This document shows, in pieces, positions 1-64,000 of a DNA stretch of 64,000 nt. A program made the position numbers and the translations under genes. The notes beneath the pieces are model-generated. The model had not been told where the DNA came from. It worked only from the letters and a program-made list of their open reading frames with translations, and ran no database searches. Origin of the DNA: a virus. Location: IMG/VR virus record IMGVR_UViG_3300050821_006672, positions 1 to 64,000 of that record. One strand, 5' to 3'. Within the stretch, counting starts at the first letter, position 1; every line of letters starts with the position of its first letter.

Positions 1-1
1 G

Positions 2-148
2 CCTCCGCCGCCTCCGCCTCCGCCCCCGCCGGTTCCCTCGACAGTGACGCCTCCGGTTGTGGCAACGCCTCCGATCACTGCTCCGAATGCATCTCCTCCG
101 AGCACTCCTCCGGCGACCGCTACGACTGCGCTCGGTTCTCGGCGTTAA
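2..148 (+). CDS. 3' end of a proline-rich protein (partial)
   Basis: Frame 2 reads PPPPPPPPPPVPSTVTPP...LGSRR and stops at TAA 146-148; truncated by the window edge. Confidence 0.6.
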   Translation, partial: PPPPPPPPPPVPSTVTPPVVATPPITAPNASPPSTPPATATTALGSRR

Positions 149-167
149 GTGTTACGACCCAGTACTG

Positions 168-203
168 GGGTGGAGCCTTTCTTGGTTCCACCCACTTTCT
201 TTT
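168..203 (+). terminator. Rho-independent terminator-like hairpin
   Basis: GGGTGGAGCC-tttctt-GGTTCCACCC stem followed by ACTTTCTTTT. Confidence 0.6.
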
Positions 204-223
204 GGGAACAGGAGTAAGGACTA

Positions 224-706
224 ATGACAGACTTAGCGCCGTACTATTCGGTTTTCAGGAGTGTGGCAATCTATGGTTCGGGTCTTGCCACAGCGTTTGG
301 ATTTATGACTGCCAGTGAGTCCGGGGATATTGCGGCCGGCGTTGATCACATCATAGCTGGCACGAAAGAAATTGTTGTCGGTGTAGGCATGATTGCGCCG
401 GTCGTTATGACTGCGTGGGGCGCCTGGACTCATACAAAGGCGTCGGTCCTTACCCGAGTTGCAACAATGCCAGGTGCTGACAAGCTAATCGCTTTCCAAG
501 GCATTTCAGACAGCGCTAAGCTTGCGGCCGTTGAGGCTATTCCGCAGGTGCAGAAGATTGTTGTCGATCGGACGGCTACGGATGGCGTGGCTGATGCCGC
601 GCAGGACCCCAGTAGGCCGAAAGTGGTAGTGACAGAGATGCCTTCCACAAGACCACCCACAAGACCATTCGAGCAAGGCCGAGTTTCTGACGGTAGCCGT
701 TTATAA
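224..706 (+). CDS. membrane protein, putative holin
   Basis: Two hydrophobic segments in the N-terminal 70 aa; upstream AGGAG/AAGGA RBS; lysis-module context. Confidence 0.5.
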   Translation: MTDLAPYYSVFRSVAIYGSGLATAFGFMTASESGDIAAGVDHIIAGTKEIVVGVGMIAPVVMTAWGAWTHTKASVLTRVATMPGADKLIAFQGISDSAKLAAVEAIPQVQKIVVDRTATDGVADAAQDPSRPKVVVTEMPSTRPPTRPFEQGRVSDGSRL

Positions 707-733
707 TTTCGACCATCAAAGGCGAGTACAAAA

Positions 734-1480
734 ATGTTGAAGCTTGGTAAGAAGCCAGCGCGAGTAGGGTCCATAAGGTTTGGATTTGCTCAGTTCTTTA
801 ATGCCTCTGACCTGCCTAAACCTCCGCTGGTATTCGGGCGAGTAGGTCTTATTCGCGACTGGGGTATGTTGGGGAATGATAAAGTCTCGGATTGCGTATT
901 CGCTGGAGCCGCACACGAGACGATGCTGTGGCGAGCGTGGGCCGGCGCTCCAGTCCCGACGTTCACCGACCAGAATGTGATTTCTGACTACGCTAAAGTG
1001 ACGGGATACGACGGCTCCGAGGCCAGCGACCAAGGCACTGATATGCAAGCCGCTGCTGCGTACCGGAAGCAGGTTGGCGTGGTAGACGATAGCGGGACGC
1101 GTCACCAGATCGACGCCTACGTTTCACTGCGTCCGGGCAATCTAGATGAACTGGCTCTTGCCACTTACCTATTCGGCGCTGTTGGTCTCGGTTTTGAAAT
1201 GCCTTCCAGTACACAAGACCAGTTTGATAACGCGGAGCCGTGGACGCCGGTAAAGAGTTCGCCCAATGACGGCGGGCATTACGTAATGTGCTGTGGCCGC
1301 AACTCAGCCGGCAATTTTCTTGTAGTAACCTGGGGTAGGTTACAAGCAGTTACTCCCGACTTCATCCTTGACAAGATGGACGAGGGTTGCTGCTATTTAT
1401 CGTTTGAACAGATGCGAGGAAACATCAATCCGCGCGGTTTTGACGAGGCGGGACTACAAAAAGCGTTGGCGGAACTGTGA
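734..1480 (+). CDS. papain-like (peptidase C1-type fold) cysteine hydrolase
   Basis: GNDKVSDCVFAG (Cys), GGHYV (His) and TWG motifs. Confidence 0.55.
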   Translation: MLKLGKKPARVGSIRFGFAQFFNASDLPKPPLVFGRVGLIRDWGMLGNDKVSDCVFAGAAHETMLWRAWAGAPVPTFTDQNVISDYAKVTGYDGSEASDQGTDMQAAAAYRKQVGVVDDSGTRHQIDAYVSLRPGNLDELALATYLFGAVGLGFEMPSSTQDQFDNAEPWTPVKSSPNDGGHYVMCCGRNSAGNFLVVTWGRLQAVTPDFILDKMDEGCCYLSFEQMRGNINPRGFDEAGLQKALAEL

Positions 1481-1650
1481 CCGACGAGTGGCGATGGGGC
1501 GGCAATCCTGCGGACGATCGCTGCTGGCGGGTGACGAGGGTAAGCCATCCGTCGCCAGCTTCGAGAACGGGAATACTCCACAAGGATACGACCGAGCGCT
1601 GTGACTGCGACGCTTACACAAACGAACGCTGCGTGAAAAGGAGTTTAACC

Positions 1651-1842
1651 ATGCCAGTAAAGGGCAAGCAGATCGACCCCGATGAGATACAAGTTGGAAT
1701 CATTGCGGCAAAGGAAGCTGCATCCCATATCACTTATATGGGGATCGATGTAGGATCACGCATTACCGACGATCAGTACCGCAGCATTGTAACAGCAATC
1801 GTTACAGCAGTAGAGAACTACCGTTCTGGCACTAGCATATGA
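1651..1842 (+). CDS. hypothetical protein
   Basis: AAGGAG RBS before ATG 1651 (MPVKGKQ...). Confidence 0.55.
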   Translation: MPVKGKQIDPDEIQVGIIAAKEAASHITYMGIDVGSRITDDQYRSIVTAIVTAVENYRSGTSI

Positions 1843-1970
1843 GAGCCCTGCTTCTCGTTGTGCTAGTCGCCTTAGCGTTGGGCACCTCAGCGGTAGCCGA
1901 GCGTATCGCTTACGAGCTGGGATGTCAGATGGGAGCTGATTGGCGCTGTCTAGGGGTTGTGCGTAGATGA
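1839..1970 (+). CDS. small secreted or membrane protein (43 aa, absent from ORF track)
   Basis: MRALLLVVLVALALGTSAVAE...; ATGA overlaps with both neighbours. Confidence 0.55.
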   Translation: MRALLLVVLVALALGTSAVAERIAYELGCQMGADWRCLGVVRR

Positions 1971-2302
1971 GTAGCATTGGTGGGTTCTTCGATGTCCTGC
2001 TACACAATCGCGCAGACTTAGAAGATGTAATCCAAAGACTTGGTGGGCTCGACGCTACCGTAAGATTTGCGGCTGGTGCCGGGCCGGACCTGATCCGCAT
2101 CCTGCAAACATTTGCAAAGCATCAGGACCCAGTAGCGGCCGTTGCAACGGCGCAAAGCGTTCTCACTTACAATCAAGAAACCGAAGACCGTGTTAAAGCC
2201 TTCCAAGCTACGCATGGGTTAGTAATGGATGGCATCGTCGGAGATAAAACTTGGAGCAAAGTAGAAGAGTTGATACAACCTACGAAAGGAATGGAGATAT
2301 GA
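1967..2302 (+). CDS. stand-alone peptidoglycan-binding domain protein (PG_binding_1)
   Basis: C-terminal RVKAFQATHGLVMDGIVGDKTW. Confidence 0.75.
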   Translation: MSSIGGFFDVLLHNRADLEDVIQRLGGLDATVRFAAGAGPDLIRILQTFAKHQDPVAAVATAQSVLTYNQETEDRVKAFQATHGLVMDGIVGDKTWSKVEELIQPTKGMEI

Positions 2303-2661
2303 AGAAGATCGCTATGCTTACTCTCGCAGCGACCCTCAGCCTAGGCAGTTGCGCTGGCACTACCAGCATCACGCCAGCCACTATCCAATCAGCAGTTACT
2401 CAAGTACAGCAGGCTACTGTGGCAATTTGTGGCGTATTGCCCTTCGCTAACGTTGCGCTAGCTACTCTATCTACCGTTGTGCCTGGTGCGGCTTCTATCG
2501 ACGCGGCGATCGCGGCCACCGCAAATCAATTGTGCATGACTGCAGTTTCGCGCGCTCCTTCGCTTGGCGTTTCTGCAAGAACGACACTTCGTGCGTCTGC
2601 TCCGATTGGGAAGATTGTCGATACTGCAAGATGGAACCAGTACTTGAAAAGCTCGCGTTAG
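2299..2661 (+). CDS. lipoprotein, possible spanin
   Basis: MKKIAMLTLAATLSLGSC: signal peptide with lipobox; GGAG RBS. Confidence 0.65.
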   Translation: MKKIAMLTLAATLSLGSCAGTTSITPATIQSAVTQVQQATVAICGVLPFANVALATLSTVVPGAASIDAAIAATANQLCMTAVSRAPSLGVSARTTLRASAPIGKIVDTARWNQYLKSSR

Positions 2662-2683
2662 AGGCCCTTGGGCGGTTTGTGTG

Positions 2684-3172
2684 CTAAGTCACGCTGGGGA
2701 CGGGAGGCGCCGCGGCAGGTTCCTTGGCGAGGGCGCGGAGCCGATTACATACGTCGAGGGCACCATAAGCGCGACCGCGCGCCAATTCATCTCCTGGTGC
2801 CCCTTCTTGCCATGCCACGGCGACGGCTTCACCAATTGCGATGCACCGCTCGATCGTCGCGGCTTCGATGGCGTCGCGCTCTGCCAGCACCTCGTAAATC
2901 GTCCTCATCGCGCTGGTGTTCTCCAACTCCCGCACGCGGGCTTCGGCAGCCTCGGCCCGATGTAGCCGATCCCCCGATAGTCGCTCTGCATTGAAAAGCA
3001 TGCGTTTCGTTTGCTCGATCTCCTGCGCCTGCGCGGCGACTCTCGCCTCTGCAGCTTCTGCGCGTGCGCCCAATTGGTCGATCAGTTCGTGCGGATCATC
3101 CTGAGATTCGCTACTGAGCGCATCAACTGCTCGCTGGACCAAGTCCGAGATCGGTTCTGCGGTGTCGGTCAT
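2684..3172 (-). CDS. hypothetical coiled-coil protein
   Basis: RAEAAEARV repeats typical of small phage accessory proteins. Confidence 0.6.
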   Translation of the reverse strand: MTDTAEPISDLVQRAVDALSSESQDDPHELIDQLGARAEAAEARVAAQAQEIEQTKRMLFNAERLSGDRLHRAEAAEARVRELENTSAMRTIYEVLAERDAIEAATIERCIAIGEAVAVAWQEGAPGDELARGRAYGALDVCNRLRALAKEPAAAPPVPSVT

Positions 3173-3418
3173 TTGGCGTTCTCACCATAGCCGTCCGATA
3201 CCCACACCCAGGCATAGGTGCTCCAAGGCCACGCATACCAGCGGGGTCTTCGATGCGTCGGTCATGTTGGCGGTTCCTCGTTGGGCCTTCTCTTGTGCGC
3301 CGCGCGTCATTGGGGGGCCCTGTACTGGTTTCTCGTCCATAAGCTTCGCGTCCTCTGTGAGCCTCACCACCTCGCACGTCGCTTAGGGGGTGTACCGGCA
3401 TCCTTAAGGGGAGTAGCG

Positions 3419-3613
3419 CTATAAACCCCGTCCTGGGTTTTGTAGCGTTACTACTCCACCGGGGGATTTTACCCGTCTGCTTCGAATGTATTCTTCCAAC
3501 GTTATAACCGGACCAGCATAATATTGCATGAACTTATTGTACTCGTCGCGATAGCGAGCAAGATCGCCCTGCGTTATGTGAATAGTCGGCTCTTCGATGA
3601 TTTTGATACTCAT
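3419..3613 (-). CDS. hypothetical protein
   Basis: ORF coupled to upstream gene. Confidence 0.5.
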   Translation of the reverse strand: MSIKIIEEPTIHITQGDLARYRDEYNKFMQYYAGPVITLEEYIRSRRVKSPGGVVTLQNPGRGL

Positions 3614-3861
3614 GATTCCTTCTCCATCGTAACTTTGATTACGTCGCCGATTTCCAGCCCTTCCGGCTTCTCCTTCCCCACATACAGCGCTTCGTAGCTG
3701 CCTTCCAGCGCAAGGAACCAGCCTAGCTGTTCTGTGCGTAGTTCCACGTTGTCCGCGGTCGCCGACTTGTTGCGATCGAGGATGCGTCCTGAGGCTATTC
3801 GCTCGCGCGGCTCTAGTTTGACGACGCGGGTGTGAAAGACTATTGGGGGCATAATGTGCAC
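3610..3861 (-). CDS. hypothetical protein
   Basis: ORF in operon orientation. Confidence 0.5.
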   Translation of the reverse strand: MHIMPPIVFHTRVVKLEPRERIASGRILDRNKSATADNVELRTEQLGWFLALEGSYEALYVGKEKPEGLEIGDVIKVTMEKES

Positions 3862-4022
3862 CGCGGATAGCCGAAGCCGTCGTCTTCTTTATGTATGCAG
3901 GTTTGGCGATAGCTCATATCCATTGCGCCGCATTGTGGGCAGGGATCAAGATCGTCGAAGCACTGGCTCAAGGAGCGCTGTACTAATTCTAGCTTCCTCG
4001 ATTACGTCTTCCCATCTATCTG

Positions 4023-4340
4023 TCATTTTTTGCTCACTCTGTACTTTCCATAACTGTCGTGTATCAACACGCCTCTTCGTGTTAGGTACCCCACTGCATT
4101 ATATATCGCTTTTGTTGGGGCATCTGGGTAGCTTTTCAGTAATTCTTCTATAGTAAGTTCCTCTCGTCCACTGAGGAAGCGAATTACAGAGTGCGCCGCA
4201 GTACCGAAGCGCTTGCCTGCAACGAATGGTGGCAAGGAATCACTCAACTCGCCGACAAGTTGATATCGGGATGTCATTGACAAAGTACGAACTAGGGTTC
4301 GTATCAAAATCATAGTTTCCCGATCTTGCTGCTGGTCCAC
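4023..4340 (-). CDS. winged-helix-like hypothetical protein
   Basis: C-terminal AIYNAVGYLTRRGVLIHDSYGKYRV. Confidence 0.5.
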   Translation of the reverse strand: MDQQQDRETMILIRTLVRTLSMTSRYQLVGELSDSLPPFVAGKRFGTAAHSVIRFLSGREELTIEELLKSYPDAPTKAIYNAVGYLTRRGVLIHDSYGKYRVSKK

Positions 4341-4342
4341 GC

Positions 4343-4693
4343 TTACTTTCTCACCTCCGTAGGCTTGAGTCCCTTTCTCAAGGGGACTCCCGCTTGTTGG
4401 CAGATAACCCAGACTGTTTTGCGATCAACGCCATGGTCGTCGCAAATATCTTTGATTTTTCTACCGCTCCTATATTCAATCTCGACTGCCTTCCTTGTTT
4501 CTGGCGAGTTCCCCGGCCGTCTCTTTTTGCATCCCATATGTCTTGCAATTCTTGAGATACCTCCAATGCTCATCTCATACTTTGCGGCGATCGCATTGGT
4601 TGGCAGTCCTGCGTTGTAGTCTCGCAGGATAGCGACGTTTCTTGTCCATCTGCGCTCATAGTCGCGCTGGATCGAAAGATAGCTACTTTTCAT
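4343..4693 (-). CDS. tandem helix-turn-helix protein
   Basis: Two repeats: DYNAGLPTNAIAAKYEMS and EYRSGRKIKDICDDHGVDRKTV. Confidence 0.65.
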   Translation of the reverse strand: MKSSYLSIQRDYERRWTRNVAILRDYNAGLPTNAIAAKYEMSIGGISRIARHMGCKKRRPGNSPETRKAVEIEYRSGRKIKDICDDHGVDRKTVWVICQQAGVPLRKGLKPTEVRK

Positions 4694-6527
4694 CGTACTT
4701 AATCATACTCTCTTGTTTCTTATTTTTAACGACAGTCGTTACGGACGAAAAGTCTGAGGACTGGACGGCCATATGATCGACCAAAAATACAATCTTGTTG
4801 TTAGCCCTTGCTCGCTCGGCAAGGAAGGGAAGAAGATCGCGTACGCCTTCCTGGGAGAGATGTGACGTCGGTTCGTCGAGTATTTCTAGGTTGGTCGTTA
4901 CCCCCGCATGATTTAGCAGCACGTCGGATAGGGCTAAAGCCCCAACAAGGCGTAGACGTTGGCCCTCCCCTCCCGACCAGCATTTCCATCGCACGGGCTT
5001 GTCATTGCTCGGTGATAGGATAGTAACGTGCAGTCCGGATTGCAAAGTGCCGGCCTGGGTTTCCTTCTCGATCGAAAATTTGATCTGCCAATCCTCTAGG
5101 CCGATATCGGCCAGCATCGCATTGCTTACGAACTCCAACTCTTGTAGAACCTCGGTAATGACGTACAGTTGCACATCTTTGAAGCCTTTGATCCAAAACC
5201 GCGTCCGTTCGATTTTACGCCTTAGCGTCTTTTGTTCTTCTTGCATTTCTTCTCGCTCTTTGAACGCCTTGCCCCGCTGCCGAACGAAATCGCGAACCTG
5301 TTCCAGGTAGGTATTTCGGCCGCTGGAAAGTTCTGTGATAAGGTTCTTGATCGTAGCAATCTTGATTTTGAGGTCGTTGCAGTCGCGTCCGTAAAGGCTG
5401 ACTTGGGAAAGGGCTTCCTCGTGCTTTGACTTGAAATCTTCGTAAGCTGCCTGCGCTATCTTGAGTTTTTCTACGTCTTTGGCTGGGTCGATTCCGGCCA
5501 TTTTTGTTTTAAGCTCGGAGACTTGCCGGCGCTTGCCTAGGAAGTCCTTCTTGATCTCAGCGACGTGCTCTTTCAGATTGATGGGCTTGATGTTTTGTCC
5601 GCAAGTCGGGCATGTTTTGCTCTCTGCGATAAAGTGGCGCTCTTTGTCAAGTCTCTTAATTTCAGTAGCTAGGTATCTAATCTCAATAGTGCAGTTGCTG
5701 CGCTCGCTATTGGCTTTGTTGATCGCACTCTTTAGGTAATCAATCTCTTTTACGAGCGCTTTGATCTCAGTCGCTTTACCTTCCTCACTTAGCGTAGCAG
5801 TGTCGAGTAGTTTTTGCTTTGTCTTGAACTGCTTTTCTAAGGTGGCTAGCTCAGCTTCTTGCTCTTCCAAACGCTCCTTACGAGCCGCAGCCCATTCGTC
5901 AGCCTTCTTATTGGCTGTGGTAATCGTAAGTTCCAGGTGATCCAAAAGCCCATCGAGTGCGGATACCTCGCCAGACTTGTGATCGTATTCGCTTTGTAGT
6001 TCGTTTGTACGCTCGGAAGCGATCTTGGATCGAGCGGCCCAACGCTCCGAATTGAGCGCAGCGGCGAGGATACGCATTGCGTCGCTTGGGGCAAGATCGA
6101 AGAAGAGTGGCTGTCCTTGCCCGAGTAGGATTGTGTGGGAAAACAACTCGAAGCTGACGCCAATTAATTTTTCGATATCTTCAGGACCGGTGACCTTATC
6201 GTTGATGAGAAGCCTGTTGGGACTTATGGTACGCGTAATTTCATCTTTGTTTAGCTTGAGGGTGACTTGAGTTTTGCCAGAATGAACCCAGGGGCTAACG
6301 TCGGTGTTGCGCCGGCCGTCTATCGTCTTGCCAAAAAGACACCAGGACATCGCGTTGAACAGAGTTGACTTGCCGCTGCCGTTTGCGCCTAACTGCGGCT
6401 CATACTCATTTCGGCCTTGAAGGAAATGGAGGCCTGGTCCGTACTGATAAAAAACAAAGTGCTGTTTGACAAAGCTGCCAAAGTAGGAAATCTCTAGGGA
6501 ATTGAAATGTAGGTTCAAAAAATACAC
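4683..6527 (-). CDS. Rad50/SbcC-like (gp46-type) SMC ATPase
   Basis: Walker A GANGSGKS, zinc hook CPTC, signature SGGEGQR, Walker B ILDEPT, H-loop; GTG start at 6527 preferred. Confidence 0.9.
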   Translation of the reverse strand: MYFLNLHFNSLEISYFGSFVKQHFVFYQYGPGLHFLQGRNEYEPQLGANGSGKSTLFNAMSWCLFGKTIDGRRNTDVSPWVHSGKTQVTLKLNKDEITRTISPNRLLINDKVTGPEDIEKLIGVSFELFSHTILLGQGQPLFFDLAPSDAMRILAAALNSERWAARSKIASERTNELQSEYDHKSGEVSALDGLLDHLELTITTANKKADEWAAARKERLEEQEAELATLEKQFKTKQKLLDTATLSEEGKATEIKALVKEIDYLKSAINKANSERSNCTIEIRYLATEIKRLDKERHFIAESKTCPTCGQNIKPINLKEHVAEIKKDFLGKRRQVSELKTKMAGIDPAKDVEKLKIAQAAYEDFKSKHEEALSQVSLYGRDCNDLKIKIATIKNLITELSSGRNTYLEQVRDFVRQRGKAFKEREEMQEEQKTLRRKIERTRFWIKGFKDVQLYVITEVLQELEFVSNAMLADIGLEDWQIKFSIEKETQAGTLQSGLHVTILSPSNDKPVRWKCWSGGEGQRLRLVGALALSDVLLNHAGVTTNLEILDEPTSHLSQEGVRDLLPFLAERARANNKIVFLVDHMAVQSSDFSSVTTVVKNKKQESMIKYDEK

Positions 6528-6529
6528 CC

Positions 6530-6817
6530 CTAGTCCTTTACAAAGGCAATGACTGCCTTTGCATATTCCGACCATTGGGCGATGTTACGTAGAGCTGTAA
6601 TTAGTGCCGCCTTCTCGACTTCGAGCTCTACTATGTAACTTTGCGCAGCGCCGACTGCCGATTCTGTTTGCTTCCATCGCTCTGGCACTGACGACCGCAG
6701 TATCCTACTATCCTCCTTAATATCGGCGCGGAGGCGGTCGCGCTCGGCTAGCAGTGCTGTATATTGAGGACATGGGGCGGCACCGTCTGGCATCATGCAT
6801 CCAGGATGATCGTTCAT
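6530..6817 (-). CDS. hypothetical protein
   Basis: Coupled ORF between the nuclease subunit genes. Confidence 0.55.
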   Translation of the reverse strand: MNDHPGCMMPDGAAPCPQYTALLAERDRLRADIKEDSRILRSSVPERWKQTESAVGAAQSYIVELEVEKAALITALRNIAQWSEYAKAVIAFVKD

Positions 6818-7851
6818 ATTTCCTCCAACAGAGACAATCCCGTTTTCAGCACAGGCTCGTCTACCTTGCGCAGTCTTCCGTAGTCCTTGAGTGCTTGAGA
6901 ATCAGAACGTGCGGCGCTTACTGCCTGCTTCGAAGCCATACTCGATTTGGCTTTTAGTAAGGGCTGGACGATGTGCGGAACCAATCCCTGCTTTGTGCAC
7001 CACTCCCTGATCGCTTCCCGCGTCTCGGGCCAGCGCTCGATACTGTCTACTGCAATTCTTATTTTGAGAATGTCGCCGCTCGTCGCAACTTTTTCGCACT
7101 CGCGCTTCGCCCCTTCAAGGGATATTGCCTCAATAAGGCGTTTCTGAGGACCGTCGCAAGGAATTGCTTTGAATGAATGCGCGTTGGACCAACCACGTTC
7201 TGTGTCTAAAAGCAAGACGCGAGGAAAGTAATTGTCTCCAAAGTCTACTGTGTAGGGAGCCCCTACATATGTAACCCGTCCGAACGTCTGAGGAACATGT
7301 ATATCCCCAGAGATTATCTGAGCCTTCCCTGGCAGCAATTCATCTGGGTCGATCCCTTCCAGCTTGCGTGGACCGATGCTAGCGCCATTGAAGGTCTGGT
7401 GGGCGAAGATCAGTTCTGCTCCCTTTGTATCTATCCCGGCCCACTCTTTTTTGGGGTTGTTCGTGTGGGGTAACCAAAGGGAAGGCCTTGTAAAAACGCC
7501 AGAGCCGCTCGTAGACACGTTTTTTTCGGTTGTAGGCTGGTTGATATAGCGAATTCCTCCTACACGTCGTAGCAACATGAAGAATGGATGCGCTTCACTA
7601 ACATAGTCGTGGTTGCCGCGCAGAACAATAACGTGTTCGCAAATTCCAGCGAGTTTATAGAAGTGGTCTACAATCTGATTTACCAACCATGACGAATGTC
7701 TGTCCTTGGCATCCGTTATATCACCAAGTATTATGGCAGTATCTACTTTGTGCTTGCGACATAGGTCACGGAAAGTGCGCAGGAAGAGGTGTCTGTAGTG
7801 ATCTCTTACTTGGTCGTTCAAGTGAAGGTCGGCGGTCACAAGAGCGCGCAT
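6814..7851 (-). CDS. Mre11/SbcD-like (gp47-type) metallophosphoesterase nuclease
   Basis: ADLH, LGD, GNHD, AHQ and SGDIH motifs; next to the Rad50-like gene. Confidence 0.9.
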   Translation of the reverse strand: MRALVTADLHLNDQVRDHYRHLFLRTFRDLCRKHKVDTAIILGDITDAKDRHSSWLVNQIVDHFYKLAGICEHVIVLRGNHDYVSEAHPFFMLLRRVGGIRYINQPTTEKNVSTSGSGVFTRPSLWLPHTNNPKKEWAGIDTKGAELIFAHQTFNGASIGPRKLEGIDPDELLPGKAQIISGDIHVPQTFGRVTYVGAPYTVDFGDNYFPRVLLLDTERGWSNAHSFKAIPCDGPQKRLIEAISLEGAKRECEKVATSGDILKIRIAVDSIERWPETREAIREWCTKQGLVPHIVQPLLKAKSSMASKQAVSAARSDSQALKDYGRLRKVDEPVLKTGLSLLEEI

Positions 7852-7871
7852 GTTTCTGCCGACCTCTTGCT

Positions 7872-9113
7872 TTACTTCTTGCCCATTCCAGAAAGCCAGT
7901 CAGTCAAGGCTGATGGTAGCCACCACAAAGATACCTGACTGGGAAGTTTGCCGTCCCAACGGTTAGCGGTAGTGCGCGTCGCTTCGGCTGTTGCCAGGGC
8001 CTGCACGGTCGGAGCAGACGCCTCTAACTGCTCTGCAATCTCTTTCTCACGGTCGGCGATGTACCGCCGATTGATTGCATCTTGAACCCGAGTGTCGAAC
8101 GAGAAAGTATCGGCCCAACCTATGTAGTCGAGAGTGATACCCCGCGAGGCAAGATATGTCGCGACCGTTCCTTGTATAGCCAACATGATCGTTGTGGCGT
8201 CTGAATTGACCCTATCCAAGGGTCGCGCAGCAATTTCGTTGCATACCAGTGCTTGCACCTTTCCCCGACCGACGCCATCCATAACCTGAGCTAACGATCT
8301 TCCAGAGAAGACCGAGGTAAATATTACCTCAGGCTTGCTGCGGTCGCCTTGCGGAGGATTGACCCCAAACCAGTAGAGAAACTTAGCTGCATCCTGTTCC
8401 GTCACAAATGCACTGATGCTTATTCCAACAGTTACGTCCAGCCCCTCAGCACTTTGGCAGGGAAAGGATTCATCCTTAGCCGACGTGCCCCGATGTATTG
8501 AGGCAACCCACTCCCGATTGTAGGGGGTGCGGTCGACGATGATTAGGCGGCCTGTCGGCACAAAGTAGTCAGCCCAGAATGCTGATCCTGCTAGCTTGGC
8601 GTGCGGTATCTGAAAGCGCTTGGCCGGTATCTTGTTTGCGTTGAGGTAATCGACCGAGCCGAAGGACGATTGATTGTCTTTATTGGCACCGGCATCCGGT
8701 ACAAAGAAAGCCGACTCATTGGGTAGGACAAAGTAGACCTCGGCGTAATCCGTCTTGTCGTAGTAGGCTTGGGGTCGGTCTGCACCAAACAGGCATAATA
8801 GAAGTAGAATCGCCAAGTTGGTTTTGGCTAACTCAACTAGTGCCTTAAGAGGTCGCCACCAAATTGCTATCAGAACTAGAACGAAGAAAATTGTCGTTAC
8901 TGCTCCCAATCCGCGAAACATTGACGTAATCAAGGATGGGATCACAAAGCCTTCGTTAGTGTTGTCGAATTGCTGTCCTGCGATTTGCCCTGTAATGAGA
9001 GTTGCTGGAACGTTGATAATGAAGCTGGCTGCGCTCCACATTAAGAATGCAACCGCCGTTAGAAAACCTCTCCAAACATAGCTTGCCATTTTTACCCTCC
9101 TGCTTTTGCTCAA
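7872..9113 (-). CDS. membrane protein with SPFH/band-7-like domain
   Basis: N-terminal TM helices; SAEGLDVTVGISI...RGITLDYIG...VQDAINRR...RWDGKLP. Confidence 0.65.
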   Translation of the reverse strand: MSKSRRVKMASYVWRGFLTAVAFLMWSAASFIINVPATLITGQIAGQQFDNTNEGFVIPSLITSMFRGLGAVTTIFFVLVLIAIWWRPLKALVELAKTNLAILLLLCLFGADRPQAYYDKTDYAEVYFVLPNESAFFVPDAGANKDNQSSFGSVDYLNANKIPAKRFQIPHAKLAGSAFWADYFVPTGRLIIVDRTPYNREWVASIHRGTSAKDESFPCQSAEGLDVTVGISISAFVTEQDAAKFLYWFGVNPPQGDRSKPEVIFTSVFSGRSLAQVMDGVGRGKVQALVCNEIAARPLDRVNSDATTIMLAIQGTVATYLASRGITLDYIGWADTFSFDTRVQDAINRRYIADREKEIAEQLEASAPTVQALATAEATRTTANRWDGKLPSQVSLWWLPSALTDWLSGMGKK

Positions 9114-9610
9114 TAAGGGAACTTCGTCTTCAGCACGTCTTCCAAGTACCGAACCTCTACAGAAGATGTCGTAACGCGGGGAGGTTCTAGACAGAACATA
9201 CGTAGCCCCCTATGTCGGCAGATTACCAAGGGCTTGCGATGGTTCTCCTGCGCTATCAACAGTGGTTGTCGCATATGATCTCGTGCCTGCTTACACGCCA
9301 CCTTCCAGAACTTGGTTAGTATCCCCTTGTCGCCGTCTAGAAGGAATGAAGCAATATCGAGCTTTTTGACATGCTTGTTCTCAATAAAGAATTTATTGGT
9401 GAGTACGTGACCTTCGGGAGCTACCGAGCAGACATCGCCTGCTTGACGGACATCACGTCCGGCACGTTTATGAATGGTGGCTCGACCTCCGCTCATGGCC
9501 GCTCGCCAAAACAAGTCTTGTTTGGTTCCTCCTGAAACCCACAACGAGAGTAAGACGCAGAGCTTACGTTCTGCGGCTGCGCCTTTACTTTTGCCACCGC
9601 CTCTGCGCAT
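9110..9610 (-). CDS. Holliday junction resolvase (Hjc-like PD-(D/E)xK)
   Basis: SKGAAAERKL...GD...FIENK. Confidence 0.75.
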   Translation of the reverse strand: MRRGGGKSKGAAAERKLCVLLSLWVSGGTKQDLFWRAAMSGGRATIHKRAGRDVRQAGDVCSVAPEGHVLTNKFFIENKHVKKLDIASFLLDGDKGILTKFWKVACKQARDHMRQPLLIAQENHRKPLVICRHRGLRMFCLEPPRVTTSSVEVRYLEDVLKTKFPY

Positions 9611-9611
9611 T

Positions 9612-10610
9612 TTATGCGTACTTTTTTCTGGTAGGAAGGAACTCTTTCTCGACAACGTACCAGTGCTTTTCCAACACGTCATATATTTTGTCCACGTGAA
9701 GCCAGTAGTCGTTGTCCTTTAGCTTGTCCAAATCATTGATGTAGTCCTTGACCCCCGTCGCTTTGATTCCCAGACCATTGAGTCCTTTACTGAGCTTCAA
9801 CCATTCAAGGCAGGACTCGATGTCATTCACACCATAACCGAAGTCAATTCTAAACTCGGCTTCCCTGAACGGCAACGAAATTTTATTCTTATCTACCTTG
9901 GCCTTCACCTTGATGGCCACAGGACGGGTCACACCCGACCGTGTACGGGAAACACGTCCAAGCTGTGCTAAAATGATAATTTGGCTGGCATAGAAATTAA
10001 GAGCTTTGCCACCTGATCGCTCAAACTTACGTCCAAATGTAACTCCTATCTTGTCGCGTATTTGCGACACGATAAGCAAGGTCACTTTCGACTTTGCGAG
10101 CTGCCCAGTCAAGCGCCTGAACAACTGCGACATTTGCTTGGCTTTACCGGCACCGTAAGTTCCTTGATCAATATCGCGCCCCATCTCCGAACGATCTGAC
10201 AAAGCGTCAAGGGAATCCAGGATGTACAATGTCGGATGCTTTGCTTTGGCACAGCATTTTGTCAAGTCTTCGTGAAGGTCTTCCACTGTCTCCAAGGGGG
10301 CGTCGCCAAAGTCAATATAGTCAATTGGCATTCCGAGAGCCTTTGCGTAGGGCTTGTCGAAGGCTGACTCGGCTTCGCGGTATTTGACTTCGCTTTTGTA
10401 TTTCTTGATGAAGTTTGCAGCGGCTTCGATCATTAGCAATGTCTTGCCAGTGCTACTATCTCCGATGATATTGGCTATACGTTGCTCGGCCCAGCCCCCA
10501 CCGAGGGCCAGGTCGAGCAATTTGCTGCCAGACGAGAAGAAGGCAATGTTTGACTTTGGGGAGGAAAAGTAGTTCCCCCCGTTGGTTTTCGATTTGACCC
10601 GCTCAACCAC
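9612..10610 (-). CDS. recA: RecA/UvsX-like recombinase
   Basis: LDLALGGG, GDSSTGKT, ILDSL, SQIRDKIG, SGGKALNFYAS. Confidence 0.9.
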   Translation of the reverse strand: MVERVKSKTNGGNYFSSPKSNIAFFSSGSKLLDLALGGGWAEQRIANIIGDSSTGKTLLMIEAAANFIKKYKSEVKYREAESAFDKPYAKALGMPIDYIDFGDAPLETVEDLHEDLTKCCAKAKHPTLYILDSLDALSDRSEMGRDIDQGTYGAGKAKQMSQLFRRLTGQLAKSKVTLLIVSQIRDKIGVTFGRKFERSGGKALNFYASQIIILAQLGRVSRTRSGVTRPVAIKVKAKVDKNKISLPFREAEFRIDFGYGVNDIESCLEWLKLSKGLNGLGIKATGVKDYINDLDKLKDNDYWLHVDKIYDVLEKHWYVVEKEFLPTRKKYA

Positions 10611-10615
10611 GGATT

Positions 10616-11623
10616 CTACCTACGCCGTTTGGTTTTGCTGGGGCGTTCTTCTTCCTCATCATCTTCGAATGGAGGTTCTTCTTCATCTTCGTCTACGCGG
10701 CTTTTCGCGCGAGTTGTGGGCTTCTTCTTGGCTGGACGTTCATCCTCTTCTTCAACATCTTCCTCAGGCTCGTCATCCTCGTCGCGCCGACTTCGTGAGC
10801 GTTTCGGACGTTCATCTTCCTCTTCATCTTCGTCGCGTGCAGGACGTTTACGTGGCGTATTTTCCTCGTCAGCATCCTTGGTCTCGTCGGTCTCGTCGAG
10901 TTCTTCGTCCTTGTCTTCGGTAGCGCCGGTGACGACCTGTTTCAGATGCTCATAGGAGTAGAACTTGAGTTGGTCCGGGATGGGATTCTCCGTAATGAAC
11001 TCCCGGATATCCTCCAGTTTCTTGTCGTCGTCGATCAGGGGAGACGACTCGTGGTCGATCTGGAAACCGAAGTACTTGGTCTTGATGTCAGCGCCCTTCC
11101 GGGTGAAAGAGACATCATACCCTTCGTAGGGATGATCGATGAAAAGGATTTTGCCTGTGCGTTTGTTCTTGCACAGTGCCGCGATATCGCGATCGACCGT
11201 CCACGACATCGAGTATATCTGTGGGTCGGGATCGCGGTCGCCGCGATCAAGAATCCAGCAGATGAAACGCTTAGTGGGAGAGAGCTGTTTCGCGTCATCC
11301 TCTTCGCCAGCGCGTTTTGCTTCCAGTTGCGCTTCGCAGATTGGGCACGGCTTCTTCTTCATCTTGTTCAGACAAAGATAACTGCTGTTGTCGGCGCCGA
11401 CGCGGTTGTGGATGAAAATCTCGTAGCCGTAATGACGGTGATCATCCCAGGTTGGTTCGAGAAACCTGATGGTATTCTCCCCCTGCTTTGGGGACCAGGT
11501 ATCGACGTTCTGCTTGAAGATCGAGTCGAAATTGCCGCCTGACTGATTGGCGTGTTCGTCCACGTCTTTCTCGGAACGTGGAACGTATTTTCTCACGTTG
11601 GACTTTGAACTACTCTTGGCCAT
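10616..11623 (-). CDS. gp32-like single-stranded DNA-binding protein
   Basis: NTIRFL, CLNK..CPIC, EGYD motifs; long acidic tail. Confidence 0.75.
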   Translation of the reverse strand: MAKSSSKSNVRKYVPRSEKDVDEHANQSGGNFDSIFKQNVDTWSPKQGENTIRFLEPTWDDHRHYGYEIFIHNRVGADNSSYLCLNKMKKKPCPICEAQLEAKRAGEEDDAKQLSPTKRFICWILDRGDRDPDPQIYSMSWTVDRDIAALCKNKRTGKILFIDHPYEGYDVSFTRKGADIKTKYFGFQIDHESSPLIDDDKKLEDIREFITENPIPDQLKFYSYEHLKQVVTGATEDKDEELDETDETKDADEENTPRKRPARDEDEEEDERPKRSRSRRDEDDEPEEDVEEEDERPAKKKPTTRAKSRVDEDEEEPPFEDDEEEERPSKTKRRR

Positions 11624-11789
11624 TGGCTTCTCCTTGTCTTGGATTGAACTTTGTCATCTCGGATGAGATACGTCGGAAGTGGTTTAACTTGTGCTCAAAG
11701 TACATCTTACAAGCGTAATCGATCCAGATCATACCAAAGAAAAAGACGAACAAACCGCAACTTACAAACATTACCAGCCAATCAAACAT
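11610..11789 (-). CDS. small membrane protein (59 aa, absent from ORF track)
   Basis: MFDWLVMFVSCGLFVFFFGMIWIDY...; GAGG RBS; fills the gap between genes. Confidence 0.55.
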   Translation of the reverse strand: MFDWLVMFVSCGLFVFFFGMIWIDYACKMYFEHKLNHFRRISSEMTKFNPRQGEANGQE

Positions 11790-11797
11790 TTTGGTTA

Positions 11798-12301
11798 TTA
11801 CCTCTGTCTGCGCAATCGGTCCATCTCGCGGCGATTATTTTCGGCATCATGTTCTTTCATACGCGATGTCGAGCTATCCAGGTTGGCGCCAAAATACCCG
11901 GCAACGTAGAGGTCACACATGGCCTTCAGCATGTAGCTGCGTTGCATGAATGCTTCTTTGAGCGCTTGCCACTGTCCGACCTGCTTGTTGAGTTCCAGGA
12001 GTCTGTCGGTGGCTTTGATGACATCCTTGTCCCGACGCTTGTCGCTCTCGATCTGACGTTCTGTTGTCTTAGTATCCGTGACTTCGGCATCGTGACGGAG
12101 TTGCGCGTCAATACGCGCCTCGATCTCTTTCTTCTCTTGGTCGGCAGCATCGCGTTGAGAGATCAGTAGCGTGAGTTGTTTAGTTACGCGGTAAAACAGA
12201 TCAGGATGGATCACGAGCTCATCATCCAATGAGTTCTCGTCGATATGTAATCCTTTTTCCAGGTCTGCGATACTAGGTGTTGTGATTGATCTGATGGTCA
12301 T
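11798..12301 (-). CDS. UvsY-like recombination mediator
   Basis: Helical protein (LHIDENSLDDEL...EAFMQRSYML) next to SSB and RecA. Confidence 0.55.
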   Translation of the reverse strand: MTIRSITTPSIADLEKGLHIDENSLDDELVIHPDLFYRVTKQLTLLISQRDAADQEKKEIEARIDAQLRHDAEVTDTKTTERQIESDKRRDKDVIKATDRLLELNKQVGQWQALKEAFMQRSYMLKAMCDLYVAGYFGANLDSSTSRMKEHDAENNRREMDRLRRQR

Positions 12302-12615
12302 TTCTGCTCCCCTTGTATCTCGATGCAGTCAAACTCAACAATTTCCATGTCTTCCTTCTTCCGGTGATGCTGCTTTTCAGGGACGGCCCAAGTCCCCTCA
12401 TCTGTACCTTCATAGTTAATATGAGTTTCGTTCTTGAAAATCCCTTGTAGCCAGTTGGACAGGAAGGCCCGCGCTGCCTGCTTGTTGTGGAAGATGCGTG
12501 GCTCGCGTTCGTTAGAGGGTTCCAGCCAAGAGCCGCCGCGTCGCTTACCTGTTTCCAGGCGCGGGATGAATAGGCCCGTTGATTTCTGGCGGACGGCATA
12601 GACTTTCATTATCAC
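12298..12615 (-). CDS. hypothetical protein
   Basis: Coupled ORF. Confidence 0.55.
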   Translation of the reverse strand: MIMKVYAVRQKSTGLFIPRLETGKRRGGSWLEPSNEREPRIFHNKQAARAFLSNWLQGIFKNETHINYEGTDEGTWAVPEKQHHRKKEDMEIVEFDCIEIQGEQK

Positions 12616-14600
12616 CCTTCCGTAAACAGTACTCGTCCGATTGCGGTAATCAATGGTGCCAGCTTATCAGACTGATTGAAGGGCTGTGAGAATGCATCAA
12701 GAATTCCCAACGCATGACAGGCGGCACGATCGGTCTTCGCTCCTTTGGCAACGCTCGCCATGTAGTTAGCCACCACAATGCGGATTGACTCTGGGTTTTC
12801 GCCATCGAGTTGTTCGAGTAGTCCCATTGCCTTCATCCATGATCCCCCCTTGACCAGGAAGCGGCAGAGTTCGATCATGGCATCGGACTGAGAAGCAGTG
12901 TGGAGTAGTTCGCTGGCTTCTTTACGAGACCTGGCGTTTCGACACAACTCGAGGTTGACAAGGAGTTGGCGTGGCGAGCCACGGGCTTCCTTGATGATGG
13001 TATCGCCGACATCTCCAGGGAGTTCCAGGTCCTCAGCTTCGGCAACTTTGTCATACAATTTGCCAAGGTCGGTATTGGGAACATCACGCAGAGTGTAGCT
13101 GGCAGCACGGGTCTTGATTGTATCTGGCACTTTCGATGGTTCGGTTGTGCAGAAGAACCAAAAAGCATGTTCCGGGGGTTTCTCAGTGATCTTCAATAGT
13201 GACTGCCATGCATTTTTCGATAAACTGTGACAGTTGTGTACAATAACATTGGCGACGCTAAATGATGGGTGCTCTTTTATTTCTAAGTCATAGAACTCAA
13301 ATAGCGCTTCACCGTCCAGACTACCGCACGGGAATTGCCCGATATTTGTGAGTTCTTGAAGCGAAGGATGGTCCACCCCAATGACTGTAGTCGCTCGTCC
13401 TTGAGCTTGTCTATTTGGCGTTGTTGTCGAGAGTTGTGTGTTCCACCATCCACCTCGATACCCAATCGCTGCTTCGGAAAACCGATGTCGATTTTGTAAC
13501 AGGATGGCCATCCCTTTAGCCTTCGACCATGCCCAAACGTAACAACATGTTCCAACTGCCCACCAACTAAGGAGTGTAGTAACGTTTGTTCCCGAGTTGG
13601 TCCCTTGCCATTCCCACCGCGTTCGCCTGTCCATATGTGAAGCGTGCCATTGGTATCTTTCACGCGTAGCATCTTTTCTACTGTCGCTTGATTGCGCATT
13701 GGGTTGTTGTGACGCATTCGAATACTGCATCGTTTGGCAATGCCAGCCCACATCTCTGGTTTTTTGTGTTTGCTTCGAAGCACTCCCGCACGTTGATTGT
13801 TTTTTCTTTGCTGGGAGTGAGATCGTCCAACTCGTTTCAAACCACCAAGTTTGGCTCCGCATTTTCGTGAACACGTAGTTACAGGGGATGTTGGCCGCGC
13901 TCGAAAGTATTCTCCACAAATTACGCATTTTCTCTTCAAGCACTCTGGACAGAATATTGATCCACTTTTTTTGCTCGTATACCGGGTCCCACATTGACGA
14001 CAAGTGTTGTGGTATATTGGAGGCGTTAGTGGGTAACCTTTTGGCATGTAAATCCCTCGCGTTGATCCAACCGCCAAATGTCAGAAATGGATGTTCTTGC
14101 GAGGAGATTATATGATGCCCGCTTTCCAGGCGCAATCTAACAATGTGTGATAAAGGAACTAGTCGTTTGCTCACTGATGCGACAGTTTGCTCGCCGTGAG
14201 CGCCTAGTACTTTGTCTCCTGACAGGAGCTGTTCAATGGGAACATCCCCGTTAGGAGTGTTTACTAAGGTGCCTTTAACAAAGCATTCGTCCAAGATGAC
14301 GGCGCGTTTCGTTCCCTGCCCGAATGGTTTGTAACGAAGCATCTCCTGGATTGAGCGCATATCGTCAACGCCAGTACGAGATGCGGCGTCAATCTCGGTG
14401 ATGTTGGCATCGAGACATCCTGCTGTTCGCGCAGATATCCTTGCCAAAGTCGTCTTTCCACATCCCGATGGCCCACAGAAAAGGAAGGTTTGCGCTCCCC
14501 CTCTTAAGATAATGGCTTTCAATGATTTGATAATAGTTGTATGACCAATGACCTCATCAAAGGTTCTAGGTCGATACTTGTCGTGCAGTACCTCTGTCAT
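12612..14600 (-). CDS. dnaX: DnaX-like clamp loader ATPase, intein-containing
   Basis: LHDKYRPRTFDEVIG, GPSGCGKTT, EIDAAS, ILDE|C, LLKITEKPP; ATG 14600 overlaps the upstream stop. Confidence 0.9.
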   Translation of the reverse strand: MTEVLHDKYRPRTFDEVIGHTTIIKSLKAIILRGGAQTFLFCGPSGCGKTTLARISARTAGCLDANITEIDAASRTGVDDMRSIQEMLRYKPFGQGTKRAVILDECFVKGTLVNTPNGDVPIEQLLSGDKVLGAHGEQTVASVSKRLVPLSHIVRLRLESGHHIISSQEHPFLTFGGWINARDLHAKRLPTNASNIPQHLSSMWDPVYEQKKWINILSRVLEEKMRNLWRILSSAANIPCNYVFTKMRSQTWWFETSWTISLPAKKKQSTCGSASKQTQKTRDVGWHCQTMQYSNASQQPNAQSSDSRKDATRERYQWHASHMDRRTRWEWQGTNSGTNVTTLLSWWAVGTCCYVWAWSKAKGMAILLQNRHRFSEAAIGYRGGWWNTQLSTTTPNRQAQGRATTVIGVDHPSLQELTNIGQFPCGSLDGEALFEFYDLEIKEHPSFSVANVIVHNCHSLSKNAWQSLLKITEKPPEHAFWFFCTTEPSKVPDTIKTRAASYTLRDVPNTDLGKLYDKVAEAEDLELPGDVGDTIIKEARGSPRQLLVNLELCRNARSRKEASELLHTASQSDAMIELCRFLVKGGSWMKAMGLLEQLDGENPESIRIVVANYMASVAKGAKTDRAACHALGILDAFSQPFNQSDKLAPLITAIGRVLFTEG
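13233..14285 (-). mobile_element. intein (351 aa) in DnaX, directly after Walker B
   Basis: Starts CFVKGTLVNTPNG (block A), SSQEHPF (B), FYDLEI (F), ends VHN followed by Cys; splicing restores ILDECHSLS. Confidence 0.92.
13283..14047 (-). CDS. DUF559/Vsr-like endonuclease with zinc fingers, overprinted in the +1 frame inside the DnaX intein
   Basis: CRQC, CPEC, CVIC, CSRKC; YKIDIG...IEVDGGTH...DKLKDERLQSLGWTILRF; GAGGGA RBS before ATG 14047. Confidence 0.85.
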   Translation of the reverse strand: MPKGYPLTPPIYHNTCRQCGTRYTSKKSGSIFCPECLKRKCVICGEYFRARPTSPVTTCSRKCGAKLGGLKRVGRSHSQQRKNNQRAGVLRSKHKKPEMWAGIAKRCSIRMRHNNPMRNQATVEKMLRVKDTNGTLHIWTGERGGNGKGPTREQTLLHSLVGGQLEHVVTFGHGRRLKGWPSCYKIDIGFPKQRLGIEVDGGTHNSRQQRQIDKLKDERLQSLGWTILRFKNSQISGNSRAVVWTVKRYLSSMT

Positions 14601-15019
14601 TTCTTTTCCCATGGAAATACTAGCCAAGTATCTTGTTCGACTTTTACAGAGAATGTATCAATGAATTGTGTTTCCGTAGGTTTTGCGTACACCACTGCAT
14701 AATGAGCAGTAAGCACTTTTTGTACGCTTTCTATCGTTTTTCCTGTACTAATAGTGTCATCAACTACTAATACGGGACTAGGCATGAGACGGGGAAACTT
14801 GGTGATGTGAAGAAGACTGCCTCGTTGTTTGTTTTCGTCGTAGCTTTCTATGCATAGGGTTTCAATCATACGAATGTTGAGTTCGTGTGCAATTATTGTG
14901 GCTGGAACCAAGCCCCCTCGGGATACTGCAATAATTGATGCGAAGCCCCGTGGCAGTTGTTTGATGAGTGCTCTGGTGTCCTGATGAAATCGTTCCCAGG
15001 TGATGTTGATGGTATTCAT
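14597..15019 (-). CDS. gpt: xanthine/guanine phosphoribosyltransferase-like
   Basis: AVSRGGLVP, PRPP loop VVDDTISTGKT, C-terminal WLVFPWE. Confidence 0.85.
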   Translation of the reverse strand: MNTINITWERFHQDTRALIKQLPRGFASIIAVSRGGLVPATIIAHELNIRMIETLCIESYDENKQRGSLLHITKFPRLMPSPVLVVDDTISTGKTIESVQKVLTAHYAVVYAKPTETQFIDTFSVKVEQDTWLVFPWEKK

Positions 15020-18000
15020 GATCGCTTATGTCCCCAAATTTCTACGGAACTGAACTTGCCAATCTCGGTCAGGTCACACCAGTTTTCTCCAACTGAGACT
15101 TCCACCCCTAGAGGAACATTTACCCATGGGAACTCTACGCGGGTCATCTCACGTACTACAATTTCCAAGTTCTTGTCGATTTCGTGCTTGGGCCAGATGA
15201 AAGTCAAATCATCATGTATCTCCATATTGGCTTGGAAACGTAATTGTTCATATTCGGACAATCGCGCCATAGCAGAACATACAATTTTCGATTCAAGTGC
15301 TTGGATAGGGCTGTTGATTCTTTGGTTAGGTGAGATTGGTGCACGACGCCTGAAACCGGACAGTCCCGTGATGTACCCTAGTTTGTAGTACATCTTTTCT
15401 AAGTCGTCATGCCACTTTTTGATATCAGGAAACTTACTCCAGAATGTCTCTTGTAGTTTGACGCCGATGTGTTTCGGAACACCCAACCCTCCCGATACAT
15501 TTTCTGCCTGCGCGCCGAAGAACGAGGGAAATACGAACTTGTTCTTCGACTCCTGCCGGAGTTCCTTTGCAAGTTCCTTGTCTTTGAGTGATTTTCCACG
15601 CAACCATTGCGGATACATTTTGGCGAGCCGATACATCCAGTCCGAATGAATGTCATAGTTGTTCCAGAATGCATCTACCAAAGCTTTATCACATGACTCC
15701 ATAGCAACATTACGTGCTTGAATACCTGAGAAATCAACTGTGACAACACGCAAATCCCCTCCCGGCTTAACCTGCTTTCGCAACTTACGGTTAGGCCCAT
15801 GCTTTACTATGTTTTGGCTATTAGGATCATTACTACTCGTTCGCCACGTGCGAGTACTATGCGTGCTAATGTGAGGATGAACGCAGCCATCCGAGTATAA
15901 AGTATCCGAGCCCTTCTTGAAGGGAAGTATATACGTGGAATGCATCTTGTTGGCTTCGCGCCAATCCAAGACCAAGTTTACAAAAGGATGTTTGATCTGT
16001 TTGAGTTCGTTTTCATCCACGCTCTCGACGGGATGATTGAGTATCTTCTCAATGACGAACTTGACATCCTGATTGGCTGATGGTCGAAATTCTGTCTTTT
16101 TTATCCGAGCAAACTTCTTTACGACGTCGAGTTGTGTCAGGTCTTTCTCTATCTTGCTACGACGTTGCGTAAATTCCTTGTCAAACTCGTTAACGACATC
16201 CTGGTTTGCTGGAATGCCTTTCAATTGGGTGAGAACCATCGTTGGGATGCGCCGCAACTGATGCTCGTACACACCCATCAAATCTTCGTCACGCAGACGT
16301 TTACGCTGTGGGAAGTACAAGTAGCGATGGGCTTTGCTATCGAGTGCGTTGTAACGTAGGACTTGGTCTAATGGTTCCTTGTCCAGGTTGTTCTTATCGA
16401 GCTTCCCAAACAACGCTTTTACGTCCAGCCCAAAGTACTGGATGCAAAGGAACTCGAGGCTGTGGCATCCGGGGTTGCCTCCCATACGTTCATCCAGGAT
16501 GTAGGCTTGTGAAAGCGTGTCTTCCCAGGGTTGGGCGCGGAGTACCTTCCTGCCATAGAAATATGCTGACCACTCCATTTCAAAGGAGAGTGAATGTACC
16601 ACCTTCTTACAAGGAGCGGTCAGGAGAAACTCTAGCAGAGTATCTTCTACGCGTTCGATCTGACGATCAGACCAGTCACATTCTGGATGATACAAGGGAA
16701 ATGATGCGGCAACCTCATATCCCGCCATTGCCACTGTGAGTATTTTTGAGGTCTTCTTGTATGGGCGTAATCCTTTTGTTTCGTAGTCATAGCCGACGAT
16801 CTTTTCGTTATGCATCGCCTTGATGAACTTGATTGCGGCATCGGGATTTGTAATGATCTCTACGTCACGTGAGAGGTCCTCGACGGTGAAAACCTTGGGT
16901 TCGGGGAGTTTGTCAACGATGGCAAATGCATTACGCAGATCATTAGCAAATGCGAACTCGATGTCCGAGCCATAGCTGTTTTTATCCCTTGGCTCAAACT
17001 TGCGGGACCGTCCTACGTAGGACGGATGCATCATGGGGAAGAACCAGCAAATGTGATTCCCTACCTTGATGGGAACATGTCTGCCATTCCACTTGGTAAT
17101 GCCTTGCTGCTTGAGCGCCCATTGAAGGGGCACGTTTCCAAAACCGAAGATTGCTTTTGGCTTTGTCTTTTCTACGTCGGACGTAATTGATGGACGGCAG
17201 CACTCCACTTCTACCTGGGTAGGTTCACGGTTCTTGGGTGGTCGAGTGTTGCTTACGACATGATTTTCCGCTACATACCAACCTTCGTCGGTTTCTAAGT
17301 TGTATATAAATCCTTCAAAGGGTTGGGTATCAATATGAATGACATTGTCAAACTGTATAAGAGTGGGGTTAGTTTGTGTCAACTTGAAGAGCAACTCGGA
17401 ACCTCCAAGTTCTTGATTAAGAAAATCCTCCTTTCTAATGGGGTGCGAATGCGTACCCATAGAGAGTCCAGAAATATTGAAGCGGCTAAGCCCTTGTGGA
17501 GACCTCCATCCGTTAAGGAAGTCTGTGATAGGTACGTCGCCGGTGAAAGCACGGAAGAACTCGCTAAAATTTATCATGTCCGCCCGCGTACTGTAAGTAG
17601 TTTTCTCAAACGGAACGGTATTAAAATCAGAAATGTTAGTGAACAGCTGCGTGTTTGGGCAAAGCGAAATCCCAGTGTTATCGATAGGAAACGTCGCTTC
17701 GGTCAGGGTATTAGATTGGGGGCCAATCTCAGAGAGGTTTGTACTCGCGAGGCACGTGCTAGAAGACTTCAACAAACACTTTCTGTTGCCTCTGATATTG
17801 AGCTGCTGTTGATTCCCGAACTTAAGCGGAGAAGCATTCGATTTATCAGACAGTACCCAGTTGGGACTTACAACCTCGACTTCGCCTGTTCCAATATCGC
17901 CGTGGAAATTGAAGTTAGTGTCAACCATCCGTTGGCTATGCCCCACAAGAGATTGCGCTGCAAAAAGCTCATCGAGGCGGGATGGTTTGTTTTGTTCGTG

Positions 18001-18537
18001 TGGATAAATTCCTCCCATCCATTGGTTCCTGCTACCGTAGTTAACTATTTGATCTCCAAGAGAAAGTTGATACGCGAAAAGCCATCCTTGGGATGTAAGT
18101 ATTGGGTGGTGCGGGGTACAGGGGAGTTCGTCTCCAAAACGCGTCTTGACTATTATAAGCTCACCCACGAAGTAGCGGCGGAATAACTTCTTTATTCTGG
18201 ACGGTGTTGTTACTTTTACTGAACCAGGAAAGCAGCGCACTACATTGGTCCATCGAATCTTATCATTCCATTTCTCAGGAATGCGAAAGCGTAGTATCTG
18301 GCCCGTCTTCCCGACAAACTGCTTTCCTTGCTCGTCTTCCGAGGCCCCAGGGGCTTCCCCAATTACTAAAATTGTAGGATGATCGGAACCAGTTGGCTCC
18401 ATGTGTGGATGTTTTAGCCCGCGCTGATGGTTGAGCGGACAGACCGCGCAGCCATGGCGATGAAGGAAATCTACAGATAGGTTTTTGGGAACCAGTGATT
18501 CATTGTTGCGAGCTGGGGACGTTGGAAGGAAACCCAT
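15016..18537 (-). CDS. family A DNA polymerase with N-terminal family-4-like uracil-DNA glycosylase domain, 3'-5' exonuclease and intein
   Basis: CAVC, GEAPG, FVGKTG, HPSY (UDG); YDYET, YNALD (exonuclease); RTSSNDPNSQN, DFSGIQAR, RQESK, IHDD (polymerase). Confidence 0.9.
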   Translation of the reverse strand: MGFLPTSPARNNESLVPKNLSVDFLHRHGCAVCPLNHQRGLKHPHMEPTGSDHPTILVIGEAPGASEDEQGKQFVGKTGQILRFRIPEKWNDKIRWTNVVRCFPGSVKVTTPSRIKKLFRRYFVGELIIVKTRFGDELPCTPHHPILTSQGWLFAYQLSLGDQIVNYGSRNQWMGGIYPHEQNKPSRLDELFAAQSLVGHSQRMVDTNFNFHGDIGTGEVEVVSPNWVLSDKSNASPLKFGNQQQLNIRGNRKCLLKSSSTCLASTNLSEIGPQSNTLTEATFPIDNTGISLCPNTQLFTNISDFNTVPFEKTTYSTRADMINFSEFFRAFTGDVPITDFLNGWRSPQGLSRFNISGLSMGTHSHPIRKEDFLNQELGGSELLFKLTQTNPTLIQFDNVIHIDTQPFEGFIYNLETDEGWYVAENHVVSNTRPPKNREPTQVEVECCRPSITSDVEKTKPKAIFGFGNVPLQWALKQQGITKWNGRHVPIKVGNHICWFFPMMHPSYVGRSRKFEPRDKNSYGSDIEFAFANDLRNAFAIVDKLPEPKVFTVEDLSRDVEIITNPDAAIKFIKAMHNEKIVGYDYETKGLRPYKKTSKILTVAMAGYEVAASFPLYHPECDWSDRQIERVEDTLLEFLLTAPCKKVVHSLSFEMEWSAYFYGRKVLRAQPWEDTLSQAYILDERMGGNPGCHSLEFLCIQYFGLDVKALFGKLDKNNLDKEPLDQVLRYNALDSKAHRYLYFPQRKRLRDEDLMGVYEHQLRRIPTMVLTQLKGIPANQDVVNEFDKEFTQRRSKIEKDLTQLDVVKKFARIKKTEFRPSANQDVKFVIEKILNHPVESVDENELKQIKHPFVNLVLDWREANKMHSTYILPFKKGSDTLYSDGCVHPHISTHSTRTWRTSSNDPNSQNIVKHGPNRKLRKQVKPGGDLRVVTVDFSGIQARNVAMESCDKALVDAFWNNYDIHSDWMYRLAKMYPQWLRGKSLKDKELAKELRQESKNKFVFPSFFGAQAENVSGGLGVPKHIGVKLQETFWSKFPDIKKWHDDLEKMYYKLGYITGLSGFRRRAPISPNQRINSPIQALESKIVCSAMARLSEYEQLRFQANMEIHDDLTFIWPKHEIDKNLEIVVREMTRVEFPWVNVPLGVEVSVGENWCDLTEIGKFSSVEIWGHKRS
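17248..18234 (-). mobile_element. intein (329 aa) in the UDG domain of the polymerase
   Basis: Starts CFPGSVKV, CTPHHPILTSQGW (B), FIYNLET (F), ends VVSN followed by Thr; splicing restores TNVVR-TRPPKNREP. Confidence 0.88.
17335..18186 (+). CDS. HTH-repeat plus DUF559/Vsr-like endonuclease encoded antisense inside the polymerase intein
   Basis: Two HTH repeats (LYKSGVSLCQL, RYVAGESTEELAKIYHV); SDIE...RQYPVGTYNLDFA...IAVEIE...LIEAGWFVLFVW. Confidence 0.8.
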   Translation: MNDIVKLYKSGVSLCQLEEQLGTSKFLIKKILLSNGVRMRTHRESRNIEAAKPLWRPPSVKEVCDRYVAGESTEELAKIYHVRPRTVSSFLKRNGIKIRNVSEQLRVWAKRNPSVIDRKRRFGQGIRLGANLREVCTREARARRLQQTLSVASDIELLLIPELKRRSIRFIRQYPVGTYNLDFACSNIAVEIEVSVNHPLAMPHKRLRCKKLIEAGWFVLFVWINSSHPLVPATVVNYLISKRKLIREKPSLGCKYWVVRGTGEFVSKTRLDYYKLTHEVAAE

Positions 18538-18635
18538 ACAAGCCCCGAAATCTCATTGTAGAAACGCCAGAGCCGCTCGTAGAAACGCTTTTCGGCAGAA
18601 ACCATGGGTTACCATAGGAGACAAATCAAACATTG

Positions 18636-19682
18636 CTATGCCATTGCTGCGACCATGTAGATCGCTCCGCGCGCATTCGTCAGGATCATACATTTGTTTG
18701 TAATGAGCATCTTGGTGTAGGTGTCGAGGCCGGATTTGATATGACGGCAGTCAATCTTGAGTGATACGTCGGGATGATCCTCTTTGAGTTTCATCGAGTC
18801 CATCATTTCACCACGCAATTGTGAGTTCGTTTCCATCCTGAGACGACCATCCCCAATCGTAATCGTCGTATAGTTCTTTTCTGAAGCTACATCAGCGATG
18901 ATGATTGCGCGCTCGATCATTTCCTTGAGACGTACAGGAATAACGATCGCGGACTTCTTGATATCCTGCGGGACATTGTGGTTGACGATCTTATGGAACT
19001 CGATGGGTCTATCGGTTTCGATCAGTTTCCCGAACAGGGTGACGTTACCTGAGGTGAGCAGACTGTACTCGTCATTGATCTCGATCTTGCTTGCTCCTGA
19101 CTTGGCAATCTTGACGGCCTGCTTGCAGAACTCTGTCGACAGCGTCACGCGGTTCTTGATGGGAGGTACGCTGGTCAGATTGAGTGGCACGTAGGTCAAT
19201 GTCAAATCGTTGGTCCCGAACATCGCCAGGAACTTTTCGGTGCGGACCAGGGTCACACCAAGTTGCTCGGGTTTTGATGGATCGGTTCCTGCCGATTGTA
19301 GGCATAGTTCGAGTCCTTCGAAAAACGTATCGGGGAAATTGGTAGTATCCTTCGCCGGCTTGGGCATCTCGAAGATGAAGGACGACGCAGGCATCGTGGG
19401 GAATGCTATGTTTACCCCACCTGCTTTTAGACGTAGATTGTTCTCGTCTTGGGTGAGATTGACCTCCTCGGCACGAAGCGTCTTGACCAGACTGGTAAAC
19501 GTGTTCCCCTGGATCGCGCATTCGAAATCTGTCTTGAGGCGTGTAGAAACCGCAATGGCATCGTTGTAAGCCATTATGCCGGCCCCAGTGAACCAGATGT
19601 GGTTCAGGATGGGAATAATGTCGTGATTGGCAAGGGCTGGACTGACGAGATCGACGCAATCGACTAAGTCTGTTCGGCGCAT
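18636..19682 (-). CDS. dnaN: DNA polymerase sliding clamp (beta subunit-like)
   Basis: 348 aa; VSPALANHDIIPILNHI N-terminus; next to polymerase and clamp loader. Confidence 0.75.
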   Translation of the reverse strand: MRRTDLVDCVDLVSPALANHDIIPILNHIWFTGAGIMAYNDAIAVSTRLKTDFECAIQGNTFTSLVKTLRAEEVNLTQDENNLRLKAGGVNIAFPTMPASSFIFEMPKPAKDTTNFPDTFFEGLELCLQSAGTDPSKPEQLGVTLVRTEKFLAMFGTNDLTLTYVPLNLTSVPPIKNRVTLSTEFCKQAVKIAKSGASKIEINDEYSLLTSGNVTLFGKLIETDRPIEFHKIVNHNVPQDIKKSAIVIPVRLKEMIERAIIIADVASEKNYTTITIGDGRLRMETNSQLRGEMMDSMKLKEDHPDVSLKIDCRHIKSGLDTYTKMLITNKCMILTNARGAIYMVAAMA

Positions 19683-20719
19683 AATTCAATTTCCTTCATG
19701 TGCTCGACAAAATCATGATAGCGTCGAATGACATAACTCTCGTTATTCCAATCATACACACTACGCCGCATTTTGCATTGAACCAATCCTGATGTCATAT
19801 ACTTTTCGAACCGCTCTTGTTTGGTCTCGCGGAGTTCAAAGTAAGACAACAATCTAAAATTTGCGCCACGTCGTGTCAGCGAAATGTTCTGCGGGTTAGT
19901 TTTTATCATGGTGGCAAATACTACGTTGAAATCATCTGTTTTACGCGTTTCCCGAACGTGTTTTTGTAGTCCTTGATAGTAGATGATGTTTAGGTCTTGT
20001 CGTGTGTGTGGCGTGTTGCATACGCTCTCAATGGGGAGGTCGAGTTGATCTCGGACGTACTTATTGAGTGAATGCCTGAGTCCCGCGTCAAGTCCGAGCA
20101 TCCCATAAGAAATGCCGGAGGCAGTTGTTATGCGTGGTGAAAAACGTACTGAGGTTGGGCGTGAGAAATCTGGTTCTTTGTTTCCCAACGCGGGGATGTA
20201 AACCTGCCCAAAGCCTCCTTTGAGTGCCCAACTCGTTGAGTCCACAGTTGTCCAGGGATAACGCAAAAGTAGGTTGGGTCCAGTTGCGCCGAACCCGTGT
20301 GTTTTGATTGGTTTCTTCCCCTGACGTTTTGCCAGTATTCCGAAGCAGCGATCCAGCCAGCGATGAAGCTCGTTGGGATGGGAGCGTAAGTAGGGGGAAA
20401 TCCCAATGTAGGATTCTTTGTCATCGATCAGGCGTTCGAGCCAATCAAAGTTTTCTCCCTGATGAAACACGGGGATGGGATTCAACCCTTTGTCTTTAAT
20501 GCGCTGTAGATTCTCGTAGGAAAGGCGTGCGGAGCGTTCGACAGATTCGTGGGTCCGGATGAGCTTTCCCTTTGATCCAGGGATAACGTCCATGTTGACG
20601 TAGGCAAAGATCAACTCCTTGTTGCGTTTGATGAACTCGACGTATTCGTCGATGCTGATGGAAATGTCACGACGCCACGCCGAAAATGCGCCGCTGTCCA
20701 AAAGGAGAGTAATCATCAA
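19664..20719 (-). CDS. TGT-fold DpdA-like deazaguanine DNA transglycosylase
   Basis: LLDSGAFS, MDVIPG, PVFHQGE, THGFG, VDSTSW; next to folE, queC and queD. Confidence 0.7.
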   Translation of the reverse strand: MMITLLLDSGAFSAWRRDISISIDEYVEFIKRNKELIFAYVNMDVIPGSKGKLIRTHESVERSARLSYENLQRIKDKGLNPIPVFHQGENFDWLERLIDDKESYIGISPYLRSHPNELHRWLDRCFGILAKRQGKKPIKTHGFGATGPNLLLRYPWTTVDSTSWALKGGFGQVYIPALGNKEPDFSRPTSVRFSPRITTASGISYGMLGLDAGLRHSLNKYVRDQLDLPIESVCNTPHTRQDLNIIYYQGLQKHVRETRKTDDFNVVFATMIKTNPQNISLTRRGANFRLLSYFELRETKQERFEKYMTSGLVQCKMRRSVYDWNNESYVIRRYHDFVEHMKEIELCAEQT

Positions 20720-21291
20720 TCACCATTGGAACTGTTGACCAGCGCCATGAATTCAGCGCGGCATTCCGGCTCATCTTTTATACAGCCTCGCAAAGCAGAC
20801 GTCGTCGTCGTAGTGCCTTGGCGTTGGACGCCCCTTGATTCGAGGCAAAGATGTCGAGCACGGATTACAACGCCAACGCCTCTTGGCGTGAGTTCTGCAT
20901 TTAGGGCGTTAGCAATTTGTGTACAAAGACGTTCTTGAACAGTCAAGCGCCGCGCAAAAATGTCAACTACACGGCTCAGTTTGGATAGGCCCACAATCTT
21001 ACGGCCACGAGGAATGTAACCAATACACGCAGTACCAAAGATTGGCGTCATGTGGTGACAGCAATGCGAGTAAATTGGTATTCCTGCTTGGAAGATCAGT
21101 TCGTCAACAGGAGTTTCCTCCTCGAACAACTTGATTACATCCTCAACATTCTGTTGGTAGCCGGACATCCAGAAACGCCAGGCACGTATGACGCGCGCCG
21201 GCGTTTCTCGAAGCCCCTCACGGTCGACATCTTCACCCAGGCGCGAGAGGAGTTCTTTAATCAACTCTTCGTCAGTAACGTGGGTGAGCAT
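20716..21291 (-). CDS. folE: GTP cyclohydrolase I
   Basis: REGLRETPARV, SHCCHH, GLSKLSR, QERL, HLCLESRGV. Confidence 0.95.
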   Translation of the reverse strand: MLTHVTDEELIKELLSRLGEDVDREGLRETPARVIRAWRFWMSGYQQNVEDVIKLFEEETPVDELIFQAGIPIYSHCCHHMTPIFGTACIGYIPRGRKIVGLSKLSRVVDIFARRLTVQERLCTQIANALNAELTPRGVGVVIRARHLCLESRGVQRQGTTTTTSALRGCIKDEPECRAEFMALVNSSNGD

Positions 21292-21301
21292 GGGTTTCCC
21301 C

Positions 21302-21943
21302 TTACAGTTCGATCTCGAGAAGACCTGCGTCGACCAGGGCCTTCATGGTGTCACGCGTATCGGCGCGCATCGAACCGATGGTCATTTCGGTCCCCTTGTA
21401 ACCCTCGTCCTTGAGTTTGGACATCAGGTCTTCGACGCTGATACTGGGCTTCTTGATGACGATCTGCTTGAGGCGGCGGCGCATCGAAAGTGGCTTCTTC
21501 TCGCCACTGCCGTTCTTCTTTGAAGCCGCCGTCTTCTTCGCGGCAGGCTTATCAGCAGCCTTCTTTGCCGGTGTCTTCTTGGTGGCAGCGATTTTCTTCG
21601 TCTTTGTCTCCATTACCTCTTCTTCTCCTGGTTCATCGTTGGTATCATCTTCGGGTTCTTCTTCCCCACGTTCGTCTTCCCCGTCTTCGACTACTCCGTC
21701 ATCTTCGTCGGGGAAAGGAGGTACGTCATCGGCACTCAACTCGAGAATTTCGCCGTCGGCATGTTTCTTGCCGGCCTCGATTACCGAGTTGTAGAACTCT
21801 TGGGCTTCGGTGCTTAGACTTTCCCAGCCCTCCTCATCAAGCGTTTCCGCCTTGCTGATCAGTCTCTTGATCAGGTCGGCGTCGACCTCGTTCTTTTTGG
21901 GCTTTACGCCCGTCGCTTCGAGTAGCATTTCACGGATTGACAT
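21302..21943 (-). CDS. protein with acidic and Lys/Ala-rich (histone H1-like) tracts
   Basis: DE-rich middle region, KKTPAKKAADKPAAKK, small C-terminal domain. Confidence 0.6.
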   Translation of the reverse strand: MSIREMLLEATGVKPKKNEVDADLIKRLISKAETLDEEGWESLSTEAQEFYNSVIEAGKKHADGEILELSADDVPPFPDEDDGVVEDGEDERGEEEPEDDTNDEPGEEEVMETKTKKIAATKKTPAKKAADKPAAKKTAASKKNGSGEKKPLSMRRRLKQIVIKKPSISVEDLMSKLKDEGYKGTEMTIGSMRADTRDTMKALVDAGLLEIEL

Positions 21944-21958
21944 GTAGCATTGTCCCCG

Positions 21959-22645
21959 TCAGTTTGCATAGCCTGTCGGATCGGACACGCCTGCTTTGGC
22001 GAATCCCTCTTTACGAGCACGGCATGTGGGACAAGCGCCACAGTGCTGCTCTCCCCCGGCGTAACAGGACCACGTTAATGACCAGTCTACACCGAGTTCT
22101 TCACCAAGTTTGATAATGTCGTGTTTAGCCAACCACTCTAACGGTGTGGCCAGACGAATCGTGTGATAGGTGCCGATGTAGATGGCGTTTGCCATCGCGC
22201 CAATCCACTCCGGCGTGCAATCGGCGTAGGCCCAATTTTGGGCATCCTCGGCATGGGCACCAAAGTAGATTGTCCATTCCGTTCCTTGTTGCAGCTCAGC
22301 TTTTACGTAATCGCCGACCACTGTGGATGTAATGGCTGAAAGAATTAAGCCGTTTCGAAATGGAACGTAGGTTGGGGAGATGCCCTTGATATCGTTGTAG
22401 GACATATTGGGAATTTTTACGTTTGGGTCAGTCAGCATGGTTGGTGGAATAATTGACGAAAGGTCTCGTACCCGATGGGGAATGTCAAGGGCTTGGCAAG
22501 TCATTTTCGCGTGTTTGATCTCTTTCTTATGGCGCTGCCCGTAATCAATACTGATTGCTTCTATGGGTTCGTGGCGTGTGTGTGCCAAATATAAACACGT
22601 CGTACTGTCAATCCCTCCGCTGAGGAGGACGTAGGCTTTTGACAT
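21959..22645 (-). CDS. queC: 7-cyano-7-deazaguanine synthase
   Basis: LSGGIDS, YGQRH, YVPFRN, YADC, SCY..CGACPTC. Confidence 0.95.
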   Translation of the reverse strand: MSKAYVLLSGGIDSTTCLYLAHTRHEPIEAISIDYGQRHKKEIKHAKMTCQALDIPHRVRDLSSIIPPTMLTDPNVKIPNMSYNDIKGISPTYVPFRNGLILSAITSTVVGDYVKAELQQGTEWTIYFGAHAEDAQNWAYADCTPEWIGAMANAIYIGTYHTIRLATPLEWLAKHDIIKLGEELGVDWSLTWSCYAGGEQHCGACPTCRARKEGFAKAGVSDPTGYAN

Positions 22646-22651
22646 GGAAGA

Positions 22652-23149
22652 TCATCCTCGATGATTGAAGTCAGATAACCTTACATACGCGGAATTACCG
22701 GCGTGCTCGCGTACCTCTAGTTTGACCAGTCGCACTCTTGGGGAATGGCCTTTCAAATCCAACCAACTTTCCAGGCGTTCAAACGTGAGTAATGCAATTG
22801 CCTCACATCCGGTGTTCTCTACCGTGCGAATGTCCAGTGCGTTGCCTTCCGTGGCTTTGACAAACAAGTCAAACATTGGGTCGTCTTTGGCGACCAGTGT
22901 TGTGTGATCGAACATGACTTCCAACCACTGTCGAAAATCTCCCAATCCTCCGAAGTCAATTGTCCAGTTGTTGTCGTCGAGTTCTGTAGCTTCGAACGTC
23001 GCTGAGAACTCCAACGCATAGCCATGCAAATGCTTGCAATGAGAAGAGGCCCGCCACTGGCGGAACGCCGTGGATAGTCCAACGCTAGATGTGTAAGTCT
23101 TGGTCGATCCAAAAACAATGTCGGTCCGATCGGTGATCTTACGAGCCAT
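22652..23149 (-). CDS. queD: 6-carboxytetrahydropterin synthase
   Basis: SHCKHLHGY, IDFG, FDH, GCE, EVRE. Confidence 0.9.
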   Translation of the reverse strand: MARKITDRTDIVFGSTKTYTSSVGLSTAFRQWRASSHCKHLHGYALEFSATFEATELDDNNWTIDFGGLGDFRQWLEVMFDHTTLVAKDDPMFDLFVKATEGNALDIRTVENTGCEAIALLTFERLESWLDLKGHSPRVRLVKLEVREHAGNSAYVRLSDFNHRG

Positions 23150-23306
23150 GGTTCATTCCATTGGAAATGAGTAACTCTGCCACCCTCTTGCTGATGGGAA
23201 GTGCAAAGCAATTTCCTTCTGGGTCTTCGCTGACGATAGAATACACCTTCTTGCCGTTTTGGCGTTCCAGCCGGATTAGAATGCGTCGTGGCTTCTTATT
23301 TTTCAT
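23139..23306 (-). CDS. small hypothetical protein (55 aa, absent from ORF track)
   Basis: MKNKKPRRILIRLE...; fills the gap; GGAG upstream. Confidence 0.45.
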   Translation of the reverse strand: MKNKKPRRILIRLERQNGKKVYSIVSEDPEGNCFALPISKRVAELLISNGMNHGS

Positions 23307-23307
23307 C

Positions 23308-23826
23308 TTACTCTCCCAAGCAGTGCTTTATCTCTGCTACCAGGTCAATCATACTAGGATCACATCCAGTAAGTGTGCACAGCTTCTCGTTCGTAGTCTG
23401 GCGCTTGCCATCACTGTAATGGCGTGTTGGCGCGCGGAGTTTGTCAGCCTGCTCTACAAGAGCACAAATGGCATTACGCACAGTCGTTGCTGCATGGGCG
23501 AGACCGTACAAGTCACTGACGCTGACATCGTTGCGTTCGATGAATGTCGCTTCGGTTTCTTCTGAAGACACGCAGTCAGCGATTGGCAAGTCGAGTTGGG
23601 CCGTGCGTTTCTTGGATAAATCATGTACACGGCTTGTAAAGGTCCTTTGGAATAAACGCATCACGTGAGGGCGATCAACTGCGTCGGGATAGTGGCGTAT
23701 AACGTATAACCAGCATTCGTATCCTTCTTGCACAAGATCATCGAGTTCGTACCATGAAGCGACACGCCAATAGTTTTTGTGTGCGTATTTGAACATCCAA
23801 CGCTGAGCGCTCTTATCCATATCCAT
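23308..23826 (-). CDS. sigma-70 region-2-like phage transcription factor
   Basis: WYELDDLVQEGY...FQRTFTSRVHDL. Confidence 0.6.
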   Translation of the reverse strand: MDMDKSAQRWMFKYAHKNYWRVASWYELDDLVQEGYECWLYVIRHYPDAVDRPHVMRLFQRTFTSRVHDLSKKRTAQLDLPIADCVSSEETEATFIERNDVSVSDLYGLAHAATTVRNAICALVEQADKLRAPTRHYSDGKRQTTNEKLCTLTGCDPSMIDLVAEIKHCLGE

Positions 23827-24085
23827 GATTTGATCCCCGCGTGTTGAAAGAGGTTGGTTGGCCTTGCTGGCATCCGCCACCAATCCCGCGTTCGCGGTTT
23901 CTCATTCGGATTAGAATGACAGGCCCATAGAAAGTTAAGTGGGCGGTTGGCATTTAGGGGACCGCCCGGCTCCCATAGGAGAGTGATCGGAGTGCTACGC
24001 GGGGACGAGGGCGCTCGCGATCTCCTTGTTGCCTCAAGGAACTGTGTTTGTTCCCGCTGGGTCAGAATCAATATACCCTTAGTTT

Positions 24086-25084
24086 CTACATCGCAACTGC
24101 CTCTAAAAGTTCCTTGTGTGACGTGAGTTCTCCTGGGTCTTTTGTCCCTTGCGATAGCCTACTAATTTGGACGTTGAGATCACGTAGCTGTGCTGTGATT
24201 CTCATTGCCACATGTAATGTGCCCCGATCTAGCAGAAGAACTCGTCGCTTGAATCTTGGTAGAAGCTTGTGCAAAAGATTAACTTGCTGCCCACTTGGGG
24301 CGCTTGTAAAAAAGCATGTGCTACAAATGCCATATCTCTGACCGAGTACATTTACTTTAAGGCTATCGAAAGGTCCCTCACAGAGAACAATGGTATTACA
24401 ATTACTGGTATTTAGATCGTCGAACCAAAGTAGGTAGTTAGAGATGGGACCAACTGCGATAGGAACACCGGCTTTGTGAGCCTGCTCACTATCTATCGTC
24501 AGGCTCTTGTAGCGTATTGTCAAACGAGATGAAATCGTGCGACCTGTCCAGGACACGAGTTCCCCATTGAAGTATACAGGAAAGATAATACGTCCTTTGA
24601 ACGCACCTGAAACGCAGTAATGAAGATCGTAGTCGCGTGTGAGTTTTTCAGGTGAGGTAAACCCACGTCGATGAAGATAGCTAATGTAAGGTCTGGCTGA
24701 GGGTAGTTGTCGAAACGGGCGAAACGTGTCGGGGAGTTCCAGTGGGATCGGGATTGGCTTCTCTGGTGGGTCCAGAGCTTGTTGGACTCGTTCCAGAAAA
24801 TTACTTGGGATGTTGGTCGATGTTACTCCTGTAATTGCCAACGCTTGTTGCCACGAGCAGTTAGTGAGTACCTGCACGAGTCGTGCTGGGTTCCGGCCAC
24901 GATGGTCGGGATTGCGTAGACAACGATATCCCGGTTCGCCAATGGCGAGATGTTGGGATGGGTCTGCGTTGCCACACCAAGGACATTGAATTGCCACAAG
25001 GTCGCGGCGAGGCAGGTTCGGACTTTTGGTCACGAACGCAATGCCCCGCTGCGATAGAAAGTTGATCCAGTCGAATGAGGTCAT
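24086..25084 (-). CDS. DNA primase
   Basis: CPWC zinc finger, GRIIFP, WTGR, TOPRIM LCEGPFD, KDPGE. Confidence 0.85.
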   Translation of the reverse strand: MTSFDWINFLSQRGIAFVTKSPNLPRRDLVAIQCPWCGNADPSQHLAIGEPGYRCLRNPDHRGRNPARLVQVLTNCSWQQALAITGVTSTNIPSNFLERVQQALDPPEKPIPIPLELPDTFRPFRQLPSARPYISYLHRRGFTSPEKLTRDYDLHYCVSGAFKGRIIFPVYFNGELVSWTGRTISSRLTIRYKSLTIDSEQAHKAGVPIAVGPISNYLLWFDDLNTSNCNTIVLCEGPFDSLKVNVLGQRYGICSTCFFTSAPSGQQVNLLHKLLPRFKRRVLLLDRGTLHVAMRITAQLRDLNVQISRLSQGTKDPGELTSHKELLEAVAM

Positions 25085-25088
25085 GGAC

Positions 25089-26423
25089 TCAGTTTAATTC
25101 GATGCATTCCCCGAATGGAACTGAATCCATTCGATGGCACAACTGTTTGATGAACATAGGCTGTTCATACCCAGCCCATAGGACCCGGTAGGGAGGTTCT
25201 GATCCGAACGAACTTGAGTCGAGATCAGTAAGGTAAACGACTCCAGCCACATCCGGAGCATTTTCAGTGAACCATGCAAATGCCGGATCGAATCGTGTCC
25301 CGCCTCGGCCTTTGGCCTTCAAGTCGATGATCTCGCCCATTACGTACTCGGTGACGCTCTGGACACGATCATCGCAGAACACGACGGTGAGCTTGTCGAT
25401 CTTGCCGTCGTCGAGTGCTGCCTGCGCCTCACTCGCGAACTGTTGCAACATTTCTGACGATACCGACGCCGAATCATCGACCGCGATACCAACGTGATGG
25501 ATGCCGTCAGTTGTAGTGCCCGGTGCGATGATACCAAAGGGCAACATGCGTCGGTTCGGTCTTGCCCATGTGTAATCCTTGGTCGAGGACGGCTCAATCC
25601 AGGAACGTAGTACATCCCGCCAGTCGACTTTGGGTCGATTGAGGTTGGTGATGATTTCCTCGATAAACCCAGGAAGTCGACCTTCGCCCTGACGACGTGC
25701 AAAGTTTGTAGCCTGCCGGACTGCGACATTCCATTCTTCAGCTACGTCGTCCAGAGTCGATTGGTCGTTCTGTGGAGCGGCGTCGATGACGGCGCCGCAA
25801 TCGCCCGGGTCTGATATTGGCGCGTTTGTGCCGTTCGCTGAATCATCCCCAGCATTACCAGAGTTGCTCCCATTAGCAGGGCTATCAGCGTCATCAGTGC
25901 CCTGACCTGTGCTTCCTGTTTCTGCGTCCACATCGTCGTCATTCCCATCCTTGTCGCCGCTTTGGTTTTGTCCATCATCCTCACCATCACCTTCTTGGTC
26001 ATCGCTCTCTTCGGGCTGTTCCTGCTGCTGGGTCTTAAGGATGCGATATACATCGTCGGCATGCATCCCCTTGAACTGAACGTCGCAGTACGCTTCTTGT
26101 GGAACAACGAATCCGGCCTCTCGCAGGGAAAGGTTCACGACGTGATCACATGCGACGTTCCACAATTCAGGATCGCGGTTACCACGCCGTGTAGTGTGGT
26201 TGAGGGCGCAGTGAAGAACCTCGTGCGCCCCCACGAATAGCAGCTTTGGATCATTGCAGCGATCGAGAAACGCTGGGTCGTAAAGCCAGCGTTTGCCATC
26301 CGTCGCCATCGTGCCAATCCCGGGTGCCGACATCAGTTGAAGTCGCGATGCCAGGAACCCGAAGAAGGGATGGTGTACTATGAGCTGCGAGCGCAGCCTT
26401 GTCATTCGTGGGTCGATGTCCAT
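25089..26423 (-). CDS. HExxH metallopeptidase plus VWA domain protein (DUF2201-like)
   Basis: TMATDG, HEVLH, MIDAS DDSAS, GRGGT, LTD. Confidence 0.85.
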   Translation of the reverse strand: MDIDPRMTRLRSQLIVHHPFFGFLASRLQLMSAPGIGTMATDGKRWLYDPAFLDRCNDPKLLFVGAHEVLHCALNHTTRRGNRDPELWNVACDHVVNLSLREAGFVVPQEAYCDVQFKGMHADDVYRILKTQQQEQPEESDDQEGDGEDDGQNQSGDKDGNDDDVDAETGSTGQGTDDADSPANGSNSGNAGDDSANGTNAPISDPGDCGAVIDAAPQNDQSTLDDVAEEWNVAVRQATNFARRQGEGRLPGFIEEIITNLNRPKVDWRDVLRSWIEPSSTKDYTWARPNRRMLPFGIIAPGTTTDGIHHVGIAVDDSASVSSEMLQQFASEAQAALDDGKIDKLTVVFCDDRVQSVTEYVMGEIIDLKAKGRGGTRFDPAFAWFTENAPDVAGVVYLTDLDSSSFGSEPPYRVLWAGYEQPMFIKQLCHRMDSVPFGECIELN

Positions 26424-26432
26424 TATGTCCCC

Positions 26433-27482
26433 CTAGATCAAAACATGCTGATTGCGAACGGCCCACTCCGTGTAACCCTTCGCGACCTTCAAGGAAGGAT
26501 CACGCTTGGTTGCAGACTGGGCGACGATCACTTGATATTCCTCAGGCAGACGCGCCAGGTACGTGAAGATCGGTCCTGACGTTTTGGCGGTCATTAGATT
26601 ACCCAACATCCCTGCTACGGCATACTGAACATCGGGTTGCGCCCCACTTGGCACTCGAGCTGCTTTGGGATCAGAGATGATATCGTCGATAGAGATCATA
26701 TTGGAGTAGACTCGCCAGAACGCTTCGAACTCGTCGGCCGCAGCCGGTCCGACGTAGCCCGAGAATATCTTACGGCGCATTGCGGGAGCTTCGTCGATGA
26801 ACTGGAACGCATTGGTCCAGGACCGGGCCGATGGGAACGCTGTCTCGTCCTTGCCAACCGAGAATGCCGTCTGTCCCGCGATGCCGATTGTCTCGCCCGG
26901 CATGACGTGGAACAGTGCGGGGCGGAACCGGAGGAAGGCGACACCGCGATGATCGACATGTTCCAACGCGTACTGTTCAAGCCACGATGTAAGATCGGGC
27001 TCGACGCACTGCACGTTGAAGCGATTGGCGAGCGCGGTTGACATGCGCTGGGCCGCTGCACGATCAGCGACGTTGTTGCCAGATGCCATTGCAACCCAGC
27101 CGCCAGGCATTGTCCAAGAACCAATCCGTCGCTCCTGAATGATGCCGTAGGCCGTAGCCTGCATCAGTTGACTGACCACGTTGATCTCGTCGAACAGCAT
27201 GATGCCATCAGGACCGTGCTTCTTCTCGTCGGGAAGATCATCGGGACAGAACCAACGCAGCTTGCCAGTCTTGGCATCGGGAATGCGGATGCCACCGACA
27301 TCGACTGGGTCCCGCAACGTCAGTCGAAAGTCGATGAATCCGATCTCCATGGTTTGGCATGTCTTCTCGAACAGCGAGGTCTTACCCATGCCGGGCTTGC
27401 CGAGAAGCATCAAGGGGCGGCGTTTACCGTAGTGACTTTTGATCATCGCCGCTGCGTCGAGCATTGAGATTGAGTGTGTCAT
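26433..27482 (-). CDS. MoxR-like AAA+ ATPase
   Basis: GKPGMGKT, LFDE, ASGN, ALANRF, PSARSW. Confidence 0.85.
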   Translation of the reverse strand: MTHSISMLDAAAMIKSHYGKRRPLMLLGKPGMGKTSLFEKTCQTMEIGFIDFRLTLRDPVDVGGIRIPDAKTGKLRWFCPDDLPDEKKHGPDGIMLFDEINVVSQLMQATAYGIIQERRIGSWTMPGGWVAMASGNNVADRAAAQRMSTALANRFNVQCVEPDLTSWLEQYALEHVDHRGVAFLRFRPALFHVMPGETIGIAGQTAFSVGKDETAFPSARSWTNAFQFIDEAPAMRRKIFSGYVGPAAADEFEAFWRVYSNMISIDDIISDPKAARVPSGAQPDVQYAVAGMLGNLMTAKTSGPIFTYLARLPEEYQVIVAQSATKRDPSLKVAKGYTEWAVRNQHVLI

Positions 27483-27682
27483 GTTTCTCTCCTATGATTC
27501 CGTAGTCTACCTTCCGCCTTTGCGCGTTCACGTCCACGCTGTTCGTGAGTAAATAAAGCGTGGCGTTCCTTTTCTCGCCGCGTTAGTTCTTCGCGTAGTT
27601 TGAATTTGTACGTGTCAGTAGTCGCAATTTTGATCAGGTTGCGAATTTGACGCGTACTGAGTTGTTGGAGTAACTCATTCAT
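27479..27682 (-). CDS. hypothetical protein
   Basis: Coupled ORF. Confidence 0.5.
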   Translation of the reverse strand: MNELLQQLSTRQIRNLIKIATTDTYKFKLREELTRREKERHALFTHEQRGRERAKAEGRLRNHRRET

Positions 27683-28578
27683 GACATGAACGCCGCGACA
27701 TCGGTGAGAATCTTGTCCGCAGCTTTGGCGACTGCGCCACGGACACTATCATTCTCGCGGAGCGTATCGGCGTCATTCAGACACAACTCCGATTCGATCC
27801 GCTTTGTCAGGGCGGTGAGCTTTGCATCGCCCGTCAGGTTGAAGGCCGGCAACAACGCAACCAACTCGCGCACGTTTTCGACGAGTGAATCACGGAACAG
27901 GCCCTCGGCGCGATTGTCTTCGTCGCCGGGTTTGTAAGCCTTGAGCCGCTCCGCCATATGCCCGACCAACTTGGTGATACGCTCCTTGACGTCCTGCATT
28001 GCCGAGTCTAGTGCACCCCTCATGCGCTCTTCGACGTCCTGTTGGACCATCGAGAGATGTTCTTGCGCGATATCAACGCGGAAGTCCTTCGCATCTGGAC
28101 AGGGCATGACCTTGATGTCAAAACCAAAGTGGTTCCGGATCGAGTTTGGCGAGGGGTAGTCATCCTCGTTGAACATACCGTTGAGCCGCGACTTCGCACG
28201 CTTGATGATGCCTGCGTAGTTCTTCGCGAAGGTGTCGGCCGCTGCATCGTACTCTACCTTGAGCTTTCGCATCTCATCGACGTAGCTCATGTAGAGCGCT
28301 GCCGGCAAAAGACGACTACCATCATCCAACCAGGGTTGGGTCAGCATGTAGTGACGTTGGCGGGCCGCTGTCCTGATCTGGTTGAGTTCCTTGATGTCGA
28401 TTTTGTCGACCAGGAGCTTGTTGTAGCGCCCGGCATCGGGCGTCGCATGATTGCGGCGATTGGTCTCCTCGGTGACCGATGCATCATATCGACGCGCGGT
28501 CCACATTGAGACGTTGACAGCGGCGAGGACCGCTTTCTGCGCCAGTAAATTTGGCGCGGTTGTTTTTGACTTGGACAT
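27679..28578 (-). CDS. DUF3150-like protein
   Basis: NVSMWTARRYD, YNKLL, DYPS, FNLTGD; usual neighbour of MoxR/VWA genes. Confidence 0.65.
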   Translation of the reverse strand: MSKSKTTAPNLLAQKAVLAAVNVSMWTARRYDASVTEETNRRNHATPDAGRYNKLLVDKIDIKELNQIRTAARQRHYMLTQPWLDDGSRLLPAALYMSYVDEMRKLKVEYDAAADTFAKNYAGIIKRAKSRLNGMFNEDDYPSPNSIRNHFGFDIKVMPCPDAKDFRVDIAQEHLSMVQQDVEERMRGALDSAMQDVKERITKLVGHMAERLKAYKPGDEDNRAEGLFRDSLVENVRELVALLPAFNLTGDAKLTALTKRIESELCLNDADTLRENDSVRGAVAKAADKILTDVAAFMS

Positions 28579-28579
28579 T

Positions 28580-28756
28580 TCATCCCTCCTTTGAGACCAG
28601 CCACAGGCCAAACCCCGCGTTTGAATCCGTGCCGGCGCGATCCGGTCCAGGCCCCCATCGTTTGATCATTGCCTTACGCCGCGCCTCTTTCTCGGTCGCG
28701 GCTTCGACGATGGTCACTTCATCTTTCGGGCCGTTAAAGGTCCAGGTTGGCATCAT
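28580..28756 (-). CDS. small early protein (58 aa, absent from ORF track)
   Basis: AGGAGG RBS; MMPTWTFNG... Confidence 0.5.
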   Translation of the reverse strand: MMPTWTFNGPKDEVTIVEAATEKEARRKAMIKRWGPGPDRAGTDSNAGFGLWLVSKEG

Positions 28757-28998
28757 TTCCCTCCTATGAGTTGATCGTAGTGATCCCAGCGTGACCGAGG
28801 GAGCATCGTTGCATGTCCTTCCTGGGTCACGGCGTAGACCATTTTGGTGATGTCATTTCCGGCCGCGGTCTTGGCTTCCCACCATGACAAGCAATACTGC
28901 TTTACGCGGGTGCTCGGCGTGTGCCCTGAAACGACGGTGAAGTAGGACGCGCTCTTGACGATCGCGTCCTCCCATTCTTCCTGTGTGGGGACTGTCAT
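28753..28998 (-). CDS. hypothetical protein
   Basis: Coupled ORF. Confidence 0.5.
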   Translation of the reverse strand: MTVPTQEEWEDAIVKSASYFTVVSGHTPSTRVKQYCLSWWEAKTAAGNDITKMVYAVTQEGHATMLPRSRWDHYDQLIGGK

Positions 28999-29141
28999 AC
29001 TCGTCTGCCGTGCCAGATGATCTTGATCCACAGTATTGCGTAGCGATTGCCACGTGCTGCGTCGAGGATCATTTCAGCGGCTTTGAAAGGTGGGTGTCCA
29101 GCCGCTTTGAGCATGGCGTAGATTCTCGGATATCGTCTCAT
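28995..29141 (-). CDS. small early protein (48 aa, absent from ORF track)
   Basis: MRRYPRIYAMLKAAG...; ATGA overlaps at both ends. Confidence 0.5.
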   Translation of the reverse strand: MRRYPRIYAMLKAAGHPPFKAAEMILDAARGNRYAILWIKIIWHGRRV

Positions 29142-29959
29142 TTCTTCTCCCCGATCGTGATGAATTTGTGCTCGGTGTCGTACCGAAGCAGGAAAGGACC
29201 GCGAGGCCCCGCCTTCTTTAGGTACTCGGCGACCGTCATCTTCGGCTTGTACATTGCGAAGAGATCGTAGGCAGCCGAACCGGGCTGCTTGGGATTCTTC
29301 TCGCTGACGACCGTGATGACGTGCTCGGGAGGGAAGTGCTTCCCGCGCTTGCGTCCCTTTTCCTTTGGAGCTGGTGCTTCGTCGTGCGCCTTGCCGTTTG
29401 CAACTGGCTTACGCTTTTCTTGCTGAGCGCGGAGAATCTCGCGCCCGGCCGGCTCGATGTTCTTGGGAAGGCTGAAGTCACGCACCTCGTTACGTTCCTC
29501 CTTACCGAGCGCCTTGCGTTGGTTCTCTTCCAGCTTGGCTTTCTGCTCCGGTGTCAGTGGCTTGCGGTTTTCGACTTTGAGAAAGCCGGGAATGCCGTTG
29601 TCGACGGGCTGTAGGTGCTTGTTAAGGCAGTTTACCATCTGGCCCCAAGGTGCCGGCTTGTCCCATTTGACCTCAGAGACAGTAGGACCGACAACTAGCA
29701 CCGTCCCGTGAATGTCGGGGCGCAGGACGCCATCCACTTGATCGTGAATGTTGTGGACCCGATCCTTGACGTTGGGCTGGTATGCGGGCTGGTCGAGTTT
29801 ATTCCACTGATATCGCGTGACGGTCTTCTGTCCCGAGGTTGTCAGTATCTTCTCCAATTCGAAATCGGCGCCTTCCTTGGCGTCGGCTCCGAGCGTGGCG
29901 AGTGCGGCTTTGATTGCGCGGTCGCGCTTGTCGAACGTCTTGGGTTGAGTTGCTAGCAT
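29138..29959 (-). CDS. hypothetical early protein
   Basis: ATAGGAGAG RBS; C-terminal KNPKQPGSAAYDLF domain. Confidence 0.6.
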   Translation of the reverse strand: MLATQPKTFDKRDRAIKAALATLGADAKEGADFELEKILTTSGQKTVTRYQWNKLDQPAYQPNVKDRVHNIHDQVDGVLRPDIHGTVLVVGPTVSEVKWDKPAPWGQMVNCLNKHLQPVDNGIPGFLKVENRKPLTPEQKAKLEENQRKALGKEERNEVRDFSLPKNIEPAGREILRAQQEKRKPVANGKAHDEAPAPKEKGRKRGKHFPPEHVITVVSEKNPKQPGSAAYDLFAMYKPKMTVAEYLKKAGPRGPFLLRYDTEHKFITIGEKK

Positions 29960-30138
29960 GTTTGTCTCTCCTATGCAGAGCGCGTTTCTGATCGCTCCCA
30001 ATAACGCCGGGATTAGCCGGCGCTACCAGCAACGAGTTCAGCTTACTTTTATGATGACACGATCTTGCCGAGATATTCCTCTCCTATGTTCCGCATGAAG
30101 CGGCTGGGACCCTCTCTTGCGAAAGGGTCCGGGTCGCG

Positions 30139-30333
30139 TCAGGTTTTCGCGTTCTCGCGTTCATTCATTTCGTCGCGTAGGTCGTTTGCTGATTTAAGCG
30201 CTGCCGTAGCTGTGATCTTTGCTTTTTTATCAACGTTGAAGTACCTGAACACTGCGCCGGCATCATAGCGAACGTAATAGCCATAAATGCGTCTGCCGCT
30301 TGCGTCAGCAGTTACATAGAAGCGCTTTTCCAT
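30139..30333 (-). CDS. hypothetical early protein
   Basis: GGAGG RBS. Confidence 0.55.
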   Translation of the reverse strand: MEKRFYVTADASGRRIYGYYVRYDAGAVFRYFNVDKKAKITATAALKSANDLRDEMNERENAKT

Positions 30334-30345
30334 AGCTAGCCTCCC

Positions 30346-30831
30346 TTAGGCTCGGCTCAGGTAAGCCGTCGTAGCAGCCCGTGTAATCAGGTAGATCAGT
30401 GCGGGAATAACTGCGCCGAGCACCGCGGCGGGGTAGACCATCCAGCCCGTCGCCTGGCAAGCAAATGCCAGCGCATTCATTACCGCCGAACCGGCCAGCG
30501 TGCCGACGATAGCGGGTCTGGCGTGCTTGGATATCTTGCGGCGAATGACCTCGCTCACCGCGGTAACTAACAGCAGTTCCAGGGAAATGAAGCCCAGGTC
30601 GATGCCGACTGCCATCGCCCAGCTTTCCCAGATGGGGCACTCGGTCATAAGCTTGATGCCCGTCGCGAGATGGTGCAGCGACAACGCAGTCAGCGTTGCC
30701 GCTACCAGCCCAGCTGTGACCGCCATCGTCGCCTGCCGCCGTACCGCCTTGGTCGCCCGGGCAACTGCCCGATGCTTGCGGGCCTGCGAGTTAGTGCGAG
30801 GCAAGTTCACCACGTTTGCCGTCATAGTCAT
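30346..30831 (-). CDS. multi-pass membrane protein
   Basis: About 4 hydrophobic helices; AGGAG RBS. Confidence 0.65.
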   Translation of the reverse strand: MTMTANVVNLPRTNSQARKHRAVARATKAVRRQATMAVTAGLVAATLTALSLHHLATGIKLMTECPIWESWAMAVGIDLGFISLELLLVTAVSEVIRRKISKHARPAIVGTLAGSAVMNALAFACQATGWMVYPAAVLGAVIPALIYLITRAATTAYLSRA

Positions 30832-30891
30832 GTTCTCTCTCCTATAGGGCATTGACGCCCGATATGCGGCCCGTAAGCGGCACGTCGCGGG

Positions 30892-31128
30892 TCAAGACGG
30901 ATGCTTAATACGGACCACGCGGAGTGTAACTGCCGTCTCTTGGCCCAAGGGCGTCATTACCCGCAAGTGCTCAGAAGCTATGAACTCCAGGTCATCAAGA
31001 CTGCGAATATCGACGCATCCGCTATGTCCGTTGTTCACAAACACGCGGTAATTCGGGGGCAAGTCCTTGGTCTTGTCGGCTTGCGCTTCTGCAGAAATGG
31101 CGCGAATAAGCGATCCGGTATGCTTCAT
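30892..31128 (-). CDS. hypothetical early protein
   Basis: AGGAG RBS. Confidence 0.5.
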   Translation of the reverse strand: MKHTGSLIRAISAEAQADKTKDLPPNYRVFVNNGHSGCVDIRSLDDLEFIASEHLRVMTPLGQETAVTLRVVRIKHPS

Positions 31129-31467
31129 TTTCCTTCTCCTATAGCCTGTCATCTTTCAGGACTGCGCGGGCTAATGCGCAATCGACGGGCGGCAACTTTA
31201 GCCGCTCCGTTTCGACTTTTTCATCTAGAAGCTTGCGCCTCACTAACCATCCCCCGGCGCGCCCACATCCCCGGATTATCTTTCCGGCGGTCATCGCCTT
31301 TGTGGAGGACTATGCCGATGCCTACCCGGCTTGGCGTTACCTCGGGGCGGATGGCTGGCTCTTGGCTTCAGGCCATGTCCCCTCGGGCTCTCCCGCTTCG
31401 ACCCCCAGGTCGTTGGCCTCGGGCCGTTCTGATTTCCCCGATCCCATCTCCCCGTTCCAATGATCAG

Positions 31468-31496
31468 AGTGTAGTCATAAATCATACATATGACAA
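31468..31496 (-). promoter_or_regulatory. strong sigma-70-type early promoter
   Basis: TTGTCA-17 bp-TACACT with A-rich UP-like tracts at 31500-31540. Confidence 0.7.
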
Positions 31497-31634
31497 CTGA
31501 TTTGTTGCTTTTTTCTGACTTTTTCTTACTTATTTTTAGTTATCCCCAGGGAAAAGTAGTCATTGGCTAGTCTACGCGACTAGATGACTAGGGAATTACT
31601 CTGTTGTAGGGTTAGGTTCCTACTTGCGTAGGGA

Positions 31635-33182
31635 TTACTTCCTACCACGTAGAATGGACTTGAGCAGGTCTTCACCGGCCGATAACGCATTGAAGATACG
31701 CTGGTCATAAGTGCCGGCTACTACCAAGTCGTAAATGAATACGCGATCGTGCTGCGAGCCCTGGCGTTCGACGCGTCTACGTGTCTGCTTGCGCATGGAC
31801 GGTGTCACAGGGGATTCGTAAAATATCCCGTACTTGGAAATCTGAATGTTGAGGCCCAACCCCGAGTTGTTCTGCAACAGCATCACGCGACAGGACTGAT
31901 CATTGGCAAAGCGTTTGCGCATCTTGTCATGATCTTTGGTCTTGCCGTAGATGCGTACATGATTGATGCTGCGCTCCGACAATTCACGAGATATCATGTC
32001 GGCCGAGTAGTTGAATTCGTAGAACACGATGATCTTGTGCTCGGGACGAATGCTCTCGATGAGACTCAGCAACATGTCAAGCTTTGGGTGATCCTCGAAC
32101 TCGAACTGTGCTTTGGTGCCTTCATCGTCATCGTAATAACCCAGGTAGCCGGATGAAATCTGTCTCATGCGGAGAAATGCATTCTTCATCAAACGATAGT
32201 CGCCACGCGCATTGAGCAACGCCTGTTCCGTGCGTTCAGCGTAAACGAGAGCATCAACAGGAAGCTTGATTGCTTTCTTGATTTCTACGACTTTGGGCAA
32301 GTCGGCGGCGTTTGCTTCATAGCCCAGGCTACGATTAGCCAGCATGCGATTGAGAGTACCATTCATCTTCTCTTTGAATGTGTAGTCAATTCCTCCCCAG
32401 TAATTGGGTTTGCTAACAAAGAACGTCTCGCGGAATAGTCCTAGGGTCTTCCCTAGTGTCTTGCCCTGATCCACTAGGTACATCTGCGACCAGAGATCAA
32501 TGGGATCGTCAAATGGGGTACCTGAGAGCGCGAAGACGATCTCGGCCTTCTTTGATATTTGTCGACAGATACGAAAAGGCAGCTTCCCACGGGTCTTCAC
32601 CATGGTGGAGGCTTCTTCAAGGATGAGACCGTTCACGACCGAAAGAAGCTCTTTCAACTTGCCCTTGTCGGGAATGAGTCCATTCCTGTCTTTTTTATTC
32701 TTGCGTTTGATTACTCCTAACGTGCAGACCATGTGGAGCAGACCAGCGTAGGTCGTAATGGCAATCATGTAATTGCCATCCAGCAGCGCACGCCACTTCT
32801 CTTTTGACGATCCTTCCAGAATGCAGTAAGTGGTTTTTGGGGAATGCTTCTCGATCTCGAGTGCCCACTCGGTCACAACGGACTTTGTGGGAGCAAGGAC
32901 CAACGCACACTTGAGTGTCTTCAGCTTTTTGAAATATCGAACCAACGCTACAGACAAAAGCGTCTTGCCGGTACCCGTGTCACACATGTAGTATAAGCGT
33001 TTGAGTTTCGCGCCAGCGATGAAACACACTTTCTGGTGATGGTACAGCTTGAACCAGATTGGAGGCTGTACGGGCAGCCGATCCATTCGATTGTCGAGCT
33101 GCTCGTCGGAAAGGGCTTTGTATGCATTGCAATCGCGCAGAGGCCTTTGTAGGAACGTTTTGATTGTTCTGCGGGGGATCAT
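31635..33182 (-). CDS. SNF2-like superfamily 2 helicase
   Basis: YHHQ, DTGTGKT, LSGTP, LWSQ, GLGLN; atypical motif II (LEEAS). Confidence 0.85.
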   Translation of the reverse strand: MIPRRTIKTFLQRPLRDCNAYKALSDEQLDNRMDRLPVQPPIWFKLYHHQKVCFIAGAKLKRLYYMCDTGTGKTLLSVALVRYFKKLKTLKCALVLAPTKSVVTEWALEIEKHSPKTTYCILEGSSKEKWRALLDGNYMIAITTYAGLLHMVCTLGVIKRKNKKDRNGLIPDKGKLKELLSVVNGLILEEASTMVKTRGKLPFRICRQISKKAEIVFALSGTPFDDPIDLWSQMYLVDQGKTLGKTLGLFRETFFVSKPNYWGGIDYTFKEKMNGTLNRMLANRSLGYEANAADLPKVVEIKKAIKLPVDALVYAERTEQALLNARGDYRLMKNAFLRMRQISSGYLGYYDDDEGTKAQFEFEDHPKLDMLLSLIESIRPEHKIIVFYEFNYSADMISRELSERSINHVRIYGKTKDHDKMRKRFANDQSCRVMLLQNNSGLGLNIQISKYGIFYESPVTPSMRKQTRRRVERQGSQHDRVFIYDLVVAGTYDQRIFNALSAGEDLLKSILRGRK

Positions 33183-33206
33183 AGGCCTGGAATGGCAAAA
33201 CCGTGT

Positions 33207-33383
33207 CTACGAGCGTCCTTCGCGGGAATTAGGGCGCCGCAATGTCTGTACAATCCTATCTCGCTCCCATAAATTCAATCCGAGAAGAAAACCTCGATAG
33301 TCTTTCCCGGCAATTTCGTGTCGATAGGGTATCGCTTCCAACTTGGTTGCTAGTTCTTCATCTTTTGGGTCTGTTGCTGTCAT
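33207..33383 (-). CDS. hypothetical protein
   Basis: GAGGAGG RBS; short ORF. Confidence 0.4.
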   Translation of the reverse strand: MTATDPKDEELATKLEAIPYRHEIAGKDYRGFLLGLNLWERDRIVQTLRRPNSREGRS

Positions 33384-34824
33384 AGTCATCCTCCTCGTCT
33401 TCGTCGCCACCACTCCCCTTCATATCCTTTAGGAAGTCGAAGTATTTGGGCTCCAAAAGCATCGAGTCAATACAGAATTGTCCAACCTTGTAGTTCTGCG
33501 TAATCAGCACACCAAAGTGATCTTCTTCCGATCGGGCCTTGGCGATGTACATCCTGGCCAGCCCACGTTTGCGTTCTTCATCTGTACATGAATACACGGC
33601 AACCTGATCGGCGCTGTTGGTCAAGGCCCACGCCTCTGAGATTTGCGTCATTGACACCGTAGTTGATAATGCACTGATTCGTCCTGTCTGCTGCGCTGTG
33701 ATACCTGCGACGTTACGTTCTTCACAGAGCCCTTTGAACTCTTCTCCAATACGTCCCAGTGAGTTCGTGTGATCACGTGGGTCGGTCCGGGTTACGCCTA
33801 TATAATCCAAAAGAAGCATGTCCGGGATGAAATGTTCGACGACCTCGAGATGATCCAGGTAAGCCCGCAATCCATTCATGGTCAGCGAACGCATCGGAAA
33901 CTTGCGAATGATGATGTTGTCAAAGCGCGTACCGACATGGCTGATACGTGTTTGCAACTCATCCGAGATCGTCGGGTCCTCCCACGCAAAGTCGGGTTCG
34001 ATGATCTCTTGTTCAGCGCTTTCGAAGCGTCCCAGTTTGTCCACGTTGAGTGTCGTCGATAGAAACTCTTTCTCCTGGCGTTTTGGCATCGAGAACAAAC
34101 GTTGGTAGTAGCGTTGCGCGACTTCATCTTCGGTGAGTTCAAGAGTAATGTGCGCGATCTTCTTGCGTTGGAGGAATGCACGAGCACCCTGATCGATTAA
34201 GTACCAGCTTTTGCCAAATCCCGTAGGCGCCAGAAACAACGTGACGGCTCCGCGTGCCGGTACGAAGCGCCTTCTGTCGAACTGTTCAATGCCTGAAATG
34301 AATTCGACCTGGCGGTTCTGTAGGTTCTCAATGACGCGTTCGTAGTTGCTCAGGTGTAGTCCGGGTTTGAAGTCAATCTCGCGGGTGTGAAGAATATCAT
34401 TCCAGATTTCCTCGACCTCGGCGATTGCCAACTCGTTGTTGGATTCGAGGCGCTGGGCCGAGCGCAATACCGCGTCTTTCAACCGTTGCGTGCGATGAAA
34501 AGAACTGAGCTTGTTTACGACGTATTCCCCGTTGATGCTCTCGGATAACTCCAGCATTGCAACGAGGATGTTGTTATAAGTCTGCGCCTTTCGGTTGTTG
34601 GGATCATCGATGATATCGGCAACGAGGTCCTGCGTGTGCTGTTTGGGTGCCTTACTGTGCTGGCGCCAGTAATCGATACAGCGTTCTACAATGATACGTA
34701 GTTCGCCCTCGAACAACTGGGGCTCGATCAGATTGACAACAATTTTTCCATAGATGTCGTTATGCGCAATGACTGTCGCCAGGTTCTCCTGCAACGTCCT
34801 TGTCAGGAGTTTCTTATCTGCCAT
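33358..34824 (-). CDS. DnaB-like replicative helicase
   Basis: APTGFGKS, ITLE, LLLDY, TAQQ, IAKAR. Confidence 0.85.
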   Translation of the reverse strand: MADKKLLTRTLQENLATVIAHNDIYGKIVVNLIEPQLFEGELRIIVERCIDYWRQHSKAPKQHTQDLVADIIDDPNNRKAQTYNNILVAMLELSESINGEYVVNKLSSFHRTQRLKDAVLRSAQRLESNNELAIAEVEEIWNDILHTREIDFKPGLHLSNYERVIENLQNRQVEFISGIEQFDRRRFVPARGAVTLFLAPTGFGKSWYLIDQGARAFLQRKKIAHITLELTEDEVAQRYYQRLFSMPKRQEKEFLSTTLNVDKLGRFESAEQEIIEPDFAWEDPTISDELQTRISHVGTRFDNIIIRKFPMRSLTMNGLRAYLDHLEVVEHFIPDMLLLDYIGVTRTDPRDHTNSLGRIGEEFKGLCEERNVAGITAQQTGRISALSTTVSMTQISEAWALTNSADQVAVYSCTDEERKRGLARMYIAKARSEEDHFGVLITQNYKVGQFCIDSMLLEPKYFDFLKDMKGSGGDEDEEDDYDSNRPKR

Positions 34825-34825
34825 A

Positions 34826-35494
34826 TCAATCTGTACTTTCCCACGCCGCTATGCAAACAGGCGTAACGCCTCTTGCCAGTTCCTTCATGGCGTCAGCGTA
34901 AACCCTTATTTCATACTGTGCATGGGTGTCACAGCGCAGAGTTAAAAATCGAAGTAGATTGAGTAGATTCACCGTTGCAAACATATGAGAGTAGGTCGCA
35001 ACCGGCAATACCGACCGCGCTAGTTCGCGGGGAACATCCTGCGCCAAAAGAGAACGATACGCTGCAAATGCCGCACGGCAACTGTGATCGATCATGGATG
35101 GGACTAACATGTCGCGTTCAGTAGACAAGTCACGACCTTGTTTGTTCGATTTCGACTGTGATCCAATATGTTCAGGCCTTGGTACGTAGAACACCTCAGG
35201 CAATTCTTTGTATCTAGCACTCAACTCGTTGTAACTGAAAGTTCTGTGGCGATGCCACTGCCGAAAGACAAAGATCGGAGCCATTACCTCGAACGTAAAC
35301 GTCACTGCTTCGAACGGTGTAGTGTGCTTGTGTTTCCACAAGTAGTTGATCAGGCGTGTATCAGATTTCTCATCCTCACCTGCGCGCCACGCAGCATCGT
35401 AAGACACGCGCGCAGCCCGCACTACTGACAGGTCGGAACCCATACTATCGACAAGTCGTACAAAACCGTGATCTAGCACGTCAATTTTTTGCAT
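34826..35494 (-). CDS. thyX: FAD-dependent thymidylate synthase
   Basis: AARVSY, HTTPFE, RQWHRHRTFSYNELSARY, ARSVLP, HAQYEIR. Confidence 0.95.
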   Translation of the reverse strand: MQKIDVLDHGFVRLVDSMGSDLSVVRAARVSYDAAWRAGEDEKSDTRLINYLWKHKHTTPFEAVTFTFEVMAPIFVFRQWHRHRTFSYNELSARYKELPEVFYVPRPEHIGSQSKSNKQGRDLSTERDMLVPSMIDHSCRAAFAAYRSLLAQDVPRELARSVLPVATYSHMFATVNLLNLLRFLTLRCDTHAQYEIRVYADAMKELARGVTPVCIAAWESTD

Positions 35495-35718
35495 TGTTGC
35501 TCTCCAAGTTGGAAATCTCGCGGTTAAGATACCATCTCGCCTTTTTCAGGTCCTCAAGTGCCGAATCTTTCTTTCCGGCTCGGCAGATGTACTTGACACA
35601 GTTCCCAAGCGGGAAATTAAGACCCCACGCCTCGATAACCTTGATCGCTTCGTAAAGGTTGTCGGCACCGCCGTAGTTGTGGAGGATGGTTGATCTTTTC
35701 AGATGGGCTGTCTGCCAT
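35481..35718 (-). pseudogene. DUF3310-like gene with a +1 frameshift
   Basis: INHPP then, after a frameshift, YGG...GNCVKYICRAGKK..LEDLKKARWYL; length 238 nt = 3n+1. Confidence 0.7.
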
Positions 35719-35723
35719 AGCGT

Positions 35724-35888
35724 TTATTCTCTAAACGCCATCTGGAACTGCTCGCGTACTAGCCTTGTAGTTTCGTACACGACACGTTGTGCCTCTGTCA
35801 GCATCTCACGGTCACCCGCTTGCATACTCATAGTCGCGGGGGCGAACTGATGGAGTACGGCAAGAGCCTCGGGGAGAGTCAGTGTCAT
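35724..35888 (-). CDS. hypothetical protein
   Basis: AGGAG RBS, coupled start. Confidence 0.45.
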   Translation of the reverse strand: MTLTLPEALAVLHQFAPATMSMQAGDREMLTEAQRVVYETTRLVREQFQMAFRE

Positions 35889-36358
35889 TTCGTGGTCTCC
35901 TGTCTGACGATAAGCTTGAGTAATCCAGCTTTCGCATATCCGGGGAAGTTCTGGTCGATCACAGCAGGAATACGGTTCAGATTGCGTAGTAAGGTATTCC
36001 CTGTGGTTGGCACACGTTGGCGGGTCATATATTGCCATAACAGGTCAATTGCAGTTGTGAGTAATGCTTCTTGCTCGAGGCGGGTACTGACGGCTTTCTC
36101 GGCGAATGAAATGGCCAGGTTGATCTTGTTAAGCTGCCCAGTCTTGTTGACTGCGAACTTTGGGCATTCGATCCCGCGGGCGTTGAGCACAGAACAAATC
36201 ACATTGACCACAATGTCTGGATCAAGGCCACCATTGACCTTCTTGACAACAGGCTGTGTAGACCCTTTCAAGGCTTTTATCCGTTGGTGTAATGCATCCA
36301 ATTCCCGGGCAGACAGGAACGGCAATTTGGAGATGATCTCATGTAAATCGGAACGCAT
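35885..36358 (-). CDS. hypothetical protein, first gene of the leftward replication operon
   Basis: 157 aa ORF. Confidence 0.6.
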   Translation of the reverse strand: MRSDLHEIISKLPFLSARELDALHQRIKALKGSTQPVVKKVNGGLDPDIVVNVICSVLNARGIECPKFAVNKTGQLNKINLAISFAEKAVSTRLEQEALLTTAIDLLWQYMTRQRVPTTGNTLLRNLNRIPAVIDQNFPGYAKAGLLKLIVRQETTK

Positions 36359-36449
36359 GCATCTTCTTCATACTACGTACAAATACAATACTACATGAGA
36401 GTAGCATAGCAGGCATACCTACCCTACCCGTATCCCCTCCCCTCCCGCA

Positions 36450-36491
36450 GTTTAAGTCTGCGTTTGACGTAGAGCGAAGGCAGACTTAAAC
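36450..36491. repeat. perfect 12-bp inverted repeat
   Basis: GTTTAAGTCTGC ... GCAGACTTAAAC. Confidence 0.7.
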
Positions 36492-36716
36492 GTATATTCG
36501 TAGCTCTTTATCCTGCGTTTATCGCTCCGCCATGTATCGGTGGCCAGCCGCCTCCCCACCCATTACGTATGCCGGGCCAGCATGAGGGGGTAGTACGGGA
36601 TTTACATCCCAGGAGCATTTATCCCTCAGGGCAAGCTACACCCAGTCGGGCCGTCGGGTTAACCGGCGCAGGTATGACTAGAATCTTTGATGGGATGTTT
36701 ATGGGCTTTGGAGGGG

Positions 36717-36745
36717 TTGCAACCAGGAACTCAATCGACTATAAG
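36717..36745 (+). promoter_or_regulatory. sigma-70-like promoter for the candidate sRNA
   Basis: TTGCAA-17-TATAAG. Confidence 0.5.
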
Positions 36746-36751
36746 CCGGGT

Positions 36752-36827
36752 TCCGGTTGGATGCTCGCCGTCGGAAGCTCCATCCAATCAGCCCCGGCAA
36801 GGTCACTCTTGGCCGGGGCATCTTTTT
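36752..36827 (+). ncRNA. candidate ~75-nt antisense sRNA
   Basis: Promoter, then hairpin GGTTGGATG/CATCCAATC, then terminator. Confidence 0.45.
36791..36827 (+). terminator. Rho-independent terminator
   Basis: GCCCCGGC...GCCGGGGC followed by ATCTTTTT. Confidence 0.7.
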
Positions 36828-36868
36828 GTATAGACCCAAATTGATTTGTCGACAACCCTCTGTATGAT
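36827..36868. promoter_or_regulatory. overlapping divergent promoters
   Basis: Leftward TTGTCG-17-TATACA (36855-36827); rightward TTGATT-16-TATGAT (36841-36868); palindrome TTGTCGACAA at 36846-36855. Confidence 0.45.
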
Positions 36869-36896
36869 AGTCATGAATTCAATGGGAGGTTGATAG

Positions 36897-37190
36897 ATGT
36901 ATTCCTTGACCAATGTTCCCAAGAAATCCGACGATCTCGAAATCAAAGGCATCGTTGATGGTGAGAACATCCGCATTGTTTGTGCTAAGCGCCACGCAGA
37001 TGCTAATGATGATTGGTTAGGTATGGCGGATAGCTATCTAGGTGACCACATGCTCACGAAACCCGCTGCTTTGCGTAAGATGTATGCAGACGATTTGGTG
37101 ACTGCTATTCGTCTGGCCCGTGATGCCGGTTATGCACAAGCCCAACACGACATTCGTTTGGCGTTGGGCATTTCTCGTGAAAGGATTTAA
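36897..37190 (+). CDS. hypothetical protein
   Basis: GGAGG RBS. Confidence 0.6.
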
Positions 37191-37192
37191 CC

Positions 37193-37651
37193 ATGGACCT
37201 TTCAGAACTCACCCAACTCGGCAGTGTCAGCGAAATCCCTGAGTCGCCGGATAGAGCAGTCATCGAGATCGTCAACAACCCTTATCCGCAGTTGCCCTAC
37301 ACGTGTCGGTTCACCTGTCCTGAAATGACCTCTTTGTGCCCACGGACGGGTGCTCCCGACTTCGCAACGATCGTCATCGACTACCAACCCAAAGAGTTCC
37401 TGATCGAATCCAAATCCCTCAAACTGTTCATCGCGTCGTTTCGCAATCACAGAGGCTTCCATGAAGTCTGTACCGTCATGATCTGTGATCGCCTCTATCA
37501 AGCAGTTTCACCATGTTGGATTCGTGTCGTCGGTATGTGGATGCCGAGGGGCGGAATTCCTATCGACGTTGTGATCGAGGTCGGTTGTCCTGAAGGCGAT
37601 CAGCTTCCTCCCGAGATGCCAATCGACCTTCGTGCTTATCGGGCAAGGTGA
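37193..37651 (+). CDS. queF: NADPH-dependent preQ0 reductase (preQ1 synthase), unimodular
   Basis: [15 protein letters not shown], QueF motif [16 protein letters not shown]. Confidence 0.92.
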
Positions 37652-37654
37652 GAT

Positions 37655-37954
37655 ATGGCCAACATTGCGGAGTTGATCACACAGATTGAAACTTTTCTGG
37701 AAGATGCTGATCGTTTCGAACTTGCTGATGACAGTGTGGTTGATATCTGGCCGGCTACTAGAGCACTGGATGAGTTGAAACTCGTCCTCGCCGCGCAGGC
37801 GCAGGAGATCGAGCGGCTAAGAGACGCACTAGAGGCCTGTCGCCAACATGTCCGGCATCACAACAATTCGGGAAGTTGGTGGAACGATCCAATAGTTTGG
37901 AAATTAATGCGAGAGAAAATTGACCCAGCACTTGGAATAGAGACGCGAGAATGA
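37655..37954 (+). CDS. hypothetical protein
   Basis: ORF in operon. Confidence 0.55.
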   Translation: MANIAELITQIETFLEDADRFELADDSVVDIWPATRALDELKLVLAAQAQEIERLRDALEACRQHVRHHNNSGSWWNDPIVWKLMREKIDPALGIETRE

Positions 37955-38871
37955 CTCTATCATTCGGGGCAGAGCACGAGTGGGCCGACTTCCCACTCGA
38001 TGGGGTATTTCCTTATGGATTCAAGCATAACAAGAAAGATCACACCGTCGTCAATTCTAATGGCATTGCCAATGACCCGTCTGGTAGGCTCTACAAGTTT
38101 GGTGGTGAGATCAATTCCCCACCGACAGATTCGATAGGCGATCAACTCGACATCACCGAGAGATTAATTGACTACTTGGACATGGCGAAAGTGAACTATC
38201 GCTCCAACTTGCATATTCATCTACGTGTTCCCGGGTTGCGTGATGATCTTGCCATGCTCAAACAGGTCCAGAGATACACTCACACGAACATGCCTGCCGC
38301 GTTGCAACTCATCGAGCCCATTCCCAAGCCTTCTCATCGGGACAAACAATTCGAGAATCATTTCCAAGCTTACGAAGGTGCTCTGCGCCGCTACAAACGC
38401 AGGTGCGTCAGTCATCACACGTTGCTGACGCCTAAACGTCTGGCCTACCAACTCGAGGCCAGGACATGCGATGAGTTCTTCAGGCTAGAAGTTCCTGCCG
38501 CCCCCAATGGACGCGTGCTATGGCATCTCCAACCAAGACTGTGTGTGTCTTTGAGACAAATGCTGGAGACCGATACGATCGAGTTTAGGCATTGGCCGGG
38601 TACGCTTGATATAGACGAGTTATCGACATGTTTCCAATGGTGCAAACGTTTCATCATTGCGGCGATGAATGATCGGCCTATACTCGACTTGTTGGCATGG
38701 GCCAGGAAACAAACGTTCCCGAAGTTCCCGGATTACGTCCACTGGATGGAGTTACGTTATCGTGCCACGGTCCATGATGGGTCCCTGTCCAAGGACGAGA
38801 TCAAGCGTAATATCGCGAGAATACTCGATGGTAAGTTTGATGAACACGGAATAGGCGAGTCATTGCCATGA
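37951..38871 (+). CDS. putative amidoligase (COOH-NH2 ligase, glutamine synthetase/GCS2-like fold)
   Basis: SFGAEHEW, GGEINSPP, SNLHIH, TIEFRH. Confidence 0.75.
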   Translation: MTLSFGAEHEWADFPLDGVFPYGFKHNKKDHTVVNSNGIANDPSGRLYKFGGEINSPPTDSIGDQLDITERLIDYLDMAKVNYRSNLHIHLRVPGLRDDLAMLKQVQRYTHTNMPAALQLIEPIPKPSHRDKQFENHFQAYEGALRRYKRRCVSHHTLLTPKRLAYQLEARTCDEFFRLEVPAAPNGRVLWHLQPRLCVSLRQMLETDTIEFRHWPGTLDIDELSTCFQWCKRFIIAAMNDRPILDLLAWARKQTFPKFPDYVHWMELRYRATVHDGSLSKDEIKRNIARILDGKFDEHGIGESLP

Positions 38872-39320
38872 ACATCCTCGTTGTCTGCCTTGGTAACATC
38901 TGGCGCTCGCCATTGTGCGCAGCGGTCCTGTCACGTGAAAAAGGATTAAGTGTCAAGTCCGTGGCGTTCCTCAAAGGAGGCAGGCGTGCCGCTCCCGGTG
39001 CGAGAGATTATGCACAAAACAAATTGAACGTGGACCTATCCGAACACCGCTCGCAGCAGATTACCGCGGCTGACATTGGCTGGGCCGATATCATAGTATG
39101 TATGAACGAAAGGCACATTCAACGTTTGAAGGCACTCGTCCCGCGTAAACAACTGTGGTGGGTGCGTAATCTCGGGGATTACGCCGATCCTGTAAGATCG
39201 TCAATTCCCGATCCCAACTTCATCTCTGATCCGATCCGCCTTGCGAAAACGTTGGATTTGATCTACAAGGCGTCTACCAACTTGGGAAGGCAACTCGTAG
39301 CCAAGACGGTGTCAAAATGA
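38868..39320 (+). CDS. low-molecular-weight phosphatase (LMW-PTP/ArsC fold)
   Basis: VCLGNIWRSP (CX5R), ADIIVCM, IPDP. Confidence 0.85.
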   Translation: MNILVVCLGNIWRSPLCAAVLSREKGLSVKSVAFLKGGRRAAPGARDYAQNKLNVDLSEHRSQQITAADIGWADIIVCMNERHIQRLKALVPRKQLWWVRNLGDYADPVRSSIPDPNFISDPIRLAKTLDLIYKASTNLGRQLVAKTVSK

Positions 39321-39514
39321 CCGTCGTTATTTTCCGTGATGTTCAGATTGGTGATATGATCTTGGCTATTCGAGCAGCAAAATGGTTGTTGGCGCAGGAC
39401 CTAGGTCAGAAAGATGCTATACTGGCTTATGGTAAAGGTGATGATGAGAAAAGCTTCTATGTCAAACGCAACAAAAGCAGCATTACGGTGAGGTCGTGCT
39501 CCCGATCTTTGTGA
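39317..39514 (+). CDS. hypothetical protein
   Basis: Coupled ORF. Confidence 0.5.
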   Translation: MTVVIFRDVQIGDMILAIRAAKWLLAQDLGQKDAILAYGKGDDEKSFYVKRNKSSITVRSCSRSL

Positions 39515-40239
39515 ACGAGATATTTGGCCCAACTATCCAAGGCGAGGGTCCGTCAGCGGGAATGCCTTGCATGTTCTTGCGGACAGCATACTGCAATTTA
39601 TCTTGCCGGTGGTGTGACACCCCCTACACGTGGAATTGGATTGGTTCGGCGCCAGGAAATCATCCAGACAAGTTCATTCGTGAGAATGAAGTTCATAAGA
39701 TGACGGTTGATGAGGTGCTTACCCAGTTGGGGGAAGTTTCAACTTCAACAATAAGAGTACTTCCTCCTGTTCGTTCTTTGGTGATCTCGGGTGGAGAACC
39801 TATGCTGCAACAGCGCCGACTCATGCCTGTAGTTAGTATGTTGGTGATGGCAGGTTGGTGGATCGAGATCGAGACAAATGGGGCGGTCATGCCCATCGCG
39901 GCATTCACGGGGATGTTGGATCAGATCAATTGCTCCCCCAAGTTGTCCAACTCAGGAGACTCGCTAGAGCGGCGAATCAAAGAAGGACCATTGCAGGCTC
40001 TTGCGAAGGACGATAAGACAATCTTCAAGTTCGTAGTAGGCTCGGAGCCGGACCTGGATGAGGTCAATGCATTGGTCAGACAGTTCTGTATGAGGAACGT
40101 GTGGCTCATGCCGCAGGCGCGGACCAAGGAAGAGTTGGAGAAGAACTATCCGTTGGTCTGTGCATGGGGGAAGCAACTCGGGTACAATGTGAGTTCGCGT
40201 AAGCACATTGAATTGTGGGGGTCAAAACGGGGTGTTTGA
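39496..40239 (+). CDS. queE: 7-carboxy-7-deazaguanine synthase (radical SAM)
   Basis: EIFGPTIQGEG, CNLSCRWCDT, SGGEP, ETNG, CSPK. Confidence 0.93.
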   Translation: MLPIFVNEIFGPTIQGEGPSAGMPCMFLRTAYCNLSCRWCDTPYTWNWIGSAPGNHPDKFIRENEVHKMTVDEVLTQLGEVSTSTIRVLPPVRSLVISGGEPMLQQRRLMPVVSMLVMAGWWIEIETNGAVMPIAAFTGMLDQINCSPKLSNSGDSLERRIKEGPLQALAKDDKTIFKFVVGSEPDLDEVNALVRQFCMRNVWLMPQARTKEELEKNYPLVCAWGKQLGYNVSSRKHIELWGSKRGV

Positions 40240-40433
40240 TGGCAGGATTACTTGAGCCACAAAGACTTGACTACTGTAATTGGTATTACGAATACCCGAC
40301 GTATATGCTACTTGTTCATGAGGTAAGGGATAAAAAGGGCAAGCTGCTCACTACTGATAGCATTAAAATTCAGTGGCGTAAGATTCAGGCTTCATTGAAG
40401 CGCAGTTACAAGCCTAAGAGAAAGCCGCGTTGA
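40239..40433 (+). CDS. hypothetical protein
   Basis: Coupled ORF. Confidence 0.5.
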   Translation: MAGLLEPQRLDYCNWYYEYPTYMLLVHEVRDKKGKLLTTDSIKIQWRKIQASLKRSYKPKRKPR

Positions 40434-40439
40434 AGCCTC

Positions 40440-40468
40440 TTGCAATTTTATTGCGCATCCTCTATTGT
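40440..40468 (+). promoter_or_regulatory. sigma-70-like promoter for the NusG paralogue
   Basis: TTGCAA-17-TATTGT, 9 nt before ATG 40478. Confidence 0.45.
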
Positions 40469-40477
40469 ATTCGACCC

Positions 40478-40969
40478 ATGACAGGCGGACGTTGGATAGT
40501 CGCGGTCACACAACCCAACCGGGAGGGCTGGGCACTCGAAAATATCGAGCGCCAGTCCTACAAATATTACTTCCCGCAAGTAGCCGAACGCGTCAAGACA
40601 TCCCGACATTTGATGGAGTTCCGTGCCCGCCCATTATTTCCCAGACACGTGTTTGTCTACATTGAAGACAAGTGGCATTCGCTCCTGAGTACATTTGGTG
40701 TCAGGAGTATTATTATGTTCGGAGGCAATGTCGCTGTCGTTCCAGAGCGCGACATACAAAGAGTCCGTGCCATGGAAGATCAGATGGGATTGGTAATACT
40801 TCCCAGACTCCGTGAAGGTCAAGAGGTAATCCTCAAACGTGGAGCCTTCTCAGGCCAACGCGGTATCTACCAGGGTCAAAGTTCGAAAGATCGTTGTAAA
40901 GTGTTGCTTGCTTACCTGGGTCGTGTAGTTCCGGTTTTGGTTGATAGTGACATACTCAAAGCAGCTTGA
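40478..40969 (+). CDS. NusG/RfaH-family transcription antiterminator
   Basis: WIVAVTQPNRE, RPLFPRHVFV, STFGV, KOW-like GQEVILKRGAFSG. Confidence 0.85.
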   Translation: MTGGRWIVAVTQPNREGWALENIERQSYKYYFPQVAERVKTSRHLMEFRARPLFPRHVFVYIEDKWHSLLSTFGVRSIIMFGGNVAVVPERDIQRVRAMEDQMGLVILPRLREGQEVILKRGAFSGQRGIYQGQSSKDRCKVLLAYLGRVVPVLVDSDILKAA

Positions 40970-41240
40970 GTATGATAAGATGCAAGGGGCACCAAACGTC
41001 GGCCCTTGACTGCCCAGCAACCGATTAGGTGCCTAAGCTGGGAATAGTAAGATCGGTCAAGGCCGCCGCGGTCAGGCCTAGCAGTTCTAATAGAACTGCC
41101 CTTGCTGAGGAGGCGTTATCCCAGCACCCGGACGGTAGTGCACCTTCAAAGTAGAGATGTGGGCTGGCCAGACAGGACATACGCCGATGCGCGCAGGGTT
41201 TGGCGACGACGCAGCCCACATCTGTACTTTGGGATGAAAA

Positions 41241-41465
41241 GTGGGAATCCTGATTACGGGTCTCAACAAAGGCCCCTACCCGCGTAAGAGTTGGATCATT
41301 CTAACTTGTGATGCACGCCACTCTGGATTTCTTGGCGTACCAAATCAGAGATTTGATCAGGACGGCTTCATCAAACAGTATTCTGCCGCGATGAAAGCGG
41401 GTTGGAAAGACACATTTCGTAATGGTGACCGTGTATTTCTTTGTCCCGGTTGTTCAGGAAAATGA
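41241..41465 (+). CDS. small zinc-ribbon-like protein
   Basis: TCD...AGW...FLCPGC. Confidence 0.5.
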   Translation: MGILITGLNKGPYPRKSWIILTCDARHSGFLGVPNQRFDQDGFIKQYSAAMKAGWKDTFRNGDRVFLCPGCSGK

Positions 41466-41468
41466 GAG

Positions 41469-42116
41469 ATGGTGAATACGTTCCGTCCAATTCGAGAGCG
41501 TGCAGAGCTGTTGCTTGTTAAGCAAGCCTTGGCCATCAAGGCCGGTTGTGTTTACGCCTTATGCGATAGTAAAGGCTACGCATTCTACGTTGGCAAGACG
41601 ATACGCCCAAAGCGGCGATTTGCTGAACATGTATGGTCTTTGAAAGGAGGTCATGCGAACGTTGCCTTGCACAAGAAGGTAACGGAGCTTGGTGATGATA
41701 TTCGTGTTGCCATATTGACTTACGGTCGGACATCAGAGGAATTAAATAAGTTAGAAAGAGAGAACATTGCCCGCCGTCCCTGGACATTGAATTTGATTGG
41801 AGCGGATCATTGGGCATGGAGTTCCCGTCATGACACCAAGCCTTGGATGGCGGGTACTGGGGTACGAATGCCGTCTCAGTTACTTTTAGAGGGTTGCAGT
41901 AAAGGTTTTCGACAATTCGTTGCTCGTGACCTAAAAAGAATGAATGATGTCGATCGCTGTCGTATGGAAATTGGTATTTTTCAGAAGCTACCATTTTTTA
42001 GACAGAAAAGAGCAGAGAAGTGGTATGCTATAGTATATTGGAAACTCCTTAAATTTGTGGAAGCGGCTGCTAAAGCAGGTATTGGTTATGGCCCAATCAT
42101 TGTTTCTGGGAACTGA
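41469..42116 (+). CDS. GIY-YIG endonuclease-like protein
   Basis: CVYAL...FYVGKT...RRFAEH...LE...N. Confidence 0.7.
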   Translation: MVNTFRPIRERAELLLVKQALAIKAGCVYALCDSKGYAFYVGKTIRPKRRFAEHVWSLKGGHANVALHKKVTELGDDIRVAILTYGRTSEELNKLERENIARRPWTLNLIGADHWAWSSRHDTKPWMAGTGVRMPSQLLLEGCSKGFRQFVARDLKRMNDVDRCRMEIGIFQKLPFFRQKRAEKWYAIVYWKLLKFVEAAAKAGIGYGPIIVSGN

Positions 42117-42120
42117 TACC

Positions 42121-42687
42121 ATGGCGGCTCCGAAAGGGAATAAGTTCGCCGTTGGCAATCGTGGTGGTAGTGGTCATCCGTCACAGTATAAGCCGGCTTA
42201 CGCAGATCAAGCTAAAAAAGCCTGTGAGGCCGGCTTCACTGATAGTGAGTTGAGTCAGTTGTTTGGTGTGTCAGAAATGACTATCAATAATTGGAAGTTG
42301 GCTCATAAAGACTTTGCTTTAGCCCTAAACGCTGGAAAGGGTGTTGCTGACAGCCGCGTCGAGCGCAAGTTATATGAGAGAGCTTGCGGATTTTGGGTCA
42401 AGACTGAAAGGTTGTTTGTGCTCAAGGAAGATACCCTCGATAAGAGGGGGAAGGTTGTTGGATCGAAGCAATACGTGCATCACGAGCCAACAAAAGACTA
42501 TTATCCTCCAGAGGTAAGTGCCATGATATGGTGGCAGAAGAACCGCCAGCCCGATAAGTGGCGAGACAAGCACGAGATCGACGGCACGATCCGCAATGAG
42601 CATGTCTTCACCTTCAATATATTTGAGAACGATCTAAGCGCCGGTATGAAGACGATAGAAGGTAAGAAATCGGAGCGCAGACCGTGA
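42121..42687 (+). CDS. terminase small subunit
   Basis: MAAPKGNKFA, HTH, VERKLYERACG, WWQKNRQPDKWRDK. Confidence 0.85.
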   Translation: MAAPKGNKFAVGNRGGSGHPSQYKPAYADQAKKACEAGFTDSELSQLFGVSEMTINNWKLAHKDFALALNAGKGVADSRVERKLYERACGFWVKTERLFVLKEDTLDKRGKVVGSKQYVHHEPTKDYYPPEVSAMIWWQKNRQPDKWRDKHEIDGTIRNEHVFTFNIFENDLSAGMKTIEGKKSERRP

Positions 42688-42950
42688 GTGAATTTGAGCA
42701 GGACGCAAAACGCTGGCGTGAGTTCTGCCGCCTTGCATCGTTTCAGCGCGAGGGCTTCAACAGCCGCGACGAAGAGGGATTTACTATTCGTGTCAAGGTT
42801 CCATTGGATTGGGACTTATCGTTCGTCCAGGCAATTGATGCTTCGATAAGAGCGCAGATCGTGAAGAGGATTCTAAATGAAACTGTTGTGGTGGGAACAG
42901 ATAGGGCAGCAACTAGGCCGTCCGATGAAGATGCTGCCGCAGGAACTTGA
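42684..42950 (+). CDS. hypothetical protein
   Basis: Coupled ORF. Confidence 0.45.
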   Translation: MSEFEQDAKRWREFCRLASFQREGFNSRDEEGFTIRVKVPLDWDLSFVQAIDASIRAQIVKRILNETVVVGTDRAATRPSDEDAAAGT

Positions 42951-43083
42951 AAAGGGAGAGGCGCAGTTCAGGCGCTTCCTGGAAGATCAGGATCAGGCTT
43001 TCCAGATAGCGCTAGCCGATGCGGTGCGGAAGGGATTAGAGAATACGCCCAAGTGCCCGAGCCTCGACGAAATATTAAGCTAA
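42877..43083 (+). CDS. hypothetical protein
   Basis: GAGGA RBS. Confidence 0.4.
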   Translation: MKLLWWEQIGQQLGRPMKMLPQELEKGEAQFRRFLEDQDQAFQIALADAVRKGLENTPKCPSLDEILS

Positions 43084-43484
43084 ATCCGATGCGCGTCTTA
43101 GTCTGTGGGGGTCGCAATTTTAATAACAAGGATTTGGTTGTGCAAACTTTGAATGCGATAGCGGATGAGTTCGAGCTTTGGGCGCCTCCGGACGAATACG
43201 GCAATACGCTTCCTTTAGGCTTAACGATTATTGCTGGAGGGGCTTCTGGCGCCGATCGACTTGCTGCTGAATATGCCGCAGTAAATTGGGCGGGGTATAA
43301 GGAATTTCCTGCCGATTGGGTTAAGTATGGGCGATCGGCCGGTCCCGTCAGAAACCAGCAGATGCTGTTTGAAGGCAAGCCCGATATGGTTGTGGCTTTT
43401 CCAGGAGGACGGGGGACTGCCCATATGGTTACGGTAGCCCGACGAGCAGGCGTCCCCGTTCGTGAGATTGGGACCGATGGCTAG
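43053..43484 (+). CDS. SLOG/YspA-like (DUF2493) protein
   Basis: RVLVCGGRNF, GGASGAD, PADW, AGPVRN, AFPGGRGT; alternative start at ATG 43089. Confidence 0.8.
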   Translation: MPEPRRNIKLNPMRVLVCGGRNFNNKDLVVQTLNAIADEFELWAPPDEYGNTLPLGLTIIAGGASGADRLAAEYAAVNWAGYKEFPADWVKYGRSAGPVRNQQMLFEGKPDMVVAFPGGRGTAHMVTVARRAGVPVREIGTDG

Positions 43485-43674
43485 CGAAGCTGAGGTTGAG
43501 GCGGCTGCGAAGATTATTGAACGGCTTCTGCCTCGCGATCTTGGTCGTGCAAGGCAATATGCCTCTGCTGTTCTCGAAGCTGCCGAGCGAGTGCGTGAAG
43601 AAGAATTTGCCCGCAAGACTGATTGCGATGAAGCGACTGAGCGTGTTCGCAAGGTGCGCGCCAAGTTTGGTTAA
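43477..43674 (+). CDS. hypothetical protein
   Basis: Coupled ORF. Confidence 0.5.
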   Translation: MASEAEVEAAAKIIERLLPRDLGRARQYASAVLEAAERVREEEFARKTDCDEATERVRKVRAKFG

Positions 43675-45005
43675 TGCCAGAACCGCGCCGTAATATTAAG
43701 CTGAGCTACACTCAGCCCTATCTCTATCCGAAGCAGAAAGCGGCGATATTTGATGCGCACCGTATCTCCGTTATCGAAGCTTCCACGAAGTCGGGCAAGA
43801 CCTCGGGATGCATCGTTTGGCTGCTTGAACAGGCTTTCGCAGGTAAATCAGGACAGAATTATTGGTGGGTAGCGCCGATCTCCCGAGTAGCACGTATCGC
43901 TTTTACCCGAGCCATGCGGGCTATGAACAAGGACCTGTACGTTGCCAACCTGGGAGATCACACTCTTACTCTTGTTAATGGGGCCATCGTTTGGTTTCTT
44001 GGCGCTGACAATCCTGATTCCCTCTTTGGTGAAGATGTTCACGCGGCGGTCATTGACGAAGCCTCCCGAATGAAGGCAAGCGCCTTCCATGCTATTTACA
44101 CGACGCTTACGGCGACCCGAGGCAGGCTGAGAATTATCGGAAACGTGAAAGGCCGGCAGAACTGGTTCCACGAAAAGGCGAGGTACGCCCAGCAAGGGAA
44201 AGACCCAGAATATGCCTACCACAAGATCATCTCGCACGACGCAATCGAAGCCCACGTCCTTACCGAGGACACTGTCGAAGCAGCAAAGCGTTCCTTGCCT
44301 GACTCAGTATTTCGTGAGCTCTACCTCGCGGAGGCTAGTGATGATCAGGGAAATCCCTTCGGAATTGAGGCAATCCGAAAATGCATTGGTCCTATGTCTA
44401 CGGCCAAGCCTGAAGTGTGGGGTTGGGACTTAGCCAAGAGCCACGATTGGACGGTGGGGATTGGGCTAGATAGTGAAGGTCGGGTATGTCGGTTCGAGCG
44501 CTGGCAGTCTCCTTGGGAAGCTACCCATCTACGTATAACTGGCCTTACGATGAGAGTGAGGGCATTGGTCGATAGCACAGGCGTAGGAGATCCCATCGTG
44601 GAACGCCTCCAGAAGGTTGTTGGATCGAAATACGAAGGCTACAAGTTCACGGCAGGTAGCAAGCAGCAGCTTATGGAGGGGTTAGCGGTCGCGATTCAGA
44701 CTAAGGCGATTACGTTTCCTCCCGGCCCGATCGTTGAAGAACTAGAGGTTTTCGAATACACCTACACGGGGCACGGTGCTTCTAGGAATGTGAATGATGA
44801 AGAGTTTGAGCCAAAAGGCCACGGTATTCGCTATAGTGCTCCTGATGGTTATGACGATGATTGTGTTATGGCGCTTGCCCTTGCTGTCTATCATCGCTCT
44901 CATTCCGTGCCGCGCTTGCATGTGACGCGCGATATTGTCAATAAGTCGAAGCTGCGGGTATTTGGTAATCAAGGCTTTCATATCTCTCAGATGGGGAGAT
45001 GGTAA
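43674..45005 (+). CDS. terminase large subunit
   Basis: ASTKSGKT, VIDEA, GWDLA, VDSTGVGD, DDCVMALALA. Confidence 0.92.
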   Translation: MPEPRRNIKLSYTQPYLYPKQKAAIFDAHRISVIEASTKSGKTSGCIVWLLEQAFAGKSGQNYWWVAPISRVARIAFTRAMRAMNKDLYVANLGDHTLTLVNGAIVWFLGADNPDSLFGEDVHAAVIDEASRMKASAFHAIYTTLTATRGRLRIIGNVKGRQNWFHEKARYAQQGKDPEYAYHKIISHDAIEAHVLTEDTVEAAKRSLPDSVFRELYLAEASDDQGNPFGIEAIRKCIGPMSTAKPEVWGWDLAKSHDWTVGIGLDSEGRVCRFERWQSPWEATHLRITGLTMRVRALVDSTGVGDPIVERLQKVVGSKYEGYKFTAGSKQQLMEGLAVAIQTKAITFPPGPIVEELEVFEYTYTGHGASRNVNDEEFEPKGHGIRYSAPDGYDDDCVMALALAVYHRSHSVPRLHVTRDIVNKSKLRVFGNQGFHISQMGRW

Positions 45006-45169
45006 TGTCAGAAATCTGGCTAGCGGATTTGGAAGCCCGGTTAGTACAGCAGGAGAGAATTACAGAGCAATTGTTGACCACGATTGAATACCTGAATATA
45101 AGCGTAGCAAATTTGGACAAAGCCTTGCAGCTGTTGCTGAAGCGGCAAACTGCTGATCTGCCTAACTGA
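45005..45169 (+). CDS. small coiled-coil protein (54 aa, absent from ORF track)
   Basis: MSEIWLADLEARL...; coupled to the terL stop. Confidence 0.45.
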   Translation: MSEIWLADLEARLVQQERITEQLLTTIEYLNISVANLDKALQLLLKRQTADLPN

Positions 45170-45183
45170 AGGAAACTTTGGAT

Positions 45184-45975
45184 ATGACCTACAGACTTCG
45201 CCAACTCGATCGCGATCCCGGTAAATCTGTATCTCCGATAGGAGGACGTTTCGGCGGACGTGCGAGCGAGAAATCTGGCCAGCGTGATAGTGCAGTGGCG
45301 ATGGATGAGTGGTCTCCTGAGGCAAGGGAGGCTGCTGCAAAGGCTCGTGGGTCAAAGTCGAATTTTTCAACCCGACATCCCGAGGCAGTTAGCCATTCTG
45401 AGCATCAAGCGATGGTTCAGAAGATGAATCGGGAAATGTCTCAGCGTAAAGCCTTGAAAGCTGGAGGCAAAGATGCCCAAGGCTCCTCCGAACTCGAAAA
45501 CGAATACAACGAGGGCACCGACGAATACCGCGACGAAGCTGCCGAAGCCGCTGCGGAATCTCGCGGCCGTCAAGATGATCGTGAGCAGGTAGCGACTGGT
45601 CCCACTAACGAATTCAGGGAACCAGTAGGTATCGCCGATGCGCGGACAAGGCGCTTTGGTGGTCGCGGCTCGGATAAGGCGGGTGGGAGGGATGTAGAGT
45701 TTTCAAGGGAAACCCACGCTAAGCTTGCCAAGCATTTTGAGGAAATGGCCGCAAAGTCGCAGAACTATCCAGACGCGCAGAAGAGGCATAAAGAGTTAGC
45801 TGAGCATAATAGGAGAAAAGCGGAAGAATTGGGTCGCGATCTTGCTATGGACCCGCTGGAGAAAGGCTCTGGCAAAGAAACGATTTCGCACAACATTAGC
45901 GAGATGGTACACAGCGGCCATCCACAGAACCAGGCTATTGCTGCCGCGATGCATTCTGCGGGCAAGTCGCGCTAG
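45184..45975 (+). CDS. charged modular head-associated protein
   Basis: Modules WSPEAREAAAKAR and PLEKGSGKETISHNISEM...QAIAAA separated by x-x-D motifs. Confidence 0.6.
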   Translation: MTYRLRQLDRDPGKSVSPIGGRFGGRASEKSGQRDSAVAMDEWSPEAREAAAKARGSKSNFSTRHPEAVSHSEHQAMVQKMNREMSQRKALKAGGKDAQGSSELENEYNEGTDEYRDEAAEAAAESRGRQDDREQVATGPTNEFREPVGIADARTRRFGGRGSDKAGGRDVEFSRETHAKLAKHFEEMAAKSQNYPDAQKRHKELAEHNRRKAEELGRDLAMDPLEKGSGKETISHNISEMVHSGHPQNQAIAAAMHSAGKSR

Positions 45976-46637
45976 TGACTATTTCAATTACTGCTATCGG
46001 TACCGGAACCACCTCCATCTCCATAGGCGCGGGCGGTGTGCCTGCCGGATCGCAAATTGTTCTTTGTTGCTGCGATGATGGAAACGGGAGCATTGCGCAA
46101 GCTACCGTTACAGACACAGCAGGGAACACCTACGTCTCGGTTACAGGCTCGACGCTGGCTGCTCCTTACGTTGATATCATTCGTGCCCGCACAGGTCTCG
46201 CTCTAGTTAACGGCAATACGATAACCTACACGCGTAGCAGTGGCGGAACGCATTCCAACATTGAAGCCTTCTACGCAACTGGCCTCGCTAATGTCGTTGC
46301 TCAGGCTCAAGCTACGAATAGTGGAATAGCTGGAGCGTCGCCTACAGTGACTTCAGGAACTCCTAACGATGTAGGCTTCTTGTTTGTGGGAGTAGTGGGT
46401 GGTTCTGCTGCTATTTCATCCTTCACTCAAGATAGTACAAATGCGGCTTGGGGCTCTCCCCCAGGACAAGTATCGATTGCATTGCCCCCGCTGGGGGGCG
46501 GTACTGTGATTAATAGCAACAAGTCGGCGTTGACATATAATCCTGCTTTTGGAACGCCTACGAATTGGGGTGCGGTGATCACCGCTCTGCGCGGCGAGTT
46601 TACAGATATGACCAGCCGCGCTTTAATGATGTCCTGA
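45975..46637 (+). CDS. putative virion structural protein
   Basis: G/T/S/A-rich beta-type sequence. Confidence 0.55.
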   Translation: MTISITAIGTGTTSISIGAGGVPAGSQIVLCCCDDGNGSIAQATVTDTAGNTYVSVTGSTLAAPYVDIIRARTGLALVNGNTITYTRSSGGTHSNIEAFYATGLANVVAQAQATNSGIAGASPTVTSGTPNDVGFLFVGVVGGSAAISSFTQDSTNAAWGSPPGQVSIALPPLGGGTVINSNKSALTYNPAFGTPTNWGAVITALRGEFTDMTSRALMMS

Positions 46638-46638
46638 G

Positions 46639-48273
46639 ATGCTCGACCGCGTAACTAAGCCAAAACCCATACGTAACGCTTCACCTAAGAGGGTGAAAGT
46701 TACTCCATGGATAGTCGCGCGAGATAGGCTCCACGCTAATCTGCTTAAGCAGCGCGAGCGCAGGCAGTCTAGTCAAACTAAGTTATTCGAGCCCGCACCT
46801 AACATCTTTCCTCCCGAGGTCGGACCAAAGGTTGCTCCCAATATGCCTAAGCTGGCGATGGACGACAATATGTCGTCTACGCTGTCGTGGGCGCAGAATG
46901 CGATACAGTCTACATTTGCGGAAGGCTTGACATTCCTCGGCTACGCTTTCCTTGCACAGCTTGCTCAACGTCCAGAATATCGCCGAGCCGCCGAAATCCT
47001 TGCGGAGGAGATGACTCGCAAATGGATCAAGCTGCAATCGGTAAGCGACGATATCGACAAGACGGATCGCATCAAAATACTCACCGATGTCATTGATAAG
47101 TTCAAGATCAAAGATCATTTCCGCAAGCTCGCCGAACAAGATAACTATTTTGGTCGCGCGCATCTCTACGTTGATCTTAAAGGAGCGAAAGACGACCACG
47201 ACGAGCTGAAGACCTCGATTGGTACGGGCCGCGACGATACATCTAAGCTCAAAGTCGGTCAGGGGAGTTTGCTAGGCTTTAAATGCGTTGAGGCTGTGTG
47301 GTGTTATCCGACTACTTACGACTCCTACGATCCACTAGCGGGCGATTGGTACAATCCCACTCTGTGGTACGTAATGGCGAGGCCTATTCATGCCACCCGA
47401 CTTCTCAAATTTGTCTGCCGAGAGGTCCCCGACCTCCTCAAGCCCGCTTACGCTTTTGGAGGGTTGTCGCTTTCGCAGATGGGCAAACCTTATGTCGATA
47501 ATTGGCTTAGAACGAGACAGAGTATTGCCGATCTTATCCACTCATTCTCCGTATTTGTTCTTAAGACCAACTTATCTTCGTCTCTCCAAGACGGAGGCGA
47601 AGAGTTCTTCGAGCGATTGAACCTCTTCGTATCCAACCGCGATAACCAAGGCGTGATGGCGATCGATAAGGATACGGAGGATTTTGGTAATGTCTCGGCC
47701 TCGATTGCTGGCCTCGAAGGACTGCAGGCGCAGACGCAGGAACATCTGTGCGCGGTTTGGGGTATCCCCGCTATCAAATACCTCAACATCCAGCCAGCGG
47801 GCTTTAATGCAAGTTCCGAGGGTGAAATCCGAACGTTCTACGATACCATCTTGGCTTTGCAAGAGCGTTTCTTCCGACCTAACTTGACGCGGGTACTCGA
47901 TTTCATAATGCTCCATCTGTGGGGCGAGGTCGATCAGGAGATTACATTTGCGTTCGAACCGCTATGGTCGCTCGATGAAGAGCGTATGGCGGCTAAGCGC
48001 AAGACAGAGGCGGATACGGATGTAGCGCTTATGGATGCGTCCGTACTTTCTCCGGAAGAAATACGTAAGCGCGTAGCGGCTGATCCCAATTCTCCTTACT
48101 CGTCGATTGACGTAGACGACTTGCCTGAGCCGCCTGCTGAGGAAGGGATGGGAGGCGAAATGGAGGGAGAAGGTGGTGAAGAAACCGAAAACTCTGAGGC
48201 CCCTTCATCCGAACACAGGGATCGAGGCGGCGTATCGCAAGAAGATAATGGCCCTAGTAGAAGAGATGAATGA
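46639..48273 (+). CDS. portal protein (DUF1073-type)
   Basis: FLGYAFLAQLAQRPEY, HATRL, GFNASSEGE; follows terL. Confidence 0.85.
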   Translation: MLDRVTKPKPIRNASPKRVKVTPWIVARDRLHANLLKQRERRQSSQTKLFEPAPNIFPPEVGPKVAPNMPKLAMDDNMSSTLSWAQNAIQSTFAEGLTFLGYAFLAQLAQRPEYRRAAEILAEEMTRKWIKLQSVSDDIDKTDRIKILTDVIDKFKIKDHFRKLAEQDNYFGRAHLYVDLKGAKDDHDELKTSIGTGRDDTSKLKVGQGSLLGFKCVEAVWCYPTTYDSYDPLAGDWYNPTLWYVMARPIHATRLLKFVCREVPDLLKPAYAFGGLSLSQMGKPYVDNWLRTRQSIADLIHSFSVFVLKTNLSSSLQDGGEEFFERLNLFVSNRDNQGVMAIDKDTEDFGNVSASIAGLEGLQAQTQEHLCAVWGIPAIKYLNIQPAGFNASSEGEIRTFYDTILALQERFFRPNLTRVLDFIMLHLWGEVDQEITFAFEPLWSLDEERMAAKRKTEADTDVALMDASVLSPEEIRKRVAADPNSPYSSIDVDDLPEPPAEEGMGGEMEGEGGEETENSEAPSSEHRDRGGVSQEDNGPSRRDE

Positions 48274-48961
48274 CTCTATCCGACATTGGCTTGAGGCTTC
48301 TTATCGCAAGAATGAGCCAATACTGGCGCAGGATGCCTTGCCGGCAAACAAGCTGCGCAAGACTAGGCAAGAGTTGCGCAAGCGCTGGGAGAAGCGTTTC
48401 GATGATATGGCGCCGAAGCTGGCTGAGTATTTTGCGAAGACTGTTTCACGTCGTTCGGATTCGACGCTCCAACGTATCTTCAACCAAGGCGGCGTGTCCG
48501 TTAAGTTCAAGGCAACAAAGGCGCAGAACGATGTATTACAAGCCTCGGTACATGAGAATGTATCTCTTATCCGATCGATACCAGCGCGACATCTGGACGA
48601 GATTGAGGGCTTGGTAATGCGTTCGGTACAGCAAGGCCGTAACCTGGGCGAGTTGAGCAAGGAGCTAAACAAGCGTTTTGGAGTAACGAGGCGTAGGGCG
48701 GCTCTTATCGCGCGAGATCAAAACAATAAGGCTAGCGCCAGCTTCCATCGTGTAAGACAGCTTGAGTTAGGAATAACTCGCGCTTTGTGGGTTCACAGCG
48801 GCGGTGGTAAGCATCCTCGTCCTACTCATGTAAAAAATAATGGCAAATCTTTCGACGTAGCCAAGGGATGGCTCGACCCTGCTATCGGCAAGCGCATATG
48901 GCCTGGTACTGAAATTCAATGCAGATGCGTCAGCCGCGCAGTAGTTCCTGGATTTAGTTGA
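48173..48961 (+). CDS. head morphogenesis protein (Mu gpF/SPP1 gp7-like)
   Basis: RAALIARDQNNK, RPTH, PGTEIQCRC. Confidence 0.88.
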   Translation: MVKKPKTLRPLHPNTGIEAAYRKKIMALVEEMNDSIRHWLEASYRKNEPILAQDALPANKLRKTRQELRKRWEKRFDDMAPKLAEYFAKTVSRRSDSTLQRIFNQGGVSVKFKATKAQNDVLQASVHENVSLIRSIPARHLDEIEGLVMRSVQQGRNLGELSKELNKRFGVTRRRAALIARDQNNKASASFHRVRQLELGITRALWVHSGGGKHPRPTHVKNNGKSFDVAKGWLDPAIGKRIWPGTEIQCRCVSRAVVPGFS

Positions 48962-49770
48962 TGCCTGGCGGCTATCCCTTTGGTATAGAGTGCTGTAATG
49001 CGCAGGACGTGGGCACGATATCCAGCGGCTCGGTTGGAACGTCCGTTACTTGCGGTACGGCAAACGTCAAGGGCGGCTGGACACAGCTTATCTCGTCTTT
49101 AGGCGCCGATTGTTGCTGGACAGTAGTAGAATTGGCCTGCTTATCGCTTGCCAAAAGCGTGTTGGTGGACATCGGTATTGGCAGTCTTAATAATGAACAG
49201 CCTGTAGTAAACAATTTATGGTTTAGAAGCCCGGCTGGGGTTGGATCAATTGATGTTGTTAAGTACTGTTTCCCTCTACAAATACCCTCGGGCTCTCGGA
49301 TATCTGTAAGAGGTCAGTCGAATACTGCGGCACAGGTATTTACAGCGAAGATGTCCTGCTATGATGGCGCTTTTACTATGATGGAGGGCGCTGCTAGGAT
49401 CGATATGGTAGGGGTCAGTACCGCCACCAGCAGTGGTACTGCAGTTATGCCAAACGCAACGGCTAACACGAAAGGGAGCTTTGCCCAATTAATCCTTTCC
49501 ACAACTAAGGACTATTGTGGACTAATTGTGGTAGTAGGTTTGATAGGTACAGTATCAACTGATTACCTTTTCGATATTGCTATTGGAGGGGCTGGTAGCG
49601 AACAAGTAATTATTCCAAATATACACGGAATGCCGCAGACCTCTGCCCCTATGATGACCGTTTTTGTGCCAATCCCTGTACCGAGTGGGTCGAGACTATC
49701 GGCTAGAGCCCAGGCAAATGGAGCTTCTGCTGCCAACTGTCAAATTGCGGCGGGAGGGATTTATATATGA
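48961..49770 (+). CDS. putative virion protein with two internal repeats
   Basis: Duplicated unit ANxKG...DIxIG...EQ...PSGSRxSxR. Confidence 0.6.
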   Translation: MPGGYPFGIECCNAQDVGTISSGSVGTSVTCGTANVKGGWTQLISSLGADCCWTVVELACLSLAKSVLVDIGIGSLNNEQPVVNNLWFRSPAGVGSIDVVKYCFPLQIPSGSRISVRGQSNTAAQVFTAKMSCYDGAFTMMEGAARIDMVGVSTATSSGTAVMPNATANTKGSFAQLILSTTKDYCGLIVVVGLIGTVSTDYLFDIAIGGAGSEQVIIPNIHGMPQTSAPMMTVFVPIPVPSGSRLSARAQANGASAANCQIAAGGIYI

Positions 49771-50096
49771 CTTGGACACTCTCCCAAAGCGGTACTACAT
49801 CGGCGCTTTCCATAGGCGTCGAAACAACTTTGGCTACAGATACCAATAACGCTACATTTGTGTTGGAGGTGGATACGAGCAATCTGACGCTTGGGGATGA
49901 ATTGGAGATACGTATTTACACCATTATGTTGGGTGGGGGTTCTCTTACTCAGGCGTGGAAGGGTGCGTACCAACACGCACAGATAAATAACCACAAGATC
50001 AGCCCCCCAGTTGCTAGTGACCAGTCGATTAAGTGTACGCTTAACCAGACGGCTGGGACTGGACGAACGTTTGCTTGGAAGATGTTGAGAATATAG
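49767..50096 (+). CDS. putative virion protein
   Basis: Coupled ORF. Confidence 0.55.
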   Translation: MTWTLSQSGTTSALSIGVETTLATDTNNATFVLEVDTSNLTLGDELEIRIYTIMLGGGSLTQAWKGAYQHAQINNHKISPPVASDQSIKCTLNQTAGTGRTFAWKMLRI

Positions 50097-50241
50097 CGAA
50101 GATGTTCAATTTACAGAATTACGGACTGACTACGGAATTGCCAGCTGCTAGTACTTCTTCGAATACTTACGCTCAGGGATTTTTCATGGTCCCATGCTTA
50201 ACTTGGTTTGTGTTGTGGATTAGCGTCGTGGGTGCGGGCGT

Positions 50242-50898
50242 ATGGCTCTGATATTTAGAGGAGGGGGTTTTATTCCTCCAGCAATTGCGGGTGGCCTTGT
50301 TGTATTAGATGCTGTCGGTACTGTAACTCAGCATACAACAACTTATACTGGAATGACAGTTGGTTCTGGGTTAGTTGGTGGTGCACTGGTAATTGTGATA
50401 AATACTGCGACAGCTCAAACGGTTACGTCTGTCCCTGTGTGGGGTTCACAGACAATGACGTTGATAGGCTCCGTAAATCTTGGTAATGTTGGGGTAACTG
50501 GCGCAACAACATACATGTATGGATTATTAAATCCCCAGTCTGGTAATCAAACTGTGACGTATGCATTAACTGGTAACAACGCTAGTGTTTGTGGCATCTC
50601 ATTCAGCGGAGTCAATTCGGTATTTGGAACAGCGTTCCAACACTATAATTCTAACGGTGCTATTGCGTCGTCAATTTCTACGTCCATTGTGAGTGCTACC
50701 AACCATATGGTTTTGGGTGTGGCTGGAGACCCGCAAAACAGCATCAACACCATTTCTGGTACGCAAAAATGGCTTAGCAATGCTTTCATTGTTGATACTG
50801 CAGGCTGTATCAATCCGGGTGCGGCCAGTGTCAATGTTTCAGCAACATTCAGTGCGGCAGATCAAGTCGGCGTAGCTGGTGTGGACATAAGCTTCTAG
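50242..50898 (+). CDS. putative virion protein
   Basis: G/T/S/V-rich. Confidence 0.55.
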   Translation: MALIFRGGGFIPPAIAGGLVVLDAVGTVTQHTTTYTGMTVGSGLVGGALVIVINTATAQTVTSVPVWGSQTMTLIGSVNLGNVGVTGATTYMYGLLNPQSGNQTVTYALTGNNASVCGISFSGVNSVFGTAFQHYNSNGAIASSISTSIVSATNHMVLGVAGDPQNSINTISGTQKWLSNAFIVDTAGCINPGAASVNVSATFSAADQVGVAGVDISF

Positions 50899-50899
50899 G

Positions 50900-53800
50900 A
50901 TGTCACTCGACGCTGAAAATGTTTCAGGCCAAGGTGGCGGTTCCAATCTTGTGTATAGGAACCTGCGTTCTTCTGCCTTTGGGGATTTTCCATCCTATAA
51001 CACAACTGACAGGCCGGCGCGTAGTTCTGCCGATTGGTTGCATATGGATGGGTTACTATTGTGTTATCCTTACGACCTCACTGCGATGGGGACGTGGGGA
51101 ACTAACATATCGACAGCGAAGGGTTTTCGTTATGTATGGTTCATAGCCCCTGACCATGATTCTGAATATGCGTGGGGCCTTGACGCGGAAATGATTTATC
51201 GTGGGTTCAGTAATGACCCAACAATACTGCCTGATCCCTCGACGCTTGTTCCTATCGTTTCAGTGCTCGGTACCACGCAGACGGGCACGGCTGCTAGTTT
51301 TACGGCGTCTATTGCTGGCGATGGAGTAACATTGAATGTATCTGGAATCTCGTCGGGCATTATTGCTTTAGGCTATCAGATTGCTGGTACAGGTATTACC
51401 GGATCACCCCATATTGTGTCTATGGGAACTGGGATGGGAGGTACGGGTACTTACGTCTTATCGGTTAACCAGGGTGGAGCTATTGGTAGCGAGGGGATGA
51501 CGGCCACTGTGACAGGCAGTGGGCTATTTAATGGCCACTTTTTTCCGTGGTTTGTGTTCAATGCAGATACCAATCAGGGTCATCTCTATCTCCAATGCAT
51601 CGTCACGTCCGGCATCAATGATAACGCTTGGAACGAAGGCTGTTGGACGACAACAGATATTGATAACTACACTTTCCAAGGCATTGCGTTTACTAACAGT
51701 CTAAACCCCGGTTTCGGCTTTGCCTCGGGGATGACGGTGTATCGTCTCGGCGTCAATAATTGGATAGCTTTTGGGTCGGCGGACACGGGTTCTAACGACG
51801 GCAAAAAAGGCTACTGGACATCAACAGATGGCCTGCGCTTTACGTTCCAGGGGCAGATAACCGGCAAGGTTGGGTCTAGTGTTTATACTATCCAGGGGGC
51901 GCCTAAGTTCACGGTCGGGGGGCAGGATTATGTTCTGACGTGGGAGGACGCGAGGGGCAATGCATGGAGTAGTTCGACGACTTATGCTATTGGAGATCGC
52001 GCAAATATTATAACTTACAGCGGACCTCGCAACGAGCATTATTACGAGTTTCAGACTTACCAGTCGTTGACTAACGGTAATCTGAATAACAACCCATCTA
52101 CTAGTCCGGCGAATTGGGTCACTGTGACTGATGGTGGGCAGTTTCTCGCGCAAGTCGTAATCGATTCACATGGCAACGTTTTAGCCTCTCCTGCTCCGGT
52201 TAGACAGTCGGCTATGTATACGGGAACGTTTCCTGGCCCTACTTACGTCAGCTATGTTAGCGGCATCATGGAGAGTGGTTTTTGCGTTGCGCTCGTTCTT
52301 CATGGATTTTACCCAGCACTGAATCCAGCGACACTTCCTGCGCCCTATATTCAGGGCGGTGGGTTGAGTGAAGAATACCTAGACGTATATCCGGTTATTG
52401 TGGACGCAACAGCAGCACCTAACGCTGCTCCATTTGGAGTTAGGTGTTCATGCGCTGGTGGCAACATCCTGATCCGTTGGTTTGATATCAGCCCTGGACA
52501 CAATTACCGCGTCAAGCGTGCGACGAGTCTTGGGGGCACCTACGCGAACCTCGCTGACGTGACAGTTGGACAATACATTGATACGACTGGGACGCTTGGG
52601 ACGGTTTACTATTATAAGGTCGTGACGCTCAATGGTGGTGTTGAAAAAGATTCGCGTACTGTCAGCACTTATTGCGGTCAGTATGACAGCTTCACTTGCG
52701 CTCATGTGACGCGCGCTCTGGCGGCTGGTGCGGATGCGACAACGATATCTGAGTGGCGCATTGCCAAGGTGGTGCGGTGGCTCATTGAGCATGATAAGCT
52801 CAAGCACCTCCGTGTGGGGACGGCTGCTTGGATGGGCGTCGTTCAGGATGGCAGTCACAACATCAGCAGGATATTCGATCTCGGCACTACTCTCTTGCCC
52901 CGGATGGGCGACCTAACACCAACAACGGCTACGGGGACGACTTACAGTGCGACAGCGATCAATTCAGTAACACCGGGATGGATTAACGCCAACAATAACT
53001 CATTTGGAATGTACGGTAATTTTGGCAAAGGGACAGGATCGCAGGGGCGTTTGAATAATATCCGTAAGTGGGATGCCTGCACGTTCTTTGCCAGCTACCA
53101 AAAGTCAAATGCTAATCAGACAACATTCGTGTCCACTGGGGAATTTAACAGCGGCTTGACGCTTCGAGTCGCAGCAGGTTCACCCGGCACGCCGCAATTC
53201 CTGATGGCAGACAAGGTGACGAGCCACACTGCAACGGGGCCGGCGTTGTCTGGCGCAACACCCCACATCATTGCCGGCACTTACGACGGGAATGGTACGG
53301 CCAAGTGCTATACAGAAGGTGTGGCCGGCACTCCTGTTACTGGGATTGCAGACAATTCGGTATTGCTTGGGCAGACAGGTGTGGCGGTTCTTAATTTTTT
53401 CTTAGGGACTGGGACTACGAGCCTAAAGTTTGGTGCCAATTCCTCTCCCCCAGGGCCAGGGGGAACCTATGTATTTGAGAACAACGAAGCTCAGTATAAC
53501 GGGCATGCGAATTTTGGATTCGACGTACTGTTTACCGATCCCGAGATTGCTTCGTTCACCCAACTACTTCGCGACGATACGACGGCCACTATAGTTGACG
53601 ATATTAAGGCCACCTACGGCGCGAAGGGTGATGGCCAGAAACTGCTGTCTACCTGGACTACTAGCGGGATGACGCTGACGTGCAATGGCACCAGCCCATT
53701 TGTTTCCGGCGACACTGGCAAGTATTTTGCGTTGAGTGGTGCTGGCACTGCTGGCGGCATATTAAGTGGAACGCTGACTTTTGTTAGTTCCACTCAGGTA

Positions 53801-55702
53801 ACAATGAGCGTCAGCGCTATCACGCCTTTGACTTCTTCGTCGCAGACATTAGAATGGGGAACGAACGATAGCGCCACTTTTGCTGCTTTTAATACTGCGA
53901 GGGCGGGCAGCACATCTCCGGTTGAATTGGATATTCCTGCTGGGCGGTATTGCTTCATGGGGGCTGGGTTGGGGATTGGTTTTACTTGGAACGTAAAAAA
54001 TCTTCGCGTTGTTGGTAGCGGAACTGCGGTGTTCACGGATATGTCCGGAACAGGGAGAGGATGGTTCTTGGGCGGTTGCGCGGGAGGTCAATCGAATAAT
54101 AACACGAGTCAGGCTCGTACCAGTACCGCGAACGCCGGTAGTTCGATGATCACCCTGAAGAACTCCTCCGATGCCTCGCGGTTCTCTCCGCCATGTTGGG
54201 CATTGATGACCGGATTAGATATACAAGGATTCGGATATCCGAGTAACCAGCAATTTTATGAGTGGGTATACGTTACGTCGATTGTTGGCGCGGCTGTTAA
54301 TCTGCAGTCGCCGCTCGTCAACACTTACAAAGATACGTGGCCGGTATTCAACGCCGGCAATGCTAGTAATGTAGACTGTGGGGGTCCTGCTACGCTCTAC
54401 GCGATCGAGGCGGGGTGGGATTGTGACCATGAATACGTCAACATCCAGCAAGAATCGACTGGGCAAATAAATAGCATCGGCCGTAACGTCACTTATACTG
54501 GAGGTGGTTCCATCGCCGGCAACAGTGCGGGATGTTGTGTCTACCCTTCGAGAAATAAGGTGTGGACGTGCAATGGCGTGGACACGACGGCTGGTAGTTC
54601 TGAGATCGATAAGTTGATTGCCAACGTGGTCGTGAATGGTGGTCATTGGAGTAGACCAAAAACCCAGAGTCCATCCCCAGATAGTATGACGTTTGAGAAC
54701 GTTGTCATGAACAGCAATATGCTGGGGTCACCGAAGAATACGAGTCTCAAGGGCTGCTACCTCAACGGCGGCGCGTCATTTGGGCCAACTGCTTTTGGCT
54801 ACGGAACGTCTGTTTATTCCGAGGCGTGTTCTTTTGCTAATGTGGGTGCCAGTAGCGGTTTTATCGGCGGAGTAGCTGAGAGCGACGTGTTGGGGGCTGG
54901 GGCGTACCAATTCATTGGCGGCGGGATCATCAAGAGACTTAAGTCTGGTGGATCAGGATCGCCCCCTCAATGGGGAACTTCTAATGGAATTTGTTTCATC
55001 GGCACTAATTCTCTGACCACAGAATATATATTTCAAGTCACAGATATTTACGAGGATGGGACTTATATTTACATTCGAACTACACTGGACGGATTTCCGA
55101 CTATTCCTGGCCCCACGTGGAACATTCACACTCACCCGTGCCCGCAGCTTACTATGGTTGCGTGCGTAGGCTGCGTTGATGCAATCGATATGTCGGGGGC
55201 ACCGACTGCTAGAGCACCGATATACTCATACACCAAGCGGACGTTCTCAAACTGGGCTGCTCAGCAGCAGAGCACATCTTGGATTTGGGGAAGGTTGGTA
55301 TCGTATACGCTTGGCGGATATCCAGGAGATACACCTTATACGGGTGTGTTAGGTACGCTAAAGCTGGAGCCTGCAGCACAGTTGGGAGCGGCCTGCGTTT
55401 CTCCTACGGGAGGAGCCTCTATATTCTATGATCCAGTGTTAAACATGATAGTTGGAGGGCAGCGTATTCTACTACCTGGGTCTGTTTCTGCACAATCAGG
55501 CGATGTCCTTGGCGCAGCTCCAGGAGCATTATGGTTTACCAAGAGCGTGTCTCCATTTCTAGACAGTAGCATTTCGGGAGAATCCTCTTCTGTTTGGCCA
55601 ACGATTACTATTGAGCTAGTAACTGATCAGACTGTTATTCAAGTTCCTTACCAAACTAATCTACCTAGCAGCCAGCGTGGTTTTTTCCGTCATGTCGTCT
55701 AA
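50900..55702 (+). CDS. large multidomain fibre/spike-like protein (1600 aa)
   Basis: CBM-like WSSSTTYAIGD, FN3-like YRVKRATS...YYYKV, LamG-like HIIAGTYDG, beta-helix-start-like YGAKGDG. Confidence 0.65.
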   Translation: MSLDAENVSGQGGGSNLVYRNLRSSAFGDFPSYNTTDRPARSSADWLHMDGLLLCYPYDLTAMGTWGTNISTAKGFRYVWFIAPDHDSEYAWGLDAEMIYRGFSNDPTILPDPSTLVPIVSVLGTTQTGTAASFTASIAGDGVTLNVSGISSGIIALGYQIAGTGITGSPHIVSMGTGMGGTGTYVLSVNQGGAIGSEGMTATVTGSGLFNGHFFPWFVFNADTNQGHLYLQCIVTSGINDNAWNEGCWTTTDIDNYTFQGIAFTNSLNPGFGFASGMTVYRLGVNNWIAFGSADTGSNDGKKGYWTSTDGLRFTFQGQITGKVGSSVYTIQGAPKFTVGGQDYVLTWEDARGNAWSSSTTYAIGDRANIITYSGPRNEHYYEFQTYQSLTNGNLNNNPSTSPANWVTVTDGGQFLAQVVIDSHGNVLASPAPVRQSAMYTGTFPGPTYVSYVSGIMESGFCVALVLHGFYPALNPATLPAPYIQGGGLSEEYLDVYPVIVDATAAPNAAPFGVRCSCAGGNILIRWFDISPGHNYRVKRATSLGGTYANLADVTVGQYIDTTGTLGTVYYYKVVTLNGGVEKDSRTVSTYCGQYDSFTCAHVTRALAAGADATTISEWRIAKVVRWLIEHDKLKHLRVGTAAWMGVVQDGSHNISRIFDLGTTLLPRMGDLTPTTATGTTYSATAINSVTPGWINANNNSFGMYGNFGKGTGSQGRLNNIRKWDACTFFASYQKSNANQTTFVSTGEFNSGLTLRVAAGSPGTPQFLMADKVTSHTATGPALSGATPHIIAGTYDGNGTAKCYTEGVAGTPVTGIADNSVLLGQTGVAVLNFFLGTGTTSLKFGANSSPPGPGGTYVFENNEAQYNGHANFGFDVLFTDPEIASFTQLLRDDTTATIVDDIKATYGAKGDGQKLLSTWTTSGMTLTCNGTSPFVSGDTGKYFALSGAGTAGGILSGTLTFVSSTQVTMSVSAITPLTSSSQTLEWGTNDSATFAAFNTARAGSTSPVELDIPAGRYCFMGAGLGIGFTWNVKNLRVVGSGTAVFTDMSGTGRGWFLGGCAGGQSNNNTSQARTSTANAGSSMITLKNSSDASRFSPPCWALMTGLDIQGFGYPSNQQFYEWVYVTSIVGAAVNLQSPLVNTYKDTWPVFNAGNASNVDCGGPATLYAIEAGWDCDHEYVNIQQESTGQINSIGRNVTYTGGGSIAGNSAGCCVYPSRNKVWTCNGVDTTAGSSEIDKLIANVVVNGGHWSRPKTQSPSPDSMTFENVVMNSNMLGSPKNTSLKGCYLNGGASFGPTAFGYGTSVYSEACSFANVGASSGFIGGVAESDVLGAGAYQFIGGGIIKRLKSGGSGSPPQWGTSNGICFIGTNSLTTEYIFQVTDIYEDGTYIYIRTTLDGFPTIPGPTWNIHTHPCPQLTMVACVGCVDAIDMSGAPTARAPIYSYTKRTFSNWAAQQQSTSWIWGRLVSYTLGGYPGDTPYTGVLGTLKLEPAAQLGAACVSPTGGASIFYDPVLNMIVGGQRILLPGSVSAQSGDVLGAAPGALWFTKSVSPFLDSSISGESSSVWPTITIELVTDQTVIQVPYQTNLPSSQRGFFRHVV

Positions 55703-55988
55703 ATCAATCTTTAACGGCTCCGGCTACTTCCTCAGCGACAACCGCGCTTCGGGTGGAAAGCTCGAAGAAGATGATCTCTTAGGGTGTGGGCACTGCCCCC
55801 GTCCTGTCAAGAAGCGTAAATGGTCTCTTAAAGGGGGAATGTGTTTCGTTTGTGCTAACGCGCTGTGTTTCGAATGCTATTCAAAAGTTCACATAACCGG
55901 TTGTACGGGGCCGGATGTAGACAAACTCCTGCGGGCGGTTAACGAAGAATACCGCAAGCAGCAGAATGCCAAAGTGCTTGGCATTTGA
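55692..55988 (+). CDS. Cys-rich zinc-binding protein
   Basis: CGHC, CFVC, CFEC. Confidence 0.6.
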   Translation: MSSKSIFNGSGYFLSDNRASGGKLEEDDLLGCGHCPRPVKKRKWSLKGGMCFVCANALCFECYSKVHITGCTGPDVDKLLRAVNEEYRKQQNAKVLGI

Positions 55989-56033
55989 AAGAGGCCTGGA
56001 GTGGTGACTAGGCATGACTAAAGGAGCAAGACA

Positions 56034-56507
56034 ATGCCTACGATGACTTCAGGTAACGGTGCTTTCACGCCGAGCACCAGCACCGACAATTGGACTTGGG
56101 ATACCCAAACCGCCAACGTATTTGGCAAAGTGGTCGCGATTGGTTGGGGTGGTCGCCTTACGACCTCGACCGCATATCGTACTCGATGGACCCGACCGAC
56201 CACCGCCGCTGCCGGTACCTTCACGGCCTTGACCTCTGCGTTCCATCAGCCGAACTACACTTCATTCGGTTCTCGCGTTGGTACTTTCAGCAACGCTGCG
56301 ACGCTCGCGTCCGATCCTAGTGGCAATCTTTGGGCGCAAGATTGGAACGCGCAAGGCGGTGTCGGCATGATCGTCATGCCCCTTGCAAACCCCTGGTGGT
56401 GCGTTGGTGCGGCGGGTGCTGGCGCTTTGCAAGGCCAGATTTCATGCCGCAACATCGCTGGTACTGACGCTTCCGGCAGTAGCTATGAAGTCACGATCGA
56501 GGAGTAA
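56034..56507 (+). CDS. putative virion protein
   Basis: AAGGAG RBS. Confidence 0.6.
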   Translation: MPTMTSGNGAFTPSTSTDNWTWDTQTANVFGKVVAIGWGGRLTTSTAYRTRWTRPTTAAAGTFTALTSAFHQPNYTSFGSRVGTFSNAATLASDPSGNLWAQDWNAQGGVGMIVMPLANPWWCVGAAGAGALQGQISCRNIAGTDASGSSYEVTIEE

Positions 56508-56512
56508 TTGCT

Positions 56513-56800
56513 ATGGCAGTCAACATCAAGTTTAGAGGCGTCAATCGCGCCGATGCCTTCGACGAACTGGCACACGCGGATAACGTTCCTTCGGGTCTGC
56601 GCCAACTTGTTCACACTGCAATCGACCAGCTTCCCGAGTCTGAACTGGAAGTCGAGATTGCCTACGATAGAGACGATAGCGGCGTGACGGCGAGTGTTGC
56701 TGTAAAAGTGCTGGGCCTTGCGCGACCGATGCCAGTGACTTTTACGCGTGATCAAGTGGTCGAACAGCGTAATCGAACCGGCACGATTATGAAGGGCTGA
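56513..56800 (+). CDS. hypothetical protein
   Basis: AGGAG RBS. Confidence 0.55.
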   Translation: MAVNIKFRGVNRADAFDELAHADNVPSGLRQLVHTAIDQLPESELEVEIAYDRDDSGVTASVAVKVLGLARPMPVTFTRDQVVEQRNRTGTIMKG

Positions 56801-56802
56801 CC

Positions 56803-57105
56803 GTGCCGGGGTTTAGCTTACAAGTGGGGTCAGGCGCACGTCGCCTGACCATCCATTGTCGTTATTGCGGGGCGACGTTACCTTGTCCTCCTGAAGAAGC
56901 TGATTTGTGGGTTTGGATGAAAAAGGACGATGTAAAGGAATTCTATCGTTCTCACAGAGAGCATGCTGGCGTCTTTGCGGACAAGCTCGTCGGTGCTGAG
57001 ATTGAGTTCGATGAGGATTTGGTTCCCAAGAAAAAAGAGGACTTACCACCTCTCATGAACTTACTGAGTCCTGAAGGCATGCAAGCTATCGCGGCGAATA
57101 AGTAA
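56803..57105 (+). CDS. hypothetical protein
   Basis: CRYC motif. Confidence 0.5.
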   Translation: MPGFSLQVGSGARRLTIHCRYCGATLPCPPEEADLWVWMKKDDVKEFYRSHREHAGVFADKLVGAEIEFDEDLVPKKKEDLPPLMNLLSPEGMQAIAANK

Positions 57106-59186
57106 TGTTTGTTTTATCATCAACTCGCCAGATACCGCAAGATCATCCTCTGCCGCGGATGTTTGCTGGGGTGCAGGGGCCTAATGTCGCTCCGCCCCCA
57201 CAGATTGGCTCGATTGTCCTTAAACAGGAATATCCAGAGCGTCTGAGCTCAACATTTGCGAGTGGTGTAGCTCCGGTGCCGGCAGTTGTGTTGATGAACG
57301 GCATATTTGTTGATGCCGAACAGCCTACTTTGTATACTTCAATACTCAATACTTTAGTAGTAAGCTCTGTAGTACTATCACCAGTAGGAAAGTTGTTTAC
57401 ATCTCAGGAGCAACCTTTCCATCCGCTTCCACGCTTTAATCCAGCCGTTATCCCCGGCAATGTCGCAGCAATACCTCAGATAGGTCGGTTGGTAACAGTA
57501 CAAGAACTGCCTGCTCAGCCTCCATCTATATTGGCGGTCGGTCCTCCCGCCCTACCTTCCTCTGTGTCCCCGGTTGGGGGAATACTTGTACGAGAGGCAG
57601 AAGTCGCTCCTCGACCCGTTCTGAGATTTGTGTTCGGCGTATTTCTGACGACGCCAACTCCACTAGTTACATCTCCTTTACTAGTAAAACAAGAACAGCC
57701 GATTCAGCCCACATCGTCGTTAGCGGCTAGTGGTTCGTTCGTTGCTCCGGCAATAATTCCGCCGGTATCTACTCTAGTATTGACATTGCAAGAGCGACCC
57801 ATTCAATCCCCGTCGTTCGTTGCTCCAGGAAGATTCTTGGGCGCGGCTGCTATTACGTTGCCTAGTGTACTGCCAATTCTGGTTAAGCAAGAATTTCAAG
57901 ATCATCCAATTCCTAAGATATTTAGCGGTCTGCCCCCAGTACCAGCCTCAGTCCTGATGAATGGCGTATTCGTTGATGCCGAGCAGCCTACTTTGTATAC
58001 TCCAATAACTAATGCTGGAGTTCAAACGCCGGTTATTGCGACTTCTCTCAGTCCCGGTTTCGTTTTTGGTAAAGCAGAGGTTCCAACCTACTCGCAACTT
58101 GCGTTGGTGTTTGGTGTTCAGGGCCCAGATGTAGCACTTATTCCCTCTCCGCTGATTTCTGTCCAGGAACAACCACCCCGCTCTTATTCGAACTTGGTAT
58201 CTAGCACTATATTCTTACCTCCGATTACCCTACCACCGTTCCGCGCCCCTATTCTAACTGCGCAAGAGGGACCTTTCCATCCCGCACCTCAGATGCGAGC
58301 TAGCATTCAGGGGCCTAATGTCGCCGCTCCCCCGCAGATCGGTGAAATACTGATAACTCAGGAGCAACCTTGGCATCCGTTGCCTTCGTTGCGAGCTATT
58401 CTGCCGCCCCCCATAGTCCCTGTAATAGGAACGCCAGAGACTAGGGTTATAGTAGTAAAACAAGAATTGCCGTCCCACCCTTACCCGCAAATGAAAGCGA
58501 GTATTCAAGGGCCGAATGTGGCCCAGCTGCCCTTGGTCGGCAGGATACAGATTACACAGGAATTGCCGTTCCATCCCGGTTCAATATTTACGTCTGCGGT
58601 AATTCCTGGCAACGTCGCCGCGCTTCCGCAGGTAGGGCGCTTGGTTACGGTGCAAGAGCTTCCTGACCATCCGAAACCGTCTCTGCGAGCGCCCGCGCCG
58701 CCTTCGGTCGCTCTATTGCCTCAAGTAGGGGCAATAGTCACAACGCAGGAAATACCGTTCCATCCGTCCTCCAAGATAAGTCCTGCTCTTATCCCGGGTA
58801 ATGTTGCTGCGCTGCCCCAGGTAGGTCGGTTGGTAACAGTGCAGGAGTTACCATTCCACCCCAACTCGCAGTTCAACCCAAGCGTATTCCCGCCGCCGCC
58901 TCCGGTATCGCCCGTCGGACGTACGATCGGTTCACAAGAGCAGCCATACCATCCGGGTCCGAGGTCTTGGTCTTATCCGCCGACTTCAGTTCCCTTTACT
59001 GGAACCGGCGGTCAGTTGATGCCAGTGCAAGAATACCCGTACCATCCACCTTCAATGTTGTTCTTTACGGGATACGATCCCGAGTTCGCATCTCCCGGTC
59101 CTAACTTTGCGCGGCTGCTATTCAACACTAAGATTCGCGTTCGTACCCTCGTCAATAAGACCCCGCGCACGATTAGGTACAACTGA
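57105..59186 (+). CDS. proline-rich tandem-repeat protein
   Basis: Repeated [Q/A]E-x-P-x-HP...GPNVA/PGNVA units of about 30 aa. Confidence 0.7.
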   Translation: MFVLSSTRQIPQDHPLPRMFAGVQGPNVAPPPQIGSIVLKQEYPERLSSTFASGVAPVPAVVLMNGIFVDAEQPTLYTSILNTLVVSSVVLSPVGKLFTSQEQPFHPLPRFNPAVIPGNVAAIPQIGRLVTVQELPAQPPSILAVGPPALPSSVSPVGGILVREAEVAPRPVLRFVFGVFLTTPTPLVTSPLLVKQEQPIQPTSSLAASGSFVAPAIIPPVSTLVLTLQERPIQSPSFVAPGRFLGAAAITLPSVLPILVKQEFQDHPIPKIFSGLPPVPASVLMNGVFVDAEQPTLYTPITNAGVQTPVIATSLSPGFVFGKAEVPTYSQLALVFGVQGPDVALIPSPLISVQEQPPRSYSNLVSSTIFLPPITLPPFRAPILTAQEGPFHPAPQMRASIQGPNVAAPPQIGEILITQEQPWHPLPSLRAILPPPIVPVIGTPETRVIVVKQELPSHPYPQMKASIQGPNVAQLPLVGRIQITQELPFHPGSIFTSAVIPGNVAALPQVGRLVTVQELPDHPKPSLRAPAPPSVALLPQVGAIVTTQEIPFHPSSKISPALIPGNVAALPQVGRLVTVQELPFHPNSQFNPSVFPPPPPVSPVGRTIGSQEQPYHPGPRSWSYPPTSVPFTGTGGQLMPVQEYPYHPPSMLFFTGYDPEFASPGPNFARLLFNTKIRVRTLVNKTPRTIRYN

Positions 59187-59497
59187 TGTACTGCGGTCAG
59201 GATTGGGACCCGATCGACGCCAACGAGACGGATGTGTTCTCGATGGATTTTCGTAACGACGTTAATCCCGGTGAGGGCATAGTCTCGGCGAGCTGGTCCA
59301 TTGGTGTCAGCTACGGTAACGATCCCGTGCCTGCTATGCGCCTAGTAGGTAATCCCGGTGTATTAGGTACGATCACGTCCCAAACGCTGACTACGGCACA
59401 GTCTGGCGTCATTTACTGGTTGGCTGCACTTATAGTTACGACTACGGGCCGCAAGCTTGAGTTGTGGGGGCATGTTCCCTGCGTTATTCCGATGTGA
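59186..59497 (+). CDS. putative fibre adaptor protein
   Basis: DPIDANETDVFSMDF...IVTTTGR. Confidence 0.5.
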   Translation: MYCGQDWDPIDANETDVFSMDFRNDVNPGEGIVSASWSIGVSYGNDPVPAMRLVGNPGVLGTITSQTLTTAQSGVIYWLAALIVTTTGRKLELWGHVPCVIPM

Positions 59498-59507
59498 GGT
59501 GAGACAT

Positions 59508-59807
59508 ATGGAAGCCCTAATGCCAAAGATGCGGCCCAATCAGAAATTGATCGAGGCGCTTAAGACGATGCTTGCGAAAGCGCAGTTGGGTGAGATTACT
59601 GACGGCGTTTTGCTTGGAAAAGGCTATGCCGATCCTGGCGGCCAGGAACCTTGGTTTCATCATTTTTCTATTGAGCGCGACGAGGACGTTGTGACGTTCG
59701 TTGGTGAATTGGATATATTCAAGGATGTGATGAAAGCGAATGTTCACAATACTCGCAATCGCGCTGCTGGCGTCGGCCGTATCAAGTCGATTGGTGGTTT
59801 GTCATGA
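59508..59807 (+). CDS. hypothetical protein
   Basis: GAGG RBS. Confidence 0.5.
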   Translation: MEALMPKMRPNQKLIEALKTMLAKAQLGEITDGVLLGKGYADPGGQEPWFHHFSIERDEDVVTFVGELDIFKDVMKANVHNTRNRAAGVGRIKSIGGLS

Positions 59808-60004
59808 ACGAACCCGAGGAATATCTGCTTCAGTTCTTTGCTTACAGCCATCTTAAGCCTGAACTACAAGAGTTCAGCAAGCCATTTGGGGAACTTGCAA
59901 GCTCGCTTGTTGTAATGCTCCCCCGCAATCCCGAGCGAACGACAGCGCTTCGCAAGCTGCTAGAGGCCAAGGACTGCGCAGTTCGGGCTAAATTGTATAA
60001 GTAA
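59804..60004 (+). CDS. conserved small phage protein
   Basis: LQFFAYSHL...ERTTALRKLLEAKDCAVRA. Confidence 0.65.
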   Translation: MNEPEEYLLQFFAYSHLKPELQEFSKPFGELASSLVVMLPRNPERTTALRKLLEAKDCAVRAKLYK

Positions 60005-63000
60005 TGCAACCTGCTTTAAGTACCCTCCCCAACTCTGGTCTTCCACTTGCTAGGAAGCCTGTGGAAGACCAGCTTGTTCGCGCGGCGGGACTTATGGTCG
60101 TAACGCCGAACGGCGAGGCGCTATTTCTGCGATATGCGCCCGACCACGATCACAGCGGCGAGTGGGCTTGGCCGGCAGGAGGGCTAGAAGGCGATGAGGA
60201 AGCACGTGACGCAGCGGTCCGGGAAACCCGTGAAGAAACCGGGTGGATACCAAATGAAGAAATCAAGGAAGTCGATAGCTCTCAAGACGAGATCGATTTT
60301 ACGACGTTTGCGACAACTACAGGCAACCAGTTCATCCCTGAATTGAGCAGCGAACACGATAGCTGGTGCTGGGCGCCTCTTACTAACCCTCCTGAGCCTT
60401 TGCACCCCGGCGTAAAGCAGCTGTTGGCTAACGATCAGGCGCCTATTGCTCATCCCGCCGCTGCAAACATTGCCTCGCGCTCCGAACTTAATTCTATTGG
60501 ACCACCTTCTAAGCAGCCCAAAGAGACGCGCGCCATCAACGTCGCTTACGCGCATGGCGGGACTACTGGGCCCGAAGCTAAGCAGTCGTCTCAGGCAAAT
60601 CGCTACATAGACTCCGGTGGCTTGACGGAACACGACCGCGAGCGAACAGGAAAGAGCAAAGCCGTGTTGGGGAAAGATGCAGTGAAGAAGGAAGCGAGCA
60701 AGGGCCGTTTCTTTGATAGTGCGAGCGATGCTGGCGTTATTAACTACAAAGGCTATGAGATTCGTGCCGTACCTGGTGGCGATTTTCGTGTCTACAAAAA
60801 CGGACGCGAAAAAAAGAATATGTACAGCCTTTCATTAGCTGATGCTAAGCAAGGCATTGATTTTGTTGCTGGCGTCGAGAACGTAGAGCGAGAAGAGGGG
60901 CCGCTTCAACGAAACAAACTTAGCAGAGACGCCGAATACGTCGAAAAGCCTCATATTGGCCGCCTTCCGCCTCGCGAAGCTGAGCGATTGTCGCGGGATG
61001 CGGCTGAGGATGCCTCACAGCAAGTCGAGGCTTACAAGAAAGCTTTGCATGAGGGGAAAATTACTCGAAAGGAATTCGACGGTTTTATGGAAGCTCTCGG
61101 CGAGAAAAATCTGAGTGAGCAGCACAAGGAAGCTTTCAAGAATCGTCCTGCCAAAGACGCTGAGGACTACCGCTCTGAGCGAGGTTTTGTCGCTAAGCTT
61201 ACCGACGAAAAGGGCAGCACAATTGAAACCTCGCCGCTAATGATTTCGCGTAATAGTGCGCAGCGATGGCTCGACGAAAAGGCAGCAAAGTTGAAGCGCC
61301 TCGGCCGCGCGGTGCAAGGTACTATCCGCGAAAGTTTTATGGACCCTGCTTACATTAATGCCGACTCGATTGCCTTCGATGAAGGTTCTGTCCGCACTAC
61401 CGACCCAGACGGCCGCCTTCACGTCTCGACTACCAACATCTCCAAAGCAGTAGTCAATCCTTACAAGGGCAGTGAAATACCGGATTATGAGAAGCTCGGC
61501 TTAGAGCCCGACAAAATTTATCACCTGTATCGCGATCCGGACGAGTTAGCGAAAGCGGCCCCGACGTTCAATAATCTCCCCCTGCTCAAGCAGCATGTCC
61601 CTATTACTGCGGACACCCACAAGCCTGAGCTTGTATTAGGCTCGACGGGGACAGACGCTTCTTTCGAACATCCTTTCCTTAAGAATAGCCTGGTTCTGTG
61701 GAGTAAGGACGGTATTGACGATGTTACGTCCAATAAGAAAAAAGAACTGTCGTCGGCATATCGTTACATAGCAGATATGACGCCTGGTACTTGGGAAGAC
61801 CCAGAGACCGGCGAGCAGAAACCCTTTGATGGAATAATGAGGAATATCGTGGGCAATCACGTCGCCCTCGTAAAGGAGGGTCGTGCGGGTCACGACGTAG
61901 TTGTAGGAGACAGTGCAGCCGGATTGGTGGCCGGACGTAAACGAAAGAGGCGGGTCATGAGCACTATGACAAAAACGGCCGCCAATACGGTACTCGTTCT
62001 GAGTTCGTACATTCGGCCCAAACTGGCCCAGGATCAGAAGGTGAATCTGCTTCCTGTGGTTGAGGGCCTGACGGCCAAAAACTTTGATGAGCGTCGTTCC
62101 GGTATTATCCGCGAGGTCCGGAAATTGACGAAAGGAAAGCTCGCGAACGACGCTTCGATTGGTGAGATCGCAGAAGTACTCGATTTGCTCGAAGCCCACC
62201 CCGATACTGGCGAGGACGCGCCTGTTACGGATGTACAGGAGGCAATGATGTCAGAAATGACGGATGTGCCTGGCGCCTCTAACGTTAGTGGTCAGGGCAG
62301 TCCAGGCGGCGACCGGCGCGCGCGTGATACTCGTCGTGCTCGCGATACTTACGATCGTAAAGCACGGGATCGGAAAGCGCGAGATGCTTTCCCCCCTCCA
62401 CAGGACCGGGAAGATGATCGCGATCAGGAAGGCGAAGATCGTCGCGCGCGCGATGCTGATCCTACTGCCGCAGTCGAGTCCTTCTTGAAGGACAAGGTTA
62501 GCGGCTCCGATCTCCAGCACGTCTGCAATCTCATGCGCGGGGGCGCTACTCAAGACGATACGCTTTCGGATGGGGGTGACACTGAGCCCCATGCCGAGGG
62601 CGAAGAGGTTCTCGAGGAGCTAGGCGCTTCGCATGGTGCAGAGGACAATCCCGATGATGTACCGGATCGCAGCGATATTGATCGCTCTCGCGAATGGCAC
62701 GTCGGCGAGGGCGAGGAACCTGGTGCTGGTCATTCCGGCAAGACGGTTCAGGACCGCAACGCTTACGACAAACGCGGCGCGAAGGATCGCCGCGCAAAGG
62801 ATCGCAAACGGGCTCACGACGAGCCGCCTCCGTTCAAGGGAATGCCGAAAGTGGGTGAAGGTCCCGATAAGCGAGCCATGGATACCGCAGTAAAGATTGC
62901 GGTCGAACAGGCTACCAACAATCAGCGCGAAATCCGCAAGGCCGAGCGCGATGTGCGTCCGTGGGTTGGTGAGCTCGCGATGGACGAGGCCAAGTGCCCC

Positions 63001-63207
63001 GAAGATGTCTACGCCGCTGCTCTCAAGGCGCGTAACATCAAGATCGATGGAGTTCATCCGTCGGCTTACTCTGTCATCCTCAAAAACCTTCCGCTGCCGG
63101 GTCAGGGCGCAACTCGTAGTTCGTCGCCGCGTGTGGCTATGGATGCCGCAACTCGTGCTTCGTTCAACGATCGCTTCCCGAACGTTGGCCGGATTGGCCT
63201 GTTGTAA
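60004..63207 (+). CDS. Nudix hydrolase fused to DUF2213 prohead protease/scaffold
   Basis: Nudix box GGLEGDEEARDAAVRETREETG; DGRLHV, ELSSAYRY, GNHVALVKEGRAG; charged scaffold region. Confidence 0.85.
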   Translation: MQPALSTLPNSGLPLARKPVEDQLVRAAGLMVVTPNGEALFLRYAPDHDHSGEWAWPAGGLEGDEEARDAAVRETREETGWIPNEEIKEVDSSQDEIDFTTFATTTGNQFIPELSSEHDSWCWAPLTNPPEPLHPGVKQLLANDQAPIAHPAAANIASRSELNSIGPPSKQPKETRAINVAYAHGGTTGPEAKQSSQANRYIDSGGLTEHDRERTGKSKAVLGKDAVKKEASKGRFFDSASDAGVINYKGYEIRAVPGGDFRVYKNGREKKNMYSLSLADAKQGIDFVAGVENVEREEGPLQRNKLSRDAEYVEKPHIGRLPPREAERLSRDAAEDASQQVEAYKKALHEGKITRKEFDGFMEALGEKNLSEQHKEAFKNRPAKDAEDYRSERGFVAKLTDEKGSTIETSPLMISRNSAQRWLDEKAAKLKRLGRAVQGTIRESFMDPAYINADSIAFDEGSVRTTDPDGRLHVSTTNISKAVVNPYKGSEIPDYEKLGLEPDKIYHLYRDPDELAKAAPTFNNLPLLKQHVPITADTHKPELVLGSTGTDASFEHPFLKNSLVLWSKDGIDDVTSNKKKELSSAYRYIADMTPGTWEDPETGEQKPFDGIMRNIVGNHVALVKEGRAGHDVVVGDSAAGLVAGRKRKRRVMSTMTKTAANTVLVLSSYIRPKLAQDQKVNLLPVVEGLTAKNFDERRSGIIREVRKLTKGKLANDASIGEIAEVLDLLEAHPDTGEDAPVTDVQEAMMSEMTDVPGASNVSGQGSPGGDRRARDTRRARDTYDRKARDRKARDAFPPPQDREDDRDQEGEDRRARDADPTAAVESFLKDKVSGSDLQHVCNLMRGGATQDDTLSDGGDTEPHAEGEEVLEELGASHGAEDNPDDVPDRSDIDRSREWHVGEGEEPGAGHSGKTVQDRNAYDKRGAKDRRAKDRKRAHDEPPPFKGMPKVGEGPDKRAMDTAVKIAVEQATNNQREIRKAERDVRPWVGELAMDEAKCPEDVYAAALKARNIKIDGVHPSAYSVILKNLPLPGQGATRSSSPRVAMDAATRASFNDRFPNVGRIGLL

Positions 63208-63221
63208 AGGAGGGCCAAACC

Positions 63222-64000
63222 ATGCCTGATTTCCCCAACCAAGTTAACACTGTTCCGGCTCCGGCCGTAGAGGGCGACTTTGCCGACACCAATCCGCGGT
63301 TCACGGCTGCGGCTGGTCCTGGCGGACTGGTCGCGGGTCCTAGTGGCGTTACCATCGGTCGTTTCTGCTGGTTCTTCGGTAGCACTTTCGACCCCGATCA
63401 AACGCCTCAGCAGGTCACGAACACTTTGCAAGGTGTTCAGCCGTTTGGTGGTACCAATGCGACGGCTCAGACTAACGTCGTGGGTCTCGTGGGACGCGCT
63501 CAGCAGGGCCTGATCACTACCTACCTGACGGCCTCGGGAATGCTCATTCCTGCTGGCTTCCCGGTCACGGTGTTCAGCGGTGGCGATTTCTTCGTTAAGA
63601 ATACTGGCACGGGTGCGGCTATCCTTGGAATGAAGGCTTACGCCAACTTCTCCAATGGTGCCGTTACGTTCGCTGCGACGGGTTCTCCCACAACCGGCTC
63701 TTGCACCGGCTCTATCGGCCCGCAGACGGTCTCGTTCACGGGCTCGATCGCCGGTAACGTGCTGACGGTCTCAGCCGTTTCGTCGGGCACGCTCGTCGCA
63801 GGCGCCGTCCTTTCCGGCGGCACAGGTATCGTAACGAACACTACGATCGTCTCGCAGATTTCGGGAACGACGGGAGGTGTTGGAAGCTACGCCGTCAACA
63901 TTCCCGAGCAGACGGTGGCTTCAGCGGGTCTTACAGGCTCCTACGGCCTCCTGACGGTCGCTACGATGACCTCGGGCACCCTTGGGGTAGGCGATACCCT
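63222..64000 (+). CDS. head decoration/cement protein (partial)
   Basis: MPDFPNQVNTVPAPAVEGDFADTNPR...GRFCW; AGGAGG RBS; runs off the window. Confidence 0.7.
   Translation, partial: MPDFPNQVNTVPAPAVEGDFADTNPRFTAAAGPGGLVAGPSGVTIGRFCWFFGSTFDPDQTPQQVTNTLQGVQPFGGTNATAQTNVVGLVGRAQQGLITTYLTASGMLIPAGFPVTVFSGGDFFVKNTGTGAAILGMKAYANFSNGAVTFAATGSPTTGSCTGSIGPQTVSFTGSIAGNVLTVSAVSSGTLVAGAVLSGGTGIVTNTTIVSQISGTTGGVGSYAVNIPEQTVASAGLTGSYGLLTVATMTSGTLGVGDT

Follow-up and report, generated by a model that had tools for sequence, protein, structure and literature searches.

Eight 7-deazaguanine bases are known from DNA, two of which are N-substituted derivatives of preQ1, the compound that owes its 7-aminomethyl group to QueF. 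In phages, the formyltransferase DpdN yields fdPreQ1, and DpdM, a DUF3109 methyltransferase, yields mdPreQ1 (Cui et al. 2023, PMC10516641). Both systems follow the same logic, with FolE, QueD, QueE, QueC, QueF and DpdA acting before the 7-aminomethyl nitrogen is modified, and fdPreQ1 is already an N-acyl preQ1; amidoligase- or low-molecular-weight phosphatase-type enzymes are not mentioned in that article. A comparable end point is reached from thymidine in the PaMx11 pathway to 5-acetylaminomethyl-dU, where gp46 is a glycine:DNA transferase, gp47 is an FAD lyase that yields 5-aminomethyl-dU, gp48 is a GNAT acetyltransferase that acetylates 5-aminomethyl-dU and gp49 is a 5-hmdU DNA kinase (PMC8989533). 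In phage DNA, an amide can also be formed by CmoY, an asparagine-synthetase-like, ATP-dependent ligase that attaches glycine to 5-carboxymethylcytosine (PMC12783734).

Here we describe a locus of an uncultured phage that would probably make an undescribed acylated preQ1 DNA base. The window is a stretch of 64,000 nucleotides (positions 1 to 64,000 of IMG/VR record IMGVR_UViG_3300050821_006672) from a complete phage genome of 109,475 bp with direct terminal repeats. The proposed last step, N-acylation of an aminomethyl group in the major groove, is the same as in PaMx11, but the base is a 7-deazapurine obtained via QueF and DpdA rather than a thymine derivative, and the acylating enzyme is predicted to be an ATP-dependent ligase of the glutamine synthetase (GS) fold with a phosphatase partner rather than an acetyl-CoA-dependent GNAT. 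The folds of DpdN and DpdM are unrelated to those of the ligase and the phosphatase. CmoY resembles the proposed enzyme in forming an amide, at the expense of ATP, on a base within DNA as a step of phage hypermodification, but it is an AMP-forming AsnB homologue that acts without a phosphatase partner and for which the base supplies the carboxylate, whereas here the base would supply the amine and the ligase has a GS/GCL-type fold.

The gene run and the preQ1 pathway

QueF, an amidoligase-like protein (hereinafter AmL), a low-molecular-weight phosphatase (LMWP) and QueE are encoded in a single, tightly packed run on the plus strand (Table 1). All four genes of the sequence-only reading are indeed found where it had placed them, and the overlapping starts and stops that it had noticed are real (37951/37954, 38868/38871, 39317/39320 and 39496/39514), but it had overlooked two small genes inside the run, orf99, the stop of which overlaps the start of AmL, and orf65. 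There is no match in PHROG for orf99 and no homologue in related loci, and orf65 and orf72 have no match to protein families including PHROG. A scan of the run for promoter and terminator signals detected none above the chance level, and a megablast search of the operon against cultured phages yielded no match.

Table 1. Features of the queF-queE run and of other relevant genes of the phage
Feature	Coordinates	Strand	Evidence
Phosphoribosyltransferase	14597-15019		encoded in same genome
DpdA-like DNA-guanine transglycosylase	19664..20719	-	phrog_887, 149.6 bits, E 2.8e-43
FolE, GTP cyclohydrolase I	20716..21291	-	PF01227 214.9 bits
213-aa ORF between FolE and QueC	21302..21943	-	weak DUF6465 match only; no PHROG match
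QueC, 7-cyano-7-deazaguanine synthase	21959..22645	-	PF06508 183.1 bits
QueD-like 6-carboxytetrahydropterin synthase	22652..23149	-	PF01242 58.6 bits
QueF, unimodular NADPH-dependent preQ0 reductase	37193..37651	+	TIGR03139 137.1 bits (cut-off 86.9), PF14489 103 bits
orf99, small acidic coiled-coil-like ORF	37655..37954	+	weak SlyX/COMP coiled-coil matches
AmL, predicted divergent Amidoligase_2/GS-fold carboxylate-amine ligase	37951..38871	+	fold, motifs
LMWP, predicted low-molecular-weight CX5R phosphatase	38868..39320	+	PF01451 61.3 bits (cut-off 23.2)
orf65, small basic ORF overlapping both neighbours	39317..39514	+	no family match
QueE, radical-SAM 7-carboxy-7-deazaguanine synthase	39496..40239	+	NCBIfam QueE models, Radical_SAM, Fer4_12
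orf72, small ORF	40215..40433	+	no family match
RfaH/NusG-like antiterminator	40430..40969	+	TIGR01955 81 bits (below cut-off), PF02357 43.5 bits

The QueF protein contains the catalytic cysteine, within LCPRTGAPD, and the sequence ESKSLKLF, which conforms to the family motif E(S/L)K(S/A)hK(L/Y)(Y/F/W). For QueE, the top five NCBIfam matches are all QueE models, although each scores below its cut-off (the best is TIGR03365, 101 bits). With this reservation for QueE, all genes for preQ0 synthesis, FolE, QueD, QueE and QueC, are present. The DpdA-like protein, whose gene adjoins FolE, matches phrog_887 (queuine tRNA-ribosyltransferase) over residues 5-178, with no Pfam TGT match and no PDB match in a sequence search. 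The route from preQ0 via preQ1 into DNA that had been postulated for this locus is thus matched by the gene content, and because DpdA, FolE, QueD, QueC, QueE and QueF are all encoded, dPreQ1 is expected in the phage DNA. A search of the genome for the known tailoring genes of dPreQ1, namely a DpdN-type formyltransferase (PF00551), DpdM (DUF3109) and a GNAT, found none, which rules out a known tailoring enzyme hidden elsewhere and leaves AmL and LMWP as the sole candidate tailoring genes.

The amidoligase and the phosphatase

AmL is a divergent protein that scores 19.1 bits against Pfam Amidoligase_2 (PF12224), under the cut-off of 22, and a search of the PDB with its sequence profile returned only noise. 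About 25 of the listed AmL homologues have a precomputed PF12224 match, and alignment of AmL with a canonical Amidoligase_2 member (itself 120 bits to PF12224) using hhalign gives an E-value of 3.5e-4, with the motifs aligned. In the AF2 model of AmL (pLDDT 92.8), ranks 1 to 19 of the VIA-align comparison are all occupied by GS, GCL, YbdK, GshF, PafA or Dop (Z 6.4-11.1, 158-230 residues aligned; next match Z 4.9), with YbdK, GCL, GS and PafA at Z 8.7-11.1, and the best Foldseek matches are to the same families. AmL is accordingly modelled with a GS-like catalytic fold and is predicted to be a carboxylate-amine ligase. Ligases of the GS/GCL type employ acyl-phosphate chemistry.

AmL has 595 homologues. 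The motifs GxEHE, GGEIN, NLHxH and TxEFRH are conserved, and residues E8, E10, E53, H88, H90, R196, E211 and R213 are invariant, which we take to fit the pattern of metal and phosphate ligands in the GS/GCL fold. The closest database homologues include P0002 (69% identity); the AmL of Vibrio phage 2.275.O is 28% identical and belongs to a separate branch. A few database homologues have C-terminal tails that resemble clamp-binding sequences; a simple pattern search of the IMG/VR set found no such tails. The fold and motif pattern are common to AmL and the Amidoligase_2 (PF12224) and YbdK-GCS2 ligases, but the canonical Amidoligase_2 family has neither a fixed LMWP partner nor a DNA-modification context, whereas AmL has both. 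We know of no function assigned to this enzyme class in DNA modification.

LMWP is a predicted CX5R phosphatase with intact catalytic residues: its P-loop is C7LGNIWR13S, the general acid is in D115-P116, and 68-69 of the 69 family members share C7, G9, R13, S14, D115 and P116. An ArsC-type reductase is ruled out given that there is no conserved second or third cysteine among the 69 members. AmL and LMWP are a near-obligate pair: in 127 of the 139 informative loci, the LMWP gene follows AmL at a distance of up to 3 kb in the same orientation, and in 5 it is fused to AmL. Scans of IMG/VR, metagenomes and genomes indicate that the family is almost restricted to viruses. A diverged LMWP-like gene is retained after a GNAT in locus L171, so LMWP may not be tied to the donor used by AmL.

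Genomic contexts of the pair

The contexts of AmL, read from the same IMG/VR, metagenome and genome scans, are dominated by thymidine-hypermodification clusters, which account for ∼124 of the 148 loci and in which the pair occupies one fixed position; five loci are linked to que genes. Conversely, the pair is found in one of 80 phage QueF loci of IMG/VR, which were identified with an alignment query (a single-protein QueF query gave no matches). Co-occurrence of the ligase with queF, put forward in the sequence-only reading as a check, is therefore mostly negative. All five que-linked loci carry QueF, usually in an adjacent position. Lee et al. reportedly noted an ‘amidoligase of unknown function' in thymidine clusters of metaviromes.

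The order of genes in the PaMx11-type clusters is AADT - FAD lyase - [AmL-LMWP] - 5-HMUDK - gp50, so that the pair holds the exact position of gp48 of PaMx11, and the homologues of gp46, gp47, gp49 and gp50 in these syntenic clusters are 37-55% identical to the PaMx11 proteins. How TET/JBP-type thymidine clusters would obtain a free amine is itself a matter of inference, and around a basal clade of AmL (L138 and others) neither pathway is encoded within 10 kb. The same AmL clade is found in the thymidine and que contexts, and the pair of this phage derives from the thymidine-cluster gene pool. By its gene content, the locus itself is not a thymidine-hypermodification cluster of the 5-HMUDK/AADT type: when all cluster members and PaMx11 gp46-gp50 were compared by tblastn with the complete genome, only the helicase and one weak FAD fragment were detected, which rules out a hidden thymidine pathway elsewhere in the genome. 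PF18724 had no match in the genome, but a control search with this profile likewise matched nothing anywhere.

In relatives of this phage, the position after QueF is variable. The arrangement QueF-AmL-LMWP-RfaH is common to this phage, L083 and L005, whereas L172 has QueF-GNAT-RfaH and L183, L185, L186, L187 and L226 have DpdA-QueF-GNAT-QueC. The metagenome contig L093 encodes AmL-LMWP-QueC-FolE-QueF-DpdA in one compact operon in which a homologue of the DpdA of this phage adjoins QueF. The RfaH-like gene, which lies downstream of this slot also in L083, L005/L166, L165, L172 and L175, forms the downstream boundary of the variable tailoring slot within this lineage of phages; in L175, the slot between QueF and RfaH holds a module of Amidoligase_2 and GGACT on the opposite strand. 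QueE, directly downstream of the pair in this phage, is not adjacent to it in L083, L005 or L093. In Vibrio phage 2.275.O (MG592671), AmL is located beside QueF and a transporter of the YhhQ type, and neither LMWP nor DpdA could be detected. Trees of the four close que-linked AmLs require two changes, but a single origin is not rejected (AU test p 0.41 for one clade), and accordingly, independent recruitment of the pair to these four loci is not claimed.

Proposed function and alternative explanations

In the proposed mechanism, preQ1 would be made by FolE, QueD, QueE, QueC and QueF and, judging by family membership, exchanged for guanine in DNA by DpdA. AmL would then use ATP to convert a small carboxylic acid into its acyl phosphate and, by analogy with the N-acetyltransferases that occupy the equivalent gene slot, join it to the free 7-aminomethyl amine to give N-acyl-dPreQ1 exposed in the major groove. 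Glutamate, to which the sequence-only reading pointed, would be a guess for the donor. On balance, the comparative evidence leans slightly towards AmL N-acylating the aminomethyl group of dPreQ1 in phage DNA. Acylation of preQ1 by the ligase had been suggested from the locus alone, and it gains comparative support from PaMx11-type clusters, in which the pair takes the place of gp48, an enzyme proven to N-acetylate an aminomethyl base, and from the alternation of the pair with a GNAT directly after QueF, but not from the co-occurrence with que genes, which is mostly negative. The presence of QueF in every que-linked locus, the single operon of L093, the genome devoid of thymidine-pathway enzymes, the carboxylate-amine ligase fold and the tight coupling of AmL to LMWP all argue in the same direction. 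That N-formyl and N-methyl dPreQ1 exist in phages, and that CmoY is a demonstrated case of ATP-dependent amide ligation to a base of DNA, makes N-acyl-dPreQ1 plausible. The case is weakened by the majority of AmL loci that lack que genes, the basal clade without either pathway, the occurrence of the pair in just one of the 80 QueF loci, the failure to detect LMWP and DpdA in 2.275.O, the LMWP-like gene that L171 keeps after a GNAT, the inferred status of the amine in TET/JBP-type clusters and the single origin of the four close que-linked AmLs that is not rejected.

LMWP is unexplained by N-acylation as such because the ligase mechanism leaves no phosphate to remove; speculatively, it would most likely strip a phosphate from the acyl donor or an intermediate. 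As a portable tailoring module, the pair would serve both 5-aminomethyl-dU in the thymidine pathway and 7-aminomethyl-7-deazaguanine in this phage. More tentatively, with a chance that we put just short of even, AmL-LMWP might be base-agnostic, recognizing a CH2-NH2 group that points into the major groove from C5 of uracil or C7 of 7-deazaguanine and capping its amine with an undescribed amide. On that reading, this phage would carry a novel N-acyl-dPreQ1, perhaps with a hydroxy-acyl or aminoacyl moiety that is exposed once a phosphate has been removed, and the GNAT-bearing relatives would make N-acetyl-dPreQ1, likewise undescribed.

The phosphatase is accounted for if the polarity is reversed, that is, if AmL activates a carboxylate of the base (7-carboxy-7-deazaguanine, the product of QueE, or N-alpha-glycinyl-thymine in thymidine clusters) and couples it to an amine that bears a phosphate, phosphoethanolamine for instance, after which LMWP removes the phosphate. 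Amidation of the Campylobacter capsule offers a reported precedent of an amidoligase followed by a phosphatase, CmoY links the carboxylate of a base in DNA with a free amine (PMC12783734), viral DNA is known to contain dCDG (PMC10516641) and, in this phage, QueE follows the pair directly. In L083, L005 and L093, QueE does not adjoin the pair, QueF is present in all five que-linked loci although a pathway that uses CDG as substrate would need neither QueF nor QueC, and in PaMx11-type clusters, AmL comes after the FAD lyase that removes the glycine carboxylate, which together make this polarity distinctly unlikely. We regard as very unlikely that the pair acts on the free base or nucleotide, with preQ1 acylated in solution and then either inserted by DpdA or diverted, for example, into a small-molecule product: a base of larger size would have to fit DpdA, and the AmL clade is shared with the thymidine clusters, where all characterized steps after 5-hmdU incorporation occur on the DNA polymer (PMC8989533). 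What speaks for it is that the substrate of QueF itself is a free base, that the AmL of 2.275.O adjoins QueF and a transporter with no DpdA detected, and that a phosphoribosyltransferase is encoded in the genome.

The classical substrates of low-molecular-weight phosphatases are phosphotyrosine or phosphoarginine in proteins, and PafA and Dop are among the fold matches of AmL, so the pair could be unrelated to base modification and instead combine a PafA-like protein or peptide ligase with a protein phosphatase, both directed against host or phage proteins, and simply happen to lie in a variable early-gene slot. The variability of the QueF-RfaH slot, including the opposite-strand module of L175, and the basal clade with no known modification genes nearby fit such a role, which we consider unlikely in view of the fixed position of the pair in so many thymidine operons, its place at the head of the que/dpdA operon in L093 and the near restriction of the family to viruses. 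Finally, AmL could be an N-kinase that forms a phosphoramidate on the aminomethyl group, with LMWP as the matching phosphoramidase, as in the arginine kinase McsB and the LMW-family arginine phosphatase YwlE. The folds of phosphagen kinases and GS are related, and P-N hydrolases occur in the LMW-PTP family, but the match to McsB (Z 4.9) is far weaker than those to the ligases, and co-transcription or fusion of a kinase with the phosphatase that undoes its reaction would set up a futile cycle, so that this explanation appears extremely improbable.

Implications

The near-obligate pairing of AmL with LMWP, its near restriction to viruses, its prevalence in thymidine clusters, its presence in the que/dpdA operon of L093 and its standing in place of a GNAT in both the thymidine and the QueF settings are new here. 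Because the pair serves two base pathways whose only obvious common feature is the aminomethyl group, its substrate is narrowed to something testable, and this gives a first clue to the function of the amidoligase noted by Lee et al. in metavirome thymidine clusters. If the proposed N-acylation is true, the locus predicts a ninth 7-deazaguanine base in DNA. New bulky bases in the major groove would be of interest as a source of enzymatic tools for site-selective derivatisation of DNA and, for the phages themselves, as a means of evading defences based on restriction, CRISPR and glycosylases; this phage, like those with the known deazaguanine bases, would likely benefit by evading restriction and other defences that target DNA.

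Gene organization and deazaguanine pathway

The window contains a tightly packed run of plus-strand genes (36.5-41.0 kb; see the table), with overlaps of 4-19 bases at four successive junctions and, in a consensus scan, no excess of promoters or terminators inside the run. The sequence-only reading correctly described it as a queF-amidoligase-phosphatase-queE operon but left out two small interleaved ORFs. QueF contains both the catalytic cysteine and the ESKSLKLF motif, and the low-molecular-weight phosphatase (LMWP) has the residues C7-x5-R13-S and D115-P116. The GIY-YIG, terminase and structural genes follow closely on the RfaH/NusG-like gene, whose position is kept in the relatives L083, L005, L165, L172 and L175 (L-numbers denote phage and metagenome loci collected for comparison).

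The full virus record, which begins with the 64 kb of the window, is complete (109,475 bp, direct terminal repeats) and includes terminase, portal and replication genes. The genes for the DpdA-like transglycosylase (phrog_887, 149.6 bits), FolE, QueC and QueD, together with the QueF/QueE run, amount to a complete preQ1-to-DNA gene set, so that, judging by gene content, the phage is predicted to encode all that is needed for preQ1 synthesis and insertion into DNA. Tailoring enzymes known for dPreQ1, the deoxynucleoside form of preQ1, include the PF00551 formyltransferase DpdN and the DUF3109 protein DpdM (PMC10516641), and a GNAT would be an obvious further type; PF00551, DUF3109, GNAT acetyltransferases and thymidine-pathway genes are all absent from this genome. 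Despite the absence of thymidine-modification genes, the family-A DNA polymerase is fused to a uracil-DNA glycosylase domain, an arrangement recently reported for phages with T-modified genomes (PMC13697223). The adjoining phosphoribosyltransferase could supply deazaguanine or other bases to nucleotide pools.

Features of the window and of compared loci
Locus	Feature	Position	Strand	Remark
Window	Clamp-loader-like AAA+ protein (DNA_pol3_delta2)	12612-14627	-	Interrupted by Hint/intein domain
Window	Small phosphoribosyltransferase	14597-15019	-	Adjoins polymerase
Window	Family-A DNA polymerase	15016-18537	-	N-terminal uracil-DNA glycosylase domain; intein-like insert
Window	DpdA-like transglycosylase, FolE, ORF of no assigned role, QueC, QueD	19.6-23.1 kb	-	
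Window	DUF2201 metallopeptidase/VWA protein and MoxR-like AAA ATPase pair	25089-27482	-	
Window	Two small ORFs, no assigned role		+	First in run, before QueF
Window	QueF	37193-37651	+	Passes NCBIfam equivalog cut-off
Window	orf99	37655-37954	+	
Window	AmL, amidoligase-like	37951-38871	+	
Window	LMWP	38868-39320	+	
Window	orf65	39317-39514	+	
Window	QueE	39496-40239	+	
Window	orf72		+	Between QueE and RfaH/NusG-like gene
Window	RfaH/NusG-like antiterminator	40430-40969	+	
Window	YAcAr (YspA-related SLOG) domain protein	43053-43484	+	Just upstream of large terminase
L002	AmL-QueF locus (MG592671)	332034-340798		Vibrio phage 2.275.O
L016	AmL-LMWP fusion	9943-11346		
L020	AmL-LMWP fusion	9656-11335		
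L138	Basal AmL clade	9980-12695		
L171	GNAT	11024-11551		After QueF
L172	GNAT	2042-2440		QueF-GNAT-RfaH
L175	Canonical Amidoligase_2 and gamma-glutamyl cyclotransferase-like gene	11405-13257	-	QueF-RfaH slot
L183	GNAT	3513-3872		DpdA-QueF-GNAT-QueC
L226	GNAT	7768-8127		DpdA-QueF-GNAT-QueC

A predicted amide ligase paired with a phosphatase

The amidoligase-like protein (AmL) of the window scores 19.1 bits against Pfam Amidoligase_2, under the cut-off. Its family (595 matches) is strongly conserved, with the motifs GxEHE, GGEIN, NLHxH and TxEFRH aligning with a canonical PF12224 protein (hhalign). For the AF2 model (pLDDT 92.8), the top 19 matches in an all-against-all structural search are carboxylate-amine ligases (Z 6.4-11.1), namely YbdK, glutamate-cysteine ligases, glutamine synthetases (GS), gamma-glutamylmethylamide synthetase and PafA/Dop, followed by the arginine kinase McsB at Z 4.9; Foldseek agrees on the fold. 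From sequence and model, AmL is predicted to be a divergent ATP-dependent amide ligase of the GS fold. Some homologues (P0005, P0009, P0027 and P0034 in alignment A1) carry C-terminal extensions (...DLFNS, ...LFSN, ...IFDC) resembling sliding-clamp-binding tails; the AmL of the window has no such extension.

We collected 148 different AmL loci in IMG/VR and in metagenomes, of which 139 were informative. In 127 of these, a phosphatase HMM detects LMWP no more than 3 kb downstream of AmL and on its strand, typically after a gap of a few bases, and five contigs (L016, L020, L077, L116, L129) encode both in one reading frame. These partners do not vary in the DP pair or in the Cys, Gly, Arg and Ser of the P-loop; an ArsC-type role was rejected, there being no conserved extra cysteines. 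Prokaryotes (one genome per species, 185,579 species) yielded only four matches, all on MAG contigs, and therefore, the pair is essentially viral. In a basal AmL clade (L138, also L119, L127, L139 and L144), AmL is followed by a small ORF, LMWPc (66 bits) and a 334-aa protein of no assigned role, and no thymidine or que gene lies closer than 10 kb.

Two genomic settings of the pair

Clustering of AmL neighbours followed by Pfam scans assigned ∼124 loci to thymidine-hypermodification clusters with two layouts: TA, amino acid:DNA transferase (PF18724) - FAD oxidoreductase - AmL - LMWP - 5-hmdU DNA kinase - kinase helical protein - ThyA-like - HD; and TB, TET/JBP - GATase - (glycosyltransferase) - AmL - LMWP - transferase - kinase. 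Lee et al. had remarked on an amidoligase of no assigned function in thymidine clusters from metaviromes. TA shares its gene order with gp46-gp50 of Pseudomonas phage PaMx11, with homologues of gp46, gp47, gp49 and gp50 that are 37-55% identical (except in L019, with no gp47 match and a 31% gp49 match), but lacks the GNAT gp48, whose place is taken by AmL-LMWP. The PaMx11 enzyme gp47 converts N-alpha-glycinyl-thymine in DNA to 5-aminomethyl-dU by cleavage, and the amine so formed is then acetylated by gp48 (PMC8989533).

Linkage of AmL to que genes was found at five loci, each of which includes QueF: the window; L005/L166, a complete 111-kb relative in which DpdA is also present; L083 (QueF-AmL-LMWP-RfaH); L093, a compact AmL-LMWP-QueC-FolE-QueF-DpdA operon with QueE; and the cultured jumbo Vibrio phage 2.275.O, in which a 28% identical AmL lies directly upstream of a bimodular QueF, followed by a YhhQ-like transporter, QueC, Ntn amidotransferase, FolE and, further on, QueE; DpdA and LMWPc were not detected there with the models tried. 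In trees, the four close que-linked AmLs are placed, with strong support, inside the PaMx11-type (TA) clade and require two context changes; a single origin was not rejected by the AU test.

Of 80 phage QueF loci, only one contains the pair, and in several QueF is immediately followed by a GNAT (L172; L183, L185, L186, L187 and L226, all five in the order DpdA-QueF-GNAT-QueC; L171, which retains a diverged LMWP-like gene after the GNAT). The slot in L172 is that of the window's lineage. Thus, in two unrelated base pathways, the position immediately following the aminomethyl-forming enzyme is filled by either a GNAT or AmL-LMWP. From the GNAT arrangement one would expect N-acetyl-dPreQ1, a derivative absent from the eight in PMC10516641. 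In L175, the space between QueF and RfaH is occupied, on the opposite strand, by a canonical Amidoligase_2 (120 bits) together with a gene resembling gamma-glutamyl cyclotransferase; this site is apparently a hotspot of cassettes for amide chemistry.

Proposed function

Mainly because of this alternation, we lean towards a role for AmL as the enzyme that N-acylates dPreQ1 in DNA at its aminomethyl group, much as the sequence-only reading had proposed for preQ1. Acylation would most simply follow base insertion, in parallel with the thymidine pathway, and the habits of the fold suggest glutamate as a possible donor. The product of a GS-type ligation carries no phosphate, and the reaction thus does not account for LMWP; as a guess, the donor might be phosphorylated and later unmasked, possibly for the glycosylation of some TET/JBP clusters.

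Service of the pair to an unrelated protein target seems unlikely. Reverse polarity, with AmL acting on a base carboxylate, has precedents in CmoY (PMC12783734) and in Campylobacter capsule amidation, and still strikes us as rather unlikely here. That the pair acts on the free base instead of DNA is improbable, and an N-kinase/phosphoramidase pair is highly improbable.

A full-text literature search found no link between 7-deazaguanine and amidoligases, and neither a ligase nor an acetyl group or GNAT comes up in the main paper on dPreQ1 derivatives (PMC10516641). The locus is predicted from its genes to add a new tailoring module to an already known type of DNA-modification system, and the comparative evidence narrows the class of substrates on which AmL-LMWP would act.
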